Of a stretch of DNA of 64,000 bases, positions 1 to 64,000 are shown in pieces. Under the pieces are notes generated by a model. That model did not search any database. It saw only the letters and a program-made list of their open reading frames with translations, and was not told the DNA's origin. Each line of letters begins with the position of its first letter. Positions within the stretch are counted from its first letter, which is position 1. Both the position numbers and the translations under genes were made by a program. This DNA comes from the human T2T-CHM13v2.0 reference genome, Homo sapiens, in the NCBI RefSeq assembly GCF_009914755.1, contig NC_060938.1; one strand, given 5' to 3'.

Positions 1-1
1 G

Positions 2-2365
2 GTCTTGGGAGATTATGAGCGGTCCCTCAGCCCTGACTCCTCAAGATTCATGCCTGCCTCACCCAGCTTCTCCCTCTCCCCTCCCAGAAACTCAGACCCA
101 AGGGGCAGCTCCTCACCAGGGATGTGGAAGTCCTCTACATCATCCCGCAGGGCTTCACCACTCTCACATCCGTCATCAACAGAATTCCACAACTTTACGT
201 TTCCCTTTCCTAATCAAGCAGGACAGTCACTCATGTCATTGTGTTCTCCTGTGACCTCCTCTGGAGATTCTTCACAGTCACCTCATTCATCAATAATATA
301 CCATATGTTCTTATTGCCATCATCCAGCAGCTCACCCCCAGCCACCCATGACTCTCCTGTCTGTCCCAGCTACTCTCCAACTACGCCCAGATTTCAGCGG
401 GAGTCTGTACCCCACACCCCAGAAACACCTACAAACTCACAGACCTCAGTGAGATCCTCGCCAGTCTCTCTCACGTCTTCACCCCCAGCCCTTACGGACC
501 CTCCAGTCTGTCCCAGCTACTCTCCAACCACGCCCACATTTCAGCGCGGGTCAGTTCCAGAAACCCAGGGATCACCACCAAGCCCACCGCTTTCACTGAG
601 TTACTCCCCAGTCTCTAGCACGTCTTTATCTCCAACCCTCAGGGACTCGCCTGTCTGTCCCAGCTACTCTCCAAACACGCCCACACTTCAGCGGGAGTCC
701 GTTGCAGGCACCCAGAAGTCACCACCAAACTCACCAATTTCACTGCGTTACTCCCCAGTCTCTCTCATGTCTTCACCATCCCTCAGGGACTCTCCCGTCT
801 GTCCCAGCTACTCTCCAACCACGCCCACATTTCAGCTGGAGTCAGTTCCAGGCACCCCGGAATCACCACCAAACTCACCAATTTCACTCAGTTACTCCCC
901 AGTCTCTAGCACGTCTTTATCTCCAACCCTCAGGGACTCTCCTGTGTGTCCCAGCTACTCTCCAACCACGCCCACACTTCAGCGGGAGTCAGTTCCAGGC
1001 ACCCAGGAATCACCACCAAACTCACCAATTTCACTCAATTACTCTCCAGTCTCTCTCGTGTCTTCACCAGCCCTCAGGGACTCTCCTGTCTGTCCCAGCT
1101 ACTCTACAACCACGCCCACATTTCAGCTGGAGTCAGTTCCAGGCACCCCGGAGTCACCACCAAACTCACCAGTTTCACTCAGTTACTCCCCGGTCTCTCT
1201 CATGTCTTCACCCCCAGCCCTCAGGGACTCTCCTGTGCGTCCCAGCTACTCTCCAACCATGCCCAGATTCCAGCGGGAGTCAGTTCCAGGCACCCATGTA
1301 TCACCACCAAACTCAGCAGTTTCACTGAGTTACTCCCCAGTCTCTCTCATGTCTTCACCCCCAGACCCCTGGGACTCTCCTGTCTGTCCCAGCTACTCTC
1401 CCACCACGCCCAGATTTCAGCGGGAGTCAGCCTCCCACACTCCGGAATCAGATACAGACTCACAGACTTCACTGAACTCCTCCCTGGTCTCTCTCAGGTC
1501 TTTGCCCTCATCCCACAGGGACTCTTGTGTCTCTTTCAGCTACTCTCAAAACTTCTCTAGATTCCAGCTGGAGTCAGTTCCAGGCACCCACGATACACCA
1601 CCGAACTCACGAATTTCACTGACTTACGCCCCAGTCTCCCTCATGTTCTCACCCCCAGCCCTCAGGGACTCTTCTGTCTCTCTCAGCTACTCTCCAACCA
1701 TCTCCAGATTTCACCTGGAGTCAGCTTCCCACACCCTGGAATCACCTGCAAACTCACGGACCTTACTGCAACCATCCCCCATTTCTTTCACCTCTTCACC
1801 CCCTGCCTTCAGGGACTCTCCTGGGTCTCCCAGCTTCTCTCCAGCCTTCCCCAGATTTCTGCCACAGTCAGCCCCAGGCACCCAGGACAACCCTAGACAC
1901 TCACAGGCCTCACCAGACTATCTCCCTATGACCTGTACCTATACAGGGATGGCTCCCACGCATCCCTCAGTGACCCCAAACCCATCTCCACTTACACTCA
2001 GGCACTCCCAGGGCCTGACAGCTACTCCCCGTTATTGTCCTTCAGTTCGAAGCCCTGGCCAATCTACTAGCCCACATGACGCAGTTACCTGGCCATTTCT
2101 CCACGGTTCCCGGGAGGGCCCCACACCCAGCCGCACAAGAGCCCCTCCTGCATTCCGTCCTCACACGCAGGCCTGTCCATCTACTTGCTACTGTCACACT
2201 CTTGCCAGCAGAAGAGGCCCCTGTAATGGCCGATATCACCACCCAGTCTATCCTCACCCCACAGCTGTGCAGCGGGAACCCCCTGCTGGCCCACGTGGCT
2301 GCCACAGCCCATGCTGGCACGACGCTCCAGCAGGTCGGCGTCCCTGCGGGCCAAACTACCGGTGA
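2..2365 (+). CDS. Ser/Pro-rich 49-aa-repeat protein with CTD-like YSPTTP motifs, copy 1 (5' end cut off by the window edge)
   Basis: Open frame matching aa ~208-993 of the other copies; ends at TGA 2363-2365. The true ATG lies upstream of the window. Confidence 0.55.
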   Translation, partial: VLGDYERSLSPDSSRFMPASPSFSLSPPRNSDPRGSSSPGMWKSSTSSRRASPLSHPSSTEFHNFTFPFPNQAGQSLMSLCSPVTSSGDSSQSPHSSIIYHMFLLPSSSSSPPATHDSPVCPSYSPTTPRFQRESVPHTPETPTNSQTSVRSSPVSLTSSPPALTDPPVCPSYSPTTPTFQRGSVPETQGSPPSPPLSLSYSPVSSTSLSPTLRDSPVCPSYSPNTPTLQRESVAGTQKSPPNSPISLRYSPVSLMSSPSLRDSPVCPSYSPTTPTFQLESVPGTPESPPNSPISLSYSPVSSTSLSPTLRDSPVCPSYSPTTPTLQRESVPGTQESPPNSPISLNYSPVSLVSSPALRDSPVCPSYSTTTPTFQLESVPGTPESPPNSPVSLSYSPVSLMSSPPALRDSPVRPSYSPTMPRFQRESVPGTHVSPPNSAVSLSYSPVSLMSSPPDPWDSPVCPSYSPTTPRFQRESASHTPESDTDSQTSLNSSLVSLRSLPSSHRDSCVSFSYSQNFSRFQLESVPGTHDTPPNSRISLTYAPVSLMFSPPALRDSSVSLSYSPTISRFHLESASHTLESPANSRTLLQPSPISFTSSPPAFRDSPGSPSFSPAFPRFLPQSAPGTQDNPRHSQASPDYLPMTCTYTGMAPTHPSVTPNPSPLTLRHSQGLTATPRYCPSVRSPGQSTSPHDAVTWPFLHGSREGPTPSRTRAPPAFRPHTQACPSTCYCHTLASRRGPCNGRYHHPVYPHPTAVQREPPAGPRGCHSPCWHDAPAGRRPCGPNYR
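330..1930 (+). repeat. 147-bp tandem satellite (ACRO1-type) core in unit 1; recurs inside every ORF copy
   Basis: The CAGCTACTCTCC-type motif has its TAC/TTC codon at 371, 518, 665, 809, 956, 1100, 1247, 1394, 1541, 1688 and 1835 (spacing 147 or 144). The 147-bp period and 6-kb composite context match ACRO1 as I recall it. Confidence 0.88.
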
Positions 2366-2574
2366 CATGTCTAGCGTGACCCTCCTTCCTGGCAGTGACA
2401 CTGTTGATGTGAACCCCAATTTCACATCTGTCATTTGTAAATAGGACCATTTTCCCTTTTCGCTCTCCCTTCCATTCACAGGGCTTTTCATTCTCTCTGT
2501 TACTGCCTCCGTTTCAGATATTTACTCACCTTTTTCTCTCTCACTATGTCTGCCGTGGGCTCCATGAGAGTGCG

Positions 2575-2910
2575 CCACATAAGATTCCCCCATTAAAAGT
2601 CATGAATTGAGTGGCTTTTAGTATACCTGTGGTTGTGCACATTCAAATTTAATTCGCAATTCATTGTAGAACGTCTTATCACTCCCGGCCAGAGAAAAAC
2701 CCTGTAGACATTAGTCACTCCTCATTCTGTCTCAAACCCTCTCCCTCACCCGCAGCCCTAGGTAGCAACTACCTAGTGCGATCAATCCCATATGCATAGA
2801 TTACCATATTGTGGACATTTCCTATAAGCGGAATTGCACAATAGGGGAGCTGATATGACTGACATAACACGTAACACAATATTTTCAAGATTCGTCCACA
2901 TTGTAGGCTT
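2575..2910 (-). mobile_element. Old L1M (L1MB-like) 3'-end fragment, antisense; present in every unit about 210-545 bp after the ORF stop
   Basis: Resembles the reverse-strand L1MB 3' end from memory (GTGGCTTTTAGTATA, CATTAGTCACTCCTCATTC, GGACATTTCCTATAAGCGGAAT, TTTTCAAGATTCGTCCACATTGTAG). Boundaries approximate. Confidence 0.65.
2592..2597 (+). terminator. Candidate polyadenylation signal ATTAAA (also 8865-8870 and in each unit)
   Basis: ATTAAA ~227 nt after the stop codon, followed by GT-rich sequence (GTGGCTTTT...TGTGGTTGTG). Confidence 0.4.
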
Positions 2911-2974
2911 ACCCACAGGGGGAAACTATTTTTTTGGGGGCTTTTAGTAACACCGGTGTTTTCTCCTTCGTTAC

Positions 2975-3075
2975 GTCCTTCTTTCCTTCCTTCCTTCCTT
3001 CCTTCCTGACTTCCTTCTTTCCTTCCCTCCTTCCTCCTATTTCTCTCTTACTCCTTCTGCCCTCTCTCTTTCCTA
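2975..3075. repeat. (TTCC)n microsatellite / polypyrimidine tract, length-variable between units
   Basis: TTCC runs are short in unit 1 and longer at ~9255, ~34365, ~40665, ~46950 and ~53250. Confidence 0.9.
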
Positions 3076-3779
3076 TGCCTTAGGTGCATCCCACATTCTG
3101 CGTTTTTTTGGGGAAATCCTCGACAGGTGCAGGAAAATTGTGTTATTGTAACTATTTACCGTTATCTCTCTTTCACGGCTCTCCATCAGTTGTGAATATC
3201 TATTGGTTTATCCCAAGTCTCTAAGCATATTTTCATTAGGTAAACCTGTTTTTCCTTATACAGCTGTTTCTGGAGTATAGGGTCGCATACTCATAAACCC
3301 AGTGTAACTCAGAAACGCATCTAATATTCCAGTAAACCCATCATAACGTTGAAAACTCGTAAATCAAACCATCATAAGTCACGGTTTGTCCGTGGATATG
3401 GGCCTCATCAATTCCATTGTATTCAGTAATGCTGTACACCATTAACAATGGCAGACTGATTGGGAGTGGATATTGATAGCATTATAAAAGTCAGTTATTA
3501 GAGGGATACTTCTTTAACCTGACTGAAGAACTGATCTAATGGCTTTAGTACAGTGCATGATTATGTGCGATGTTTTGAGACAGAGTAGTACATTTGTGAA
3601 TGAAATTTTATGGCTTTTTTTTTCACTTAGTAGGAACCATTGTGTGTGGAAAAGTGAGAAAATGGCTTTCTGCTGTAGGGTCTGGCATTCATTGTAGATG
3701 TAAGCTTATTTTTCTGTGAGCAAATCTTATTCAATAAAATACTACTCTTTATACTAAAAAACAAAAACAGTGGTGATGT

Positions 3780-4110
3780 GTGGTCATTATCCTCAGCAAA
3801 CTTATCCAGGGAAAGAAAACCAAACGCCACAACTCACTTATAATGGGAGCTGAAAAATGAGATCCCATGGACACAGGAAGGGGAACAACACACACTGGGG
3901 CCTTCCGGGAGACAGAGCGTTAAGAAAAACAGCTACTGCATGCTGGGATTAATACCTAGGTGATGGGTTGACAGGTGCAGCAAACCACCATGGCACACGT
4001 TTACCTTAGTAACAAATCTGCACATCCTGCACATATACCCCAGAACTTAGGAACGAAACGAAACAAAAGACAACGAAAAAGCAACAGCAAAACGCTAAAG
4101 GCAAAATAAA
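3780..4110 (+). mobile_element. L1PA (older primate LINE-1) 3' end with decayed A-rich tail; copies near 10064, 16344, 22620, 28893, 35184, 41476, 47768, 54069, 60358
   Basis: Typical L1PA 3'UTR sequence: CATTATCCTCAGCAAACT, GGACACAGGAAGGGGAACAACACACACTGGGGCC, TAATACCTAGGTGATGGGTTGACAGGTGCAGCAAACCACCATGGCACACGTTTACC, CTGCACATCCTGCACAT..CCCCAGAACTTA, then an A-rich tail. Confidence 0.85.
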
Positions 4111-4279
4111 GTTTCAAACTGAGAAAGTGACAGACCAACGTCTGGTTCAAATCATGGTTCTCAACCCAGGTGCCATAAGGTCAGGATAAAGGATGTGATT
4201 ACATATTGTCAATAAGACATGCAGCAAATGACCAGAATGATTATTCTCAACATATGAGTGTCTTCTAATTCAATGGCGA

Positions 4280-4720
4280 CGCTATCTACCGGGACATAGC
4301 ATTAGATTCCAAAGGGCCGAGTCCCGCCAGACAGGCCTCCCACACTAATAACAATGGGAAGCCCTACGTTGCTTTACCTGTGCTTCTCAGCCACTGGCTA
4401 TAAATCAGGTTGCCACCACTCCCAGATTTAGTTGCATTCATTTGCTGGAAGAGCTCACAGCACGCAGGGAAACACATTTGCCGTTGTATTTTAGCGGACA
4501 TTGCACAAAGTTCAGAAATAAATGTGGGGCCCGGCATGTGGGGAGGGGCGCACTACCTTCCAGGAAGTGCTATCCAGAAGCTCTCTGAACCCAGTCCTTT
4601 TGGGTTTTGATGGAGACCTCATTCTATAGGCATGATGGGTTAAACCATAGGCTATTGGTGATCAACTCCACCTGGGGCTCTCCACCCTCCCTGGAAATTG
4701 GGGTTGAGGCTTTGCCATCC
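4280..4720. mobile_element. MER21-like LTR fragment; copies near 10565, 16845, 23120, 29395, 35685, 41975, 48270, 54570, 60860
   Basis: Motifs CTGGCTATAAATCAGG, GCTCACAG..CAGGGAAACACTTACATTT, GAAGCTCTCTGAACCCAGTCCTTTTGGGTTTT and ATTGGTGATCAACTC resemble the MER21 consensus as I recall it. Boundaries approximate. Confidence 0.65.
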
Positions 4721-4791
4721 TCAGTCTGACTAAAAGAATTTACCCAAACGGAATTTTAAAACAGATGAGCATAACTGGAATCTTAATTAGA

Positions 4792-4802
4792 TGATTGGAT
4801 TA
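4792..4802 (-). promoter_or_regulatory. DUX4/DUX-family consensus site TAATCCAATCA (TGATTGGATTA on +), one per unit
   Basis: Exact match to TAAYYYAATCA; also at 11080, 17356, 23632, 29909, 36200, 42488, 48784, 55085 and 61374. Confidence 0.5.
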
Positions 4803-5269
4803 TCTGGAGCCACACCTTGATATTCCTAACCCGAGCACCCTCATCCAACGAATGCTCCACCCAACTGGCTCCCAAGTCTCTACGTGGTTCCAGAGCAAAA
4901 GGATGTTGATACAACGCATATCTCCACCTTTTCTTCAAAGTCTTTTCGCTTACACGGAAAGACTTCTTCAACTGCCATGCATCAGGGTCAGGGGGAGGTC
5001 TTGTTACAACACAGATCTGCGGATCTCCGGCATTTGACTGTGGCAAGGATGCTGCTGGTGTCAAAACCACAACGTGGGAACCACAGAACCACTAGTGGGT
5101 TTTCAGTGTTTCAGTGCATACAATTCCTAATATATCTGGCTAAGAAAACTTGTAAGTTCTTAGATTGTCCCAAAGGTGGCGCATGAAATCAAAGCAGGAG
5201 AACAGTTTCCTACGAGGTGTAGCCTGGGAAAGTTGGGGGTGACTGATGGAAAGGAGGAGTGAAGCTCCA

Positions 5270-5450
5270 CCCTTTCCGCTGCTAGGCTGCGCCCGAGGCA
5301 ATTTAAACCCACCCTGGCTGGCCTGTACTCAGATCTTCGCGGAGCGGATCAGCGGCCGGAGCGTTTGGCGGACTCTGCGTGGACTTGGAGCTCACAGCGT
5401 CTTGCGACTTGGAAGCGGATTCAGAGGACAGGACAGAACACTTGGACAAG
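5270..5450 (+). promoter_or_regulatory. Putative core promoter and CpG-rich non-coding first exon
   Basis: (A/T)ATTTAAA at 5300, Inr-consensus TCAGATC with its A at 5331 (31 bp apart), a dense CpG cluster at 5275-5420, and donor-like CAA|GTGAAT at 5450. Confidence 0.5.
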
Positions 5451-5456
5451 TGAATC

Positions 5457-5486
<30 letters not shown>
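5457..5486. repeat. (TCTG)n microsatellite, 6-8 units depending on copy
   Basis: Directly visible; 7 units here, 6 near 30575, 8 near 49449 (one unit variant) and 55750. Confidence 0.92.
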
Positions 5487-5487
<1 letters not shown>

Positions 5488-5536
5488 CATTGGTTGGTTG
5501 ATTTCCATTTTCTTAAGGGGCACATACCTCACACCG

Positions 5537-5595
5537 CACACACACAAACACACACACGCACACACACACACACACGCACACACACGCACACACAC
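5537..5595. repeat. Interrupted (CA)n microsatellite just upstream of each ATG
   Basis: Directly visible; recurs in every unit. Confidence 0.92.
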
Positions 5596-5656
5596 TCCTT
5601 CCTTCTGCGAGTTAGAACATTAGTAGGGGCCCCTGGGAGCTGCAGGTTTCCTAAAC

Positions 5657-8638
5657 ATGTCTGCACCTAAGAACAGTAGGGTCTTGTCTGGCTCTTCTTA
5701 TGAACGGTCCCCCAGCCCGGACTCCCCAAGGTCCATGCGAGCCTCACCCAGCTTCTCCCTCTCCCCTCTCAGAAACTCACGCTTAAGGGGAAGCTCCTCA
5801 CCAGGGATCCGGAGCTACCATTCACCATCCCCTAGGGCTTCACCACACTCACCTCTGTCATCACCAGAATCCCACAAGCTCCCATTTCCCTGTCCTCACC
5901 GTGATGGGCAATCAATAAAGCCATTGGGCTCTCCCGTGTCCTCCTCTGAGGAATCCTCAGAGTCCCCACGTTCATCAATAATATACCACATGTTCTTACT
6001 GCCATCACCCAGCAGCTCACCCCCAGCTCTCGGGGGGTCTCCTGTGTCTCCCAGCTACTCTCCAAACAACCCCAGATTTCAGCTGCGGTCAGCCCCCCAC
6101 ACCAAGGAATCACCTACAAACTCACGAGCCTCACTTTTCTCCACCCCTGTGTCTTTCATCTCTTCACCCCCAGGCCTCAGGGACTCTCCTGTGGCTCCCA
6201 GTTACTCTCCAGCCATCCCCAGGTTCCTGCGGGAGTCAGCCCCATACACCCAGGAGTCCCCCAGAGACTCACAAGTCTTGGGAGTTTATAAGCGGTCCCT
6301 CAGCCCTGACTCCTCAAGATTCATGCCTGCCTCACCCAGCTCCTCCCTCTCCCCTCCCAGAAACTCAGACCCAAGGGGCAGCTCCTCACCAGGGATGTGG
6401 AAGTCCTCTACATCATCCCGCAGGGCTTCACCACTCTCACATCCGTCATCAACAGAATTTCACAACTTTACGTTTCCCTTTCCTAACCAAGCAGGACAAT
6501 CACTCATGTCATTGTGTTCTCCCGTGACCTCCTCTGGAGATTCTTCACAGTCACCTCATTCATCAATAATATACCATATGTTCTTACTGCCATCATCCAG
6601 CAGCTCACCCCCAGCCACCCATGACTCTCCTGTCTGTCCCAGCTACTCTCCAACTACGCCCAGATTTCAGCGGGAGTCTGTACCCCACACCCCAGAAACA
6701 CCTACAAACTCACAGACCTCAGTGAGATCCTCGCCAGTCTCTCTCACGTCTTCACCCCCAGCCCTTACGGACCCTCCAGTCTGTCCCAGCTGCTCTCCAA
6801 CCACGCCCACATTTCAGCGCGGGTCAGTTCCAGGAACCCAGGGATCACCTCCAAGCCCACCGCTTTCACTGAGTTACTCCCCAGTCTCTAGCACGTCTTT
6901 ATCTCCAACCCTCAGGGACTCGCCTGTCTGTCCCAGCTACTCTCCAAACACGCCCACACTTCAGCGGGAGTCCGTTGCAGGCACCCAGAAGTCACCACCA
7001 AACTCACCAATTTCACTGCGTTACTCCCCAGTCTCTCTCATGTCTTCACCATCCCTCAGGGACTCTCCCGTCTGTCCCAGCTACTCTCCAACCACGCCCA
7101 CATTTCAGCTGGAGTCAGTTCCAGGCACCCCGGAATCACCACCAAACTCACCAATTTCACTCAGTTACTCCCCAGTCTCTAGCACGTCTTTATCTCCAAC
7201 CCTCAGGGACTCTCCTGTGTGTCCCAGCTACTCTCCAACCACGCCCACACTTCAGTGGGAGTCAGTTCCAGGCACCCAGGAATCACCACCAAACTCACCA
7301 ATTTCACTCAATTACTCTCCAGTCTCTCTCGTGTCTTCACCAGCCCTCAGGGACTCTCCTGTCTGTCCCAGCTACTCTACAACCACGCCCACATTTCAGC
7401 TGGAGTCAGTTCCAGGCACCCCGGAGTCACCACCAAACTCACCAGTTTCACTCAGTTACTCCTCGGTCTCTCTCATGTCTTCACCCCCAGCCCTCAGGGA
7501 CTCTCCTGTGCGTCCCAGCTACTCTCCAACCATGCCCAGATTCCAGCGGGAGTCAGTTCCAGGCACCCATGTATCACCACCAAACTCAGCAGTTTCACTG
7601 AGTTACTCCCCAGTCTCTCTCATGTCTTCACCCCCAGACCCCTGGGACTCTCCTGTCTGTCCCAGCTACTCTCCCACCACGCCCAGATTTCAGCGGCAGT
7701 CAGCCTCCCACACTCCGGAATCAGATACAGACTCACAGACTTCACTGAACTCCTCCCTGGTCTCTCTCAGGTCTTTGCCCTCATCCCACAGGGACTCTTG
7801 TGTCTCTTTCAGCTACTCTCAAAACTTCTCTAGATTCCAGCTGGAGTCAGTTCCAGGCACCCACGATACACCACCGAACTCACGAATTTCACTGACTTAC
7901 GCCCCAGTCTCCCTCATGTTCTCACCCCCAGCCCTCAGGGACTCTTCTGTCTCTCTCAGCTACTCTCCAACCATCTCCAGATTTCACCTGGAGTCAGCTT
8001 CCCACACCCTGGAATCACCTGCAAACTCACGGACCTTACTGCAACCATCCCCCATTTCTTTCACCTCTTCACCCCCTGCCTTCAGGGACTCTCCTGGGTC
8101 TCCCAGCTTCTCTCCAGCCTTCCCCAGATTTCTGCCACAGTCAGCCCCAGGCACCCAGGACAACCCTAGACACTCACAGGCCTCACCAGACTATCTCCCT
8201 ATGACCTGTACCTATACAGGGATGGCTCCCACGCATCCCTCAGTGACCCCAAACCCATCTCCACTTACACTCAGGCACTCCCAGGGCCTGACAGCTACTC
8301 CCCGTTATTGTCCTTCAGTTCGAAGCCCTGGCCAATCTACTAGCCCACATGACGCAGTTACCTGGCCATTTCTCCACGGTTCCCGGGAGGGCCCCACACC
8401 CAGCCGCACAAGAGCCCCTCCTGCATTCCGTCCTCACACGCAGGCCTGTCCATCTACTTGCTACTGTCACACTCTTGCCAGCAGAAGAGGCCCCTGTAAT
8501 GGCCGATATCACCACCCAGTCTATCCTCACCCCACAGCTGTGCAGCGGGAACCCCCTGCTGGCCCACGTGGCTGCCACAGCCCATGCTGGCACGACGCTC
8601 CAGCAGGTCGGCGTCCCTGCGGGCCAAACTACCGGTGA
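5657..8638 (+). CDS. 993-aa Ser/Pro-rich repeat protein (ACRO1-encoded, Pol II CTD-like motifs), copy 2
   Basis: Uninterrupted 2982-bp ORF; ATG in AAACATGT context; monomer length changes are multiples of 3. Confidence 0.6.
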   Translation: MSAPKNSRVLSGSSYERSPSPDSPRSMRASPSFSLSPLRNSRLRGSSSPGIRSYHSPSPRASPHSPLSSPESHKLPFPCPHRDGQSIKPLGSPVSSSEESSESPRSSIIYHMFLLPSPSSSPPALGGSPVSPSYSPNNPRFQLRSAPHTKESPTNSRASLFSTPVSFISSPPGLRDSPVAPSYSPAIPRFLRESAPYTQESPRDSQVLGVYKRSLSPDSSRFMPASPSSSLSPPRNSDPRGSSSPGMWKSSTSSRRASPLSHPSSTEFHNFTFPFPNQAGQSLMSLCSPVTSSGDSSQSPHSSIIYHMFLLPSSSSSPPATHDSPVCPSYSPTTPRFQRESVPHTPETPTNSQTSVRSSPVSLTSSPPALTDPPVCPSCSPTTPTFQRGSVPGTQGSPPSPPLSLSYSPVSSTSLSPTLRDSPVCPSYSPNTPTLQRESVAGTQKSPPNSPISLRYSPVSLMSSPSLRDSPVCPSYSPTTPTFQLESVPGTPESPPNSPISLSYSPVSSTSLSPTLRDSPVCPSYSPTTPTLQWESVPGTQESPPNSPISLNYSPVSLVSSPALRDSPVCPSYSTTTPTFQLESVPGTPESPPNSPVSLSYSSVSLMSSPPALRDSPVRPSYSPTMPRFQRESVPGTHVSPPNSAVSLSYSPVSLMSSPPDPWDSPVCPSYSPTTPRFQRQSASHTPESDTDSQTSLNSSLVSLRSLPSSHRDSCVSFSYSQNFSRFQLESVPGTHDTPPNSRISLTYAPVSLMFSPPALRDSSVSLSYSPTISRFHLESASHTLESPANSRTLLQPSPISFTSSPPAFRDSPGSPSFSPAFPRFLPQSAPGTQDNPRHSQASPDYLPMTCTYTGMAPTHPSVTPNPSPLTLRHSQGLTATPRYCPSVRSPGQSTSPHDAVTWPFLHGSREGPTPSRTRAPPAFRPHTQACPSTCYCHTLASRRGPCNGRYHHPVYPHPTAVQREPPAGPRGCHSPCWHDAPAGRRPCGPNYR
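6020..8200 (+). repeat. 147-bp ACRO1-type monomer array in unit 2 (complete example, including diverged 5' monomers)
   Basis: SYSP Tyr codons fall at aa 134, 183, 330, 379, 428 and onward, in 49-aa (147-bp) phase. Confidence 0.85.
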
Positions 8639-11587
8639 CATGTCTAGCGTCACCCTCCTTCCTGGCAGTGACACTGTTGATGTGAACCCCAATTTCACAT
8701 CTGTCATTTGTAAATAGGACCATTTTCCCTTTTCGCTCTCCCTTCCATTCACAGGGCTTTTCATTCTCTCTGTTACTGCCTCCGTTTCAGATATTTACTC
8801 ACCTTTTTCTCTCTCACTATGTCTGCCGTGGGCTCCATGAGAGTGCGCCACATAAGATTCCCCCATTAAAAGTCATGAATTGAGTGGCTTTTAGTATACC
8901 TGTGGTTGTGCACATTCAAATTTAATTCGCATTTCATTGTAGAACGTCTTATCACTCCCGGCCAGAGAAAAACCCTGTAGACATTAGTCACTCCTCATTC
9001 TGTCTCAAACCCTCTCCCTCACCCGCAGCCCTAGGTAGCAACTACCTAGTGCGATCAATCCCATATGCATAGATTACCATATTGTGGACATTTCCTATAA
9101 GCGGAATTGCACAATAGGGGAGCTGTTATGACTGACATAACACGTAACACAATATTTTCAAGATTCGTCCACATTGTAGGCTTACCCACAGGGGGAAACC
9201 ATTTTTTTGGGGGCTTTTAGTAACACCGGTGTTTTCTCCTTCGTTACGTCCTTCTTTCCTTCCTTCCTTCCTTCCTTCCTTCCTTCCTTCCTGACTTCCT
9301 TCTTTCCTTCCCTCCTTCCTCCTATTTCTCTCTTACTCCTTCTGCCCTCTCTCTTTCCTATGCCTTAGGTGCATCCCACATTCTGCGTTTTTTTGGGGAA
9401 ATCCTCGACAGGTGCAGGAAAATTGTGTTATTGTAACTATTTACCGTTATCTCTCTTTCACGGCTCTCCATCAGTTGTGAATATCTATTGGTTTATCCCA
9501 AGTCTCTAAGCATATTTTCATTAGGTAAACCTGTTTTTCCTTATACAGCTGTTTCTGGAGTATAGGGTCGCATACTCATAAACCCAGTGTAACTCAGAAA
9601 CGCATCTAATATTCCAGTAAACCCATCATAACGTTGAAAAATCGTAAATCAAACCATCATAAGTCACGGTTTGTCCGTGGATATGGGCCTCATCAATTCC
9701 ATTGTATTCAGTAATGCTGTACACCATTAACAATGGCAGACTGATTGGGAGTGGATATTGATAGCATTATAAAAGTCAGTTATTAGAGGGATACTTCTTT
9801 AACCTGACTGAAGAACTGATCTAATGGCTTTAGTACAGTGCATGATTATGTGCGATGTTTTGAGACAGAGTAGTACAATTGTGAATGAAATTTTATGGCT
9901 TTTTTTTCACTTAGTAGGAACCATTGTGTGTGGAAAAGTGAGAAAATGGCTTTCTGCTGTAGGGTCTGGCATTCATTGTAGATGTAAGCTGATTTTTCTG
10001 TGAGCAAATCTTATTCAATAAAATACTACTCTTTATACTAAAAAACAAAAACAGTGGTGATGTGTGGTCATTATCCTCAACAAACTTATCCAGGGAAAGA
10101 AAACCAAACGCCACAACTCACTTATAATGGGAGCTGAAAAATGAGATCCCATGGACACAGGAAGGGGAACAACACACACTGGGGCCTTCCGGGAGACAGA
10201 GCGTTAAGAAAAACAGCTACTGCATGCTGGGCTTAATACCTAGGTGATGGGTTGACAGGTGCAGCAAACCACCATGGCACACGTTTACCTTAGTAACAAA
10301 TCTGCACATCCTGCACATATACCCCAGAACTTAGGAACGAAACGAAACAAAAGACAACGAAAAAGCAACAGCAAAACGCTAAAGGCAAAATAAAGTTTCA
10401 AACTGAGAAAGTGACAGACCAAAGTCTGGTTCAAATCATGGATCCCAGCCCAGGTGCCATAAGGTCAGGATAAAGGATGTGATTACATATTGTCAATAAG
10501 ACATGCAGCAAATGACCAGAATGATTATTCTCAACATATATGTGTCTTCTAATTCAATGGTGACGCTATCTACCGGGACATAGCATTAGATTCCAAAGGG
10601 CCGAGACCCGCCAGACAGGCCTCCCACACTAATAACAATGGGAAGCCCTACGTTGCTTTACCTGTGCTTCTCAGCCACTGGCTATAAATCAGGTTGCCAC
10701 CACTCCCAGATTTAGTTGCATTCATTTGCTGGAAGAGCTCACAGCACGCACGGAAACACTTACATTTGCCGTTGTATTTTAGCGGACATTGCACAAAGTT
10801 CAGAAATAAATGTGGGGCCCGGCATGTGGGGAGGGGCGCACTACCTTCCAGGAAGTGCTATCCAGAAGCTCTCTGAACCCAGTCCTTTTGGGTTTTGATG
10901 GAGACCTCATTCTATAGGCATGATGGGTTAAACCATAGGCTATTGGTGATCAACTCCACCTGGGGCTCTCCACCCTCCCTGGAAATTGGGGTTGAGGCTT
11001 TGCCATCCTCAGTCTGACTAAAAGAATTTACCCAAACGGAATTTTAAAACAGATGAGCATAACTGGAATCTTAATTAGATGATTGGATTATCTGGAGCCA
11101 CACCTTGATATTCCTAACCCGAGCACCCTCATCCAACGAATGCTCCACCCAACTGGCTCCCAAGTCTCTACGTGGTTCCAGAGCAAAAGGATGTTGATAC
11201 AACGCATATCTCCACCTTTTCTTCCAAGTCTTTTCGCTTACACGGAAAGACTTCTTCAACTGCCATGCATCAGGGTCAGGGGGAGGTCTTGTTACAACAC
11301 AGATCTGCGGATCTCCGGCGTTTGACTGTGGCAAGGATGCTGCTGGTGTCAAAACCACAACGTGGGAACCACAGAACCACTAGTGGGTTTTCAGTGTTTC
11401 AGTGCATACAATTCCTAATATATCTGGCTAAGAAAACTTGTAAGTTCTTAGATTGTCCCAAAGGTGGCGCACGAAATCAAAGCAGGAGAACAGTTTCCTA
11501 CGAGGTGTAGCCTGGGAAAGTTGGGGGTGACTGATGGAAAGGAGGAGTGAAGCTCCACCCTTTCCGCTGCTAGGCTGCGCCCGAGGC

Positions 11588-11623
11588 TATTTAAACCCAC
11601 CCTGGCTGGCCTGTACTCAGATC
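11588..11623 (+). promoter_or_regulatory. TATA box (TATTTAAA) plus initiator (TCAGATC) upstream of copy 3
   Basis: The TATA begins 31 bp upstream of the Inr A at 11619, which is canonical spacing. Confidence 0.5.
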
Positions 11624-11744
11624 TTCGCGGAGCGGATCAGCGGCCGGAGCGTTTGGCGGACTCTGCGTGGACATGGAGCTCACAGCGTCTTGCGACTTGG
11701 AAGCGGATTCAGAGGACAGGACAGAACACTTGGACAAGTGAATC

Positions 11745-11775
<31 letters not shown>

Positions 11776-11944
11776 CATTGGTTGGTTGATTTCCATTTTC
11801 TTAAGGGGCACATACCTCACACCGCACACACACAAACACACACACGCACACACACACACACACGCACACACACGCACACACACTCCTTCCTTCTGCGAGT
11901 TAGAACATTAGTAGGGGCCCCTGGGAGCTGCAGGTTTCCTAAAC

Positions 11945-14926
11945 ATGTCTGCACCTAAGAACAGTAGGGTCTTGTCTGGCTCTTCTTATGAACGGTCCCC
12001 CAGCCCGGACTCCCCAAGGTCCATGCGAGCCTCACCCAGCTTCTCCCTCTCCCCTCTCAGAAACTCAGGCTTAAGGGGAAGCTCCTCACCAGGGATCGGG
12101 AGCTACCATTCACCATCCCCTAGGGCTTCACCACACTCACCTCTGTCATCACCAGAATCCCACAAGCTCCCATTTCCCTGTCCTCACCGTGATGGGCAAT
12201 CAATAAAGCCATTGGGCTCTCCCGTGTCCTCCTCTGAGGAATCCTCAGAGTCCCCACGTTCATCAATAATATACCACATGTTCTTACTGCCATCACCCAG
12301 CAGCTCACCCCCAGCTCTCGGGGGGTCTCCTGTGTCTCCCAGCTACTCTCCAAACAACCCCAGATTTCAGCTGCGGTCAGCCCCCCACACCAAGGAATCA
12401 CCTACAAACTCACGAGCCTCACTTTTCTCCACCCCTGTGTCTTTCATCTCTTCACCCCCAGGCCTCAGGGACCCTCCTGTGGCTCCCAGTTACTCTCCAG
12501 CCATCCCCAGGTTCCTGCGCGAGTCAGCCCCATACACCCAGGAGTCCCCCAGAGACTCACAGGTCTTGGGAGATTATGAGCGGTCCCTCAGCCCTGACTC
12601 CTCAAGATTCATGCCTGCCTCACCCAGCTTCTCCCTCTCCCCTCCAAGAAACTCAGACCCAAGGGGCAGCTCCTCACCAGGGATGTGGAAGTCCTCTACA
12701 TCATCCCGCAGGGCTTCACCACTCTCACATCCGTCATCAACAGAATTCCACAACTTTACGTTTCCCTTTCCTAACCAAGCAGGACAGTCACTCATGTCAT
12801 TGTGTTCTCCCGTGACCTCCTCTGGAGATTCTTCACAGTCACCTCATTCATCAATGATATACCATATGTTCTTACTGCCATCATCCAGCAGCTCACCCCC
12901 AGCCACCCATGACTCTCCTGTCTGTCCCAGCTACTCTCCAACTACGCCCAGATTTCAGCGGGAGTCTCTACCCCACACCCCAGAAACACCTACAAACTCA
13001 CAGACCTCAGTGAGATCCTCGCCAGTCTCTCTCACGTCTTCACCCCCAGCCCTTACGGACCCTCCAGTCTGTCCCAGCTACTCTCCAACCACGCCCACAT
13101 TTCAGCGCGGGTCAGTTCCAGGAACCCAGGGATCACCACCAAGCCCACCGCTTTCACTGAGTTACTCCCCAGTCTCTAGCACGTCTTTATCTCCAACCCT
13201 CAGGGACTCGCCTGTCTGTCCCAGCTACTCTCCAAACACGCCCACACTTCAGCGGGAGTCCGTTGCAGGCACCCAGAAGTCACCACCAAACTCACCAATT
13301 TCACTGCGTTACTCCCCAGTCTCTCTCATGTCTTCACCATCCCTCAGGGACTCTCCCGTCTGTCCCAGCTACTCTCCAACCACGCCCACATTTCAGCTGG
13401 AGTCAGTTCCAGGCACCCCGGAATCACCACCAAACTCACCAATTTCACTCAGTTACTCCCCAGTCTCTAGCACGTCTTTATCTCCAACCCTCAGGGACTC
13501 TCCTGTGTGTCCCAGCTACTCTCCAACCACGCCCACACTTCAGCGGGAGTCAGTTCCAGGCACCCAGGAATCACCACCAAACTCACCAATTTCACTCAAT
13601 TACTCTCCAGTCTCTCTCGTGTCTTCACCAGCCCTCAGGGACTCTCCTGTCTGTCCCAGCTACTCTACAACCACGCCCACATTTCAGCTGGAGTCAGTTC
13701 CAGGCACCCCGGAGTCACCACCAAACTCACCAGTTTCACTCAGTTACTCCTCGGTCTCTCTCATGTCTTCACCCCCAGCCCTCAGGGACTCTCCTGTGCG
13801 TCCCAGCTACTCTCCAACCATGCCCAGATTCCAGCGGGAGTCAGTTCCAGGCACCCATGTATCACCACCAAACTCAGCAGTTTCACTGAGTTACTCCCCA
13901 GTCTCTCTCATGTCTTCACCCCCAGACCCCTGGGACTCTCCTGTCTGTCCCAGCTACTCTCCCACCACGCCCAGATTTCAGCGGCAGTCAGCCTCCCACA
14001 CTCCGGAATCAGATACAGACTCACAGACTTCACTGAACTCCTCCCTGGTCTCTCTCAGGTCTTTGCCCTCATCCCACAGGGACTCTTGTGTCTCTTTCAG
14101 CTACTCTCAAAACTTCTCTAGATTCCAGCTGGAGTCAGTTCCAGGCACCCACGATACACCACCGAACTCACGAATTTCACTGACTTACGCCCCAGTCTCC
14201 CTCATGTTCTCACCCCCAGCCCTCAGGGACTCTTCTGTCTCTCTCAGCTACTCTCCAACCATCTCCAGATTTCACCTGGAGTCAGCTTCCCACACCCTGG
14301 AATCACCTGCAAACTCACGGACCTTACTGCAACCATCCCCCATTTCTTTCACCTCTTCACCCCCTGCCTTCAGGGACTCTCCTGGGTCTCCCAGCTTCTC
14401 TCCAGCCTTCCCCAGATTTCTGCCACAGTCAGCCCCAGGCACCCAGGACAACCCTAGACACTCACAGGCCTCACCAGACTATCTCCCTATGACCTGTACC
14501 TATACAGGGATGGCTCCCACGCATCCCTCAGTGACCCCAAACCCATCTCCACTTACACTCAGGCACTCCCAGGGCCTGACAGCTACTCCCCGTTATTGTC
14601 CTTCAGTTCGAAGCCCTGGCCAATCTACTAGCCCACATGACGCAGTTACCTGGCCATTTCTCCACGGTTCCCGGGAGGGCCCCACACCCAGCCGCACAAG
14701 AGCCCCTCCTGCATTCCGTCCTCACACGCAGGCCTGTCCATCTACTTGCTACTGTCACACTCTTGCCAGCAGAAGAGGCCCCTGTAATGGCCGATATCAC
14801 CACCCAGTCTATCCTCACCCCACAGCTGTGCAGCGGGAACCCCCTGCTGGCCCACGTGGCTGCCACAGCCCATGCTGGCACGACGCTCCAGCAGGTCGGC
14901 GTCCCTGCGGGTCAAACTACCGGTGA
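11945..14926 (+). CDS. 993-aa Ser/Pro-rich repeat protein, copy 3 (has upstream TATTTAAA)
   Basis: Intact 2982-bp ORF; TATTTAAA at 11588-11595. Confidence 0.62.
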   Translation: MSAPKNSRVLSGSSYERSPSPDSPRSMRASPSFSLSPLRNSGLRGSSSPGIGSYHSPSPRASPHSPLSSPESHKLPFPCPHRDGQSIKPLGSPVSSSEESSESPRSSIIYHMFLLPSPSSSPPALGGSPVSPSYSPNNPRFQLRSAPHTKESPTNSRASLFSTPVSFISSPPGLRDPPVAPSYSPAIPRFLRESAPYTQESPRDSQVLGDYERSLSPDSSRFMPASPSFSLSPPRNSDPRGSSSPGMWKSSTSSRRASPLSHPSSTEFHNFTFPFPNQAGQSLMSLCSPVTSSGDSSQSPHSSMIYHMFLLPSSSSSPPATHDSPVCPSYSPTTPRFQRESLPHTPETPTNSQTSVRSSPVSLTSSPPALTDPPVCPSYSPTTPTFQRGSVPGTQGSPPSPPLSLSYSPVSSTSLSPTLRDSPVCPSYSPNTPTLQRESVAGTQKSPPNSPISLRYSPVSLMSSPSLRDSPVCPSYSPTTPTFQLESVPGTPESPPNSPISLSYSPVSSTSLSPTLRDSPVCPSYSPTTPTLQRESVPGTQESPPNSPISLNYSPVSLVSSPALRDSPVCPSYSTTTPTFQLESVPGTPESPPNSPVSLSYSSVSLMSSPPALRDSPVRPSYSPTMPRFQRESVPGTHVSPPNSAVSLSYSPVSLMSSPPDPWDSPVCPSYSPTTPRFQRQSASHTPESDTDSQTSLNSSLVSLRSLPSSHRDSCVSFSYSQNFSRFQLESVPGTHDTPPNSRISLTYAPVSLMFSPPALRDSSVSLSYSPTISRFHLESASHTLESPANSRTLLQPSPISFTSSPPAFRDSPGSPSFSPAFPRFLPQSAPGTQDNPRHSQASPDYLPMTCTYTGMAPTHPSVTPNPSPLTLRHSQGLTATPRYCPSVRSPGQSTSPHDAVTWPFLHGSREGPTPSRTRAPPAFRPHTQACPSTCYCHTLASRRGPCNGRYHHPVYPHPTAVQREPPAGPRGCHSPCWHDAPAGRRPCGSNYR

Positions 14927-17900
14927 CATGTCTAGCGTCACCCTCCTTCCTGGCAGTGACACTGTTGATGTGAACCCCAATTTCACATCTGTCATTTGTA
15001 AATAGGACCATTTTCCCTTTTCGCTCTCCCTTCCATTCACAGGGCTTTTCATTCTCTCTGTTACTGCCTCCGTTTCAGATATTTACTCACCTTTTTCTCT
15101 CTCACTATGTCTGCCGTGGGCTCCATGAGAGTGCGCCACATAAGATTCCCCCATTAAAAGTCATGAATTGAGTGGCTTTTAGTATACCTGTGATTGTGCA
15201 CATTCAAATTTAATTCGCAATTCATTGTAGAACGTCTTATCACTCCCGGCCAGAGAAAAACCCTGTAGACATTAGTCACTCCTCATTCTGTCTCAAACCC
15301 TCTCCCTCACCCGCAGCCCTAGGTAGCAACTACCTAGTGCGATCAATCCCATATGCATAGATTACCATATTGTGGACATTTCCTATAAGCGGAATTGCAC
15401 AATAGGGGAGCTGTTATGACTGACATAACACGTAACACAATATTTTCAAGATTCGTCCACATTGTAGGCTTACCCACAGGGGGAAACCATTTTTTTGGGG
15501 ACTTTTAGTAACACCGGTGTTTTCTCCTTCTTTACGTCCTTCTTTCCTTCCTTCCTTCCTTCCTTCCTTCCTGACTTCCTTCTTTCCTTCCCTCCTTCCT
15601 CCTATTTCTCTCTTACTCCTTCTGCCCTCTCTCTTTCCTATGCCTTAGGTGCATCCCACATTCTGCGTTTTTTTGGGGAAATCCTCGACAGGTGCAGGAA
15701 AATTGTGTTGTTGTAACTATTTACCGTTATCTCTCTTTCACGGCTCTCCATCAGTTGTGAACATCTATTGGTTTATCCCAAGTCTCTAAGCATATTTTCA
15801 TTAGGTAAACCTGTTTTTCCTTATACAGCTGTTTCTGGAGTATAGGGTCGCATACTCTTAAACCCAGTGTAACTCAGAAACGCATCTAATATTCCAGTAA
15901 ACCCATCATAACGTTGAAAAATCGTAAATCAAACCATCATAAGTCACGGTTTGTCCGTGGATATGGGCCTCATCAATTCCATTGTATTCAGTAATGCTGT
16001 ACACCATTAACAATGGCAGACTGATTGGGAGTGGATATTGATAGCATTATAAAAGTCAGTTATTAGAGGGATACTTCTTTAACCTGACTGAAGAACTGAT
16101 CTAATGGCTTTAGTACAGTGCATGATTATGTGCGATGTTTTGAGACAGAGTAGTACATTTGTGAATGAAATTTTATGGCTTTTTTTTTCACTTAGTAGGA
16201 ACCATTGTGTGTGGAAAAGTGAGAAAATGGCTTTCTGCTGTAGGGTCTGGCATTCATTGTGATGTAAGCTTATTTTTCTGTGAGCAAATCTTATTCAATA
16301 AAATACTACTCTTTATACTAAAAAACAAAAACAGTGGTGATGTGTGGTCATTATCCTCAGCAAACTTATCCAGGGAAAGAAAACCAAACGCCACAACTCA
16401 CTTATAATGGGAGCTGAAAAATGAGATCCCATGGACACAGGAAGGGGAACAACACACACTGGGGCCTTCCGGGAGACAGAGCGTTAAGAAAAACAGCTAC
16501 TGCATGCTGGGCTTAATACCTAGGTGATGGGTTGACAGGTGCAGCAAACCACCATGGCACACGTTTACCTTAGTAACAAATCTGCACATCCTGCACATAT
16601 ACCCCAGAACTTAGGAACGAAACGAAACAAAAGACAACGAAAAAGCAACAGCAAAACGCTAAAGGCAAAATAAAGTTTCAAACTGAGAAAGTGACAGACC
16701 AACGTCTGGTTCAAATCATGGTTCTCAACCCAGGTGCCATAAGGTCAGGATAAAGGATGTGATTACATATTGTCAATAAGACATGCAGCAAATGACCAGA
16801 ATGATTATTCTCAACATATGAGTGTCTTCTAATTCAATGGCGACGCTATCTACCGGGACATAGCATTAGATTCCAAAGGGCCGAGTCCCGCCAGACAGGC
16901 CTCCCACACTAATAACAATGGGAAGCCCTACGTTGCTTTACCTGTACTTCTCAGACACTGGCTATAAATCAGGTTGCCACCACTCCCAGATTTAGTTGCA
17001 TTCATTTGCTGGAAGAGCTCACAGCACGCAGGGAAACACATTTGCCGTTGTATTTTAGCGGACATTGCACAAAGTTCAGAAATAAATGTGGGGCCCGGCA
17101 TGTGGGGAGGGGCGCACTACCTTCCAGGAAGTGCTATCCAGAAGCTCTCTGAACCCAGTCCTTTTGGGTTTTGATGGAGACCTCATTCTATAGGCATGAT
17201 GGGTTAAACCATAGGCTATTGGTGATCAACTCCACCTGGGGCTCTCCACCCTCCCTGGAAATTGGGGTTGAGGCTTTGCCATCCTCAGTCTGACTAAAAG
17301 AATTTACCCAAACGGAATTTTAAAACAGATGAGCATAACTGGAATCTTAATTAGATGATTGGATTATCTGGAGCCACACCTTGATATTCCTAACCCGAGC
17401 ACCCTCATCCAACGAATGCTCCACCCAACTGGCTCCCAAGTCTCTACGTGGTTCCAGAGCAAAAGGATGTTGATACAACGCATATCTCCACCTTTTCTTC
17501 AAAGTCTTTTCGCTTACACGGAAAGACTTCTTCAACTGCCATGCATCAGGGTCAGGGGGAGGTCTTGTTACAACACAGATCTGCGGATCTCCGGCATTTG
17601 ACTGTGGCAAGGATGCTGCTGGTGTCAAAACCACAACGTGGGAACCACAGAACCACTAGTGGGTTTTCAGTGTTTCAGTGCATACAATTCCTAATATATC
17701 TGGCTAAGAAAACTTGTAAGTTCTTAGATTGTCCCAAAGGTGGCGCATGAAATCAAAGCAGGAGAACAGTTTCCTACGAGGTGTAGCCTGGGAAAGTTGG
17801 GGGTGACTGATGGAAAGGAGGAGTGAAGCTCCACCCTTTCCGCTGCTAGGCTGCGCCCGAGGCAATTTAAACCCACCCTGGCTGGCCTGTACTCAGATCT

Positions 17901-18020
17901 TCGCGGAGCGGATCAGCGGCCGGAGCGTTTGGCGGACTCTGCGTGGACTTGGAGCTCACAGCGTCTTGCGACTTGGAAGCGGATTCAGAGGACAGGACAG
18001 AACACTTGGACAAGTGAATC

Positions 18021-18051
<31 letters not shown>

Positions 18052-18220
18052 CATTGGTTGGTTGATTTCCATTTTCTTAAGGGGCACATACCTCACACCG
18101 CACACACACAAACACACACACGCACACACACACACACACGCACACACACGCACACACACTCCTTCCTTCTGCGAGTTAGAACATTAGTAGGGGCCCCTGG
18201 GAGCTGCAGGTTTCCTAAAC

Positions 18221-21202
18221 ATGTCTGCACCTAAGAACAGTAGGGTCTTGTCTGGCTCTTCTTATGAACGGTCCCCCAGCCCGGACTCCCCAAGGTCCAT
18301 GCGAGCCTCACCCAGCTTCTCCCTCTCCCCTCTCAGAAACTCAGGCTTAAGGGGAAGCTCCTCACCAGGGATCGGGAGCTACCATTCACCATCCCCTAGG
18401 GCTTCACCACACTCACCTCTGTCATCACCAGAATCCCACAAGCTCCCATTTCCCTGTCCTCACCGTGATGGGCAATCAATAAAGCCATTGGGCTCTCCCG
18501 TGTCCTCCTCTGAGGAATCCTCAGAGTCCCCACGTTCATCAATAATATACCACATGTTCTTACTGCCATCACCCAGCAGCTCACCCCCAGCTCTCGGGGG
18601 GTCTCCTGTGTCTCCCAGCTACTCTCCAAACAACCCCAGATTTCAGCTGCGGTCAGCCCCCCACACCAAGGAATCACCTACAAACTCACCAGCCTCACGC
18701 TGCTCCACCCCTGTGTCTTTCATCTCTTCACCCCCAGGCCTCAGGGACCCTCCTGTGGCTCCCAGTTACTCTCCAGCCATCCCCAGGTTCCTGCGCGAGT
18801 CAGCCCCATACACCCAGGAGTCCCCCAGAGACTCACAGGTCTTGGGAGATTATGAGCGGTCCCTCAGCCCTGACTCCTCAAGATTCATGCCTGCCTCACC
18901 CAGCTTCTCCCTCTCCCCTCCCAGAAACTCAGACCCAAGGGGCAGCTCCTCACCAGGGATGTGGAAGTCCTCTACATCATCCCGCAGGGCTTCACCACTC
19001 TCACATCCGTCATCAACAGAATTCCACAACTTTACGTTTCCCTTTCCTAACCAAGCAGGACAGTCACTCATGTCATTGTGTTCTCCCGTGACCTCCTCTG
19101 GAGATTCTTCACAGTCACCTCATTCATCAATAATATACCATATGTTCTTACTGCCATCATCCAGCAGCTCACCCCCAGCCACCCATGACTCTCCTGTCTG
19201 TCCCAGCTACTCTCCAACTACGCCCAGATTTCAGCGGGAGTCTGTACCCCACACCCCAGAAACACCTACAAACTCACAGACCTCAGTGAGATCCTCGCCA
19301 GTCTCTCTCACGTCTTCACCCCCAGCCCTTACGGACCCTTCAGTCTGTCCCAGCTACTCTCCAACCACGCCCACATTTCAGCGCGGGTCAGTTCCAGGAA
19401 CCCAGGGATCACCACCAAGCCCACCGCTTTCACTGAGTTACTCCCCAGTCTCTAGCACGTCTTTATCTCCAACCCTCAGGGACTCGCCTGTCTGTCCCAG
19501 CTACTCTCCAAACACGCCCACACTTCAGCGGGAGTCCGTTGCAGGCACCCAGAAGTCACCACCAAACTCACCAATTTCACTGCGTTACTCCCCAGTCTCT
19601 CTCATGTCTTCACCATCCCTCAGGGACTCTCCCGTCTGTCCCAGCTACTCTCCAACCACGCCCACATTTCAGCTGGAGTCAGTTCCAGGCACCCCGGAAT
19701 CACCACCAAACTCACCAATTTCACTCAGTTACTCCCCAGTCTCTAGCACGTCTTTATCTCCAACCCTCAGGGACTCTCCTGTGTGTCCCAGCTACTCTCC
19801 AACCACGCCCACACTTCAGCGGGAGTCAGTTCCAGGCACCCAGGAATCACCACCAAACTCACCAATTTCACTCAATTACTCTCCAGTCTCTCTCGTGTCT
19901 TCACCAGCCCTCAGGGACTCTCCTGTCTGTCCCAGCTACTCTACAACCACGCCCACATTTCAGCTGGAGTCAGTTCCAGGCACCCCGGAGTCACCACCAA
20001 ACTCACCAGTTTCACTCAGTTACTCCTCGGTCTCTCTCATGTCTTCACCCCCAGCCCTCAGGGACTCTCCTGTGCGTCCCAGCTACTCTCCAACCATGCC
20101 CAGATTCCAGCGGGAGTCAGTTCCAGGCACCCATGTATCACCACCAAACTCAGCAGTTTCACTGAGTTACTCCCCAGTCTCTCTCATGTCTTCACCCCCA
20201 GACCCCTGGGACTCTCCTGTCTGTCCCAGCTACTCTCCCACCACGCCCAGATTTCAGCGGGAGTCAGCCTCCCACACTCCGGAATCAGATACAGACTCAC
20301 AGACTTCACTGAACTCCTCCCTGGTCTCTCTCAGGTCTTTGCCCTCATCCCACAGGGACTCTTGTGTCTCTTTCAGCTACTCTCAAAACTTCTCTAGATT
20401 CCAGCTGGAGTCAGTTCCAGGCACCCACGATACACCACCGAACTCACGAATTTCACTGACTTACGCCCCAGTCTCCCTCATGTTCTCACCCCCAGCCCTC
20501 AGGGACTCTTCTGTCTCTCTCAGCTACTCTCCAACCATCTCCAGATTTCACCTGGAGTCAGCTTCCCACACCCTGGAATCACCTGCAAACTCACGGACCT
20601 TACTGCAACCATCCCCCATTTCTTTCACCTCTTCACCCCCTGCCTTCAGGGACTCTCCTGGGTCTCCCAGCTTCTCTCCAGCCTTCCCCAGATTTCTGCC
20701 ACAGTCAGCCCCAGGCACCCAGGACAACCCTAGACACTCACAGGCCTCACCAGACTATCTCCCTATGACCTGTACCTATACAGGGATGGCTCCCACGCAT
20801 CCCTCAGTGACCCCAAACCCATCTCCACTTACACTCAGGCACTCCCAGGGCCTGACAGCTACTCCCCGTTATTGTCCTTCAGTTCGAAGCCCTGGCCAAT
20901 CTACTAGCCCACATGACGCAGTTACCTGGCCATTTCTCCACGGTTCCCGGGAGGGCCCCACACCCAGCCGCACAAGAGCCCCTCCTGCATTCCGTCCTCA
21001 CACGCAGGCCTGTCCATCTACTTGCTACTGTCACACTCTTGCCAGCAGAAGAGGCCCCTGTAATGGCCGATATCACCACCCAGTCTATCCTCACCCCACA
21101 GCTGTGCAGCGGGAAGCCCCTGCTGGCCCACGTGGCTGCCACAGCCCATGCTGGCACGACGCTCCAGCAGGTCGGCGTCCCTGCGGGCCAAACTACCGGT
21201 GA
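18221..21202 (+). CDS. 993-aa Ser/Pro-rich repeat protein, copy 4
   Basis: Intact 2982-bp ORF. Confidence 0.6.
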   Translation: MSAPKNSRVLSGSSYERSPSPDSPRSMRASPSFSLSPLRNSGLRGSSSPGIGSYHSPSPRASPHSPLSSPESHKLPFPCPHRDGQSIKPLGSPVSSSEESSESPRSSIIYHMFLLPSPSSSPPALGGSPVSPSYSPNNPRFQLRSAPHTKESPTNSPASRCSTPVSFISSPPGLRDPPVAPSYSPAIPRFLRESAPYTQESPRDSQVLGDYERSLSPDSSRFMPASPSFSLSPPRNSDPRGSSSPGMWKSSTSSRRASPLSHPSSTEFHNFTFPFPNQAGQSLMSLCSPVTSSGDSSQSPHSSIIYHMFLLPSSSSSPPATHDSPVCPSYSPTTPRFQRESVPHTPETPTNSQTSVRSSPVSLTSSPPALTDPSVCPSYSPTTPTFQRGSVPGTQGSPPSPPLSLSYSPVSSTSLSPTLRDSPVCPSYSPNTPTLQRESVAGTQKSPPNSPISLRYSPVSLMSSPSLRDSPVCPSYSPTTPTFQLESVPGTPESPPNSPISLSYSPVSSTSLSPTLRDSPVCPSYSPTTPTLQRESVPGTQESPPNSPISLNYSPVSLVSSPALRDSPVCPSYSTTTPTFQLESVPGTPESPPNSPVSLSYSSVSLMSSPPALRDSPVRPSYSPTMPRFQRESVPGTHVSPPNSAVSLSYSPVSLMSSPPDPWDSPVCPSYSPTTPRFQRESASHTPESDTDSQTSLNSSLVSLRSLPSSHRDSCVSFSYSQNFSRFQLESVPGTHDTPPNSRISLTYAPVSLMFSPPALRDSSVSLSYSPTISRFHLESASHTLESPANSRTLLQPSPISFTSSPPAFRDSPGSPSFSPAFPRFLPQSAPGTQDNPRHSQASPDYLPMTCTYTGMAPTHPSVTPNPSPLTLRHSQGLTATPRYCPSVRSPGQSTSPHDAVTWPFLHGSREGPTPSRTRAPPAFRPHTQACPSTCYCHTLASRRGPCNGRYHHPVYPHPTAVQREAPAGPRGCHSPCWHDAPAGRRPCGPNYR

Positions 21203-24200
21203 CATGTCTAGCGTCACCCTCCTTCCTGGCAGTGACACTGTTGATGTGAACCCCAATTTCACATCTGTCATTTGTAAATAGGACCATTTTCCCTTTTAGC
21301 TCTCCCTTCCATTCACAGGGCTTTTCATTCTCTCTGTTACTGCCTCCGTTTCAGATATTTACTCACCTTTTTCTCTCTCACTATGTCTGCCGTGGGCTCC
21401 ATGAGAGTGCGCCACATAAGATTCCCCCATTAAAAGTCATGAATTGAGTGGCTTTTAGTATACCTGTGATTGTGCACATTCAAATTTAATTCGCAATTCA
21501 TTGTAGAACGTCTTATCACTCCCGGCCAGAGAAAAACCCTGTAGACATTAGTCACTCCTCATTCTGTCTCAAACCCTCTCCCTCACCCGCAGCCCTAGGT
21601 AGCAACTACCTAGTGCGATCAATCCCATATGCATAGATTACCATATTGTGGACATTTCCTATAAGCGGAATTGCACAATAGGGGAGCTGTTATGACTGAC
21701 ATAACACGTAACACAATATTTTCAAGATTCGTCCACATTGTAGGCTTACCCACAGGGGGAAACCATTTTTTTGGGGACTTTTAGTAACACCGGTGTTTTC
21801 TCCTTCTTTACGTCCTTCTTTCCTTCCTTCCTTCCTTCCTTCCTTCCTGACTTCCTTCTTTCCTTCCCTCCTTCCTCCTATTTCTCTCTTACTCCTTCTG
21901 CCCTCTCTCTTTCCTATGCCTTAGGTGCATCCCACATTCTGCGTTTTTTTGGGGAAATCCTCGACAGGTGCAGGAAAATTGTGTTGTTGTAACTATTTAC
22001 CGTTATCTCTCTTTCACGGCTCTCCATCAGTTGTGAACATCTATTGGTTTATCCCAAGTCTCTAAGCATATTTTCATTAGGTAAACCTGTTTTTCCTTAT
22101 ACAGCTGTTTCTGGAGTATAGGGTCGCATACTCTTAAACCCAGTGTAACTCAGAAACGCATCTAATATTCCAGTAAACCCATCATAACGTTGAAAAATCG
22201 TAAATCAAACCATCATAAGTCACGGTTTGTCCGTGGATATGGGCCTCATCAATTCCATTGTATTCAGTAATGCTGTACACCATTAACAATGGCAGACTGA
22301 TTGGGAGTGGATATTGATAGCATTATAAAAGTCAGTTATTAGAGGGATACTTCTTTAACCTGACTGAAGAACTGATCTAATGGCTTTAGTACAGTGCATG
22401 ATTATGTGCGATGTTTTGAGACAGAGTAGTACATTTGTGAATGAAATTTTATGGCTTTTTTTTTCACTTAGTAGGAACCATTGTGTGTGGAAAAGTGAGA
22501 AAATGGCTTTCTGCTGTAGGGTCTGGCATTCATTGTGATGTAAGCTTATTTTTCTGTGAGCAAATCTTATTCAATAAAATACTACTCTTTATACTAAAAA
22601 ACAAAAACAGTGGTGATGTGTGGTCATTATCCTCAGCAAACTTATCCAGGGAAAGAAAACCAAACGCCACAACTCACTTATAATGGGAGCTGAAAAATGA
22701 GATCCCATGGACACAGGAAGGGGAACAACACACACTGGGGCCTTCCGGGAGACAGAGCGTTAAGAAAAACAGCTACTGCATGCTGGGCTTAATACCTAGG
22801 TGATGGGTTGACAGGTGCAGCAAACCACCATGGCACACGTTTACCTTAGTAACAAATCTGCACATCCTGCACATATACCCCAGAACTTAGGAACGAAACG
22901 AAACAAAAGACAACGAAAAAGCAACAGCAAAACGCTAAAGGCAAAATAAAGTTTCAAACTGAGAAAGTGACAGACCAACGTCTGGTTCAAATCATGGTTC
23001 TCAACCCAGGTGCCATAAGGTCAGGATAAAGGATGTGATTACATATTGTCAATAAGACATGCAGCAAATGACCAGAATGATTATTCTCAACATATGAGTG
23101 TCTTCTAATTCAATGGCGACGCTATCTACCGGGACATAGCATTAGATTCCAAAGGGCCGAGTCCCGCCAGACAGGCCTCCCACACTAATAACAATGGGAA
23201 GCCCTACGTTGCTTTACCTGTACTTCTCAGCCACTGGCTATAAATCAGGTTGCCACCACTCCCAGATTTAGTTGCATTCATTTGCTGGAAGAGCTCACAG
23301 CACGCAGGGAAACACATTTGCCGTTGTATTTTAGCGGACATTGCACAAAGTTCAGAAATAAATGTGGGGCCCGGCATGTGGGGAGGGGCGCACTACCTTC
23401 CAGGAAGTGCTATCCAGAAGCTCTCTGAACCCAGTCCTTTTGGGTTTTGATGGAGACCTCATTCTATAGGCATGATGGGTTAAACCATAGGCTATTGGTG
23501 ATCAACTCCACCTGGGGCTCTCCACCCTCCCTGGAAATTGGGGTTGAGGCTTTGCCATCCTCAGTCTGACTAAAAGAATTTACCCAAACGGAATTTTAAA
23601 ACAGATGAGCATAACTGGAATCTTAATTAGATGATTGGATTATCTGGAGCCACACCTTGATATTCCTAACCCGAGCACCCTCATCCAACGAATGCTCCAC
23701 CCAACTGGCTCCCAAGTCTCTACGTGGTTCCAGAGCAAAAGGATGTTGATACAACGCATATCTCCACCTTTTCTTCAAAGTCTTTTCGCTTACACGGAAA
23801 GACTTCTTCAACTGCCATGCATCAGGGTCAGGGGGAGGTCTTGTTACAACACAGATCTGCGGATCTCCGGCATTTGACTGTGGCAAGGATGCTGCTGGTG
23901 TCAAAACCACAACGTGGGAACCACAGAACCACTAGTGGGTTTTCAGTGTTTCAGTGCATACAATTCCTAATATATCTGGCTAAGAAAACTTGTAAGTTCT
24001 TAGATTGTCCCAAAGGTGGCGCATGAAATCAAAGCAGGAGAACAGTTTCCTACGAGGTGTAGCCTGGGAAAGTTGGGGGTGACTGATGGAAAGGAGGAGT
24101 GAAGCTCCACCCTTTCCGCTGCTAGGCTGCGCCCGAGGCAATTTAAACCCACCCTGGCTGGCCTGTACTCAGATCTTCGCGGAGCGGATCAGCGGCCGGA

Positions 24201-24296
24201 GCGTTTGGCGGACTCTGCGTGGACTTGGAGCTCACAGCGTCTTGCGACTTGGAAGCGGATTCAGAGGACAGGACAGAACACTTGGACAAGTGAATC

Positions 24297-24327
<31 letters not shown>

Positions 24328-24496
24328 CATTGGTTGGTTGATTTCCATTTTCTTAAGGGGCACATACCTCACACCGCACACACACAAACACACACACGCA
24401 CACACACACACACACGCACACACACGCACACACACTCCTTCCTTCTGCGAGTTAGAACATTAGTAGGGGCCCCTGGGAGCTGCAGGTTTCCTAAAC

Positions 24497-27478
24497 ATGT
24501 CTGCACCTAAGAACAGTAGGGTCTTGTCTGGCTCTTCTTATGAACGGTCCCCCAGCCCGGACTCCCCAAGGTCCATGCGAGCCTCACCCAGCTTCTCCCT
24601 CTCCCCTCTCAGAAACTCAGGCTTAAGGGGAAGCTCCTCACCAGGGATCGGGAGCTACCATTCACCATCCCCTAGGGCTTCACCACACTCACCTCTGTCA
24701 TCACCAGAATCCCACAAGCTCCCATTTCCCTGTCCTCACCGTGATGGGCAATCAATAAAGCCATTGGGCTCTCCCGTGTCCTCCTCTGAGGAATCCTCAG
24801 AGTCCCCACGTTCATCAATAATATACCACATGTTCTTACTGCCATCACCCAGCAGCTCACCCCCAGCTCTCGGGGGGTCTCCTGTGTCTCCCAGCTACTC
24901 TCCAAACAACCCCAGATTTCAGCTGCGGTCAGCCCCCCACACCAAGGAATCACCTACAAACTCACCAGCCTCACGCTGCTCCACCCCTGTGTCTTTCATC
25001 TCTTCACCCCCAGGCCTCAGGGACCCTCCTGTGGCTCCCAGTTACTCTCCAGCCATCCCCAGGTTCCTGCGCGAGTCAGCCCCATACACCCAGGAGTCCC
25101 CCAGAGACTCACAGGTCTTGGGAGATTATGAGCGGTCCCTCAGCCCTGACTCCTCAAGATTCATGCCTGCCTCACCCAGCTTCTCCCTCTCCCCTCCCAG
25201 AAACTCAGACCCAAGGGGCAGCTCCTCACCAGGGATGTGGAAGTCCTCTACATCATCCCGCAGGGCTTCACCACTCTCACATCCGTCATCAACAGAATTC
25301 CACAACTTTACGTTTCCCTTTCCTAACCAAGCAGGACAGTCACTCATGTCATTGTGTTCTCCCGTGACCTCCTCTGGAGATTCTTCACAGTCACCTCATT
25401 CATCAATAATATACCATATGTTCTTACTGCCATCATCCAGCAGCTCACCCCCAGCCACCCATGACTCTCCTGTCTGTCCCAGCTACTCTCCAACTACGCC
25501 CAGATTTCAGCGGGAGTCTCTACCCCACACCCCAGAAACACCTACAAACTCACAGACCTCAGTGAGATCCTCGCCAGTCTCTCTCACGTCTTCACCCCCA
25601 GCCCTTACGGACCCTCCAGTCTGTCCCAGCTACTCTCCAACCACGCCCACATTTCAGCGCGGGTCAGTTCCAGGAACCCAGGGATCACCACCAAGCCCAC
25701 CGCTTTCACTGAGTTACTCCCCAGTCTCTAGCACGTCTTTATCTCCAACCCTCAGGGACTCGCCTGTCTGTCCCAGCTACTCTCCAAACACGCCCACACT
25801 TCAGCGGGAGTCCGTTGCAGGCACCCAGAAGTCACCACCAAACTCACCAATTTCACTGCGTTACTCCCCAGTCTCTCTCATGTCTTCACCATCCCTCAGG
25901 GACTCTCCCGTCTGTCCCAGCTACTCTCCAACCACGCCCACATTTCAGCTGGAGTCAGTTCCAGGCACCCCGGAATCACCACCAAACTCACCAATTTCAC
26001 TCAGTTACTCCCCAGTCTCTAGCACGTCTTTATCTCCAACCCTCAGGGACTCTCCTGTGTGTCCCAGCTACTCTCCAACCACGCCCACACTTCAGCGGGA
26101 GTCAGTTCCAGGCACCCAGGAATCACCACCAAACTCACCAATTTCACTCAATTACTCTCCAGTCTCTCTCGTGTCTTCACCAGCCCTCAGGGACTCTCCT
26201 GTCTGTCCCAGCTACTCTACAACCACGCCCACATTTCAGCTGGAGTCAGTTCCAGGCACCCCGGAGTCACCACCAAACTCACCAGTTTCACTCAGTTACT
26301 CCTCGGTCTCTCTCATGTCTTCACCCCCAGCCCTCAGGGACTCTCCTGTGCGTCCCAGCTACTCTCCAACCATGCCCAGATTCCAGCGGGAGTCAGTTCC
26401 AGGCACCCATGTATCACCACCAAACTCAGCAGTTTCACTGAGTTACTCCCCAGTCTCTCTCATGTCTTCACCCCCAGACCCCTGGGACTCTCCTGTCTGT
26501 CCCAGCTACTCTCCCACCACGCCCAGATTTCAGCGGCAGTCAGCCTCCCACACTCCGGAATCAGATACAGACTCACAGACTTCACTGAACTCCTCCCTGG
26601 TCTCTCTCAGGTCTTTGCCCTCATCCCACAGGGACTCTTGTGTCTCTTTCAGCTACTCTCAAAACTTCTCTAGATTCCAGCTGGAGTCAGTTCCAGGCAC
26701 CCACGATACACCACCGAACTCACGAATTTCACTGACTTACGCCCCAGTCTCCCTCATGTTCTCACCCCCAGCCCTCAGGGACTCTTCTGGCTCTCTCAGC
26801 TACTCTCCAACCATCTCCAGATTTCACCTGGAGTCAGCTTCCCACACCCTGGAATCACCTGCAAACTCACGGACCTTACTGCAACCATCCCCCATTTCTT
26901 TCACCTCTTCACCCCCTGCCTTCAGGGACTCTCCTGGGTCTCCCAGCTTCTCTCCAGCCTTCCCCAGATTTCTGCCACAGTCAGCCCCAGGCACCCAGGA
27001 CAACCCTAGACACTCACAGGCCTCACCAGACTATCTCCCTATGACCTGTACCTATACAGGGATGGCTCCCACGCATCCCTCAGTGACCCCAAACCCATCT
27101 CCACTTACACTCAGGCACTCCCAGGGCCTGACAGCTACTCCCCGTTATTGTCCTTCAGTTCGAAGCCCTGGCCAATCTACTAGCCCACATGACGCAGTTA
27201 CCTGGCCATTTCTCCACGGTTCCCGGGAGGGCCCCACACCCAGCCGCACAAGAGCCCCTCCTGCATTCCGTCCTCACACGCAGGCCTGTCCATCTACTTG
27301 CTACTGTCACACTCTTGCCAGCAGAAGAGGCCCCTGTAATGGCCGATATCACCACCCAGTCTATCCTCACCCCACAGCTGTGCAGCGGGAACCCCCTGCT
27401 GGCCCACGTGGCTGCCACAGCCCATGCTGGCACGACGCTCCAGCAGGTCGGCGTCCCTGCGGGCCAAACTACCGGTGA
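24497..27478 (+). CDS. 993-aa Ser/Pro-rich repeat protein, copy 5
   Basis: Intact 2982-bp ORF. Confidence 0.6.
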   Translation: MSAPKNSRVLSGSSYERSPSPDSPRSMRASPSFSLSPLRNSGLRGSSSPGIGSYHSPSPRASPHSPLSSPESHKLPFPCPHRDGQSIKPLGSPVSSSEESSESPRSSIIYHMFLLPSPSSSPPALGGSPVSPSYSPNNPRFQLRSAPHTKESPTNSPASRCSTPVSFISSPPGLRDPPVAPSYSPAIPRFLRESAPYTQESPRDSQVLGDYERSLSPDSSRFMPASPSFSLSPPRNSDPRGSSSPGMWKSSTSSRRASPLSHPSSTEFHNFTFPFPNQAGQSLMSLCSPVTSSGDSSQSPHSSIIYHMFLLPSSSSSPPATHDSPVCPSYSPTTPRFQRESLPHTPETPTNSQTSVRSSPVSLTSSPPALTDPPVCPSYSPTTPTFQRGSVPGTQGSPPSPPLSLSYSPVSSTSLSPTLRDSPVCPSYSPNTPTLQRESVAGTQKSPPNSPISLRYSPVSLMSSPSLRDSPVCPSYSPTTPTFQLESVPGTPESPPNSPISLSYSPVSSTSLSPTLRDSPVCPSYSPTTPTLQRESVPGTQESPPNSPISLNYSPVSLVSSPALRDSPVCPSYSTTTPTFQLESVPGTPESPPNSPVSLSYSSVSLMSSPPALRDSPVRPSYSPTMPRFQRESVPGTHVSPPNSAVSLSYSPVSLMSSPPDPWDSPVCPSYSPTTPRFQRQSASHTPESDTDSQTSLNSSLVSLRSLPSSHRDSCVSFSYSQNFSRFQLESVPGTHDTPPNSRISLTYAPVSLMFSPPALRDSSGSLSYSPTISRFHLESASHTLESPANSRTLLQPSPISFTSSPPAFRDSPGSPSFSPAFPRFLPQSAPGTQDNPRHSQASPDYLPMTCTYTGMAPTHPSVTPNPSPLTLRHSQGLTATPRYCPSVRSPGQSTSPHDAVTWPFLHGSREGPTPSRTRAPPAFRPHTQACPSTCYCHTLASRRGPCNGRYHHPVYPHPTAVQREPPAGPRGCHSPCWHDAPAGRRPCGPNYR

Positions 27479-30400
27479 CATGTCTAGCGTCACCCTCCTT
27501 CCTGGCAGTGACACTGTTGATGTGAACCCCAATTTCACATCTGTCATTTGTAAATAGGACCATTTTCCCTTTTCGCTCTCCCTTCCATTCACAGGGCTTT
27601 TCATTCTCTCTGTTACTGCCTCCGTTTCAGATATTTACTCACCTTTTTCTCTCTCACTATGTCTGCCGTGGGCTCCATGAGAGTGCGCCACATAAGATTC
27701 CCCCATTAAAAGTCATGAATTGAGTGGCTTTTAGTATACCTGTGGTTGTGCACATTCAAATTTAATTCGCAATTCATTGTAGAACGTCTTATCACTCCCG
27801 GCCAGAGAAAAACCCTGTAGACATTAGTCACTCCTCATTCTGTCTCAAACCCTCTCTCTCACCCGCAGCCCTAGGTAGCAACTACCTAGTGCGATCAATC
27901 CCATATGCATAGATTACCGTATTGTGGACATTTCCTATAAGCGGAATTGCACAATAGGGGAGCTGTTATGACTGACATAACACGTAACACAATATTTTCA
28001 AGATTCGTCCACATTGTAGGCTTACCCACAGGGGGAAACCATTTTTTTGGGGGCTTTTAGTAACACCGGTGTTTTCTCCTTCTTTACGTCCTTCTTTCCT
28101 TCCTTCCTTCCTTCCTTCCTGACTTCCTTCTTTCCTTCCCTCCTTCCTCCTATTTCTCTCTTACTCCTTCTGCCCTCTCTCTTTCCTATGCCTTAGGTGC
28201 ATCCCACATTCTGCGTTTTTTTGGGGAAATCCTCGACAGGTGCAGGAAAATTGTGTTATTGTAACTATTTACCGTTATCTCTCTTTCACGGCTCTCCATC
28301 AGTTGTGAACATCTATTGGTTTATCCCAAGTCTCTAAGCATATTTTCATTAGGTAAACCTGTTTTTCCTTATACAGCTGTTTCTGGAGTATAGGGTCGCA
28401 TACTCATAAACCCAGTGTAACTCAGAAACGCATCTAATATTCCAGTAAACCCATCATAACTTTGAAAAATCGTAAATCAAACCATCATAAGTCACGGTTT
28501 GTCCGTGGATATGGGCCTCATCAATTCCATTGTATTCAGTAATGCTGTACACCATTAACAATGGCAGACTGATTGGGACTGGATATTGATAGCATTATAA
28601 AAGTCAGTTATTAGAGGGATACTTCTTTAACCTGACTGAAGAACTGATCTAATGGCTTTAGTACAGTGCATGATTATGTGCGATGTTTTGAGACAGAGTA
28701 GTACATTTGTGAATGAAATTTTATGGCTTTTTTTTTCACTTAGTAGGAACCATTGTGTGTGGAAAAGTGAGAAAATGGCTTTCTGCTGTAGGGTCTGGCA
28801 TTCATTGTAGATGTAAGCTTATTTTTCTGTGAGCAAATCTTATTCAATAAAATACTACTCTTTATACTAAAAAACAAAAACAGTGGTGATGTGTGGTCAT
28901 TATCCTCAGCAAACTTATCCAGGGAAAGAAAACCAAACGCCACAACTCACTTATAATGGGAGCTGAAAAATGAGATCCCATGGACACAGGAAGGGGAACA
29001 ACACACACTGGGGCCTTCCGGGAGACAGAGCGTTAAGAAAAACACCTACTGCATGCTGGGATTAATACCTAGGTGATGGGTTGACAGGTGCAGCAAACCA
29101 CCATGGCACACGTTTACCTTAGTAACAAATCTGCACATCCTGAACATATACCCCAGAACTTAGGAACGAAACGAAACAAAAGACAACGAAAAAGCAACAG
29201 CAAAACGCTAAAGGCAAAATAAAGTTTCAAACTGAGAAAGTGACAGACCAACGTCTGGTTCAAATCATGGTTCTCAACCCAGGTGCTATAAGGTCAGGAT
29301 AAAGGATGTGATTACATATTGTCAATAAGACATGCAGCAAATGACCAGAATGATTATTCTCAACATATATGTGTCTTCTAATTCAATGGTGACGCTATCT
29401 ACCGGGACATAGCATTAGATTCCAAAGGGCCGAGTCCCGCCAGACAGGCCTCCCACACTAATAACAATGGGAAGCCCTACGTTGCTTTACCTGTGCTTCT
29501 CAGCCACTGGCTATAAATCAGGTTGCCACCACTCCCAGATTTAGTTGCATTCATTTGCTGGAAGAGCTCACAGCACGCAGGGAAACACTTACATTTGCCG
29601 TTGTATTTTAGCGGACATTGCACAAAGTTCAGAAATAAATGTGGGGCCCGGCATGTGGGGAGGGGCGCACTACCTTCCAGGAAGTGCTATCCAGAAGCTC
29701 TCTGAACCCAGTCCTTTTGGGTTTTGATGGAGACCTCATTCTATAGGCATGATGGGTTAAACCATAGGCTATTGGTGATCAACTCCACCTGGGGCTCTCC
29801 ACCCTCCCTGGAAATTGGGGTTGAGGCTTTGCCATCCTCAGTCTGACTAAAAGAATTTACCCAAACGGAATTTTAAAACAGATGAGCATAACTGGAATCT
29901 TAATTAGATGATTGGATTATCTGGAGCCACACCTTGATATTCCTAACCCGAGCACCCTCATCCAACGAATGCTCCACCCAACTGGCTCCCAAGTCTCTAC
30001 GTGGTTCCAGAGCAAAAGGATGTTGATACAACGCATATCTCCACCTTTTCTTCAAAGTCTTTTCGCTTACACGGAAAGACTTCTTCAACTGCCATGCATC
30101 AGGGTCAGGGGGAGGTCTTGTTACAACACAGATCTGCGGATCTCCGGCATTTGACTGTGGCAACGATGCTGCTGGTGTCAAAACCACAACGTGGGAACCA
30201 CAGAACCACTAGTGGGTTTTCAGTGTTTCAGTGCATACAATTCCTAATATATCTGGCCAAGAAAACTTGTAAGTTCTTAGATTGTCCCAAAGGTGGCGCA
30301 TGAAATCAAAGCAGGAGAACAGTTTCCTACGAGGTGTAGCCTGGGAAAGTTGGGGGTGACTGATGGAAAGGAGGAGTGAAGCTCCACCCTTTCCGCTGCT

Positions 30401-30769
30401 AGGCTGCGGCCGAGGCAATTTAAACCCACCCTGGCTGGCCTGTACTCAGATCTTCGCGGAGCGGATCAGCGGCCGGAGCGTTTGGCGGACTCTGCGTGGA
30501 CTTGGAGCTCACAGCGTCTTGCGACTTGGAAGCGGATTCAGAGGACAGGACAGAACACTTGGACAAGTGAATCTCTGTCTGTCTGTCTGTCTGTCTGTCT
30601 CATTGGTTGGTTGATTTCCATTTTCTTAAGGGGCACATACCTCACACCGCACACACACAAACACACACACGCACACACACACACACACGCACACACACGC
30701 ACACACACTCCTTCCTTCTGCGAGTTAGAACATTAGTAGGGGCCCCTGGGAGCTGCAGGTTTCCTAAAC

Positions 30770-33751
30770 ATGTCTGCACCTAAGAACACTAGGGTCTTGT
30801 CTGGCTCTTCTTATGAACGGTCCCCCAGCCCGGACTCCCCAAGGTCCATGCGAGCCTCACCCAGCTTCTCCCTCTCCCCTCTCAGAAACTCAGGCTTAAG
30901 GGGAAGCTCCTCACCAGGGATCGGGAGCTACCATTCACCATCCCCTAGGGCTTCACCACACTCACCTCTGTCATCACCAGAATCCCACAAGCTCCCATTT
31001 CCCTGTCCTCACCGTGATGGGCAATCAATAAAGCCATTGGGCTCTCCCGTGTCCTCCTCTGAGGAATCCTCAGAGTCCCCACGTTCATCAATAATATACC
31101 ACATGTTCTTACTGCCATCACCCAGCAGCTCACCCCCAGCTCTCGGGGGGTCTCCTGTGTCTCCCAGCTACTCTCCAAACAACCCCAGATTTCAGCTGCA
31201 GTCAGCCCCCCACAACAAGGAATCACCTACAAACTCACGAGCCTCACGATGCTCCACCCCCTTGTCTTTCATCTCTTCACCCCCAGGCGTCAGGGTCTCT
31301 CCTGTGGCTCCCAGTTAGTCTCCAGCCATCCGCAGGTTCCTGCGGGAGTCAGGCCCATGCACCCAGGAGTCCCCCAGAGACTCACAGGTCTCGGGAGAAA
31401 GTGAGCGGTCCCCCAGCCCTGACTCCTCAAGATTCATGCCTGCCTCACCCAGCTTCTCCCTCTCCCCTCCCAGAAACTCAGACCCAAGGGGCAGCTCCTC
31501 ACCAGGGATGTGGAAGTCCTCTACATCATCCCGCAGGGCTTCACCACTCTCACATCCGTCATCAACAGAGTTCCACAACTTTATGTTTCCCTTTCCTAAC
31601 CAAGCAGGACAATCACTCATGTCATTGTGTTCTCCCGTGACCTCCTCTGGAGATTCTTCACAGTCACCTCATTCATCAATAATATACCATATGTTCTTAC
31701 TGCCATCATCCAGCAGCTCACCCCCAGCCACCCATGACTCTCCTGTCTGTCCCAGCTACTCTCCAACTACGCCCAGATTTCAGCGGGAGTCTGTACCCCA
31801 CACCCCAGAAACACCTACAAACTCACAGACCTCAGTGAGATCCTCGCCAGTCTCTCTCACGTCTTCACCCCCAGCCCTTACGGACCCTCCAGTCTGTCCC
31901 AGCTACTCTCCAACCACGCCCACATTTCAGCGCGGGTCAGTTCCAGGAACCCAGGGATCACCACCAAGCCCACCGCTTTCACTGAGTTACTCCCCAGTCT
32001 CTAGCACGTCTTTATCTCCAACCCTCAGGGACTCGCCTGTCTGTCCCAGCTACTCTCCAAACACGCCCACACTTCAGCGGGAGTCCGTTGCAGGCACCCA
32101 GAAGTCACCACCAAACTCACCAATTTCACTGCGTTACTCCCCAGTCTCTCTCATGTCTTCACCATCCCTCAGGGACTCTCCCGTCTGTCCCAGCTACTCT
32201 CCAACCACGCCCACATTTCAGCTGGAGTCAGTTCCAGGCACCCCGGAATCACCACCAAACTCACCAATTTCACTCAGTTACTCCCCAGTCTCTAGCACGT
32301 CTTTATCTCCAACCCTCAGGGACTCTCCTGTGTGTCCCAGCTACTCTCCAACCACGCCCACACTTCAGCGGGAGTCAGTTCCAGGCACCCAGGAATCACC
32401 ACCAAACTCACCAATTTCACTCAATTACTCTCCAGTCTCTCTCGTGTCTTCACCAGCCCTCAGGGACTCTCCTGTCTGTCCCAGCTACTCTACAACCACG
32501 CCCACATTTCAGCTGGAGTCAGTTCCAGGCACCCCGGAGTCACCACCAAACTCACCAGTTTCACTCAGTTACTCCTCGGTCTCTCTCATGTCTTCACCCC
32601 CAGCCCTCAGGGACTCTCCTGTGCGTCCCAGCTACTCTCCAACCATGCCCAGATTCCAGCGGGAGTCAGTTCCAGGCACCCATGTATCACCACCAAACTC
32701 AGCAGTTTCACTGAGTTACTCCCCAGTCTCTCTCATGTCTTCACCCCCAGACCCCTGGGACTCTCCTGTCTGTCCCAGCTACTCTCCCACCACGCCCAGA
32801 TTTCAGCGGGAGTCAGCCTCCCACACTCCGGAATCAGATACAGACTCACAGACTTCACTGAACTCCTCCCTGGTCTCTCTCAGGTCTTTGCCCTCATCCC
32901 ACAGGGACTCTTGTGTCTCTTTCAGCTACTCTCAAAACTTCTCTAGATTCCAGCTGGAGTCAGTTCCAGGCACCCACGATACACCACCGAACTCACGAAT
33001 TTCACTGACTTACGCCCCAGTCTCCCTCATGTTCTCACCCCCAGCCCTCAGGGACTCTTCTGGCTCTCTCAGCTACTCTCCAACCATCTCCAGATTTCAC
33101 CTGGAGTCAGCTTCCCACACCCTGGAATCACCTGCAAACTCACGGACCTTACTGCAACCATCCCCCATTTCTTTCACCTCTTCACCCCCTGCCTTCAGGG
33201 ACTCTCCTGGGTCTCCCAGCTTCTCTCCAGCCTTCCCCAGATTTCTGCCACAGTCAGCCCCAGGCACCCAGGACAACCCTAGACACTCACAGGCCTCACC
33301 AGACTATCTCCCTATGACCTGTACCTATACAGGGATGGCTCCCACGCATCCCTCAGTGACCCCAAACCCATCTCCACTTACACTCAGGCACTCCCAGGGC
33401 CTGACAGCTACTCCCCGTTATTGTCCTTCAGTTCGAAGCCCTGGCCAATCTACTAGCCCACATGACGCAGTTACCTGGCCATTTCTCCACGGTTCCCGGG
33501 AGGGCCCCACACCCAGCCGCACAAGAGCCCCTCCTGCATTCCGTCCTCACACGCAGGCCTGTCCATCTACTTGCTACTGTCACACTCTTGCCAGCAGAAG
33601 AGGCCCCTGTAATGGCCGATATCACCACCCAGTCTATCCTCACCCCACAGCTGTGCAGCGGGAACCCCCTGCTGGCCCACGTGGCTGCCACAGCCCATGC
33701 TGGCACGACGCTCCAGCAGGTCGGCGTCCCTGCGGGCCAAACTACCGGTGA
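30770..33751 (+). pseudogene. Copy 6 with nonsense Y183* (TAC>TAG)
   Basis: Same 2982-bp span; TAG at 31316-31318; the frame stays open from ATG 31436 (771 aa). Confidence 0.65.
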
Positions 33752-36700
33752 CATGTCTAGCGTCACCCTCCTTCCTGGCAGTGACACTGTTGATGTGAAC
33801 CCCAATTTCACATCTGTCATTTGTAAATAGGACCATTTTCCCTTTTCGCTCTCCCTTCCATTCACAGGGCTTTTCATTCTCTCTGTTACTGCCTCCGTTT
33901 CAGATATTTAGTCACCTTTTTCTCTCTCACTATGTCTGCCGTGGTCTCCAGGAGAGTGCGCCACATAAGATTCCCCCATTAAAAGTCATGAATTGAGTGG
34001 CTTTTAGTATACCTGTGGTTGTGCACATTCAAATTTAATTCGCAATTCATTGTAGAACGTCTTATCACTCCCGACCAGAGAAAAACCCTGTAGACATTAG
34101 TCACTCCTCATTCTGTCTCAAACCCTCTCCCTCACCCGCAGCCCTAGGTAGCAACTACCTAGTGCGATCAATCCCATATGCATAGATTACCATATTGTGG
34201 ACATTTCCTATAAGCGGAATTGCACAATAGGGGAGCTGTTATGACTGACATAACACGTAGCACAATATTTTCAAGATTCGTCCACATTGTAGGCTTACCC
34301 ACAGGGGGACACCATTTTTTTGGGGGCTTTTAGTAACACCGGTGTTTTCTCCTTCCTTACGTCCTTCTTTCCTTCCTTCCTTCCTTCCTTCCTTCCTTCC
34401 TTCCTTCCTTCCTGACTTCCTTCTTTCCTTCCCTCCTTCCTCCTATTTCTCTCTTACTCCTTCTGCCATTTCTCTTTCCTATGCCTTAGGTGCATCCCAC
34501 ATTCTGCATTTTTTGGGGAAATCCTCGACAGGTGCAGGAAAATTGTGTTATTGTAACTATATACCGTTATCTCTCTTTCACGGCTCTCCATCAGTTGTGA
34601 ACATCTATTGGTTTATCCCAAGTCACTAAGCATATTTTCATTAGGTAAACCTGTTTTTCCTTATACAGCTGGTTCTGGAGTATAGGGTCGCATACTCATA
34701 AACCCAGTGTAACTCAGAAACGCATCTAATATTCCAGTAAACCCATCATAACGTTGAAAAATCGTAAATCAAACCATCATAAGTCACGGTTTGTCCGTGG
34801 ATATGGGCCTCATCAATTCCATTGTATTCAGTAATGCTGTACACCATTAACAATGGCAGACTGATTGGGAGTGGATATTGATAGCATTATAAAAGTCAGT
34901 TATTAGAGGGATACTTCTTTAACCTGACTGAAGAACTGATCTAATGGCTTTAGTACAGTGCATGATTATGTGCGATGTTTTGAGACAGAGTAGTACATTT
35001 GTGAATGAAATTTTATGGCTTTTTTTTCACTTAGTAGGAACCATTGTGTGTGGAAAAGTGAGAAAATGGCTTTCTGCTGTAGGGTCTGGCATTCATTGTA
35101 GATGTAAGCTGATTTTTCTGTGAGCAAATCTTATTCAATAAAATACTACTCTTTATACTAAAAAACAAAAACAGTGGTGATGTGTGGTCATTATCCTCAG
35201 CAAACTTATCCAGGGAAAGAAAACCAAACGCCACAACTCACTTATAATGGGAGCTGAAAAATGAGATCCCATGGACACAGGAAGGGGAACAACACACACT
35301 GGGGCCTTCCGGGAGACAGAGCGTTAAGAAAAACAGCTACTGCATGCTGGGCTTAATACCTAGGTGATGGGTTGACAGGTGCAGCAAACCACCATGGCAC
35401 ACGTTTACCTTAGTAACAAATCTGCACATCCTGCACATATACCCCAGAACTTAGGAACGAAACGAAACAAAAGACAACGAAAAAGCAACAGCAAAACGCT
35501 AAAGGCAAAATAAAGTTTCAAACTGAGAAAGTGACAGACCAACGTCTGGTTCAAATCATGGTTCTCAACCCAGGTGCTATAAGGTCAGGATAAAGGATGT
35601 GATTACATATTGTCAATAAGACATGCAGCAAATGACCAGAATGATTATTCTCAACATATATGTGTCTTCTAATTCAATGGTGACGCTATCTACCGGGACA
35701 TAGCATTAGATTCCAAAGGGCCGAGTCCCGCCAGACAGGCCTCCCACACTAATAACAATGGGAAGCCCTACGTTGCTTTACCTGTGCTTCTCAGCCACTG
35801 GCTATAAATCAGGTTGCCACCACTCCCAGATTTAGTTGCATTCATTTGCTGGAAGAGCTCACAGCACGCAGGGAAACACTTACATTTGCCGTTGTATTTT
35901 AGCGGACATTGCACAAAGTTCAGAAATAAATGTGGGGCCCGGCATGTGGGGAGGGGCGCACTACCTTCCAGGAAGTGCTATCCAGAAGCTCTCTGAACCC
36001 AGTCCTTTTGGGTTTTGATGGAGACCTCATTCTATAGGCATGATGGGTTAAACCATAGGCTATTGGTGATCAACTCCACCTGGGGCTCTCCACCCTCCCT
36101 GGAAATTGGGGTTGAGGCTTTGCCATCCTCAGTCTGACTAAAAGAATTTACCCAAACGGAATTTTAAAACAGATGAGCATAACTGGAATCTTAATTAGAT
36201 GATTGGATTATCTGGAGCCACACCTTGATATTCCTAACCCGAGCACCCTCATCCAACGAATGCTCCACCCAACTGGCTCCCAAGTCTCTACGTGGTTCCA
36301 GAGCAAAAGGATGTTGATACAACGCATATCTCCACCTTTTCTTCAAAGTCTTTTCGCTTACACGGAAAGACTTCTTCAACTGCCATGCATCAGGGTCAGG
36401 GGGAGGTCTTGTTACAACACAGATCTGCGGATCTCCGGCATTTGACTGTGGCAACGATGCTGCTGGTGTCAAAACCACAACGTGGGAACCACAGAACCAC
36501 TAGTGGGTTTTCAGTGTTTCAGTGCATACAATTCCTAATATATCTGGCCAAGAAAACTTGTAAGTTCTTAGATTGTCCCAAAGGTGGCGCATGAAATCAA
36601 AGCAGGAGAACAGTTTCCTACGAGGTGTAGCCTGGGAAAGTTGGGGGTGACTGATGGAAAGGAGGAGTGAAGCTCCACCCTTTCCGCTGCTAGGCTGCGC

Positions 36701-36864
36701 CCGAGGCTATTTAAACCCACCCTGGCTGGCCTGTACTCAGATCTTCGCGGAGCGGATCAGCGGCCGGAGCGTTTGGCGGACTCTGCGTGGACTTGGAGCT
36801 CACAGCGTCTTGCGACTTGGAAGCGGATTCAGAGGACAGGACAGAACACTTGGACAAGTGAATC

Positions 36865-36895
<31 letters not shown>

Positions 36896-37064
36896 CATTG
36901 GTTGGTTGATTTCCATTTTCTTAAGGGGCACATACCTCACACCGCACACACACAAACACACACACGCACACACACACACACACGCACACACACGCACACA
37001 CACTCCTTCCTTCTGCGAGTTAGAACATTAGTAGGGGCCCCTGGGAGCTGCAGGTTTCCTAAAC

Positions 37065-40046
37065 ATGTCTGCACCTAAGAACAGTAGGGTCTTGTCTGGC
37101 TCTTCTTATGAACGGTCCCCCAGCCCGGACTCCCCAAGGTCCATGCGAGCCTCACCCAGCTTCTCCCTCTCCCCTCTCAGAAACTCAGGCTTAAGGGGAA
37201 GCTCCTCACCAGGGATCCGGAGCTACCATTCACCATCCCCTAGGGCTTCACCACACTCACCTCTGTCATCACCAGAATCCCACAAGCTCCCATTTCCCTG
37301 TCCTCACCGTGATGGGCAATCAATAAAGCCATTGGGCTCTCCCGTGTCCTCCTCTGAGGATTCCTCAGAGTCCCCACGTTCATCAATAATATACCACATG
37401 TTCTTACTGCCATCACCCAGCAGCTCACCCCCAGCTCTCGGGGGGTCTCCTGTGTCTCCCAGCTACTCTCCAAACAACCCCAGATTTCAGCTGGAGTCAG
37501 CCCCCCACACCCAGGAATCACCTACAAACTCACGAGCCTCACGGTGCTCCACCCCCGTGTCTTTCATCTCTTCACCCCCAGGCCTCAGGGACTCTCCTGT
37601 GGCTCCCAGTTACTCTCCAGCCATCCGCAGGTTCCTGCGGGAGTCAGCCCCATGCACCCAGGAGTCCCCCAGAGACTCACAGGTCTCGGGAGATTATGAG
37701 CGGTCCCCCAGCCCTGACTCCTCAAGATTCATGCCTCCCTCACCCAGCTTCTCCCTCTCCCCTCCCAGAAACTCAGACCCAAGGGGCAGCTCCTCACCAG
37801 GGATGTGGAAGTGCTCTACATCATCCCGCAGGGCTTCACCACTCTCACATCCGTCATCAACAGAATTCCACAACTTTACGTTTCCCTTTCCTAACCAAGC
37901 AGGACAGTCACTCATGTCATTGTGTTCTCCCGTGACCTCCTCTGGAGATTCTTCACAGTCACCTCATTCATCAATAATATACCATATGTTCTTACTGCCA
38001 TCATCCAGCAGCTCACCCCCAGCCACCCATGACTCTCCTGTCTGTCCCAGCTACTCTCCAACTACGCCCAGATTTCAGCGGGAGTCTGTACCCCACACCC
38101 CAGAAACACCTACAAACTCACAGACCTCAGTGAGATCCTCGCCAGTCTCTCTCACGTCTTCACCCCCAGCCCTTACGGACCCTCCAGTCTGTCCCAGCTA
38201 CTCTCCAACCACGCCCACATTTCAGCGCGGGTCAGTTCCAGGAACCCAGGGATCACCACCAAGCCCACCGCTTTCACTGAGTTACTCCCCAGTCTCTAGC
38301 ACGTCTTTATCTCCAACCCTCAGGGACTCGCCTGTCTGTCCCAGCTACTCTCCAAACACGCCCACACTTCAGCGGGAGTCCGTTGCAGGCACCCAGAAGT
38401 CACCACCAAACTCACCAATTTCACTGCGTTACTCCCCAGTCTCTCTCATGTCTTCACCATCCCTCAGGGACTCTCCCGTCTGTCCCAGCTACTCTCCAAC
38501 CACGCCCACATTTCAGCTGGAGTCAGTTCCAGGCACCCCGGAATCACCACCAAACTCACCAATTTCACTCAGTTACTCCCCAGTCTCTAGCACGTCTTTA
38601 TCTCCAACCCTCAGGGACTCTCCTGTGTGTCCCAGCTACTCTCCAACCACGCCCACACTTCAGCGGGAGTCAGTTCCAGGCACCCAGGAATCACCACCAA
38701 ACTCAACAATTTCACTCAATTACTCTCCAGTCTCTCTCGTGTCTTCACCAGCCCTCAGGGACTCTCCTGTCTGTCCCAGCTACTCTACAACCACGCCCAC
38801 ATTTCAGCTGGAGTCAGTTCCAGGCACCCCGGAGTCACCACCAAACTCACCAGTTTCACTCAGTTACTCCTCGGTCTCTCTCATGTCTTCACCCCCAGCC
38901 CTCAGGGACTCTCCTGTGCGTCCCAGCTACTCTCCAACCATGCCCAGATTCCAGCGGGAGTCAGTTCCAGGCACCCATGTATCACCACCAAACTCAGCAG
39001 TTTCACTGAGTTACTCCCCAGTCTCTCTCATGTCTTCACCCCCAGACCCCTGAGACTCTCCTGTCTGTCCCAGCTACTCTCCCACCACGCCCAGATTTCA
39101 GCGGGAGTCAGCCTCCCACACTCCGGAATCAGATACAGACTCACAGACTTCACTGAACTCCTCCCTGGTCTCTCTCAGGTCTTTGCCCTCATCCCACAGG
39201 GACTCTTGTGTCTCTTTCAGCTACTCTCAAAACTTCTCTAGATTCCAGCTGGAGTCAGTTCCAGGCACCCACGATACACCACCGAACTCACGAATTTCAC
39301 TGACTTACGCCCCAGTCTCCCTCATGTTCTCACCCCCAGCCCTCAGGGACTCTTCTGTCTCTCTCAGCTACTCTCCAACCATCTCCAGATTTCACCTGGA
39401 GTCAGCTTCCCACACCCTGGAATCACCTGCAAACTCACGGACCTTACTGCAACCATCCCCCATTTCTTTCACCTCTTCACCCCCTGCCTTCAGGGACTCT
39501 CCTGGGTCTCCCAGCTTCTCTCCAGCCTTCCCCAGATTTCTGCCACAGTCAGCCCCAGGCACCCAGGACAACCCTAGACACTCACAGGCCTCACCAGACT
39601 ATCTCCCTATGACCTGTACCTATACAGGGATGGCTCCCACGCATCCCTCAGTGACCCCAAACCCATCTCCACTTACACTCAGGCACTCCCAGGGCCTGAC
39701 AGCTACTCCCCGTTATTGTCCTTCAGTTCGAAGCCCTGGCCAATCTACTAGCCCACATGACGCAGTTACCTGGCCATTTCTCCACGGTTCCCGGGAGGGC
39801 CCCACACCCAGCCGCACAAGAGCCCCTCCTGCATTCCGTCCTCACACGCAGGCCTGTCCATCTACTTGCTACTGTCACACTCTTGCCAGCAGAAGAGGCC
39901 CCTGTAATGGCCGATATCACCACCCAGTCTATCCTCACCCCACAGCTGTGCAGCGGGAACCCCCTGCTGGCCCACGTGGCTGCCACAGCCCATGCTGGCA
40001 CGACGCTCCAGCAGGTCGGCGTCCCTGCGGGCCAAACTACCGGTGA
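37065..40046 (+). pseudogene. Copy 7 with nonsense W663* (TGG>TGA)
   Basis: TGA at 39051-39053 where other copies read CCCTGGGAC; gives a 662-aa truncated product lacking the Cys/His tail. Confidence 0.65.
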
Positions 40047-43000
40047 CATGTCTAGCGTCACCCTCCTTCCTGGCAGTGACACTGTTGATGTGAACCCCAA
40101 TTTCACATCTGTCATTTGTAAATAGGACCATTTTCCCTTTTCGCTCTCCCTTCCATTCACAGGGCTTTTCATTCTCTCTGTTACTGCCTCCGTTTCAGAT
40201 ATTTACTCACCTTTTTCTCTCTCACTATGTCTGCCGTGGTCTCCAGGAGAGTGCGCCACATAAGATTCCCCCATTAAAAGTCATGAATTGAGTGGCTTTT
40301 AGTATACCTGTGGTTGTGCACATTCAAATTTAATTCGCAATTCATTGTAGAACGTCTTATCACTCCTGACCAGAGAAAAACCCTGTAGACATTAGTCACT
40401 CCTCATTCTGTCTCAAACCCTCTCCCTGACCCGCAGCCCTAGGTAGCAACTACCTAGTGCGATCAATCCCATATGCATAGATTACCATATTGTGGACATT
40501 TCCTATAAGCGGAATTGCACAATAGGGGAGCTGTTATGACTGACATAACACGTAGCACAATATTTTCAAGATTCGTCCACATTGTAGGCTTACCCACAGG
40601 GGGACACCATTTTTTTGGGGGCTTTTAGTAACACCGGTGTTTTCTCATTCCTTACGTCCTTCTTTCCTTCCTTCCTTCCTTCCTTCCTTCCTTCCTTCCT
40701 TCCTGACTTCCTTCTTTCCTTCCCTCCTTCCTCCTATTTCTCTCTTACTCCCTCTGCCCTCTCTCTTTCCTATGCCTTAGGTGCATCCCACATTCTGCGT
40801 TTTTTTGGGGAAATCCTCGACAGGTGCAGGAAAATTGTGTTATTGTAACTATTTACCGTTATCTCTCTTTCACGGCTCTCCATCAGTTGTGAACATCTAT
40901 TGGTTTATCCCAAGTCACTAAGCATATTTTCATTAGGTAAACCTGTTTTTCCTTATACAGCTGGTTCTGGAGTATAGGGTCGCATACTCATAAACCCAGT
41001 GTAACTCAGAAACGCATCTAATATTCCAGTAAACCCATCATAACGTTGAAAACTCGTAAATCAAACCATCATAAGTCACGGTTTGTCCGTGGATATGGGC
41101 GTCATCAATTCCATTGTATTCAGTAATGCTGTACACCATTAACAATGGCAGACTGATTGGGACTGGATATTGATAGCATTATAAAAGTCAGTTATTAGAG
41201 GGATACTTCTTTAACCTGACTGAAGAACTGATCTAATGGCTTTAGTACAGTGCATGATTATGTGCGATGTTTTGAGACAGAGTAGTACATTTGTGAATGA
41301 AATTTTATGGCTTTTTTTTCACTTAGTAGGAACCATTGTGTGTGGAAAAGTGAGAAAATGGCTTTCTGCTGTAGGGTCTGGCATTCATTGTAGATGTAAG
41401 CTTATTTTTCTGTGAGCAAATCTTATTCAATAAAATACTACTCTTTATACTAAAAAACAAAAACAGTGGTGATGTGTGGTCATTATCCTCAGCAAACTTA
41501 TCCAGGGAAAGAAAACCAAACGCCACAACTCACTTATAATGGGAGCTGAAAAATGGGATCACGTGGACACAGGAAGGGGAACAACACACACTGGGGCCTT
41601 CCGGGAGACAGAGCGTTAAAATAAACAGCTACTGCATGCTGGGCCTAATACCTAGGTGATGGGTTGACAGGTGCAGCAAACCACCATGGCACACGTTTAC
41701 CTTAGTAACAAATCTGCACATCCTGCACATATACCCCAGAACTTAGGAACGAAACGAAACAAAAGACAACGAAAAAGCAACAGCAAAACGCTAAAGGCAA
41801 AATAAAGTTTCAAACTGAGAAAGTGACAGACCAACGTCTGGTTGAAATCATGGTTCTCAACCCAGGTGCCATAAGGTCAGGATAAAGGATGTGATTACGT
41901 ATTGTCAATAAGACATGCAGCAAATGACCAGAATGATTATTCTCAACATATGTGTGTCTTCTAATTCAATGGTGACGCTATCTACTGGGACATAGCATTA
42001 GATTCCAAAGGGCCGAGTCCCGCCAGACAGGCCTCCCACACTAATAACAATGGGAAGGCCTACGTTGCTTTACCTGTGCTTCTCAGCCACTGGCTATAAA
42101 TCAGGTTGCCACCACTCCCAGATTTAGTTGCATTCATTTGCTGGAAGAGCTCACAGCACGCAGGGAAACACATTTGCCGTTGTATTTTAGCGGACATTGC
42201 ACAAAGTTCAGAAATAAATGTGGGGCCCGGCATGTGGGGAGGGGCGCACTACCTTCCAGGAAGTGCTATCCAGAAGCTCTCTGAACCCAGTCCTTTTGGG
42301 TTTTGATGGAGACCTCATTCTATAGGCATGATGGGTTAAACCATAGGCTATTGGTGATCAACTCCACCTGGGGCTCTCCACCCTCCCTGGAAATTGGGGT
42401 TGAGGCTTTGCCATCCTCAGTCTGACTAAAAGAATTTACCCAAACGGAATTTTAAAACAGATGAGCATAACTGGAATCTTAATTAGATGATTGGATTATC
42501 TGGAGCCACACCTTGATATTCCTAACCCGAGCACCCTCATCCAACGAATGCTCCACCCAACTGGCTCCCAAGTCTCTACGTGGTTCCAGAGCAAAAGGAT
42601 GTTGATACAACGCATATCTCCACCTTTTCTTCAAAGTCTTTTCGCTTACACGGAAAGACTTCTTCAACTGCCATGCATCAGGGTCAGGGGGAGGTCTTGT
42701 TACAACACAGATCTGCGGATCTCCGGCATTTGACTGTGGCAAGGATGCTGCTGGTGTCAAAACCACAACGTGGGAACCACAGAACCACTAGTGGGTTTTC
42801 AGTGTTTCAGTGCATACAATTCCTAATATATCTGGCTAAGAAAACTTGTAAGTTCTTAGATTGTCCCAAAGGTGGCGCATGAAATCAAAGCAGGAGAACA
42901 GTTTCCTACGAGGTGTAGCCTGGGAAAGTTGGGGGTGACTGATGGAAAGGAGGAGTGAAGCTCCACCCTTTCCGCTGCTAGGCTGCGGCCGAGGCAATTT

Positions 43001-43152
43001 AAACCCACCCTGGCTGGCCTGTACTCAGATCTTCGCGGAGCGGATCAGCGGCCGGAGCGTTTGGCGGACTCTGCGTGGACTTGGAGCTCACAGCGTCTTG
43101 CGACTTGGAAGCGGATTCAGAGGACAGGACAGAACACTTGGACAAGTGAATC

Positions 43153-43183
<31 letters not shown>

Positions 43184-43352
43184 CATTGGTTGGTTGATTT
43201 CCATTTTCTTAAGGGGCACATACCTCACACCGCACACACACAAACACACACACGCACACACACACACACACGCACACACACGCACACACACTCCTTCCTT
43301 CTGCGAGTTAGAACATTAGTAGGGGCCCCTGGGAGCTGCAGGTTTCCTAAAC

Positions 43353-46334
43353 ATGTCTGCACCTAAGAACAGTAGGGTCTTGTCTGGCTCTTCTTATGAA
43401 CGGTCCCCCAGCCCGGACTCCCCAAGGTCCATGCGAGCCTCACCCAGCTTCTCCCTCTCCCCTCTCAGAAACTCAGGCTTAAGGGGAAGCTCCTCACCAG
43501 GGATCGGGAGCTACCATTCACCATCCCCTAGGGCTTCACCACACTCACCTCTGTCATCACCAGAATCCCACAAGCTCCCATTTCCCTGTCCTCACCGTGA
43601 TGGGCAATCAATAAAGCCATTGGGCTCTCCCGTGTCCTCCTCTGAGGAATCCTCAGATTCCCAACGTTCATCAATAATATACCACATGTTCTTACTGCCA
43701 TCACCCAGCAGCTCACCCCCAGCTCTCGGGGGGTCTCCTGTGTCTCCCAGCTACTCTCCAAACAACCCCAGATTTCAGCTGCGGTCAGCCCCCCACACCA
43801 AGGAATCACCTACAAACTCACGAGCCTCACGCTGCTCCACCCCTGTGTCTTTCATCTCTTCACCCCCAGGCCTCAGGGACCCTCCTGTGGCTCCCAGTTA
43901 CTCTCCAGCCATCCCCAGGTTCCTGCGGGAGTCAGCCCCATACACCCAGGAGTCCCCCAGAGACTCACAGGTCTTGGGAGATTATGAGCGGTCCCTCAGC
44001 CCTGACTCCTCAAGATTCATGCCTGCCTCACCCAGCTTCTCCCTCTCCCCTCCCAGAAACTCAGACCCAAGGGGCAGCTCCTCACCAGGGATGTGGAAGT
44101 CCTCTACATCATCCCGCAGGGCTTCACCACTCTCACATCCATCATCAACAGAATTCCACAACTTTACGTTTCCCTTTCCTAACCAAGCAGGACAGTCACT
44201 CATGTCATTGTGTTCTCCCGTGACCTCCTCTGGAGATTCTTCACAGTCACCTCATTCATCAATGATATACCATATGTTCTTACTGCCATCATCCAGCAGC
44301 TCACCCCCAGCCACCCATGACTCTCCTGTCTGTCCCAGCTACTCTCCAACTACGCCCAGATTTCAGCGGGAGTCTGTACCCCACACCCCAGAAACACCTA
44401 CAAACTCACAGACCTCAGTGAGATCCTCGCCAGTCTCTCTCACGTCTTCACCCCCAGCCCTTACGGACCCTCCAGTCTGTCCCAGCTACTCTCCAACCAC
44501 GCCCACATTTCAGCGCGGGTCAGTTCCAGGAACCCAGGGATCACCACCAAGCCCACCGCTTTCACTGAGTTACTCCCCAGTCTCTAGCACGTCTTTATCT
44601 CCAACCCTCAGGGACTCGCCTGTCTGTCCCAGCTACTCTCCAAACACGCCCACACTTCAGCGGGAGTCCGTTGCAGGCACCCAGAAGTCACCACCAAACT
44701 CACCAATTTCACTGCGTTACTCCCCAGTCTCTCTCATGTCTTCACCATCCCTCAGGGACTCTCCCGTCTGTCCCAGCTACTCTCCAACCACGCCCACATT
44801 TCAGCTGGAGTCAGTTCCAGGCACCCCGGAATCACCACCAAACTCACCAATTTCACTCAGTTACTCCCCAGTCTCTAGCACGTCTTTATCTCCAACCCTC
44901 AGGGACTCTCCTGTGTGTCCCAGCTACTCTCCAACCACGCCCACACTTCAGCGGGAGTCAGTTCCAGGCACCCAGGAATCACCACCAAACTCACCAATTT
45001 CACTCAATTACTCTCCAGTCTCTCTCGTGTCTTCACCAGCCCTCAGGGACTCTCCTGTCTGTCCCAGCTACTCTACAACCACGCCCACATTTCAGCTGGA
45101 GTCAGTTCCAGGCACCCCGGAGTCACCACCAAACTCACCAGTTTCACTCAGTTACTCCCCGGTCTCTCTCATGTCTTCACCCCCAGCCCTCAGGGACTCT
45201 CCTGTGCGTCCCAGCTACTCTCCAACCATGCCCAGATTCCAGCGGGAGTCAGTTCCAGGCACCCATGTATCACCACCAAACTCAGCAGTTTCACTGAGTT
45301 ACTCCCCAGTCTCTCTCATGTCTTCACCCCCAGACCCCTGGGACTCTCCTGTCTGTCCCAGCTACTCTCCCACCACGCCCAGATTTCAGCGGGAGTCAGC
45401 CTCCCACACTCCGGAATCAGATACAGACTCACAGACTTCACTGAACTCCTCCCTGGTCTCTCTCAGGTCTTTGCCCTCATCCCACAGGGACTCTTGTGTC
45501 TCTTTCAGCTACTCTCAAAACTTCTCTAGATTCCAGCTGGAGTCAGTTCCAGGCACCCACGATACACCACCGAACTCACGAATTTCACTGACTTACGCCC
45601 CAGTCTCCCTCATGTTCTCACCCCCAGCCCTCAGGGACTCTTCTGTCTCTCTCAGCTACTCTCCAACCATCTCCAGATTTCACCTGGAGTCAGCTTCCCA
45701 CACCCTGGAATCACCTGCAAACTCACGGACCTTACTGCAACCATCCCCCATTTCTTTCACCTCTTCACCCCCTGCCTTCAGGGACTCTCCTGGGTCTCCC
45801 AGCTTCTCTCCAGCCTTCCCCAGATTTCTGCCACAGTCAGCCCCAGGCACCCAGGACAACCCTAGACACTCACAGGCCTCACCAGACTATCTCCCTATGA
45901 CCTGTACCTATACAGGGATGGCTCCCACGCATCCCTCAGTGACCCCAAACCCATCTCCACTTACACTCAGGCACTCCCAGGGCCTGACAGCTACTCCCCG
46001 TTATTGTCCTTCAGTTCGAAGCCCTGGCCAATCTACTAGCCCACATGACGCAGTTACCTGGCCATTTCTCCACGGTTCCCGGGAGGGCCCCACACCCAGC
46101 CGCACAAGAGCCCCTCCTGCATTCCGTCCTCACACGCAGGCCTGTCCATCTACTTGCTACTGTCACACTCTTGCCAGCAGAAGAGGCCCCTGTAATGGCC
46201 GATATCACCACCCAGTCTATCCTCACCCCACAGCTGTGCAGCGGGAACCCCCTGCTGGCCCACGTGGCTGCCACAGCCCATGCTGGCACGACGCTCCAGC
46301 AGGTCGGCGTCCCTGCGGGCCAAACTACCGGTGA
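43353..46334 (+). CDS. 993-aa Ser/Pro-rich repeat protein, copy 8
   Basis: Intact 2982-bp ORF. Confidence 0.6.
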   Translation: MSAPKNSRVLSGSSYERSPSPDSPRSMRASPSFSLSPLRNSGLRGSSSPGIGSYHSPSPRASPHSPLSSPESHKLPFPCPHRDGQSIKPLGSPVSSSEESSDSQRSSIIYHMFLLPSPSSSPPALGGSPVSPSYSPNNPRFQLRSAPHTKESPTNSRASRCSTPVSFISSPPGLRDPPVAPSYSPAIPRFLRESAPYTQESPRDSQVLGDYERSLSPDSSRFMPASPSFSLSPPRNSDPRGSSSPGMWKSSTSSRRASPLSHPSSTEFHNFTFPFPNQAGQSLMSLCSPVTSSGDSSQSPHSSMIYHMFLLPSSSSSPPATHDSPVCPSYSPTTPRFQRESVPHTPETPTNSQTSVRSSPVSLTSSPPALTDPPVCPSYSPTTPTFQRGSVPGTQGSPPSPPLSLSYSPVSSTSLSPTLRDSPVCPSYSPNTPTLQRESVAGTQKSPPNSPISLRYSPVSLMSSPSLRDSPVCPSYSPTTPTFQLESVPGTPESPPNSPISLSYSPVSSTSLSPTLRDSPVCPSYSPTTPTLQRESVPGTQESPPNSPISLNYSPVSLVSSPALRDSPVCPSYSTTTPTFQLESVPGTPESPPNSPVSLSYSPVSLMSSPPALRDSPVRPSYSPTMPRFQRESVPGTHVSPPNSAVSLSYSPVSLMSSPPDPWDSPVCPSYSPTTPRFQRESASHTPESDTDSQTSLNSSLVSLRSLPSSHRDSCVSFSYSQNFSRFQLESVPGTHDTPPNSRISLTYAPVSLMFSPPALRDSSVSLSYSPTISRFHLESASHTLESPANSRTLLQPSPISFTSSPPAFRDSPGSPSFSPAFPRFLPQSAPGTQDNPRHSQASPDYLPMTCTYTGMAPTHPSVTPNPSPLTLRHSQGLTATPRYCPSVRSPGQSTSPHDAVTWPFLHGSREGPTPSRTRAPPAFRPHTQACPSTCYCHTLASRRGPCNGRYHHPVYPHPTAVQREPPAGPRGCHSPCWHDAPAGRRPCGPNYR

Positions 46335-49300
46335 CATGTCTAGCGTCACCCTCCTTCCTGGCAGTGACACTGTTGATGTGAACCCCAATTTCACATCTGT
46401 CATTTGTAAATAGGACCATTTTCCCTTTTCGCTCTCCCTTCCATTCACAGGGCTTTTCATTCTCTCTGTTACTGCCTCCGTTTCAGATATTTACTCACCT
46501 TTTTCTCTCTCACTATGTCTGCCGTGGGCTCCATGAGAGTGCGCCACATAAGATTCCCCCATTAAAAGTCATGAATTGAGTGGCTTTTAGTATACCTGTG
46601 GTTGTGCACATTCAAATTTAATTCGCAATTCATTGTAGAACGTCTTATCACTCCCGACCAGAGAAAAACCCTGTAGACATTAGTCACTCCTCATTCTGTC
46701 TCAAACCCTCTCCCTGACCCACAGCCCTAGGTAGCAACTACCTAGTGCGATCAATCCCATATGCATAGATTACCATATTGTGGACATTTCCTATAAGCGG
46801 AATTGCACAATAGGGGAGCTGTTATGACTGACATAACACGTAGCACAATATTTTCAAGATTCGTCCACATTGTAGGCTTACCCACAGGGGGAAACCATTT
46901 TTTTGGGGGCTTTTAGTAACACCGGTGTTTTCTCCTTCCTTACGTCCTTCTTTCCTTCCTTCCTTCCTTCCTTCCTTCCTTCCTTCCTTCCTTCCTGACT
47001 TCCTTCTTTCCTTCCCTCCTTCCTCCTATTTCTCTCTTACTCCTTCTGCCCTCTCTCTTTCCTATGCCTTAGGTGCATCCCACATTCTGCGTTTTTTTGG
47101 GGAAATCCTCGACAGGTGCAGGAAAATTGTGTTATTGTAACTATTTACCGTTATCTCTCTTTCACGGCTCTCCATCAGTTGTGAACATCTATTGGTTTAT
47201 CCCAAGTCTCTAAGCATATTTTCATTAGGTAAACCTGTTTTTCCTTATACAGCTGTTTCTGGAGTATAGGGTCGCATACTCATAAACCCAGTGTAACTCA
47301 GAAACGCATCTAATATTCCAGTAAACCCATCATAACGTTGAGAAATCGTAAATCAAACCATCATAAGTCACGGTTTGTCCGTGGATATGGGCCTCATCAA
47401 TTCCATTGTATTCAGTAATGCTGTACACCATTAACAATGGCAGACTGATTGGGAGTGGATATTGATAGCATTATAAAAGTCAGTTATTAGAGGGATACTT
47501 CTTTAACCTGACTGAAGAACTGATCTAATGGCTTTAGTACAGTGCATGATTATGTGCGATGTTTTGATACAGAGTAGTACATTTGTGAATGAAATTTTAT
47601 GGCTTTTTTTTCACTTAGTAGGAACCATTGTGTGTGGAAAAGTGAGAAAATGGCTTTCTGCTGTAGGGTCTGGCATTCATTGTAGATGTAAGCTGATTTT
47701 TCTGTGAGCAAATCTTATTCAATAAAATACTACTCTTTATACTAAAAAACAAAAACAGTGGTGATGTGTGGTCATTATCCTCAACAAACTTATCCAGGGA
47801 AAGAAAACCAAACGCCACAACTCACTTATAATGGGAGCTGAAAAATGAGATCCCATGGACACAGGAAGGGGAACAACACACACTGGGGCCTTCCGGGAGA
47901 CAGAGCGTTAAGAAAAACAGCTACTGCATGCTGGGCTTAATACCTAGGTGATGGGTTGACAGGTGCAGCAAACCACCATGGCACACGTTTACCTTAGTAA
48001 CAAATCTGCACATCCTGCACATATACCCCAGAACTTAGGAACGAAACGAAACAAAAGACAACGAAAAAGCAACAGCAAAACGCTAAAGGCAAAATAAAGT
48101 TTCAAACTGAGAAAGTGACAGACCAAAGTCTGGTTCAAATCATGGTTCCCAGCCCAGGTGCCATAAGGTCAGGATAAAGGATGTGATTACATATTGTCAA
48201 TAAGACATGCAGCAAATGACCAGAATGATTATTCTCAACATATGAGTGTCTTCTAATTCAATGGCGACGCTATCTACCGGGACATAGCATTAGATTCCAA
48301 AGGGCCGAGTCCCGCCAGACAGGCCTCCCACAGTAATAACAATGGGAAGCCCTGCGTTGCTTTACCTGTGCTTCTCAGCCACTGGCTATAATTCAGGTTG
48401 CCACCACTCCCAGATTTAGTTGCATTCATTTGCTGGAAGAGCTCACAGCACGCAGGGAAACACTTACATTTGCCGTTGTATTTTAGCGGACATTGCACAA
48501 AGTTCAGAAATAAATGTGGGGCCCGGCATGTGGGGAGGGGCGCACTACCTTCCAGGAAGTGCTATCCAGAAGCTCTCTGAACCCAGTCCTTTTGGGTTTT
48601 GATGGAGACCTCATTCTATAGGCATGATGGGTTAAACCATAGGCTATTGGTGATCAACTCCACCTGGGGCTCTCCACCCTCCCTGGAAATTGGGGTTGAG
48701 GTTTTGCCATCCTCAGTCTGACTAAAAGAATTTACCCAAACGGAATTTTAAAACAGATGAGCATAACTGGAATCTTAATTAGATGATTGGATTATCTGGA
48801 GCCACACCTTGATATTCCTAACCCGAGCACCCTCATCCAACGAATGCTCCACCCAACTGGCTCCCAAGTCTCTACGTGGTTCCAGAGCAAAAGGATGTTG
48901 ATACAACGCATATCTCCACCTTTTCTTCAAAGTCTTTTCGCTTACACGGAAAGACTTCTTCAACTGCCATGCATCAGGGTCAGGGGGAGGTCTTGTTACA
49001 ACACAGATCTGCGGATCTCCGGCATTTGACTGTGGCAAGGATGCTGCTGGTGTCAAAACCACAACGTGGGAACCACAGAACCACTAGTGGGTTTTCAGTG
49101 TTTCAGTGCATACAATTCCTAATATATCTGGCTAAGAAAACTTGTAAGTTCTTAGATTGTCCCAAAGGTGGCGCATGAAATCAAAGCAGGAGAACAGTTT
49201 CCTACGAGGTGTAGCCTGGGAAAGTTGGGGGTGACTGATGGAAAGGAGGAGTGAAGCTCCACCCTTTCCGCTGCTAGGCTGCGCCCGAGGCAATTTAAAC

Positions 49301-49652
49301 CCACCCTGGCTGGCCTGTACTCAGATCTTCGCGGAGCGGATCAGCGGCCGGAGCGTTTGGCGGACTCTGCGTGGACTTGGAGCTCACAGCGTCTTGCGAC
49401 TTGGAAGCGGATTCAGAGGACAGGACAGAACACTTGGACAAGTGAATCTCTGTCTGTCTGTCTGTCTGTCTGTCTGTCGGTCTCATTGGTTGGTTGATTT
49501 CCATTTTCTTAAGGGGCACATACCTCACACCGCACACACACAAACACACACACGCACACACACACACACACGCACACACACGCACACACACTCCTTCCTT
49601 CTGCGAGTTAGAACATTAGTAGGGGCCCCTGGGAGCTGCAGGTTTCCTAAAC

Positions 49653-52634
49653 ATGTCTGCACCTAAGAACAGTAGGGTCTTGTCTGGCTCTTCTTATGAA
49701 CGGTCCCCCAGCCCGGACTCCCCAAGGTCCATGCGAGCCTCACCCAGCTTCTCCCTCTCCCCTCTCAGAAACTCAGGCTTAAGGGGAAGCTCCTCACCAG
49801 GGATCGGGAGCTACCATTCACCATCCCCTAGGGCTTCACCACACTCACCTCTGTCATCACCAGAATCCCACAAGCTCCCATTTCCCTGTCCTCACCGTGA
49901 TGGGCAATCAATAAAGCCATTGGGCTCTCCCGTGTCCTCCTCTGAGGAATCCTCAGAGTCCCCACGTTCATCAATAATATACCACATGTTCTTACTGCCA
50001 TCACCCAGCAGCTCACCCCCAGCTCTCGGGGGGTCTCCTGTGTCTCCCAGCTACTCTCCAAACAACCCCAGATTTCAGCTGCGGTCAGCCCCCCACACCA
50101 AGGAATCACCTACAAACTCACGAGCCTCACTTTTCTCCACCCCTGTGTCTTTCATCTCTTCACCCCCAGGCCTCAGGGACCCTCCTGTGGCTCCCAGTTA
50201 CTCTCCAGCCATCCCCAGGTTCCTGCGGGAGTCAGCCCCATACACCCAGGAGTCCCCCAGAGACTCACAGGTCTTGGGAGATTATGAGCGGTCCCTCAGC
50301 CCTGACTCCTCAAGATTCATGCCTGCCTCACCCAGCTTCTCCCTCTCCCCTCCCAGAAAATCAGACCCAAGGGGCAGCTCCTCACCAGGGATGTGGAAGT
50401 CCTCTACATCATCCCGCAGGGCTTCACCACTCTCACATCCGTCATCAACAGAATTCCACAACTTTACGTTTCCCTTTCCTAACCAAGCAGGACAGTCACT
50501 CATGTCATTGTGTTCTCCCGTGACCTCCTCTGGAGATTCTTCACAGTCACCTCATTCATCAATAATATACCATATGTTCTTACTGCCATCATCCAGCAGC
50601 TCACCCCCAGCCACCCATGACTCTCCTGTCTGTCCCAGCTACTCTCCAACTACGCCCAGATTTCAGCGGGAGTCTGTACCCCACACCCCAGAAACACCTA
50701 CAAACTCACAGACCTCAGTGAGATCCTCGCCAGTCTCTCTCACGTCTTCACCCCCAGCCCTTACGGACCCTCCAGTCTGTCCCAGCTACTCTCCAACCAC
50801 GCCCACATTTCAGCGCGGGTCAGTTCCAGGAACCCAGGGATCACCACCAAGCCCACCGCTTTCACTGAGTTACTCCCCAGTCTCTAGCACGTCTTTATCT
50901 CCAACCCTCAGGGACTCGCCTGTCTGTCCCAGCTACTCTCCAAACACGCCCACACTTCAGCGGGAGTCCGTTGCAGGCACCCAGAAGTCACCACCAAACT
51001 CACCAATTTCACTGCGTTACTCCCCAGTCTCTCTCATGTCTTCACCATCCCTCAGGGACTCTCCCGTCTGTCCCAGCTACTCTCCAACCACGCCCACATT
51101 TCAGCTGGAGTCAGTTCCAGGCACCCCGGAATCACCACCAAACTCACCAATTTCACTCAGTTACTCCCCAGTCTCTAGCACGTCTTTATCTCCAACCCTC
51201 AGGGACTCTCCTGTGTGTCCCAGCTACTCTCCAACCACGCCCACACTTCAGCGGGAGTCAGTTCCAGGCACCCAGGAATCACCACCAAACTCACCAATTT
51301 CACTCAATTACTCTCCAGTCTCTCTCGTGTCTTCACCAGCCCTCAGGGACTCTCCTGTCTGTCCCAGCTACTCTACAACCACGCCCACATTTCAGCTGGA
51401 GTCAGTTCCAGGCACCCCGGAGTCACCACCAAACTCACCAGTTTCACTCAGTTACTCCTCGGTCTCTCTCATGTCTTCACCCCCAGCCCTCAGGGACTCT
51501 CCTGTGCGTCCCAGCTACTCTCCAACCATGCCCAGATTCCAGCGGGAGTCAGTTCCAGGCACCCATGTATCACCACCAAACTCAGCAGTTTCACTGAGTT
51601 ACTCCCCAGTCTCTCTCATGTCTTCACCCCCAGACCCCTGGGACTCTCCTGTCTGTCCCAGCTACTCTCCCACCACGCCCAGATTTCAGCGGGAGTCAGC
51701 CTCCCACACTCCGGAATCAGATACAGACTCACAGACTTCACTGAACTCCTCCCTGGTCTCTCTCAGGTCTTTGCCCTCATCCCACAGGGACTCTTGTGTC
51801 TCTTTCAGCTACTCTCAAAACTTCTCTAGATTCCAGCTGGAGTCAGTTCCAGGCACCCACGATACACCACCGAACTCACGAATTTCACTGACTTACGCCC
51901 CAGTCTCCCTCATGTTCTCACCCCCAGCCCTCAGGGACTCTTCTGTCTCTCTCAGCTACTCTCCAACCATCTCCAGATTTCACCTGGAGTCAGCTTCCCA
52001 CACCCTGGAATCACCTGCAAACTCACGGACCTTACTGCAACCATCCCCCATTTCTTTCACCTCTTCACCCCCTGCCTTCAGGGACTCTCCTGGGTCTCCC
52101 AGCTTCTCTCCAGCCTTCCCCAGATTTCTGCCACAGTCAGCCCCAGGCACCCAGGACAACCCTAGACACTCACAGGCCTCACCAGACTATCTCCCTATGA
52201 CCTGTACCTATACAGGGATGGCTCCCACGCATCCCTCAGTGACCCCAAACCCATCTCCACTTACACTCAGGCACTCCCAGGGCCTGACAGCTACTCCCCG
52301 TTATTGTCCTTCAGTTCGAAGCCCTGGCCAATCTACTAGCCCACATGACGCAGTTACCTGGCCATTTCTCCACGGTTCCCGGGAGGGCCCCACACCCAGC
52401 TGCACAAGAGCCCCTCCTGCATTCCGTCCTCACACGCAGGCCTGTCCATCTACTTGCTACTGTCACACTCTTGCCAGCAGAAGAGGCCCCTGTAATGGCC
52501 GATATCACCACCCAGTCTATCCTCACCCCACAGCTGTGCAGCGGGAACCCCCTGCTGGCCCACGTGGCTGCCACAGCCCATGCTGGCACGACGCTCCAGC
52601 AGGTCGGCGTCCCTGCGGGCCAAACTACCGGTGA
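49653..52634 (+). CDS. 993-aa Ser/Pro-rich repeat protein, copy 9
   Basis: Intact 2982-bp ORF. Confidence 0.6.
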   Translation: MSAPKNSRVLSGSSYERSPSPDSPRSMRASPSFSLSPLRNSGLRGSSSPGIGSYHSPSPRASPHSPLSSPESHKLPFPCPHRDGQSIKPLGSPVSSSEESSESPRSSIIYHMFLLPSPSSSPPALGGSPVSPSYSPNNPRFQLRSAPHTKESPTNSRASLFSTPVSFISSPPGLRDPPVAPSYSPAIPRFLRESAPYTQESPRDSQVLGDYERSLSPDSSRFMPASPSFSLSPPRKSDPRGSSSPGMWKSSTSSRRASPLSHPSSTEFHNFTFPFPNQAGQSLMSLCSPVTSSGDSSQSPHSSIIYHMFLLPSSSSSPPATHDSPVCPSYSPTTPRFQRESVPHTPETPTNSQTSVRSSPVSLTSSPPALTDPPVCPSYSPTTPTFQRGSVPGTQGSPPSPPLSLSYSPVSSTSLSPTLRDSPVCPSYSPNTPTLQRESVAGTQKSPPNSPISLRYSPVSLMSSPSLRDSPVCPSYSPTTPTFQLESVPGTPESPPNSPISLSYSPVSSTSLSPTLRDSPVCPSYSPTTPTLQRESVPGTQESPPNSPISLNYSPVSLVSSPALRDSPVCPSYSTTTPTFQLESVPGTPESPPNSPVSLSYSSVSLMSSPPALRDSPVRPSYSPTMPRFQRESVPGTHVSPPNSAVSLSYSPVSLMSSPPDPWDSPVCPSYSPTTPRFQRESASHTPESDTDSQTSLNSSLVSLRSLPSSHRDSCVSFSYSQNFSRFQLESVPGTHDTPPNSRISLTYAPVSLMFSPPALRDSSVSLSYSPTISRFHLESASHTLESPANSRTLLQPSPISFTSSPPAFRDSPGSPSFSPAFPRFLPQSAPGTQDNPRHSQASPDYLPMTCTYTGMAPTHPSVTPNPSPLTLRHSQGLTATPRYCPSVRSPGQSTSPHDAVTWPFLHGSREGPTPSCTRAPPAFRPHTQACPSTCYCHTLASRRGPCNGRYHHPVYPHPTAVQREPPAGPRGCHSPCWHDAPAGRRPCGPNYR

Positions 52635-55600
52635 CATGTCTAGCGTGACCCTCCTTCCTGGCAGTGACACTGTTGATGTGAACCCCAATTTCACATCTGT
52701 CATTTGTAAATAGGACCATTTTCCCTTTTCGCTCTCCCTTCCATTCACAGGGCTTTTCATTCTCTCTGTTACTGCCTCCGTTTCAGATATTTACTCACCT
52801 TTTTCTCTCTCACTATGTCTGCCGTGGGCTCCATGAGAGTGCGCCACATAAGATTCCCCCATTAAAAGTCATGAATTGAGTGGCTTTTAGTATACCTGTG
52901 GTTGTGCACATTCAAATTTAATTCGCAATTCATTGTAGAACGTCTTATCACTCCCGGCCAGAGAAAAACCCTGTAGACATTAGTCACTCCTCATTCTGTC
53001 TCAAACCCTCTCCCTGACCCGCAGCCCTAGGTAGCAACTACCTAGTGCGATCAATCCCATATGCATAGATTACCATATTGTGGACATTTCCTATAAGCGG
53101 AATTGCACAATAGGGGAGCTGTTATGACTGACATAACACGTAACACAATATTTTCAAGATTCGTCCACATTGTAGGCTTACCCACAGGGGGAAACCACTT
53201 TTTTGGGGGCTTTTAGTAACACCGGTGTTTTCTCCTTCGTTACGTCCTTCTTTCCTTCCTTCCTTCCTTCCTTCCTTCCTTCCTTCCTTCCTTCCTGACT
53301 TCCTTCTTTCCTTCCCTCCTTCCTCCTATTTCTCTCTTACTCCTTCTGCCCTCTCTCTTTCCTATGCCTTAGGTGCATCCCACATTCTGCGTTTTTTTGG
53401 GGAAATCCTCGACAGGTGCAGGAAAATTGTGTTATTGTAACTATTTACCGTTATCTCTCTTTCACGGCTCTCCATCAGTTGTGAACATCTATTGGTTTAT
53501 CCCAAGTCTCTAAGCATATTTTCATTAGGTAAACCTGTTTTTCCTTATACAGCTGTTTCTGGAGTATAGGGTCGCATACTCATAAATCCAGTGTAACTCA
53601 GAAACGCATCTAATATTCCAGTAAACCCATCATAACGTTGAAAAATCGTAAATCAAGCCATCATAAGTCACGGTTTGTCCGTGGATATGGGCCTCATCAA
53701 TTCCATTGTATTCAGTAATGCTGTACACCATTAACAATGGCAGACTGATTGGGAGTGGATATTGATAGCATTATAAAAGTCAGTTATTAGAGGGATACTT
53801 CTTTAACCTGACTGAAGAACTGATCTAATGGCTTTAGTACAGTGCATGATTATGTGCGATGTTTTGAGACAGAGTAGTACATTTGTGAATGAAATTTTAT
53901 GGCTTTTTTTTTCACTTAGTAGGAACCATTGTGTGTGGAAAAGTGAGAAAATGGCTTTCTGCTGTAGGGTCTGGCATTCATTGTAGATGTAAGCTGATTT
54001 TTCTGTGAGCAAATCTTATTCAATAAAATACTACTCTTTATACTAAAAAACAAAAACAGTGGTGATGTGTGGTCATTATCCTCAACAAACTTATCCAGGG
54101 AAAGAAAACCAAACGCCACAACTCACTTATAATGGGAGCTGAAAAATGAGATCCCATGGACACAGGAAGGGGAACAACACACACTGGGGCCTTCCGGGAG
54201 ACAGAGCGTTAAGAAAAACAGCTACTGCATGCTGGGATTAATACCTAGGTGATGGGTTGACAGGTGCAGCAAACCACCATGGCACACGTTTACCTTAGTA
54301 ACAAATCTGCACATCCTGCACATATACCCCAGAACTTAGGAACGAAACGAAACAAAAGACAAGGAAAAAGCAACAGCAAAACGCTAAAGGCAAAATAAAG
54401 TTTCAAACTGAGAAAGTGACAGACCAAAGTCTGGTTCAAATCATGGTTCCCAGCCCAGGTGCCATAAGGTCAGGATAAAGGATGTGATTACATATTGTCA
54501 ATAAGACATGCAGCAAATGACCAGAATGATTATTCTCAACATATGAGTGTCTTCTAATTCAATGGCGACGCTATCTACCGGGACATAGCATTAGATTCCA
54601 AAGGGCCGAGTCCCGCCAGACAGGCCTCCCACACTAATAACAATGGGAAGCCCTACGTTGCTTTACCTGTGCTTCTCAGCCACTGGCTATAATTCAGGTT
54701 GCCACCACTCCCAGATTTAGTTGCATTCATTTGCTGGAAGAGCTCACAGCACGCAGGGAAACACTTACATTTGCCGTTGTATTTTAGCGGACATTGCACA
54801 AAGTTCAGAAATAAATGTGGGGCCCGGCATGTGGGGAGGGGCGCACTACCTTCCAGGAAGTGCTATCCAGAAGCTCTCTGAACCCAGTCCTTTTGGGTTT
54901 TGATGGAGACCTCATTCTATAGGCATGATGGGTTAAACCATAGGCTATTGGTGATCAACTTCACCTGGGGCTCTCCACCCTCCCTGGAAATTGGGGTTGA
55001 GGTTTTGCCATCCTCAGTCTGACTAAAAGAATTTACCCAAACGGAATTTTAAAACAGATGAGCATAACTGGAATCTTAATTAGATGATTGGATTATCTGG
55101 AGCCACACCTTGATATTCCTAACCCGAGCACCCTCATCCAACGAATGCTCCACCCAACTGGCTCCCAAGTCTCTACGTGGTTCCAGAGCAAAAGGATGTT
55201 GATACAACGCATATCTCCACCTTTTCTTCAAAGTCTTTTCGCTTACACGGAAAGACTTCTTCAACTGCCATGCATCAGGGTCAGGGGGAGGTCTTGTTAC
55301 AACACAGATCTGCGGATCTCCGGCATTTGACTGTGGCAAGGATGCTGCTGGTGTCAAAACCACAACGTGGGAACCACAGAACCACTAGTGGGTTTTCAGT
55401 GTTTCAGTGCATACAATTCCTAATATATCTGGCTAAGAAAACTTGTAAGTTCTTAGATTGTCCCAAAGGTGGCGCATGAAATCAAAGCAGGAGAACAGTT
55501 TCCTACGAGGTGTAGCCTGGGAAAGTTGGGGGTGACTGATGGAAAGGAGGAGTGAAGCTCCACCCTTTCCGCTGCTAGGCTGCGCCCGAGACAATTTAAA

Positions 55601-55749
55601 CCCACCCTGGCTGGCCTGTACTCAGATCTTCGCGGAGCGGATCAGCGGCCGGAGCGTTTGGCGGACTCTGCGTGGACTTGGAGCTCACAGCGTCTTGCGA
55701 CTTGGAAGCGGATTCAGAGGACAGGACAGAACACTTGGACAAGTGAATC

Positions 55750-55784
<35 letters not shown>

Positions 55785-55953
55785 CATTGGTTGGTTGATT
55801 TCCATTTTCTTAAGGGGCACATACCTCACACCACACACACACAAACACAAACACGCACACACACACACACACGCACACACACGCACACACACTCCTTCCT
55901 TCTGCGAGTTAGAACATTAGTAGGGGCCCCTGGGAGCTGCAGGTTTCCTAAAC

Positions 55954-58935
55954 ATGTCTGCACCTAAGAACAGTAGGGTCTTGTCTGGCTCTTCTTATGA
56001 ACGGTCCCCCAGCCCGGACTCCCCAAGGTCCATGCGAGCCTCACCCAGCTTCTCCCTCTCCCCTCTCAGAAACTCAGGCTTAAGGGGAAGCTCCTCACCA
56101 GGGATCGGGAGCTACCATTCACCATCCCCTAGGGCTTCACCACACTCACCTCTGTCATCACCAGAATCCCACAAGCTCCCATTTCCCTGTCCTCACCGTG
56201 ATGGGCAATCAATAAAGCCATTGGGCTCTCCCGTGTCCTCCTCTGAGGAATCCTCAGAGTCCCCACGTTCATCAATAATATACCACATGTTCTTACTGCC
56301 ATCACCCAGCAGCTCACCCCCAGCTCTCGGGGGGTCTCCTGTGTCTCCCAGCTACTCTCCAAACAACCCCAGATTTCAGCTGCGGTCAGCCCCCCACACC
56401 AAGGAATCACCTACAAACTCACGAGCCTCACTTTTCTCCACCCCTGTGTCTTTCATCTCTTCACCCCCAGGCCTCAGGGACCCTCCTGTGGCTCCCAGTT
56501 ACTCTCCAGCCATCCCCAGGTTCCTGCGGGAGTCAGCCCCATACACCCAGGAGTCCCCCAGAGACTCACAGGTCTTGGGAGATTATGAGCGGTCCCTCAG
56601 CCCTGACTCCTCAAGATTCATGCCTGCCTCACCCAGCTTCTCCCTCTCCCCTCCCAGAAACTCAGACCCAAGGGGCAGCTCCTCACCAGGGATGTGGAAG
56701 TCCTCTACATCATCCCGCAGGGCTTCACCACTCTCACATCCGTCATCAACAGAATTCCACAACTTTACGTTTCCCTTTCCTAACCAAGCAGGACAGTCAC
56801 TCATGTCATTGTGTTCTCCCGTGACCTCCTCTGGAGATTCTTCACAGTCACCTCATTCATCAATAATATACCATATGTTCTTACTGCCATCATCCAGCAG
56901 CTCACCCCCAGCCACCCATGACTCTCCTGTCTGTCCCAGCTACTCTCCAACTACGCCCAGATTTCAGCGGGAGTCTGTACCCCACACCCCAGAAACACCT
57001 ACAAACTCACAGACCTCAGTGAGATCCTCGCCAGTCTCTCTCACGTCTTCACCCCCAGCCCTTACGGACCCTCCAGTCTGTCCCAGCTACTCTCCAACCA
57101 CGCCCACATTTCAGCGCGGGTCAGTTCCAGGAACCCAGGGATCACCACCAAGCCCACCGCTTTCACTGAGTTACTCCCCAGTCTCTAGCACGTCTTTATC
57201 TCCAACCCTCAGGGACTCGCCTGTCTGTCCCAGCTACTCTCCAAACACGCCCACACTTCAGCGGGAGTCCGTTGCAGGCACCCAGAAGTCACCACCAAAC
57301 TCACCAATTTCACTGCGTTACTCCCCAGTCTCTCTCATGTCTTCACCATCCCTCAGGGACTCTCCCGTCTGTCCCAGCTACTCTCCAACCACGCCCACAT
57401 TTCAGCTGGAGTCAGTTCCAGGCACCCCGGAATCACCACCAAACTCACCAATTTCACTCAGTTACTCCCCAGTCTCTAGCACGTCTTTATCTCCAACCCT
57501 CAGGGACTCTCCTGTGTGTCCCAGCTACTCTCCAACCACGCCCACACTTCAGCGGGAGTCAGTTCCAGGCACCCAGGAATCACCACCAAACTCACCAATT
57601 TCACTCAATTACTCTCCAGTCTCTCTCGTGTCTTCACCAGCCCTCAGGGACTCTCCTGTCTGTCCCAGCTACTCTACAACCACGCCCACATTTCAGCTGG
57701 AGTCAGTTCCAGGCACCCCGGAGTCACCACCAAACTCACCAGTTTCACTCAGTTACTCCCCGGTCTCTCTCATGTCTTCACCCCCAGCCCTCAGGGACTC
57801 TCCTGTGCGTCCCAGCTACTCTCCAACCATGCCCAGATTCCAGCGGGAGTCAGTTCCAGGCACCCATGTATCACCACCAAACTCAGCAGTTTCACTGAGT
57901 TACTCCCCAGTCTCTCTCATGTCTTCACCCCCAGACCCCTGGGACTCTCCTGTCTGTCCCAGCTACTCTCCCACCACGCCCAGATTTCAGCGGGAGTCAG
58001 CCTCCCACACTCCGGAATCAGATACAGACTCACAGACTTCACTGAACTCCTCCCTGGTCTCTCTCAGGTCTTTGCCCTCATCCCACAGGGACTCTTGTGT
58101 CTCTTTCAGCTACTCTCAAAACTTCTCTAGATTCCAGCTGGAGTCAGTTCCAGGCACCCACGATACACCACCGAACTCACGAATTTCACTGACTTACGCC
58201 CCAGTCTCCCTCATGTTCTCACCCCCAGCCCTCAGGGACTCTTCTGTCTCTCTCAGCTACTCTCCAACCATCTCCAGATTTCACCTGGAGTCAGCTTCCC
58301 ACACCCTGGAATCACCTGCAAACTCACGGACCTTACTGCAACCATCCCCCATTTCTTTCACCTCTTCACCCCCTGCCTTCAGGGACTCTCCTGGGTCTCC
58401 CAGCTTCTCTCCAGCCTTCCCCAGATTTCTGCCACAGTCAGCCCCAGGCACCCAGGACAACCCTAGACACTCACAGGCCTCACCAGACTATCTCCCTATG
58501 ACCTGTACCTATACAGGGATGGCTCCCACGCATCCCTCAGTGACCCCAAACCCATCTCCACTTACACTCAGGCACTCCCAGGGCCTGACAGCTACTCCCC
58601 GTTATTGTCCTTCAGTTCGAAGCCCTGGCCAATCTACTAGCCCACATGACGCAGTTACCTGGCCATTTCTCCACGGTTCCCGGGAGGGCCCCACACCCAG
58701 CCGCACAAGAGCCCCTCCTGCATTCCGTCCTCACACGCAGGCCTGTCCATCTACTTGCTACTGTCACACTCTTGCCAGCAGAAGAGGCCCCTGTAATGGC
58801 CGATATCACCACCCAGTCTATCCTCACCCCACAGCTGTGCAGCGGGAACCCCCTGCTGGCCCACGTGGCTGCCACAGCCCATGCTGGCACGACGCTCCAG
58901 CAGGTCGGCGTCCCTGCGGGCCAAACTACCGGTGA
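55954..58935 (+). CDS. 993-aa Ser/Pro-rich repeat protein, copy 10
   Basis: Intact 2982-bp ORF. Confidence 0.6.
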   Translation: MSAPKNSRVLSGSSYERSPSPDSPRSMRASPSFSLSPLRNSGLRGSSSPGIGSYHSPSPRASPHSPLSSPESHKLPFPCPHRDGQSIKPLGSPVSSSEESSESPRSSIIYHMFLLPSPSSSPPALGGSPVSPSYSPNNPRFQLRSAPHTKESPTNSRASLFSTPVSFISSPPGLRDPPVAPSYSPAIPRFLRESAPYTQESPRDSQVLGDYERSLSPDSSRFMPASPSFSLSPPRNSDPRGSSSPGMWKSSTSSRRASPLSHPSSTEFHNFTFPFPNQAGQSLMSLCSPVTSSGDSSQSPHSSIIYHMFLLPSSSSSPPATHDSPVCPSYSPTTPRFQRESVPHTPETPTNSQTSVRSSPVSLTSSPPALTDPPVCPSYSPTTPTFQRGSVPGTQGSPPSPPLSLSYSPVSSTSLSPTLRDSPVCPSYSPNTPTLQRESVAGTQKSPPNSPISLRYSPVSLMSSPSLRDSPVCPSYSPTTPTFQLESVPGTPESPPNSPISLSYSPVSSTSLSPTLRDSPVCPSYSPTTPTLQRESVPGTQESPPNSPISLNYSPVSLVSSPALRDSPVCPSYSTTTPTFQLESVPGTPESPPNSPVSLSYSPVSLMSSPPALRDSPVRPSYSPTMPRFQRESVPGTHVSPPNSAVSLSYSPVSLMSSPPDPWDSPVCPSYSPTTPRFQRESASHTPESDTDSQTSLNSSLVSLRSLPSSHRDSCVSFSYSQNFSRFQLESVPGTHDTPPNSRISLTYAPVSLMFSPPALRDSSVSLSYSPTISRFHLESASHTLESPANSRTLLQPSPISFTSSPPAFRDSPGSPSFSPAFPRFLPQSAPGTQDNPRHSQASPDYLPMTCTYTGMAPTHPSVTPNPSPLTLRHSQGLTATPRYCPSVRSPGQSTSPHDAVTWPFLHGSREGPTPSRTRAPPAFRPHTQACPSTCYCHTLASRRGPCNGRYHHPVYPHPTAVQREPPAGPRGCHSPCWHDAPAGRRPCGPNYR

Positions 58936-61900
58936 CATGTCTAGCGTCACCCTCCTTCCTGGCAGTGACACTGTTGATGTGAACCCCAATTTCACATCTG
59001 TCATTTGTAAATAGGACCATTTTCCCTTTTCGCTCTCCCTTCCATTCACAGGGCTTTTCATTCTCTCTGTTACTGCCTCCGTTTCAGATATTTACTCACC
59101 TTTTTCTCTCTCACTATGTCTGCCGTGGGCTCCATGAGAGTGCGCCACATAAGATTCCCCCATTAAAAGTCATGAATTGAGTGGCTTTTAGTATACCTGT
59201 GGTTGTGCACATTCAAATTTAATTCGCAATTCATTGTAGAACGTCTTATCACTCCCGGCCAGAGAAAAACCCTGTAGACATTAGTCACTCCTCATTCTGT
59301 CTCAAACCCTCTCCCTGACCCGCAGCCCTAGGTAGCAACTACCTAGTGCGATCAATCCCATATGCATAGATTACCATATTGTGGACATTTCCTATAAGCG
59401 GAATTGCACAATAGGGGAGCTGTTATGACTGACATAACACGTAACACAATATTTTCAAGATTCGTCCACATTGTAGGCTTACCCACAGGGGGAAACCACT
59501 TTTTTGGGGGCTTTTAGTAACACCGGTGTTTTCTCCTTCATTACGTCCTTCTTTCCTTCCTTCCTTCCTTCCTTCCTTCCTTCCTGACTTCCTTCTTTCC
59601 TTCCCTCCTTCCTCCTATTTCTCTCTTACTCCTTCTGCCCTCTCTCTTTCCTATGCCTTAGGTGCATCCCACATTCTGCGTTTTTTTGGGGAAATCCTCG
59701 ACAGGTGCAGGAAAATTGTGTTATTGTAACTATTTACCGTTATCTCTCTTTCACGGCTCTCCATCAGTTGTGAACATCTATTGGTTTATCCCAAGTCTCT
59801 AAGCATATTTTCATTAGGTAAACCTGTTTTTCCTTATACAGCTGTTTCTGGAGTATAGGGTCGCATACTCATAAACCCAGTGTAACTCAGAAACGCATCT
59901 AATATTCCAGTAAACCCATCATAACGTTGAAAAATCGTAAATCAAACCATCATAAGTCACGGTTTGTCCGTGGATATGGGCCTCATCAATTCCATTGTAT
60001 TCAGTAATGCTGTACACCATTAACAATGGCAGACTGATTGGGAGTGGATATTGATAGCATTATAAAAGTCAGTTATTAGAGGGATACTTCTTTAACCTGA
60101 CTGAAGAACTGATCTAATGGCTTTAGTACAGTGCATGATTATGTGCGATGTTTTGAGACAGAGTAGTACATTTGTGAATGAAATTTTATGGCTTTTTTTT
60201 TCACTTAGTAGGAACCATTGTGTGTGGAAAAGTGAGAAAATGGCTTTCTGCTGTAGGGTCTGGCATTCATTGTAGATGTAAGCTTATTTTTCTGTGAGCA
60301 AATCTTATTCAATAAAATACTACTCTTTATACTAAAAAACAAAAACAGTGGTGATGTGTGGTCATTATCCTCAGCAAACTTATCCAGGGAAAGAAAACCA
60401 AACGCCACAACTCACTTATAATGGGAGCTGAAAAATGAGATCCCATGGACACAGGAAGGGGAACAACACACACTGGGGCCTTCCGGGAGACAGAGCGTTA
60501 AGAAAAACAGCTACTGCATGCTGGGCTTAATACCTAGGTGATGGGTTGACAGGTGCAGCAAACCACCATGGCACACGTTTACCTTAGTAACAAATCTGCA
60601 CATCCTGCACATATACCCCAGAACTTAGGAACGAAACGAAACAAAAGACAACGAAAAAGCAACAGCAAAACGCTAAAGGCAAAATAAAGTTTCAAACTGA
60701 GAAAGTGACAGACCAACGTCTGGTTCAAATCATGGTTCTCAACCCAGGTGCTATAAGGTCAGGATAAAGGATGTGATTACATATTGTCAATAAGACATGC
60801 AGCAAATGACCAGAATGATTATTCTCAACATATATGTGTCTTCTAATTCAATGGTGACGCTATCTACCGGGACATAGCATTAGATTCCAAAGGGCCGAGT
60901 CCCGCCAGACAGGCCTCCCACACTAATAACAATGGGAAGCCCTACGTTGCTTTACCTGTGCTTCTCAGCCACTGGCTATAAATCAGGTTGCCACCACTCC
61001 CAGATTTAGTTGCATTCATTTGCTGGAAGAGCTCACAGCACGCAGGGAAACACTTACATTTGCCGTTGTATTTTAGCGGACATTGCACAAAGTTCAGAAA
61101 TAAATGTGGGGCCCGGCATGTGGGGAGGGGCGCACTACCTTCCAGGAAGTGCTATCCAGAAGCTCTCTGAACCCAGTCCTTTTGGGTTTTGATGGAGACC
61201 TCATTCTATAGGCATGATGGGTTAAACCATAGGCTATTGGTGATCAACTCCACCTGGGGCTCTCCACCCTCCCTGGAAATTGGGGTTGAGGCTTTGCCAT
61301 CCTCAGTCTGACTAAAAGAATTTACCCAAACGGAATTTTAAAACAGATGAGCATAACTGGAATCTTAATTAGATGATTGGATTATCTGGAGCCACACCTT
61401 GATATTCCTAACCCGAGCACCCTCATCCAACGAATGCTCCACCCAACTGGCTCCCAAGTCTCTACGTGGTTCCAGAGCAAAAGGATGTTGATACAACGCA
61501 TATCTCCACCTTTTCTTCAAAGTCTTTTCGCTTACACGGAAAGACTTCTTCAACTGCCATGCATCAGGGTCAGGGGGAGGTCTTGTTACAACACAGATCT
61601 GCGGATCTCCGGCATTTGACTGTGGCAACGATGCTGCTGGTGTCAAAACCACAACGTGGGAACCACAGAACCACTAGTGGGTTTTCAGTGTTTCAGTGCA
61701 TACAATTCCTAATATATCTGGCCAAGAAAACTTGTAAGTTCTTAGATTGTCCCAAAGGTGGCGCATGAAATCAAAGCAGGAGAACAGTTTCCTACGAGGT
61801 GTAGCCTGGGAAAGTTGGGGGTGACTGATGGAAAGGAGGAGTGAAGCTCCACCCTTTCCGCTGCTAGGCTGCGCCCGAGGCTATTTAAACCCACCCTGGC

Positions 61901-62038
61901 TGGCCTGTACTCAGATCTTCGCGGAGCGGATCAGCGGCCGGAGCGTTTGGCGGACTCTGCGTGGACTTGGAGCTCACAGCGTCTTGCGACTTGGAAGCGG
62001 ATTCAGAGGACAGGACAGAACACTTGGACAAGTGAATC

Positions 62039-62069
<31 letters not shown>

Positions 62070-62238
62070 CATTGGTTGGTTGATTTCCATTTTCTTAAGG
62101 GGCACATACCTCACACCGCACACACACAAACACACACACGCACACACACACACACACGCACACACACGCACACACACTCCTTCCTTCTGCGAGTTAGAAC
62201 ATTAGTAGGGGCCCCTGGGAGCTGCAGGTTTCCTAAAC

Positions 62239-64000
62239 ATGTCTGCACCTAAGAACAGTAGGGTCTTGTCTGGCTCTTCTTATGAACGGTCCCCCAGCCC
62301 GGACTCCCCAAGGTCCATGCGAGCCTCACCCAGCTTCTCCCTCTCCCCTCTCAGAAACTCAGGCTTAAGGGGAAGCTCCTCACCAGGGATCGGGAGCTAC
62401 CATTCACCATCCCCTAGGGCTTCACCACACTCACCTCTGTCATCACCAGAATCCCACAAGCTCCCATTTCCCTGTCCTCACCGTGATGGGCAATCAATAA
62501 AGCCATTGGGCTCTCCCGTGTCCTCCTCTGAGGAATCCTCAGAGTCCCCACGTTCATCAATAATATACCACATGTTCTTACTGCCATCACCCAGCAGCTC
62601 ACCCCCAGCTCTCGGGGGGTCTCCTGTGTCTCCCAGCTACTCTCCAAACAACCCCAGATTTCAGCTGCAGTCAGCCCCCCACAACAAGGAATCACCTACA
62701 AACTCACGAGCCTCACGATGCTCCACCCCCTTGTCTTTCATCTCTTCACCCCCAGGCGTCAGGGTCTCTCCTGTGGCTCCCAGTTAGTCTCCAGCCATCC
62801 GCAGGTTCCTGCGGGAGTCAGCCCCATGCACCCAGGAGTCCCCCAGAGACTCACAGGTCTCGGGAGAAAGTGAGCGGTCCCCCAGCCCTGACTCCTCAAG
62901 ATTCATGCCTGCCTCACCCAGCTTCTCCCTCTCCCCTCCCAGAAACTCAGACCCAAGGGGCAGCTCCTCACCAGGGATGTGGAAGTCCTCTACATCATCC
63001 CGCAGGGCTTCACCACTCTCACATCCGTCATCAACAGAGTTCCACAACTTTACGTTTCCCTTTCCTAACCAAGCAGGACAATCACTCATGTCATTGTGTT
63101 CTCCCGTGACCTCCTCTGGAGATTCTTCACAGTCACCTCATTCATCAATAATATACCATATGTTCTTACTGCCATCATCCAGCAGCTCACCCCCAGCCAC
63201 CCATGACTCTCCTGTCTGTCCCAGCTACTCTCCAACTACGCCCAGATTTCAGCGGGAGTCTGTACCCCACACCCCAGAAACACCTACAAACTCACAGACC
63301 TCAGTGAGATCCTCGCCAGTCTCTCTCACGTCTTCACCCCCAGCCCTTACGGACCCTCCAGTCTGTCCCAGCTACTCTCCAACCACGCCCACATTTCAGC
63401 GCGGGTCAGTTCCAGGAACCCAGGGATCACCACCAAGCCCACCGCTTTCACTGAGTTACTCCCCAGTCTCTAGCACGTCTTTATCTCCAACCCTCAGGGA
63501 CTCGCCTGTCTGTCCCAGCTACTCTCCAAACACGCCCACACTTCAGCGGGAGTCCGTTGCAGGCACCCAGAAGTCACCACCAAACTCACCAATTTCACTG
63601 CGTTACTCCCCAGTCTCTCTCATGTCTTCACCATCCCTCAGGGACTCTCCCGTCTGTCCCAGCTACTCTCCAACCACGCCCACATTTCAGCTGGAGTCAG
63701 TTCCAGGCACCCCGGAATCACCACCAAACTCACCAATTTCACTCAGTTACTCCCCAGTCTCTAGCACGTCTTTATCTCCAACCCTCAGGGACTCTCCTGT
63801 GTGTCCCAGCTACTCTCCAACCACGCCCACACTTCAGCGGGAGTCAGTTCCAGGCACCCAGGAATCACCACCAAACTCACCAATTTCACTCAATTACTCT
63901 CCAGTCTCTCTCGTGTCTTCACCAGCCCTCAGGGACTCTCCTGTCTGTCCCAGCTACTCTACAACCACGCCCACATTTCAGCTGGAGTCAGTTCCAGGCA
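62239..64000 (+). pseudogene. Copy 11 with nonsense Y183* (3' end cut off by the window edge)
   Basis: TAG at 62785-62787, the same allele as copy 6; the frame reopens at ATG 62905 and runs off the window. Confidence 0.62.

What the first reader, a model, noticed from the sequence alone, without database searches (positions are those of the whole stretch)
371..1837. All monomer length changes preserve the reading frame (147/144 bp) and no copy has an ORF indel
Seen: monomer spacings are 147,147,144,147,144,147,147,147,147,147 bp. The monomers are visibly diverged from one another, yet intact copies have no stop or frameshift. All unit-length variation (6273-6301 bp) lies in the spacer (microsatellites, T-runs, a 4-bp and a 1-bp indel), while every complete ORF span is 2982 bp. 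Inference: coding constraint acted while the monomers diverged. This is the best internal evidence that the ORF is or was functional.
Basis: seen in the sequence. Interest (0 to 1): 0.72.

Follow-up and report, generated by a model that had tools for sequence, protein, structure and literature searches.

The report
Hidden protein gene inside ACRO satellite
A human repeat filed as satellite DNA carries one long open reading frame per 6.3-kb unit, kept in frame in marmoset and in far more distant relatives, so it is likely an unannotated many-copy gene whose protein would be made in the early embryo.

Summary
Monomer spacings are 147/144 bp, all nine complete ORF spans in the window are 2982 bp, and all unit-length variation lies in the spacer. 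The two 144-bp monomers share one 3-bp deletion, monomer dN/dS is about 1, third-position excess is not significant (P=0.07), and unit-level variation looks neutral. However, neutral simulation rarely keeps all ten monomers free of stops and frameshifts (about 1e-4).

Stronger evidence lies outside the window. A marmoset protein model and an unnamed, far more distant protein (about 46% identity, one monomer) share the start Met, the frame and the Cys/His tail. Dispersed human copies carry 10 disabling changes in about 205 substitutions; arrayed lineages carry 0 in about 244. 117 of 150 scored copies have canonical full-length frames. [quoted passage not shown]

Best reading: ACRO is a protein-coding macrosatellite, and the ACRO1 'satellite' is the 49-codon internal repeat of a disordered Ser/Pro protein with Pol II CTD-like motifs. 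Translation is untested. I found no paper describing the ORF.

The parts
365..1828 (+). Ten ACRO1 monomers of unit 1 (the finding); each is 49 or 48 codons with a CTD-like SPSYSPT-type motif
2..2365 (+). Open frame of unit 1, 5' end outside the window; TGA at 2363-2365
2174..2206 (+). Cys/His motif CPSTCYCHTLA in the non-repeat tail of unit 1 (8447-8479 in unit 2); 11 of 11 identical in P0041
2592..2597 (+). ATTAAA, candidate poly(A) signal 227 nt after the stop (use untested)
   Evidence: sequence
4792..4802 (-). DUX4-type motif (pattern recalled, not from a call), 865 nt upstream of the ATG; one per unit, 10 in the window against 0.24 by chance, but copies of one site
5267..5307 (+). Putative core promoter: GC box and TATA-like box. 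Canonical in dispersed and most other copies; the TATA-like box carries a one-base change in 26 of 30 chr14 loci and the GC box is changed in the window unit examined
5446..5615 (+). Putative short 5'-UTR intron with TCTG and CA microsatellites. Donor is GT in chr19/chr2q21/chr20 copies, GC in most arrays, AC (likely dead) in 29 of 30 chr14 loci. No upstream ATG in the window unit examined
5657..8638 (+). Complete ORF of unit 2, 993 aa: in-frame 588-bp duplicated N-terminal block, 2+10 monomers, Cys/His tail
11945..14926 (+). Intact 993-aa ORF
18221..21202 (+). Intact 993-aa ORF
24497..27478 (+). Intact 993-aa ORF
30770..33751 (+). ORF copy with premature TAG at codon 183
37065..40046 (+). ORF copy with premature TGA at codon 663
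43353..46334 (+). Intact 993-aa ORF
49653..52634 (+). Intact 993-aa ORF
55954..58935 (+). Intact 993-aa ORF
62239..64000 (+). ORF copy cut by the window end, premature stop at codon 183

Best explanation
Each 6.3-kb ACRO unit holds a 993-codon open frame that is colinear with marmoset and more distant proteins, and it is likely a still-active single-coding-exon gene, likely switched on by DUX4 in the cleavage embryo, whose predicted disordered Ser/Pro-rich product would act as a multivalent mimic of the RNA polymerase II tail (CTD). Shown here: the frame, its conservation, decay of dispersed copies, the motifs. From papers: ACRO1 RNA peaks at 4-cell and is DUX4-induced. Inferred: selection keeps the frame, the SPSYSPT motif count and the Cys/His tail, while most residues drift. 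The 147-bp 'satellite' would then be a coding repeat amplified from a single-motif gene like P0041, with the whole gene arrayed on the short arms afterwards. Inferred and untested: translation, phosphorylation by CTD kinases, and binding or titration of CTD readers at genome activation. My odds: long-term coding gene 0.9; still translated and functional in humans 0.6; CTD-mimic action, given that, 0.4.
For: Marmoset model P0004 starts at the same Met; 330 N-terminal residues align at 70-74% with one codon gap (chr14, chr2 copies) and the 162-aa tail at 75-78% without gaps. Neutral survival over those codons is about 1e-6, or 4.5e-4 counting stops only. Unnamed P0041 aligns in one frame over the whole 358-aa human chr2q24 copy at 46-47% with only whole-codon gaps; neutral divergence to that identity gives about 13 stops, and none is seen. 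Human tree of 16 paralogs over 1812 sites: 10 disabling changes on about 205 substitutions in dispersed or 5'-truncated copies, 0 on about 244 in arrayed lineages, and 0 on about 90 along the path to chr14 alone (my sums, P about 4e-4 and 0.026). 117 of 150 copies ranked by the tail have canonical full-length frames. Monomer simulation joint P about 1e-4. Tail motif window more conserved than matched neutral runs (0-1 of 150 at the two closest scales). CTD likeness exceeds composition- and period-matched shuffles (0 of 300, twice). Promoter and DUX4-type motif. Expression passages.
Against: No protein or ribosome evidence was seen. dN/dS is about 1 between monomers and between paralogs (pairwise 0.7-1.7). 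Overall tail conservation and BLOSUM pattern match neutral runs. Within chr14, nonsense alleles occur at the neutral rate (4 of 91 against 2.7 expected). About 60 residues of the marmoset model read in another frame, and its exon structure is unknown. Named colobus and baboon models end at 291 and 282 aa in a shifted frame. Of 9 divergent proteins picked by eye, 4 show frame changes (P0047, P0074, P0078, P0086) and P0084 ends early. Protein databases favour open frames, and 7 of 8 arrayed paralogs were picked by a protein search. chr14 copies have altered TATA, GC box and donor. No exact YSPTSPS heptad and no Pfam CTD match. No stable transcripts in HeLa.
Confidence: 0.58

Rival explanations
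1. The gene was real through most of its history but has lately lost function in humans; the arrays are neutral amplifications of a recent relic, transcribed in embryos only because chromatin is open.
For: Neutral nonsense rate within chr14; dN/dS about 1; promoter and donor changes in chr14 copies; truncated Old World monkey models; no RefSeq gene in the window.
Against: 0 disabling changes on about 90 substitutions along the path to chr14 against 4.4 expected at the orphan rate. Selection per copy is expected to be weak in an array of more than 100 copies (inference), so neutral-looking recent variation does not discriminate.
Confidence: 0.22
2. A translated gene, but the Ser/Pro repeats are a generic disordered phospho-scaffold or structural protein, and the CTD likeness is incidental.
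For: One YSPT-type motif per 49 aa rather than tandem heptads; 0 exact heptads; 99 SP/TP sites; the most conserved block is the Cys/His tail; automatic names vary (RPB1-like, extensin-like).
Against: The SPSYSP-type motif persists in P0041, P0047 and P0052 and is repeated in P0061; CTD similarity exceeds periodic shuffles.
Confidence: 0.3
3. The functional product is RNA (Pol II-binding aptamer, Boots et al.) or DNA structure; the open frame is a by-product of a C-rich strand, a low mutation rate and homogenisation.
For: ACRO1 RNA binds Pol II and inhibits elongation in cis. The plus strand is stop-poor, and two frames of the consensus monomer are open. The ORF region diverges about half as fast as its flanks at both synonymous and non-synonymous sites.
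Against: The other plus frames collect 13 and 17 stops across the ORF; orphan copies of the same sequence do gain stops and frameshifts; frame kept with P0041 and marmoset, including non-repeat parts.
Confidence: 0.08

Closest known systems
ACRO1 satellite / ACRE / ACRO_Comp (Boots 2020 PMC7714431; Hoyt preprint 10.1101/2021.07.12.451456; acrocentric preprint 10.64898/2025.12.22.696095)
   Same: Same element: 147-bp monomer in a 6-kb composite arrayed on the short arms; Boots noted that the translated consensus monomer resembles the CTD (23 of 49).
   Different: In the passages read, none reports a full ORF with start, stop, promoter or conserved homologues. Boots calls it primate-specific and reads it as an RNA aptamer.
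D4Z4/DUX4 and other protein-coding composite arrays (Hoyt: eight composites with coding annotation; RS447/USP17, CT47 and TAF11L recalled, from no call)
   Same: Tandem kilobase unit carrying one gene, concerted evolution, dispersed pseudogenes, embryonic or germline expression.
   Different: Unrelated protein; a nested coding satellite inside the gene; spread over at least seven chromosomes; no annotation in human.
POLR2A C-terminal domain (PF05001)
   Same: YSP/SYSPT motifs, Ser/Pro/Thr-rich disorder, short DNA matches to the CTD exon (up to 92 bp at 70%).
   Different: No tandem heptads, no Pfam match, no polymerase domains; unique N-terminal block and Cys/His tail.
ZNF768 (PMC6344866)
   Same: Placental protein with a CTD-like repeat array of species-variable length.
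   Different: ZNF768 has true heptad arrays and ten C2H2 fingers; this protein has 49-aa units and no known domain.
Automatic primate gene models (marmoset, colobus and baboon 'RPB1(-like)'; Atlas cluster 'putative extensin-like', 993 aa, 70 members)
   Same: Marmoset, colobus and baboon models align to this ORF, so gene predictors already call it in some primates. The Atlas cluster has the same length (score 0.89, a lead only).
   Different: Misnamed by similarity, uncharacterised, and not linked to ACRO1 in anything I read.

Membership tests
ACRO composite repeat | 147-bp monomer array plus a short two-monomer array inside a ~6-kb tandem unit | tested here: met
   description
ACRO composite repeat | L1PA10, MER21B and L1MB8 fragments in the unit | not testable with these tools
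   No Dfam library; names taken
Protein-coding macrosatellite (D4Z4-like) | One long ORF per tandem unit, intact in most copies | tested here: met
   7 of 9 complete window units; 26 of 34 chr14 units; 117 of 150 scored copies
Protein-coding macrosatellite (D4Z4-like) | ORF conserved across species beyond neutral expectation | tested here: met
   protein level only, no non-human DNA available
Protein-coding macrosatellite (D4Z4-like) | Purifying selection on amino acids (dN/dS < 1) | tested here: not met
Protein-coding macrosatellite (D4Z4-like) | Sense mRNA and protein detected | not testable with these tools
   Only repeat-level RNA in papers, strand not stated in the passages seen
RNA polymerase II CTD / RPB1 | Tandem YSPTSPS heptads (PF05001) | tested here: not met
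   0 exact heptads; 0 Pfam families; none of 17 genome matches lies at an ACRO locus seen here
RNA polymerase II CTD / RPB1 | Polymerase catalytic domains | tested here: not met
CTD-like mimic (works like) | Similarity to the CTD above composition and periodicity controls | tested here: met
DUX4 target genes | DUX4 motif upstream of the start | tested here: met
   (motif pattern recalled)
DUX4 target genes | DUX4 binding at this site and induction from this promoter | not testable with these tools
   Papers state induction of ACRO1 transcripts only
Secreted mucin or extensin | Signal peptide or membrane segment | tested here: not met
   Maximum 19-residue hydropathy 0.73

The most novel reading that the evidence does not exclude
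The human acrocentric short arms, plus chr3 and chr4, carry more than 100 intact copies of an unannotated gene that is older than primates. It is a DUX4-activated, CTD-mimicking protein made at embryonic genome activation, and its internal coding repeat has been catalogued for decades as the ACRO1 satellite. It would be among the highest-copy human protein-coding genes and a second concerted-evolution gene array beside rDNA.
Probability: 0.3. Interest if true: 0.93.

Novelty: new member of a known kind. Interest (0 to 1): 0.82.

Why it matters
Human acrocentric short arms are described as gene-poor. An October 2026 preprint calls ACRO the repeat most consistently enriched on great-ape acrocentrics, without an explanation. 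A conserved coding gene inside ACRO would explain that retention and the 4-cell expression peak, and add a missing multicopy family to the human gene set. It would give DUX4 biology (genome activation, FSHD) a new target. It also makes the question testable at once by remapping existing Ribo-seq and proteomics data.

Tried and rejected
Third-position bias and dN/dS<1 were not found. The unit-level indel contrast is marginal. Pfam gave nothing for 7 proteins. The AlphaFold model of the tail from a 9-row alignment had mean pLDDT 50 and pTM 0.11, so no fold search was run; Atlas structure hits for P0004 are all below TM 0.5 by either length. P0041 found only ACRO copies in the human genome (115 matches from 114 of 1519 candidates scored), so no named human paralogue turned up. 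Flanks of the chr19 pair showed no gene ORF that would identify an ancestral locus. Derivation from POLR2A mRNA (Boots) is neither shown nor excluded: short DNA matches exist. The poly(A) offsets printed are mis-anchored except for chr19 and were not used. In one search the downstream alignment included non-homologous flanks of 3 copies; these were dropped (7 of 10 kept). chr2q24 was left out because it lacks the array. Plasmodium-labelled hits (P0019, P0035) were treated as human contamination (inference; compare). The primary DUX4-ACRO1 paper could not be read. Supplements were not read and may mention the ORF.

Full report
1. The observation. The window is an array of ten ACRO units. Each complete unit has a 2982-bp ATG-to-TGA span encoding 993 aa; 7 of 9 are open and 2 have one stop. 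All gaps among the nine units lie in the spacer. The two 144-bp monomers share one 3-nt deletion.

2. Distinct monomer changes by codon position are 35/35/43, and NG86 dN/dS is 0.88. Codon models give omega 0.96-1.30, not different from 1, and the third-position share has P=0.07 under neutral simulation. On the same tree (about 160 substitutions) 7 of 600 runs leave all ten monomers stop-free. With the indel rate seen in the flanks (about 23 non-microsatellite indels per 642 substitutions, my count), 4.9 frameshifts are expected and none is seen; the joint P is about 1e-4. The second frame that is open in the consensus holds 3 stops against 4.9 expected, so the model is not too harsh. Among 31 chr14 copies, 91 ORF alleles are 65 non-synonymous, 22 synonymous and 4 nonsense (2.7 expected). 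There are 0 ORF indels against 4 ordinary indels in the flanks. Recent variation therefore shows no per-copy selection.

3. Human paralogs. All 34 chr14 units matched in one frame and 26 have no stop. Of 150 copies scored from 371 candidates by the tail alone, 117 have canonical full-length frames and 123 have at least 950 codons; they lie on chr3, 13, 14, 15, 21 and 22, and chr4 copies appear. A DNA search (40 of 238 candidates scored) gave seven further dispersed copies: four have frameshifts, two lack the 5' end but show only in-frame gaps, and one (chr2q24) is an intact 358-aa ORF without the array. On a tree of 16 paralogs over 1812 sites, dispersed or truncated branches carry 6 stops and 4 frameshifts on about 205 substitutions. 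Arrayed lineages carry none on about 244, and the path to chr14 none on about 90. Seven of the eight arrayed copies came from a protein search, so the chr14 path (P about 0.026) is the fair figure. Paralog dN/dS is about 1. The ORF also diverges about half as fast as its flanks at silent sites, which I cannot explain; counts were normalised per substitution.

4. Other species. One search returned 5 proteins from 7977 candidates, among them a marmoset model named RPB1 (832 aa). It starts at the same Met, aligns over 330 residues with one codon gap and over a 162-aa tail with none, and ends one codon after the stop seen in the chr19 and chr2q21 copies. About 60 residues read in the +1 frame, a compensated shift or a modelling artefact. 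Searches (43 of 4066; 60 hits) added colobus and baboon models that end early in a shifted frame, titi models of the tail, and unnamed divergent proteins. P0041 matches the whole chr2q24 ORF in one frame at 46-47%, has one monomer and keeps IIYHMF, SPVSPSYSPT and CPSTCYCHTLA. It is about equally distant from all human copies scored. Neutral drift to that identity needs about 0.45 substitutions per site and gives about 13 stops. That distance suggests a non-primate mammal; this is inference, and the source organism is unknown. P0061 has six degenerate monomer-like units (scores 15-35, shuffles at most 9.7) and the tail motif. Four of nine divergent proteins picked by eye show frame changes, consistent with loss in some lineages or with sequence errors. 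Across six tails, overall conservation matches neutral runs, but the best 12-residue window exceeds them (0-1 of 150 at the two closest scales); search ascertainment may inflate this.

5. Anatomy. Upstream of the ATG lie a DUX4-type motif at -865 (pattern recalled), a GC box and TATA-like box, and a candidate 5'-UTR intron. Its donor is GT in old copies, GC in most arrays and AC in 29 of 30 chr14 loci. The window unit examined has no upstream ATG, so an unspliced RNA would give the same protein. An ATTAAA follows 227 nt after the stop. The protein is 24% Ser and 18% Pro, with 99 SP/TP sites, 14 YSP, 7 Lys and no hydrophobic segment. It has no Pfam family and no confident fold in the tail. The N-terminal block is an in-frame 588-bp duplication. 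Similarity to the human POLR2A CTD exceeds composition- and period-matched shuffles, but there is no exact heptad.

6. Mechanism. I infer a cleavage-stage gene induced by DUX4. ACRO1 RNA peaks at 4-cell (PMC6545021, passages), rises in the early embryo and is hypomethylated in the male germline (PMC5832720, passage), and is stated to be DUX4-induced (PMC8990217 and 10.64898/2025.12.22.696056, passages). The product would be a disordered phosphoprotein presenting about a dozen spaced CTD-like motifs and a conserved Cys/His tail. Acting as a decoy or scaffold for CTD kinases and readers is my preferred function, by analogy with ZNF768 (PMC6344866, passages). It is untested.

7. What is known. 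Boots et al. (PMC7714431, passages and section 7) translated the consensus monomer, noted 23 of 49 identity with the CTD, read it as an RNA aptamer and found no non-primate homologue. The acrocentric preprint (passages of two versions) and Hoyt et al. (passages) describe ACRO as a composite repeat without an ORF. The ape-genome preprint's hits were figure labels and the marmoset preprint had none. Searches listed no paper on an ACRO-encoded protein. Subscription journals and supplements were not covered. Automatic models exist in primate databases.

8. Verdict. The feature is real. The frame has been conserved far beyond neutral expectation while amino acids drift. The best reading is a new protein-coding macrosatellite gene family hidden under a satellite annotation. 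Present-day translation and CTD mimicry remain to be shown.

Noticed in passing
L040:3534-4610 (chr2q24): Dispersed copy with promoter, DUX4-type motif and an intact 358-aa ORF lacking the repeat array; close in architecture to P0041. A 98% identical 361-aa protein (P0007) is in the database. Uniquely mappable, so the easiest copy to test.
   Followed up: partly
L031 and L046 (chr19, 47.23-47.28 Mb): Inverted pair of old copies, one with a stop at codon 688 and one frameshifted, both with canonical TATA-like box and GT donor; possible ancestral locus.
   Followed up: partly
window 8588-8590: The TGA found in chr19, chr2q21 and chr20 copies reads TGG in the arrayed family and chr2q24, adding 16 residues; P0041 also runs past this point.
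   Followed up: partly
window 5657-8638 versus flanks: The ORF diverges about half as fast as both flanks among old paralogs, at silent sites too; gene conversion or a lower mutation rate is possible. Unexplained.
   Followed up: partly
G000:C15:101781-145905 and C21:207280-214846: Variant copies with open frames of 1145-1387 codons, and C14:6545 with 1485 codons; length variants not examined.
   Followed up: no
G000:C16:30912683-30912931 (-): A 536-codon frame with PF05001 matches, probably ZNF768 (identification recalled, not checked).
   Followed up: no
P0019, P0035: Plasmodium-labelled database proteins that match the human ACRO ORF, likely host contamination annotated as parasite RPB1 or PIR.
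   Followed up: no
P0086 versus L031 upstream region: A divergent unnamed record translates through the promoter, exon 1 and donor region, so the 5' architecture appears as old as the ORF.
   Followed up: partly

What the first reader, a model, noticed from the sequence alone, without database searches (positions are those of the whole stretch)
4792..4802. Perfect DUX4-type motif ~540 bp upstream of the putative TSS in all ten spacers
Seen: TGATTGGATTA (reverse complement TAATCCAATCA) is invariant in all units and adjacent to a TAATTA homeobox core. Established: DUX4 binds TAAYYYAATCA and activates cleavage-stage multicopy genes (ZSCAN4, PRAMEF, TRIM43, LEUTX, MBD3L) and repeats such as HSATII and MaLR/ERVL. 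Inference: the array may be a DUX4-driven gene cluster active at zygotic genome activation or in FSHD muscle, which would explain why somatic annotation misses it. One 11-mer per 6.3 kb could be chance, and the copies are not independent observations.
Basis: partly seen in the sequence, partly recalled or inferred. Interest (0 to 1): 0.7.

Follow-up and report, generated by a model that had tools for sequence, protein, structure and literature searches.

The report
Hidden gene array in ACRO satellite
Each 6.3-kb unit of this 'satellite' array carries a DUX4 binding motif in front of a 993-codon open reading frame, so it is likely an unannotated early-embryo gene present in over a hundred copies, predicted to make a floppy protein that resembles the tail of RNA polymerase II.

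Summary
The motif TAATCCAATCA is real at 4792-4802 and in all ten units. Its invariance there means little, because the units are over 99% identical. The unit is the ACRO composite repeat, and induction of ACRO1 RNA by DUX4 is already published. Three things are added here. (1) Published DUX4 ChIP-seq peaks map onto the homologous motif in a chr2 copy and, by spacing alone, in two chr4 copies. 175 of 178 flank-defined genomic copies keep the consensus. (2) The unit has gene anatomy: a TATA-like box at -31, an initiator, and a first AUG opening a 993-aa frame (5657-8638). The frame is intact in 7 of 10 units, and 128 of 150 scored genomic hits lie in open frames of at least 900 codons. (3) The ACRO1 147-bp 'satellite' is an in-frame 49-codon repeat of that frame, with YSPTTPT motifs. 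A neutral model expects about 9 stops and none is present. Predicted homologues with the same start exist in marmoset (71-76%) and in a one-monomer form (48%). Against: no translation evidence, dN/dS of about 1-1.5, and homologues that are only predictions. Best reading: a DUX4-driven, multicopy coding gene on acrocentric short arms. The CTD-mimic function is inferred.

The parts
4792..4802 (-). DUX4 consensus site TAATCCAATCA, unit 1. Same site at 11080, 17356, 23632, 29909, 36200, 42488, 48784, 55085, 61374
   Evidence: consensus TAAYBBAATCA from PMC12376486; ChIP peaks on paralogous sites
4784..4789 (.). TAATTA homeodomain core next to the DUX4 site
   Evidence: sequence; changed in 2 of 29 copies
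4827..4837 (+). Decayed second DUX4-type site (two mismatches here; a perfect match in the chr19 copy L029)
5300..5307 (+). TATA-like box at -31: TATTTAAA in 22 of 29 copies, AATTTAAA in 7 of the 10 window units including unit 1
   Evidence: also kept in chr19 and chr2 copies
5329..5335 (+). Initiator-like TCAGATC, putative +1 at A5331 (consensus recalled; start not measured)
5331..5656 (+). Putative 5' leader with no upstream ATG. Holds a possible short intron with (TCTG)n and (CA)n; the donor near 5446 reads GTAAGT in chr19, GCAAGT in most copies and ACAAGT in all ten window units
5657..8638 (+). 993-aa open reading frame, 49% Ser/Pro/Thr, 82 SP and 14 YSP motifs. Also intact at 11945-14926, 18221-21202, 24497-27478, 43353-46334, 49653-52634, 55954-58935
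5698..6842 (+). In-frame 588-bp (196-codon) internal duplication, 5698-6254 against 6286-6842, 77.6% identical, no gaps; also present in the marmoset protein
6035..6298 (+). Short ACRO1 block (two monomers), in frame
6623..8170 (+). Long ACRO1 block: 147/144-bp monomers encoding 49/48-aa repeats with CTD-like SYSPTTP motifs; the only indels are 3 bp
8114..8635 (+). His/Cys-rich C-terminal tail; holds one of the best-kept blocks (CPSTCYCHTLA) in distant homologues
10017..10022 (+). Candidate poly(A) signal AATAAA of unit 1 (first AATAAA after the stop; an ATTAAA is at 8865)
30770..31318 (+). Unit 5 frame, premature TAG at codon 183 (same in unit 10, 62239-62787)
37065..39053 (+). Unit 6 frame, premature TGA at codon 663
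4792..11079 (+). One ACRO composite unit, motif to motif (period 6276-6301 bp). Literature lists ACRO1, L1PA10, MER21B and L1MB8 as parts; my placing of the L1 end (about 3790-4080) and the MER21-like piece (about 4200-4730) is recalled, not tested

Best explanation
Each ACRO unit is likely a protein-coding gene that DUX4 likely switches on through the site at 4792-4802, and the ACRO1 'satellite' is an in-frame 49-codon repeat inside its 993-codon open frame. Steps: (1) DUX4 binds the site: shown for a paralogous site on chr2, likely for chr4, inferred for these chr14 units. (2) Pol II starts at the TATA/initiator near 5331: inferred from sequence. (3) A polyadenylated RNA accumulates around the 4-cell stage and in DUX4-positive muscle: shown for ACRO1 RNA as a class; its ends and polyadenylation are inferred. 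(4) The first AUG gives an intrinsically disordered, basic, Ser/Pro/Thr-rich protein of about 900-1250 aa depending on monomer number: inferred from frame conservation. (5) Its spaced S-P-S-Y-S-P-T motifs most likely work as mimics of the Pol II CTD heptad: a multivalent substrate or decoy for proline-directed CTD kinases and CTD readers during genome activation. This step is a hypothesis. Selection appears to keep the frame and the composition, not the exact sequence; arrays are homogenised and edge or dispersed copies decay.
For: DUX4: a peak at hg19 chr2:162,137,020-162,137,400 (height 151) sits on the motif of the single chr2 copy. hg19-minus-CHM13 offsets of four neighbouring peak motifs are 398,261, 398,266, 398,184 and 398,153, against 398,203 for this site. 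Two chr4 peaks have best motifs 12,434 bp apart, and two chr4 ACRO motifs are 12,435 bp apart. ACRO1 RNA rises 15.8x, with no peak on ACRO1 itself. 175 of 178 copies keep the consensus. Frame: 0 stops in the ORF frame against 13-91 in the other five. Neutral evolution on the monomer tree expects about 9 stops, and gave none in 1 of 1141 and 2 of 859 runs. Monomer indels are 3 bp. 128 of 150 genomic hits lie in frames of at least 900 codons. Among 23 copies there are 2 nonsense alleles against 7.4 expected (P=0.02) and no indel in about 500 non-repeat codons against 7 upstream. The marmoset record has the same start Met and is 71% (370 aa) and 76% (160 aa) identical with one 1-aa gap. A 305-aa one-monomer homologue aligns end to end at 142 of 298 positions and holds a perfect SPSYSPT heptad. 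A compact 358-aa frame is intact on chr2.
Against: No translation data were available. dN/dS is 0.84-1.0 between monomers, 1.0-1.1 against the chr2 copy and about 1.5 among array copies, so no amino-acid-level purifying selection was detected. Human-marmoset identity matches neutral drift at 0.14-0.16 substitutions per site. Homologues are automatic predictions, and about 60 residues of the marmoset record match the +1 frame. The 23-copy count dropped 7 of 30 copies (U10, L009, L017, L021, L023, L027, L028), six of them broken, and skipped the repeat block, which flatters it. 7 of 20 fetched loci and 3 of 10 window units are broken, as is the chr19 copy. Local RNA change at the three peaks was not significant or not expressed (FDR 0.87, 0.97). 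7 of 10 window units have a weakened TATA and all ten lack the usual donor. ACRO1 RNA cuts its own elongation in HeLa reporters. Heptads are spaced by 49 residues, not tandem, and Pfam finds no CTD repeat.
Confidence: 0.62

Rival explanations
1. DUX4 drives the unit, but the product is a non-coding RNA whose ACRO1 part binds Pol II and throttles its own transcription or helps build nucleolar heterochromatin; the frame is a relic.
For: SELEX enrichment of sense ACRO1 RNA on Pol II and cis attenuation in reporters (PMC7714431); dN/dS about 1; ACRO sits on all rDNA-bearing ape short arms.
Against: An RNA role does not explain the loss of nonsense and frameshift changes in one frame or the shared start Met and frame in distant homologues. 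The two roles can coexist.
Confidence: 0.17
2. A real coding gene, but its protein is a generic disordered Ser/Pro-rich phosphoprotein or scaffold, with function in the His/Cys tail; the CTD likeness is compositional. (This shares steps 1-4 of the best explanation and replaces step 5; its weight lies inside that 0.62.)
For: No Pfam CTD match; RPB1 hits are weak (E 6e-6); the CPSTCYCHTLA block is as well kept as the YSP block; the compact chr2 form has only one YSP.
Against: The segment that expanded in primates is the one holding the heptad, and a perfect 7/7 heptad is present in two homologues.
Confidence: 0.3
3. A formerly functional gene family now drifting in humans: recent array homogenisation copied a few intact templates, and expression is a by-product of DUX4.
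For: Copies are 94-99% identical, so 128 intact frames are few independent events; dN/dS of 1 or more; many dispersed copies broken; the window array has a weakened TATA and donor.
Against: Nonsense alleles are still depleted among present copies; separate arrays on chr3, 4, 13, 14, 15, 21 and 22 with different monomer numbers stay in frame.
Confidence: 0.16
4. The 11-mer is chance or is read by another homeodomain factor (it contains TAATCC, the K50 site; recalled), and ACRO1 induction is indirect.
For: A single 11-mer occurs in 1.4-3.2% of simulated units; read-based ChIP enrichment of ACRO1 itself is 1.1x.
Against: ChIP peaks on paralogous motifs; older copies read TAATTCAATCA, which keeps the DUX4 consensus and loses TAATCC.
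Confidence: 0.05

Closest known systems
ACRO composite / ACRE with ACRO1 satellite (PMC7714431; 10.1101/2021.07.12.451456; PMC12767296)
   Same: 147-bp monomer, long plus short block, about 6-kb unit, arrays on acrocentric arms, chr3 and chr4. CTD likeness of the translated monomer (23 of 49) was noted in 2020.
   Different: In the parts read, those papers treat it as satellite or RNA aptamer. They give no promoter, DUX4 site, full-length frame or protein homologues, and PMC7714431 reports no non-primate homologue.
DUX4-induced satellites (HSATII, ACRO1)
   Same: RNA induced by DUX4 and enriched in cleavage embryos.
   Different: Here there is one upstream site, core-promoter motifs and a long conserved frame, as in a gene.
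Multicopy DUX4 target genes and coding macrosatellites (ZSCAN4, PRAMEF, TRIM43, MBD3L; D4Z4/DUX4; others recalled)
   Same: Tandem or clustered copies, DUX4 site upstream, essentially one coding exon, fast protein evolution, a mix of intact and broken copies.
   Different: No shared protein family, far higher copy number, location on acrocentric short arms, and an internal coding repeat annotated as a satellite.
RNA polymerase II RPB1 C-terminal domain
   Same: Y-S-P-T-[ST]-P-[ST] motifs, Ser/Pro/Thr composition, no predicted fold; NCBI/UniRef name the marmoset and colobus models 'RPB1' or 'RPB1-like'.
   Different: No polymerase body; heptads occur singly in 49-aa units rather than in tandem; no Pfam CTD-repeat match.

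Membership tests
ACRO composite (ACRE) | 147-bp monomers in a long and a short block within a ~6-kb higher-order unit | tested here: met
   against the description
ACRO composite (ACRE) | Arrays on acrocentric short arms, chr3 and chr4 | tested here: met
ACRO composite (ACRE) | Dfam subunits ACRO1, L1PA10, MER21B, L1MB8 | not testable with these tools
   no Dfam library; names
Direct DUX4 target | TAAYBBAATCA site near the promoter | tested here: met
Direct DUX4 target | DUX4 occupancy of the site | tested here: met
   for paralogues only: chr2, chr4 by spacing; the chr14 units themselves were not examined
Direct DUX4 target | RNA induced by DUX4 | tested here: inconclusive
   15.8x for ACRO1 as a class; locus-level changes not significant
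Direct DUX4 target | Induction depends on the site | not testable with these tools
   needs a reporter or editing
Protein-coding gene | Long frame kept against neutral decay | tested here: met
Protein-coding gene | dN/dS below 1 | tested here: not met
   0.84-1.5
Protein-coding gene | Translation shown | not testable with these tools
   no Ribo-seq or proteomics access
RPB1 / Pol II CTD repeat family | Pfam CTD-repeat or polymerase domain match | tested here: not met
   no Pfam family at E<=1
RPB1 / Pol II CTD repeat family | Tandem heptads | tested here: not met
   isolated 6/7 matches spaced by 49-aa units
RPB1 / Pol II CTD repeat family | Phosphorylation by CTD kinases and binding of CTD readers | not testable with these tools
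   bench test

The most novel reading that the evidence does not exclude
The ACRO1 satellite is the expanded coding repeat of an old mammalian gene. Primates amplified it to well over a hundred intact copies on the rDNA-bearing short arms, and DUX4 fires the arrays at genome activation to flood the nucleus with a Pol II CTD mimic that titrates CTD kinases and readers. The same protein would appear in FSHD muscle and DUX4-positive tumours.
Probability: 0.28. Interest if true: 0.95.

Novelty: new variant of a known kind. Interest (0 to 1): 0.84.

Why it matters
Human acrocentric short arms are described as gene-poor, and a recent ape study contrasts human with gorilla on amplified coding genes there. 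A coding family with over a hundred intact copies would change that picture and would reclassify a textbook satellite as a coding repeat. It would explain why ACRO is kept on every rDNA-bearing ape arm and peaks in cleavage embryos. It would add a high-dose candidate to DUX4 toxicity in FSHD and a source of tumour antigens. The claim is directly testable by remapping public ChIP-seq, long-read RNA, Ribo-seq and proteomics data to T2T-CHM13, and the single chr2 copy is uniquely mappable.

Tried and rejected
Invariance across the ten units as evidence: rejected, since 79% of 11-column windows are invariant. A homeobox at 4795-5034: Pfam Homeodomain E=0.035, 14.4 bits against a cut-off of 22.9, 20 residues only; treated as chance. 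ACRO138 of the distal junction: a different repeat, 138 bp (passages). dN/dS as proof of coding: no signal. The first nonsense-depletion run (3 against 12.0) used a 3' stretch that misaligns in some copies and was replaced. The C-terminal paralogue count crashed. AlphaFold2 of the 358-aa chr2 form with 9 sequences: mean pLDDT 40.5, no fold, so no fold search was run. ESM Atlas with the marmoset protein: nearest clusters 'putative extensin-like' (993 aa, 70 members, score 0.89) and 'RPB1-like' (0.83), both leads only; structure hits all below TM 0.4. A look for a peak at the chr2:132.7 Mb copy used uncalibrated hg19 prefixes and is uninformative. Hendrickson 2017, the usual source for DUX4 induction of ACRO1, was not seen. 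Only 22 ACRO loci outside the window and its array were read in full, so genome-wide frame counts rest on the table. The chr19 rows of the stored ChIP table were not searched (the file is cut), and bioRxiv supplements were not seen.

Full report
OBSERVATION. TAATCCAATCA is on the minus strand at 4792-4802 and recurs once per unit, ten times. No other TAAYYYAATCA match exists even with one mismatch. Units are 6276-6301 bp and 99.0-99.9% identical, and 4981 of 6315 11-column windows are invariant across nine units, so the ten copies count as one. One match arises in 43 of 3000 simulated units and 71 of 15000 simulated 1-kb upstream regions; for the looser TAAYBBAATCA the figures are 96 of 3000 and 106 of 15000.

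WHAT THE UNIT IS. Each unit holds 147/144-bp monomers in a long and a short block. This fits the ACRO1-containing 6-kb element of PMC7714431 (main text parts 1-3 of 5 and part of the supplement read). PMC12767296 and its later version (passages) describe ACRO as ACRO1 + L1PA10 + MER21B + L1MB8, present on all rDNA-bearing ape arms. The motif context matches 199 places within three mismatches. DUX4 induction of ACRO1 RNA is stated in PMC8990217, PMC12776069 and PMC11467316 (passages), citing Hendrickson 2017, which I did not see. ACRO1 peaks at the 4-cell stage in PMC6545021 (passages); PMC12287470 instead describes a rise after cleavage. It is hypomethylated in spermatogonial stem cells and sperm (PMC5832720, one passage).

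IS THE SITE USED? The consensus TAAYBBAATCA is from PMC12376486 (passages). Of 178 copies defined by exact flanks, 175 keep it and 170 keep TAAYYYAATCA. Older dispersed copies on chr2, chr19 and chr20 read TAATTCAATCA and some chr22 copies TAATGCAATCA; both change the degenerate fifth base. In 29 aligned copies the site is invariant, but so are 91 of 592 windows upstream. Stronger evidence comes from the supplement of PMC3836709 (table rows only; main text not read). Table S2 gives ACRO1 15.8x RNA activation, no ChIP peak on ACRO1 itself and 1.1x read enrichment, as expected if the site lies 1.2 kb upstream of the first monomer. Table S1 has a peak at hg19 chr2:162,137,020-162,137,400, height 151. 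Taking its best motif as the chr2 copy's site gives an hg19-minus-CHM13 offset of 398,203. All four neighbouring peaks that I tested had a motif (0-1 mismatch) at offsets 398,261, 398,266, 398,184 and 398,153, so the peak is on the homologous site. Two 'unique' chr4 peaks have best motifs 12,434 bp apart, matching the 12,435 bp between two chr4 ACRO motifs; this rests on spacing only. Local RNA changes at these peaks were not significant or not expressed (log2FC 2.62, FDR 0.87; 3.21, FDR 0.97; not expressed).

GENE ANATOMY. TATTTAAA lies at 5300-5307 in 22 of 29 copies; 7 of the 10 window units read AATTTAAA. An initiator-like TCAGATC has its A at 5331 (consensus recalled). No ATG lies between 5331 and 5657, so the frame starts at the first AUG whether or not the short intron is spliced. 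The donor is GTAAGT in chr19, GCAAGT in most copies and lost in the window units. The frame runs 5657-8638, 993 aa. It is intact in 7 of 10 units, with stops at codon 183 (units 5, 10) and 663 (unit 6). AATAAA is at 10017. Of 150 scored genomic hits to the N-terminal 126 aa, 128 lie in open frames of at least 900 codons, 2 have a stop inside the match and 20 are shorter (150 of 619 candidates were scored). Of 20 loci chosen for diversity, 13 have ATG frames of 896-1090 aa and 7 are broken.

IS THE FRAME KEPT ON PURPOSE? It has no stop, against 13-91 in the other five frames. Shuffles give no stop with P=0.0015 (N-terminal part), 0 of 2000 (repeat) and 0.017 (tail). Thirteen monomers differ at about 20-25% of sites, yet differ in length only by 3 bp (two end monomers trimmed). 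Neutral evolution on their tree yields about 9 stops, and none in 1 of 1141 and 2 of 859 runs. A 588-bp internal duplication is gap-free and in frame. Among 23 copies, nonsense alleles are 2 against 7.4 expected (P=0.02), with no indel in the non-repeat coding parts against 7 upstream. That count dropped 7 of 30 copies, six of them broken, and the repeat block. Against coding: dN/dS is 0.84-1.0 between monomers, 0.87 across the duplication, 1.0-1.1 against chr2 and 1.5 among array copies.

HOMOLOGUES. A marmoset record of 832 aa named 'RPB1' shares the start Met, the duplication, the repeats and the tail: 262 of 369 and 122 of 160 identical, one 1-aa gap. That identity equals neutral drift of 0.14-0.16 substitutions per site, at which 530 codons stay stop-free with P about 0.001-0.003. 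About 60 residues of the record match the +1 frame, so it may contain a frameshift pair or a model patch. A colobus 'RPB1-like' model covers the N-terminus. An unnamed record, P0014, carries the same start, one monomer with a perfect SPSYSPT heptad and the His/Cys tail, identical at 142 of 298 aligned positions. Its distance suggests a lineage well outside monkeys and apes (inference; species unknown). Human chr2:161.74 Mb holds a compact two-monomer copy with an intact 358-aa frame, DUX4 site, TATA and initiator. The chr19:47.23 Mb copy is frameshifted near codon 82 and has two perfect DUX4 sites. There is no Pfam family, weak RPB1 CTD hits in the PDB and no predicted fold.

MECHANISM. Shown: motif, frame, occupancy of a paralogous site, class-level induction. 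Inferred: start site, transcript ends, translation. Hypothesised: the repeated S-Y-S-P-T-T-P motifs in a disordered, basic chain act as a multivalent CTD mimic for proline-directed kinases and CTD readers during the DUX4 pulse. I put the coding, DUX4-driven gene at about 0.62, and the CTD-mimic role at somewhat under half of that. The RNA-aptamer model of PMC7714431 is the main non-coding rival and may coexist.

NOVELTY. Known: the repeat, its induction by DUX4, its embryonic expression, and the CTD likeness of one translated monomer. Automatic annotation has called such proteins in marmoset and colobus. Not found in print: the DUX4 site, the gene anatomy, the full frame or its conservation. 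Searches: ACRO1+DUX4, ACRO1+satellite+open reading frame (13), ACRO1+147+composite (17), ACRO1+CTD (25), ACRO1+embryo+T2T (26), ACRO1+protein-coding+marmoset (56), a translation-terms search whose 25 listed papers lacked ACRO1 (75), RPB1-like+embryo+genome activation (76, none) and ACRO+acrocentric+DUX4+open reading frame (84, none). The library lacks most subscription journals, and unseen supplements may bear on this. It works like a multicopy DUX4 target gene array and is a member of the ACRO family. It is not a member of the RPB1 CTD family.

Noticed in passing
L030:1434-2510 (chr2:161.74 Mb): Single, uniquely mappable compact copy with an intact 358-aa frame, full promoter and a published DUX4 peak; the best handle for experiments.
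   Followed up: yes
L029 and chr19:47.23-47.29 Mb: At least four older copies in inverted arrangement on chr19; L029 has two perfect DUX4 sites and a GT donor but a frameshifted frame. Possible ancestral locus.
   Followed up: partly
window 5300 and 5446: This chr14 array has a TATA variant in 7 of 10 units and has lost the usual splice donor in all ten, so it may be weaker or unspliced compared with other arrays.
   Followed up: partly
window 5657-6622 and 8096-8638 across 23 copies: Excess of nonsynonymous over synonymous variants (151 to 38, P=0.02), a possible sign of positive selection or of mutation bias.
   Followed up: partly
chr15:100-160 kb and chr21:207-222 kb: Copies with longer open frames (1006-1387 codons) and wider spacing form a separate ACRO subtype.
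   Followed up: no
window 4795-5034 (+): 80-codon stop-free stretch with a weak homeodomain helix-3 match (E=0.035, below cut-off) that overlaps the DUX4 site; probably chance.
   Followed up: partly
window 2001-2400 and 5201-5400: CpG observed/expected of 0.5-0.75 in the tail exon and the core promoter, in line with reported germline hypomethylation of ACRO1.
   Followed up: no

What the first reader, a model, noticed from the sequence alone, without database searches (positions are those of the whole stretch)
6600..8130. Protein repeats resemble the RNA Pol II CTD (YSPTTP versus YSPTSPS) - candidate CTD decoy or condensate protein
Seen: the central 49-aa repeats (e.g. LRDSPVCPSYSPTTPTFQLESVPGTPESPPNSPISLSYSPVSSTSLSPT) each carry two YSP motifs. 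One, YSPTTP, keeps Y1-S2-P3-T4-x-P6 of the RPB1 heptad with a phosphorylatable Thr at position 5, and there are many SP/TP sites. Established: the CTD Y1/S2P3/S5P6 positions are recognised by CDK7/9/12, PIN1, CTD-interacting-domain proteins and CTD phosphatases. I recall that in-silico similarity of the ACRO1 monomer to the CTD has been noted in work on Pol II-binding RNA aptamers, but not a full-length gene. Inference: a disordered, heavily phosphorylated protein that could titrate CTD kinases or readers, or partition into transcription condensates.
Basis: partly seen in the sequence, partly recalled or inferred. Interest (0 to 1): 0.82.

Follow-up and report, generated by a model that had tools for sequence, protein, structure and literature searches.

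The report
ACRO1 satellite ORF with CTD-like repeats
The "protein repeats" are the in-frame translation of the human ACRO1 satellite inside a 6.3-kb acrocentric macrosatellite unit; their likeness to the RNA polymerase II tail is real but limited and already published, and whether the ~1000-codon reading frame makes a protein is still open.

Summary
The repeats exist. There are 13 ACRO1 monomers of 147 or 144 bp (49 or 48 codons), all in one frame of a 993-codon ATG-to-stop ORF (5657-8638). The ORF recurs in every 6.28-kb ACRO/ACRE unit.

The CTD likeness exceeds composition: 22 of 49 residues match in a single heptad register, which 0 of 100,000 shuffles reached. It is limited, though. There is no canonical heptad and no Pfam PF05001 match, and the 1,970-residue RPB1 chains score only E 3.9-9.5. 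Boots et al. 2020 already published the likeness, and a 2025 preprint calls the array's content a "putative protein coding gene".

New here:
- 116 of 150 scored genomic copies keep an open frame of at least 1000 codons.
- A compact 358-aa copy on chr2q24, a marmoset model and a deeper 355-aa homolog keep the same start, order and end.
- Stops and frameshifts are far rarer than neutral decay predicts.
- The unit looks like a gene: a DUX4-type site, TATA plus Inr, an ATG-free leader and ATTAAA.

Against a protein, N/S ratios are about 0.7-1.2 everywhere and codon positions are flat. The YSPTxP motif survives in only 1 of 5 marmoset slots.

Verdict: a known element. Coding status is roughly even odds. 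The CTD-decoy idea is unsupported.

The parts
4792..4802 (-). DUX4-type motif TAATCCAATCA, about 535 bp upstream of the putative start site and 855 bp upstream of the ATG
   Evidence: 10 matches in the window, one per unit, against 0.24 expected. The units are copies, so this is effectively one independent occurrence. It is present in 26 of 27 fetched units from other arrays.
5300..5335 (+). TATA-like box (5300-5307) with an Inr-like TCAGATC whose A lies at 5331, 31 nt downstream; a putative core promoter
   Evidence: Read directly from the sequence. This unit reads AATTTAAA, while 24 of 27 units elsewhere read TATTTAAA. The promoter consensus is recalled; function is inferred, not tested.
5331..5656 (+). 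Putative 5' leader without any ATG, containing (TCTG)n at 5457-5487 and (CA)n at 5537-5595
   Evidence: The nearest upstream ATG lies 346-435 nt before the ORF ATG among the distances listed for 23 of the 27 units.
5657..8638 (+). ORF of 993 codons plus stop (stop-to-stop frame 5627-8638, 1003 codons)
   Evidence: It is open in 7 of 9 complete units of the window. The ATG is at the same place in all 34 extracted ORF regions, drawn from 33 distinct fetched copies.
5723..6016 (+). X1 block, 98 codons, S-rich and not ACRO1
   Evidence: X1-M1-M2 aligns to X2-M3-M4 without gaps.
6017..6310 (+). ACRO1 monomers M1-M2, the short ACRO1 array of the unit
   Evidence: nhmmer E 1e-34 to 5e-38.
6311..6604 (+). 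X2 block, a paralogue of X1
   Evidence: The X1-M1-M2 and X2-M3-M4 blocks show 157 differences in 588 bp, with no indel.
6605..8215 (+). ACRO1 monomers M3-M13, the main array. Nine are 147 bp and two (M5, M7) are 144 bp.
   Evidence: No ACRO1 monomer lies outside the ORF in the unit.
8216..8635 (+). Unique C-terminal 140 codons, Cys/His-rich, with the block CPST.YCHTLA.RR invariant in 7 of 7 aligned homologs
8865..8870 (+). ATTAAA hexamer 226 nt after the stop codon; a putative poly(A) signal
   Evidence: It is the first hexamer after the stop in 27 of 27 units, at offset 226 or 225. Function is inferred.

Best explanation
Shown. The repeats are the translated 147-bp ACRO1 satellite. Thirteen monomers lie in frame inside a 993-codon ORF. 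That ORF is carried by every 6.28-kb unit of the primate-specific ACRO (ACRE) macrosatellite on distal 14p. Each monomer consists of seven degenerate 21-bp sub-repeats, and in the open frame these read as CTD-like heptads of the form S-P-x-x-P-S-Y.

Inferred. Each unit is a gene-like transcription unit with a DUX4-type site, TATA plus Inr, an ATG-free leader, the ORF and ATTAAA. It is switched on at the cleavage stage or by DUX4, as published for ACRO1 RNA. The ORF descends from a compact gene of about 300-360 aa with the order N-terminus, X block, one or two monomers, C-terminus. That form is still seen on chr2q24 and in the distant homolog P0096. Its internal 49-aa module then expanded into the 'satellite'.

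The frame has been kept free of stops and frameshifts much longer than neutral decay allows. The amino-acid sequence, in contrast, drifts almost neutrally. The most likely product is therefore a basic, S/P-rich, disordered protein that is, or until recently was, selected for integrity and bulk composition. It does not appear to be selected for the CTD-like motif. A specific CTD-decoy role is not supported.
For: Identity of the element:
- 147-bp period.
- Units 98.4-99.5% identical with no gaps in the ORF.
- ACRO is described as a 6-kb composite of ACRO1, L1PA10, MER21B and L1MB8 on distal acrocentric arms (preprint 10.64898/2025.12.22.696095, passages read).

Heptad build:
- 22 of 49 matches, reached by 0 of 100,000 shuffles.
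- 21-bp self-identity of 67 of 147, reached by 0 of 20,000 shuffles.

ORF upkeep:
- 0 internal stops in frame 0 against 14 and 17 in the other + frames.
- Among 171 distinct monomer variants, 0 real stops arose in frame 0 where 6.7 were expected. Frame +2, whose consensus is also open, gained 5 where 4.7 were expected.
- The X1M1M2 and X2M3M4 blocks differ at 157 of 588 bases with no indel and no stop.
- 116 of 150 scored genomic copies have open frames of at least 1000 codons. Lengths differ by whole monomers or codons: 1003, 1004, 1052, 1101, 1149, 1248.
- 31 of 34 extracted ORF regions have lengths divisible by 3.
- Indels number 2 in 2.28 kb of ORF against 12 in about 3.0 kb of non-microsatellite intergenic DNA; none of those 12 is a multiple of 3.
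- The marmoset nr/UniRef model P0003 (832 aa) is colinear from Met to the C-terminus at 565 of 818 identical residues.
- P0096 (355 aa) is colinear at 160 of 308 identical residues.
- The chr2q24 copy keeps a 369-codon open frame at 4.9-6.0% divergence. Its 98%-identical relative P0019 is also open.

N/S ratios: frame 0 has the lowest ratio of the three frames in 5 of 7 comparisons, at 0.67-0.91. It is not the lowest.

Gene-like signals.

Expression in print:
- ACRO1 RNA peaks at the 4-cell stage (PMC6545021, abstract and passages).
- DUX4 raises ACRO1 transcripts (PMC8990217 and PMC11467316, passages).
- ACRO1 is hypomethylated in spermatogonial stem cells and sperm (PMC5832720, passage).
Against: No codon-level constraint was found:
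- Between units of the window, nonsynonymous/synonymous/stop counts are 45/15/2 against 42.5/17.1/2.3 expected, and codon positions are 20/21/21.
- Monomer diversity by codon position is 0.242/0.28/0.29.
- The chr2 copy against the array gives pN/pS 0.93. ORF divergence of 4.9-6.0% equals the 5.4% of the upstream non-coding flank.
- Distal against proximal arrays gives 0.83.

Broken copies are common:
- 34 of 150 scored copies are truncated.
- Several dispersed copies (chr2:132.7 Mb, chr19, chr13, chr15, chr20, chr4) carry 1-4 TGA stops in the last 190 codons.
- Both Old World monkey 'RPB1-like' models (Papio, 282 aa; Piliocolobus, 291 aa) leave the frame after about 250 aa.
- The marmoset model reads about 65 residues in another frame and could contain model-made introns.

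Other points:
- RefSeq annotates no gene in the window (hub note).
- Boots 2020 found no stable ACRO1 transcript in HeLa. Inserts of 1 and 1.4 kb almost abolished reporter RNA in cis.
- My stop expectation over-predicts by about a third in controls, 45 observed against 66 expected.
- I chose many fetched copies because they were open, so the counts are biased towards intact copies.
- Interlocus gene conversion can restore ORFs, a caveat raised in the acrocentric preprint.
Confidence: 0.45

Rival explanations
1. The element is a non-coding satellite. Its function, if any, lies in the DNA or RNA, for example C/A-rich Pol II-binding aptamers that stall the polymerase and silence the array, or heterochromatin and nucleolar association. 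The long frame is then a by-product of a 147-bp (49-codon) monomer, a C-rich strand and recent homogenisation, or the relic of a gene that is now dead.
For: - N/S ratios are 0.67-1.21 with flat codon positions.
- The most conserved block of the monomer (columns 6-21) is conserved equally at codon positions 1, 2 and 3: 0.913, 0.861 and 0.889.
- Stop variants between units occur at the neutral rate, 2 observed against 2.3 expected.
- 34 of 150 copies are truncated.
- No gene is annotated in the window.
- Boots 2020 reports 1029 sense against 1 antisense aptamer mappings, block of elongation in cis, and no stable HeLa transcript.
Against: - Frame 0 alone lacks stops: 0 against 14 and 17, and 0 against 6.7 expected among monomer variants. 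That gives P of about 0.001, or about 0.01 after calibration.
- There are no frameshifts across blocks that differ by about 27% (157 of 588 bases).
- Indels are roughly four-fold depleted relative to intergenic DNA.
- Colinear open frames exist in marmoset, in P0096 and on chr2q24.
- The promoter-like element, the ATG-free leader and the poly(A) hexamer are retained in 24-27 of 27 units.
Confidence: 0.4
2. The ORF product is a CTD mimic that titrates CTD kinases, phosphatases, PIN1 or CID proteins, or that partitions into Pol II condensates.
For: - Heptad-phased likeness of 22 of 49.
- All 13 PDB sequences found by phmmer at E<=10 are RPB1 chains, the best at E 4.1e-6.
- Each good monomer offers one stretch S-Y-S-P-T-T-P-R-F.
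- There are 99 S/T-P sites.
- Automatic annotation names the monkey homologs 'RPB1(-like)'.
- Transcription is reported at genome activation.
Against: - There are 0 canonical heptads and only 4 YSPT[ST]P in 993 aa.
- PF05001 gives no match at E<=10. None of the 17 genome-wide PF05001 matches lies in an ACRO array, with 150 of 629 candidates scored.
- The PDB scores carry about 100 bits of bias correction, and the 1,970-residue RPB1 chains score only E 3.9-9.5.
- Marmoset has 5 YSP and 1 YSPT.P in 832 aa, and only 1 of its 5 recognisable first-motif slots is YSPTTP.
- The second YSP ranks 23rd of 49 for conservation.
- No basic cluster resembling a nuclear localisation signal was found by a simple pattern.
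- Translation is not shown.
Confidence: 0.08
3. This is an origin hypothesis, compatible with either function. The 21-bp sub-repeat descends from captured POLR2A CTD-coding DNA, as Boots et al. speculated.
For: - The POLR2A CTD exon (L041) has 51 Y.P..P. heptads. Ser7 is mostly AGC there, while Ser2 and Ser5 use TCN.
- ACRO1 uses AGC/AGT for both Ser at heptad position 7, AGG/AGA for Arg at that position, and TCN at positions 2 and 5. Only 37 of 234 Ser codons in the ORF are AGY.
- The consensus monomer fits the POLR2A nucleotide profile better than all but 13-14 of 5000 synonymous recodings, z about 2.6.
- blastn finds 92 nt at 69.6% identity, E 1.8e-6. This is low-complexity sequence and the search had no shuffle control.
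Against: - The excess disappears when the S/L/R codon family is held fixed: z 0.26, with 2051 of 5000 recodings as good. The signal therefore rests on one codon-family pattern, by my estimate about a 1-in-7 coincidence.
- In-register nucleotide identity is only about 50%, and 16.0 of 49 at third positions. That is too diverged for a primate-specific capture evolving neutrally.
- The 1,970-residue RPB1 chains are weaker protein matches than the shorter RPB1 chains at the top of the list.
- The X blocks and the C-terminus have no RPB1 counterpart.
Confidence: 0.2

Closest known systems
ACRO1 satellite within the ACRO / ACRE composite macrosatellite (Boots et al. 2020; great-ape acrocentric preprint 2025-26)
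   Same: 147-bp monomer, roughly 6-kb unit with one long and one short ACRO1 array, primate-specific, homogenised arrays on distal acrocentric short arms, and a CTD-like in-silico translation (23 of 49 in print, 22 of 49 here).
   Different: Nothing differs in kind; this window is that element. The papers I read do not describe the ATG-to-stop frame, its genome-wide state, the compact chr2q24 form or the promoter-like signals.
RNA polymerase II RPB1 C-terminal domain (Pfam PF05001, heptad YSPTSPS)
   Same: Seven-residue phase, S-P at heptad positions 2-3, P at 6, S at 7 and Y at 1 in the best sub-repeats, and the same serine codon-family pattern (AGY at position 7, TCN at 2 and 5).
   Different: No canonical heptad is present, and only about one good heptad-and-a-half occurs per 49 residues. 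PF05001 does not match, no polymerase core is attached, the product is basic (net +21), and the motif is poorly kept in marmoset.
Macrosatellites that carry an ORF in every unit, such as D4Z4/DUX4 (others, e.g. CT47, TAF11L, USP17L/RS447, recalled from memory)
   Same: A kilobase-scale tandem unit, each with its own promoter-like region and a complete ORF. Copy number is variable and the arrays are heterochromatic in somatic cells. RNA is reported in cleavage-stage embryos.
   Different: Those ORFs encode folded, recognisable domains and have protein evidence. This one is low-complexity, matches no Pfam family (the single listed hit, Adeno_shaft at E 3.4, is not significant), has N/S near 1 and has no protein evidence.

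Membership tests
ACRO1 satellite / ACRO (ACRE) composite repeat | 147-bp tandem monomer | tested here: met
   TRF gives period 147 and 10.6 copies. Thirteen monomers of 147 or 144 bp were mapped.
ACRO1 satellite / ACRO (ACRE) composite repeat | Higher-order unit of about 6 kb with a long (1.3-2.4 kb) and a short (about 256 bp) ACRO1 array | tested here: met
   Unit spacing is 6273-6301 bp. M3-M13 span 1.6 kb and M1-M2 span 294 bp. The description is in Boots 2020, section read.
ACRO1 satellite / ACRO (ACRE) composite repeat | Homogenised arrays on acrocentric short arms | tested here: met
   The window lies on chr14 at 124-188 kb (hub note). Arrays occur on chr13, 14, 15, 21 and 22, plus chr3 near 95.8 Mb.
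RPB1 CTD heptad repeat (PF05001) | Match to the Pfam profile RNA_pol_Rpb1_R at its cut-off | tested here: not met
   hmmscan of the 1003-aa frame lists no PF05001 hit at E<=10. The six-frame genome search gives 17 matches on chr17, chr16 and chr1 and none in ACRO arrays, with 150 of 629 candidates scored.
RPB1 CTD heptad repeat (PF05001) | Runs of canonical YSPTSPS heptads | tested here: not met
   0 YSPTSPS and 2 Y[ST]P[ST][ST]P[ST] in 993 aa. The POLR2A exon L041 has 21 canonical heptads among 51.
RPB1 CTD heptad repeat (PF05001) | Seven-residue periodicity in CTD register | tested here: met
   22 of 49 in one register, reached by 0 of 100,000 shuffles; 13 of 13 monomers share that register.
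RPB1 CTD heptad repeat (PF05001) | Attached to the RPB1 catalytic core | tested here: not met
   No Pfam domain of any kind is found in the frame except a non-significant Adeno_shaft hit at E 3.4.
Protein-coding macrosatellite (D4Z4/DUX4 type) | A complete ORF in most units | tested here: met
   7 of 9 complete units in the window, and 116 of 150 scored copies genome-wide.
Protein-coding macrosatellite (D4Z4/DUX4 type) | Purifying selection on the encoded protein | tested here: inconclusive
   N/S ratios are 0.67-1.21. Stops and frameshifts are nevertheless depleted, and the frame is retained in marmoset, P0096 and chr2q24.
Protein-coding macrosatellite (D4Z4/DUX4 type) | Transcript and protein evidence | not testable with these tools
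   Only published ACRO1 RNA signals were available. I could not reach any proteomic or Ribo-seq data.

The most novel reading that the evidence does not exclude
ACRO arrays may be the largest protein-coding macrosatellite family in the human genome, with at least 116 intact frames of about 1000 codons next to the nucleolar organisers. Under this reading DUX4 fires them at the 4-8-cell stage. They produce a basic, S/P-rich protein with CTD-phased repeats that engages S/T-P-directed CTD kinases, PIN1 or Pol II/nucleolar condensates during embryonic genome activation. The 'satellite' would be the expanded internal repeat of an older gene of about 350 aa, still visible on chr2q24.
Probability: 0.1. 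Interest if true: 0.9.

Novelty: already known. Interest (0 to 1): 0.5.

Why it matters
ACRO is reported to be the repeat most specific to great-ape acrocentric short arms, and its RNA appears at human embryonic genome activation and in DUX4-expressing (FSHD) cells. If the frame is translated, hundreds of gene copies would encode an uncharacterised disordered protein at the moment transcription starts. That would parallel DUX4 in D4Z4. If the frame is not translated, the case shows how a 49-codon satellite monomer can look like a gene. It has already produced misleading 'RPB1-like' names in monkey annotations and in a contaminated Plasmodium assembly. Either way, the CTD likeness itself is not a new observation.

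Tried and rejected
Searches that found nothing:
- Pfam on the whole frame gave only a non-significant Adeno_shaft hit at E 3.4.
- Rfam over one unit at gathering threshold gave 0 matches.
- Two scans of prokaryotic genome contigs for contaminant copies, with the human ORF and then with P0096, gave no confirmed locus.
- A parent gene for the unique C-terminus was sought among 1.84 billion cluster representatives. Only 14 short proteins matched, with 41-96% identity among the 14 listed. The six I fetched looked ACRO-derived, so no parent family was found.

Ideas tested and set aside:
- ACRO1 monomers outside the ORF as a natural control: there are none in the unit.
- A DNA-level descent test against the POLR2A exon: the excess over synonymous recodings vanishes once codon families are fixed.
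- A secreted mucin-like protein was considered and dropped. The N-terminus has no hydrophobic stretch by eye; no tool was run for this.

Tools that did not answer:
- Structure prediction for a disorder check was not accepted at either attempt. Disorder rests on composition alone.

Literature searches:
- 'ACRO1' found 59 papers, of which 25 were listed.
- 'ACRO1' with 'DUX4', with 'open reading frame', and with 'Hendrickson' and 'cleavage-stage' each returned papers that I followed up.
- 'ACRO composite' with 'acrocentric' found 0 papers, and 'RPB1-like' with 'primate' found 0.
- None of the papers I opened analyses the ORF or proposes a CTD decoy. Subscription-only papers, including Hendrickson 2017 and the T2T repeat paper, and bioRxiv supplements were not seen. 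That includes Supplementary Figure 11 of PMC12746033, which may name the gene model.


Full report
WHAT IS THERE

The window is a head-to-tail array of a unit about 6.28 kb long. A 3012-base probe recurs every 6273-6301 bases at 98.4-99.5% identity, without a single gap. Tandem Repeats Finder reports a 147-bp repeat at 6605-8160, with 10.6 copies and 79% matches.

The stop-to-stop frame at 5627-8638 has 1003 codons. Its first ATG is at codon 11, window position 5657. I mapped the frame as follows:
- about 30 leading residues
- block X1, 98 aa
- monomers M1-M2
- block X2, a paralogue of X1
- monomers M3-M13, with M5 and M7 one codon short
- a unique, Cys/His-rich C-terminus of 140 aa

A profile of the monomers finds no further ACRO1 copy elsewhere in the unit.

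The element is the ACRO1 satellite inside the 'ACRE' of Boots et al. 2020 (PMC7714431; abstract and sections 7, 12 and 24 read). The great-ape acrocentric preprint calls it the 'ACRO' composite (passages read).

CHECK OF THE OBSERVATION

The quoted repeat is present. Counts in the frame are 14 YSP, 5 YSPT.P, 4 YSPT[ST]P, 99 S/T-P and no YSPTSPS. Only 4 of 13 monomers carry two YSP motifs, so 'each' is overstated.

The CTD likeness is more than composition:
- The consensus monomer splits into seven heptads that match (YSPTSPS)n at 22 of 49 positions in one ungapped register.
- None of 100,000 shuffles reached 22. All 13 monomers choose the same register. The other two frames give 11 and 7.
- The DNA itself has a 21-bp sub-period: 67 of 147 identities at shift 21, reached by 0 of 20,000 shuffles.
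- A phmmer search of PDB sequences returned 13 sequences at E<=10, and all 13 are RPB1. The best is E 4.1e-6, but with about 100 bits of bias correction.

The likeness is limited:
- The 1,970-residue RPB1 chains (mammalian, by my recollection of those entries) score only E 3.9-9.5.
- Pfam PF05001 does not match the frame at E<=10.
- A six-frame PF05001 search of the whole genome gave 17 matches. They lie in the POLR2A exon on chr17 and at sites on chr16 and chr1. None is in an ACRO array, with 150 of 629 candidates scored.

WHAT IS ALREADY IN PRINT

Boots et al. reported 23 of 49 identities, the heptad-like repetition, and the speculation that ACRO1 derives from CTD mRNA. They found no stable ACRO1 transcript in HeLa. 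They showed that ACRO1 inserts block Pol II elongation in cis in the sense orientation. Their text never mentions an open reading frame or a gene.

[quoted passage not shown] Its supplementary figure could not be seen.

[quoted passage not shown] It is reported to rise after DUX4 expression (PMC8990217, PMC11467316 and 10.64898/2025.12.22.696056, passages). ACRO1 is also hypomethylated in spermatogonial stem cells and sperm (PMC5832720).

No paper I opened proposes a CTD decoy or analyses the frame.

IS THE FRAME A GENE? EVIDENCE FOR UPKEEP OF THE FRAME

1. Stops by frame. Frame 0 has no internal stop in 1003 codons. The other two + frames have 14 and 17, and dinucleotide shuffles never exceed 547 codons.
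2. Stops among monomer variants. The consensus monomer is open in frames 0 and +2. Among 171 distinct monomer variants, frame +2 gained 5 stops where 4.7 were expected. Frame 0 gained none that is real where 6.7 were expected. My expectation over-predicts by about a third in control frames and intergenic DNA, 45 observed against 66 expected. Even so, about 4.6 expected against 0 observed gives P of about 0.01.
3. Old internal duplication. X1-M1-M2 and X2-M3-M4 differ at 157 of 588 bases, yet align without any indel.
4. Genome-wide state. The C-terminal 140 aa found 303 candidates, of which 150 were scored. Of those, 116 sit in open frames of at least 1000 codons. They lie in arrays on chr3, 13, 14, 15, 21 and 22, and their lengths differ by whole monomers or single codons.
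5. Fetched copies. In the 34 extracted ORF regions (33 distinct copies), the ATG is always in place and 31 lengths are multiples of three. I found 2 indel events in 2.28 kb of unambiguously alignable ORF. Non-microsatellite intergenic DNA showed 12 events in about 3.0 kb, none a multiple of three. I had picked many of these copies because they were open, so the counts lean towards intactness.
6. Relatives.
   - A marmoset protein in nr/UniRef, automatically named RPB1 (P0003, 832 aa), is colinear from the same Met to the C-terminus at 565 of 818 identities. About 65 residues are read in another frame.
   - An unnamed 355-aa protein (P0096) is colinear at 160 of 308 identities, with one X block and one monomer.
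   - A solitary copy on chr2q24 (L042) has an intact 369-codon frame, 358 aa from Met, with the order X, M1, an M2/M13 hybrid, C-terminus. It differs from the chr14 unit at 4.9-6.0% of sites.
   - P0019, 98% identical to that chr2q24 copy, is open too.
   - The block CPST.YCHTLA.RR is invariant in all 7 aligned homologs.

By rough inference, neutral drift to 69% or 52% amino-acid identity should have produced around ten stops and as many frameshifts. This figure comes from the aa identities, from a stop target of 2.5-3.7% of substitutions, and from about 0.03 indels per substitution.

IS THE FRAME A GENE? EVIDENCE AGAINST, OR FOR NO PROTEIN-LEVEL CONSTRAINT

- Between the window's units, nonsynonymous/synonymous/stop counts are 45/15/2 against 42.5/17.1/2.3 expected. 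Codon positions are 20/21/21.
- Monomer diversity by codon position is 0.242/0.28/0.29.
- N/S ratios in frame 0 are 0.67, 0.81, 0.91, 0.72, 0.83, 0.93 and 1.21. Control frames give 0.80-1.43. Frame 0 is the lowest in 5 of 7 comparisons, but never low.
- The chr2 ORF has diverged as much as its upstream flank, 4.9-6.0% against 5.4%. Between the distal and proximal array clades the ORF is less diverged than intergenic DNA, 1.96% against 3.09%.
- 34 of 150 copies are truncated.
- Dispersed copies carry 1-4 TGA stops.
- Both Old World monkey models leave the frame after about 250 residues.
- RefSeq annotates nothing in the window.
- Gene conversion among acrocentric arms can restore frames.

GENE-LIKE SURROUNDINGS (SEQUENCE-LEVEL INFERENCE)

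- One DUX4-type motif per unit lies at 4792-4802. There are 10 in the window against 0.24 expected, which is effectively one independent hit. It is present in 26 of 27 units elsewhere.
- A TATA-like box at 5300-5307 reads TATTTAAA in 24 of 27 other units. An Inr-like TCAGATC lies 31 nt downstream.
- No ATG occurs for 346-435 nt upstream of the ORF ATG.
- The -3 position of the start codon is A.
- ATTAAA lies 226 nt (225 in one unit) after the stop in 27 of 27 units.

CTD-DECOY IDEA

The best CTD-like slot (columns 14-16) lies in the most conserved part of the monomer, ranking 2nd of 49. In that block third codon positions are as conserved as first and second (0.889 against 0.913 and 0.861). 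This points to recent shared ancestry or to nucleotide-level constraint rather than protein constraint. The second YSP is only average, ranking 23rd of 49.

Marmoset has 5 YSP and 1 YSPT.P in 832 aa, and only 1 of its 5 recognisable first-motif slots is YSPTTP. Nothing here tests binding, phosphorylation or localisation.

ORIGIN

The POLR2A CTD exon (L041, found through PF05001) has 51 heptads. Ser7 is mostly AGC, and Ser2 and Ser5 use TCN.

ACRO1 shows the same codon-family pattern. It uses AGC/AGT and AGG/AGA at heptad position 7 and TCN at positions 2 and 5, although only 37 of 234 Ser codons in the ORF are AGY. This makes the consensus fit the POLR2A nucleotide profile better than all but 13-14 of 5000 synonymous recodings. 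The excess vanishes when codon families are held fixed, with 2051 of 5000 recodings as good.

In-register identity is about 50% overall and 16.0 of 49 at third positions. Descent from POLR2A is therefore possible but weakly supported.

VERDICT

The element and its CTD likeness are known. The frame is not a compositional accident and has been kept open for a long time, but it shows no amino-acid constraint. I put translation into a maintained protein at about even odds with a non-coding reading. I put a true CTD-mimic function near 0.1.

TOOLS THAT DID NOT ANSWER

Structure prediction was not accepting jobs.

Noticed in passing
proteins P0011 and P0022: Two proteins annotated in a Plasmodium ovale wallikeri assembly are 93% and 90% identical to the human ACRO ORF. 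Their names are 'hypothetical protein / PIR Superfamily Protein' and 'RPB1, partial'. This looks like host (human) contamination carrying a misleading name.
   Followed up: no
G000:C2:161738800-161741600 (L042; ORF at 1001..2110 +): A solitary compact copy lies in euchromatic chr2q24. It has the same upstream promoter-like region and an intact 369-codon frame with only two monomers. Homology to the unit ends 53 bp after the stop. Just downstream, a minus-strand frame (1787..2332) reads, to my eye, like an Alu element.
   Followed up: partly
G000:C14 distal array; window units at 30740 and 62209: The same disabling variants recur at fixed spacings in the chr14 distal array. The 810-codon type occurs at C14:157329, 188798 and 213911. 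The 330-codon type occurs at 163624 and 220202. The 892-codon type occurs at 25462 and 81988. Spacings of about 56.5 kb (9 units), or 5 plus 4 units, suggest a super-repeat above the 6.28-kb unit.
   Followed up: no
G000:C16:30912683-30912931 (-) and G000:C1:215870425-215870460 (-): PF05001 (CTD heptad) also matches a 536-codon open frame on chr16 and a short frame on chr1. These are other CTD-like heptad stretches in the genome.
   Followed up: no
dispersed copies listed (chr2:132.7 Mb, chr19:47.23/47.28 Mb, chr13:9.35 Mb, chr15:4.71 Mb, chr20:29.99 Mb, chr4:49.24-49.29 Mb): In-frame stops in the last 190 codons of most dispersed copies are TGA, 1-4 per copy. This would fit decay of CGA codons at methylated CpG. 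Three array-edge copies carry a TAG instead.
   Followed up: no
window 9237-9320 and homologous sites (intergenic alignment columns 613-756): A (TTCC)n/(TCCT)n microsatellite downstream of the ORF is the main source of unit-length variation between arrays. The (TCTG)n and (CA)n tracts in the putative 5' leader also vary in length.
   Followed up: no
G000:C22 distal array (72-226 kb): Units with 1003-codon and 1052-codon frames mostly alternate with a spacing of about 12.7 kb. This suggests a two-unit higher-order repeat differing by one monomer.
   Followed up: no
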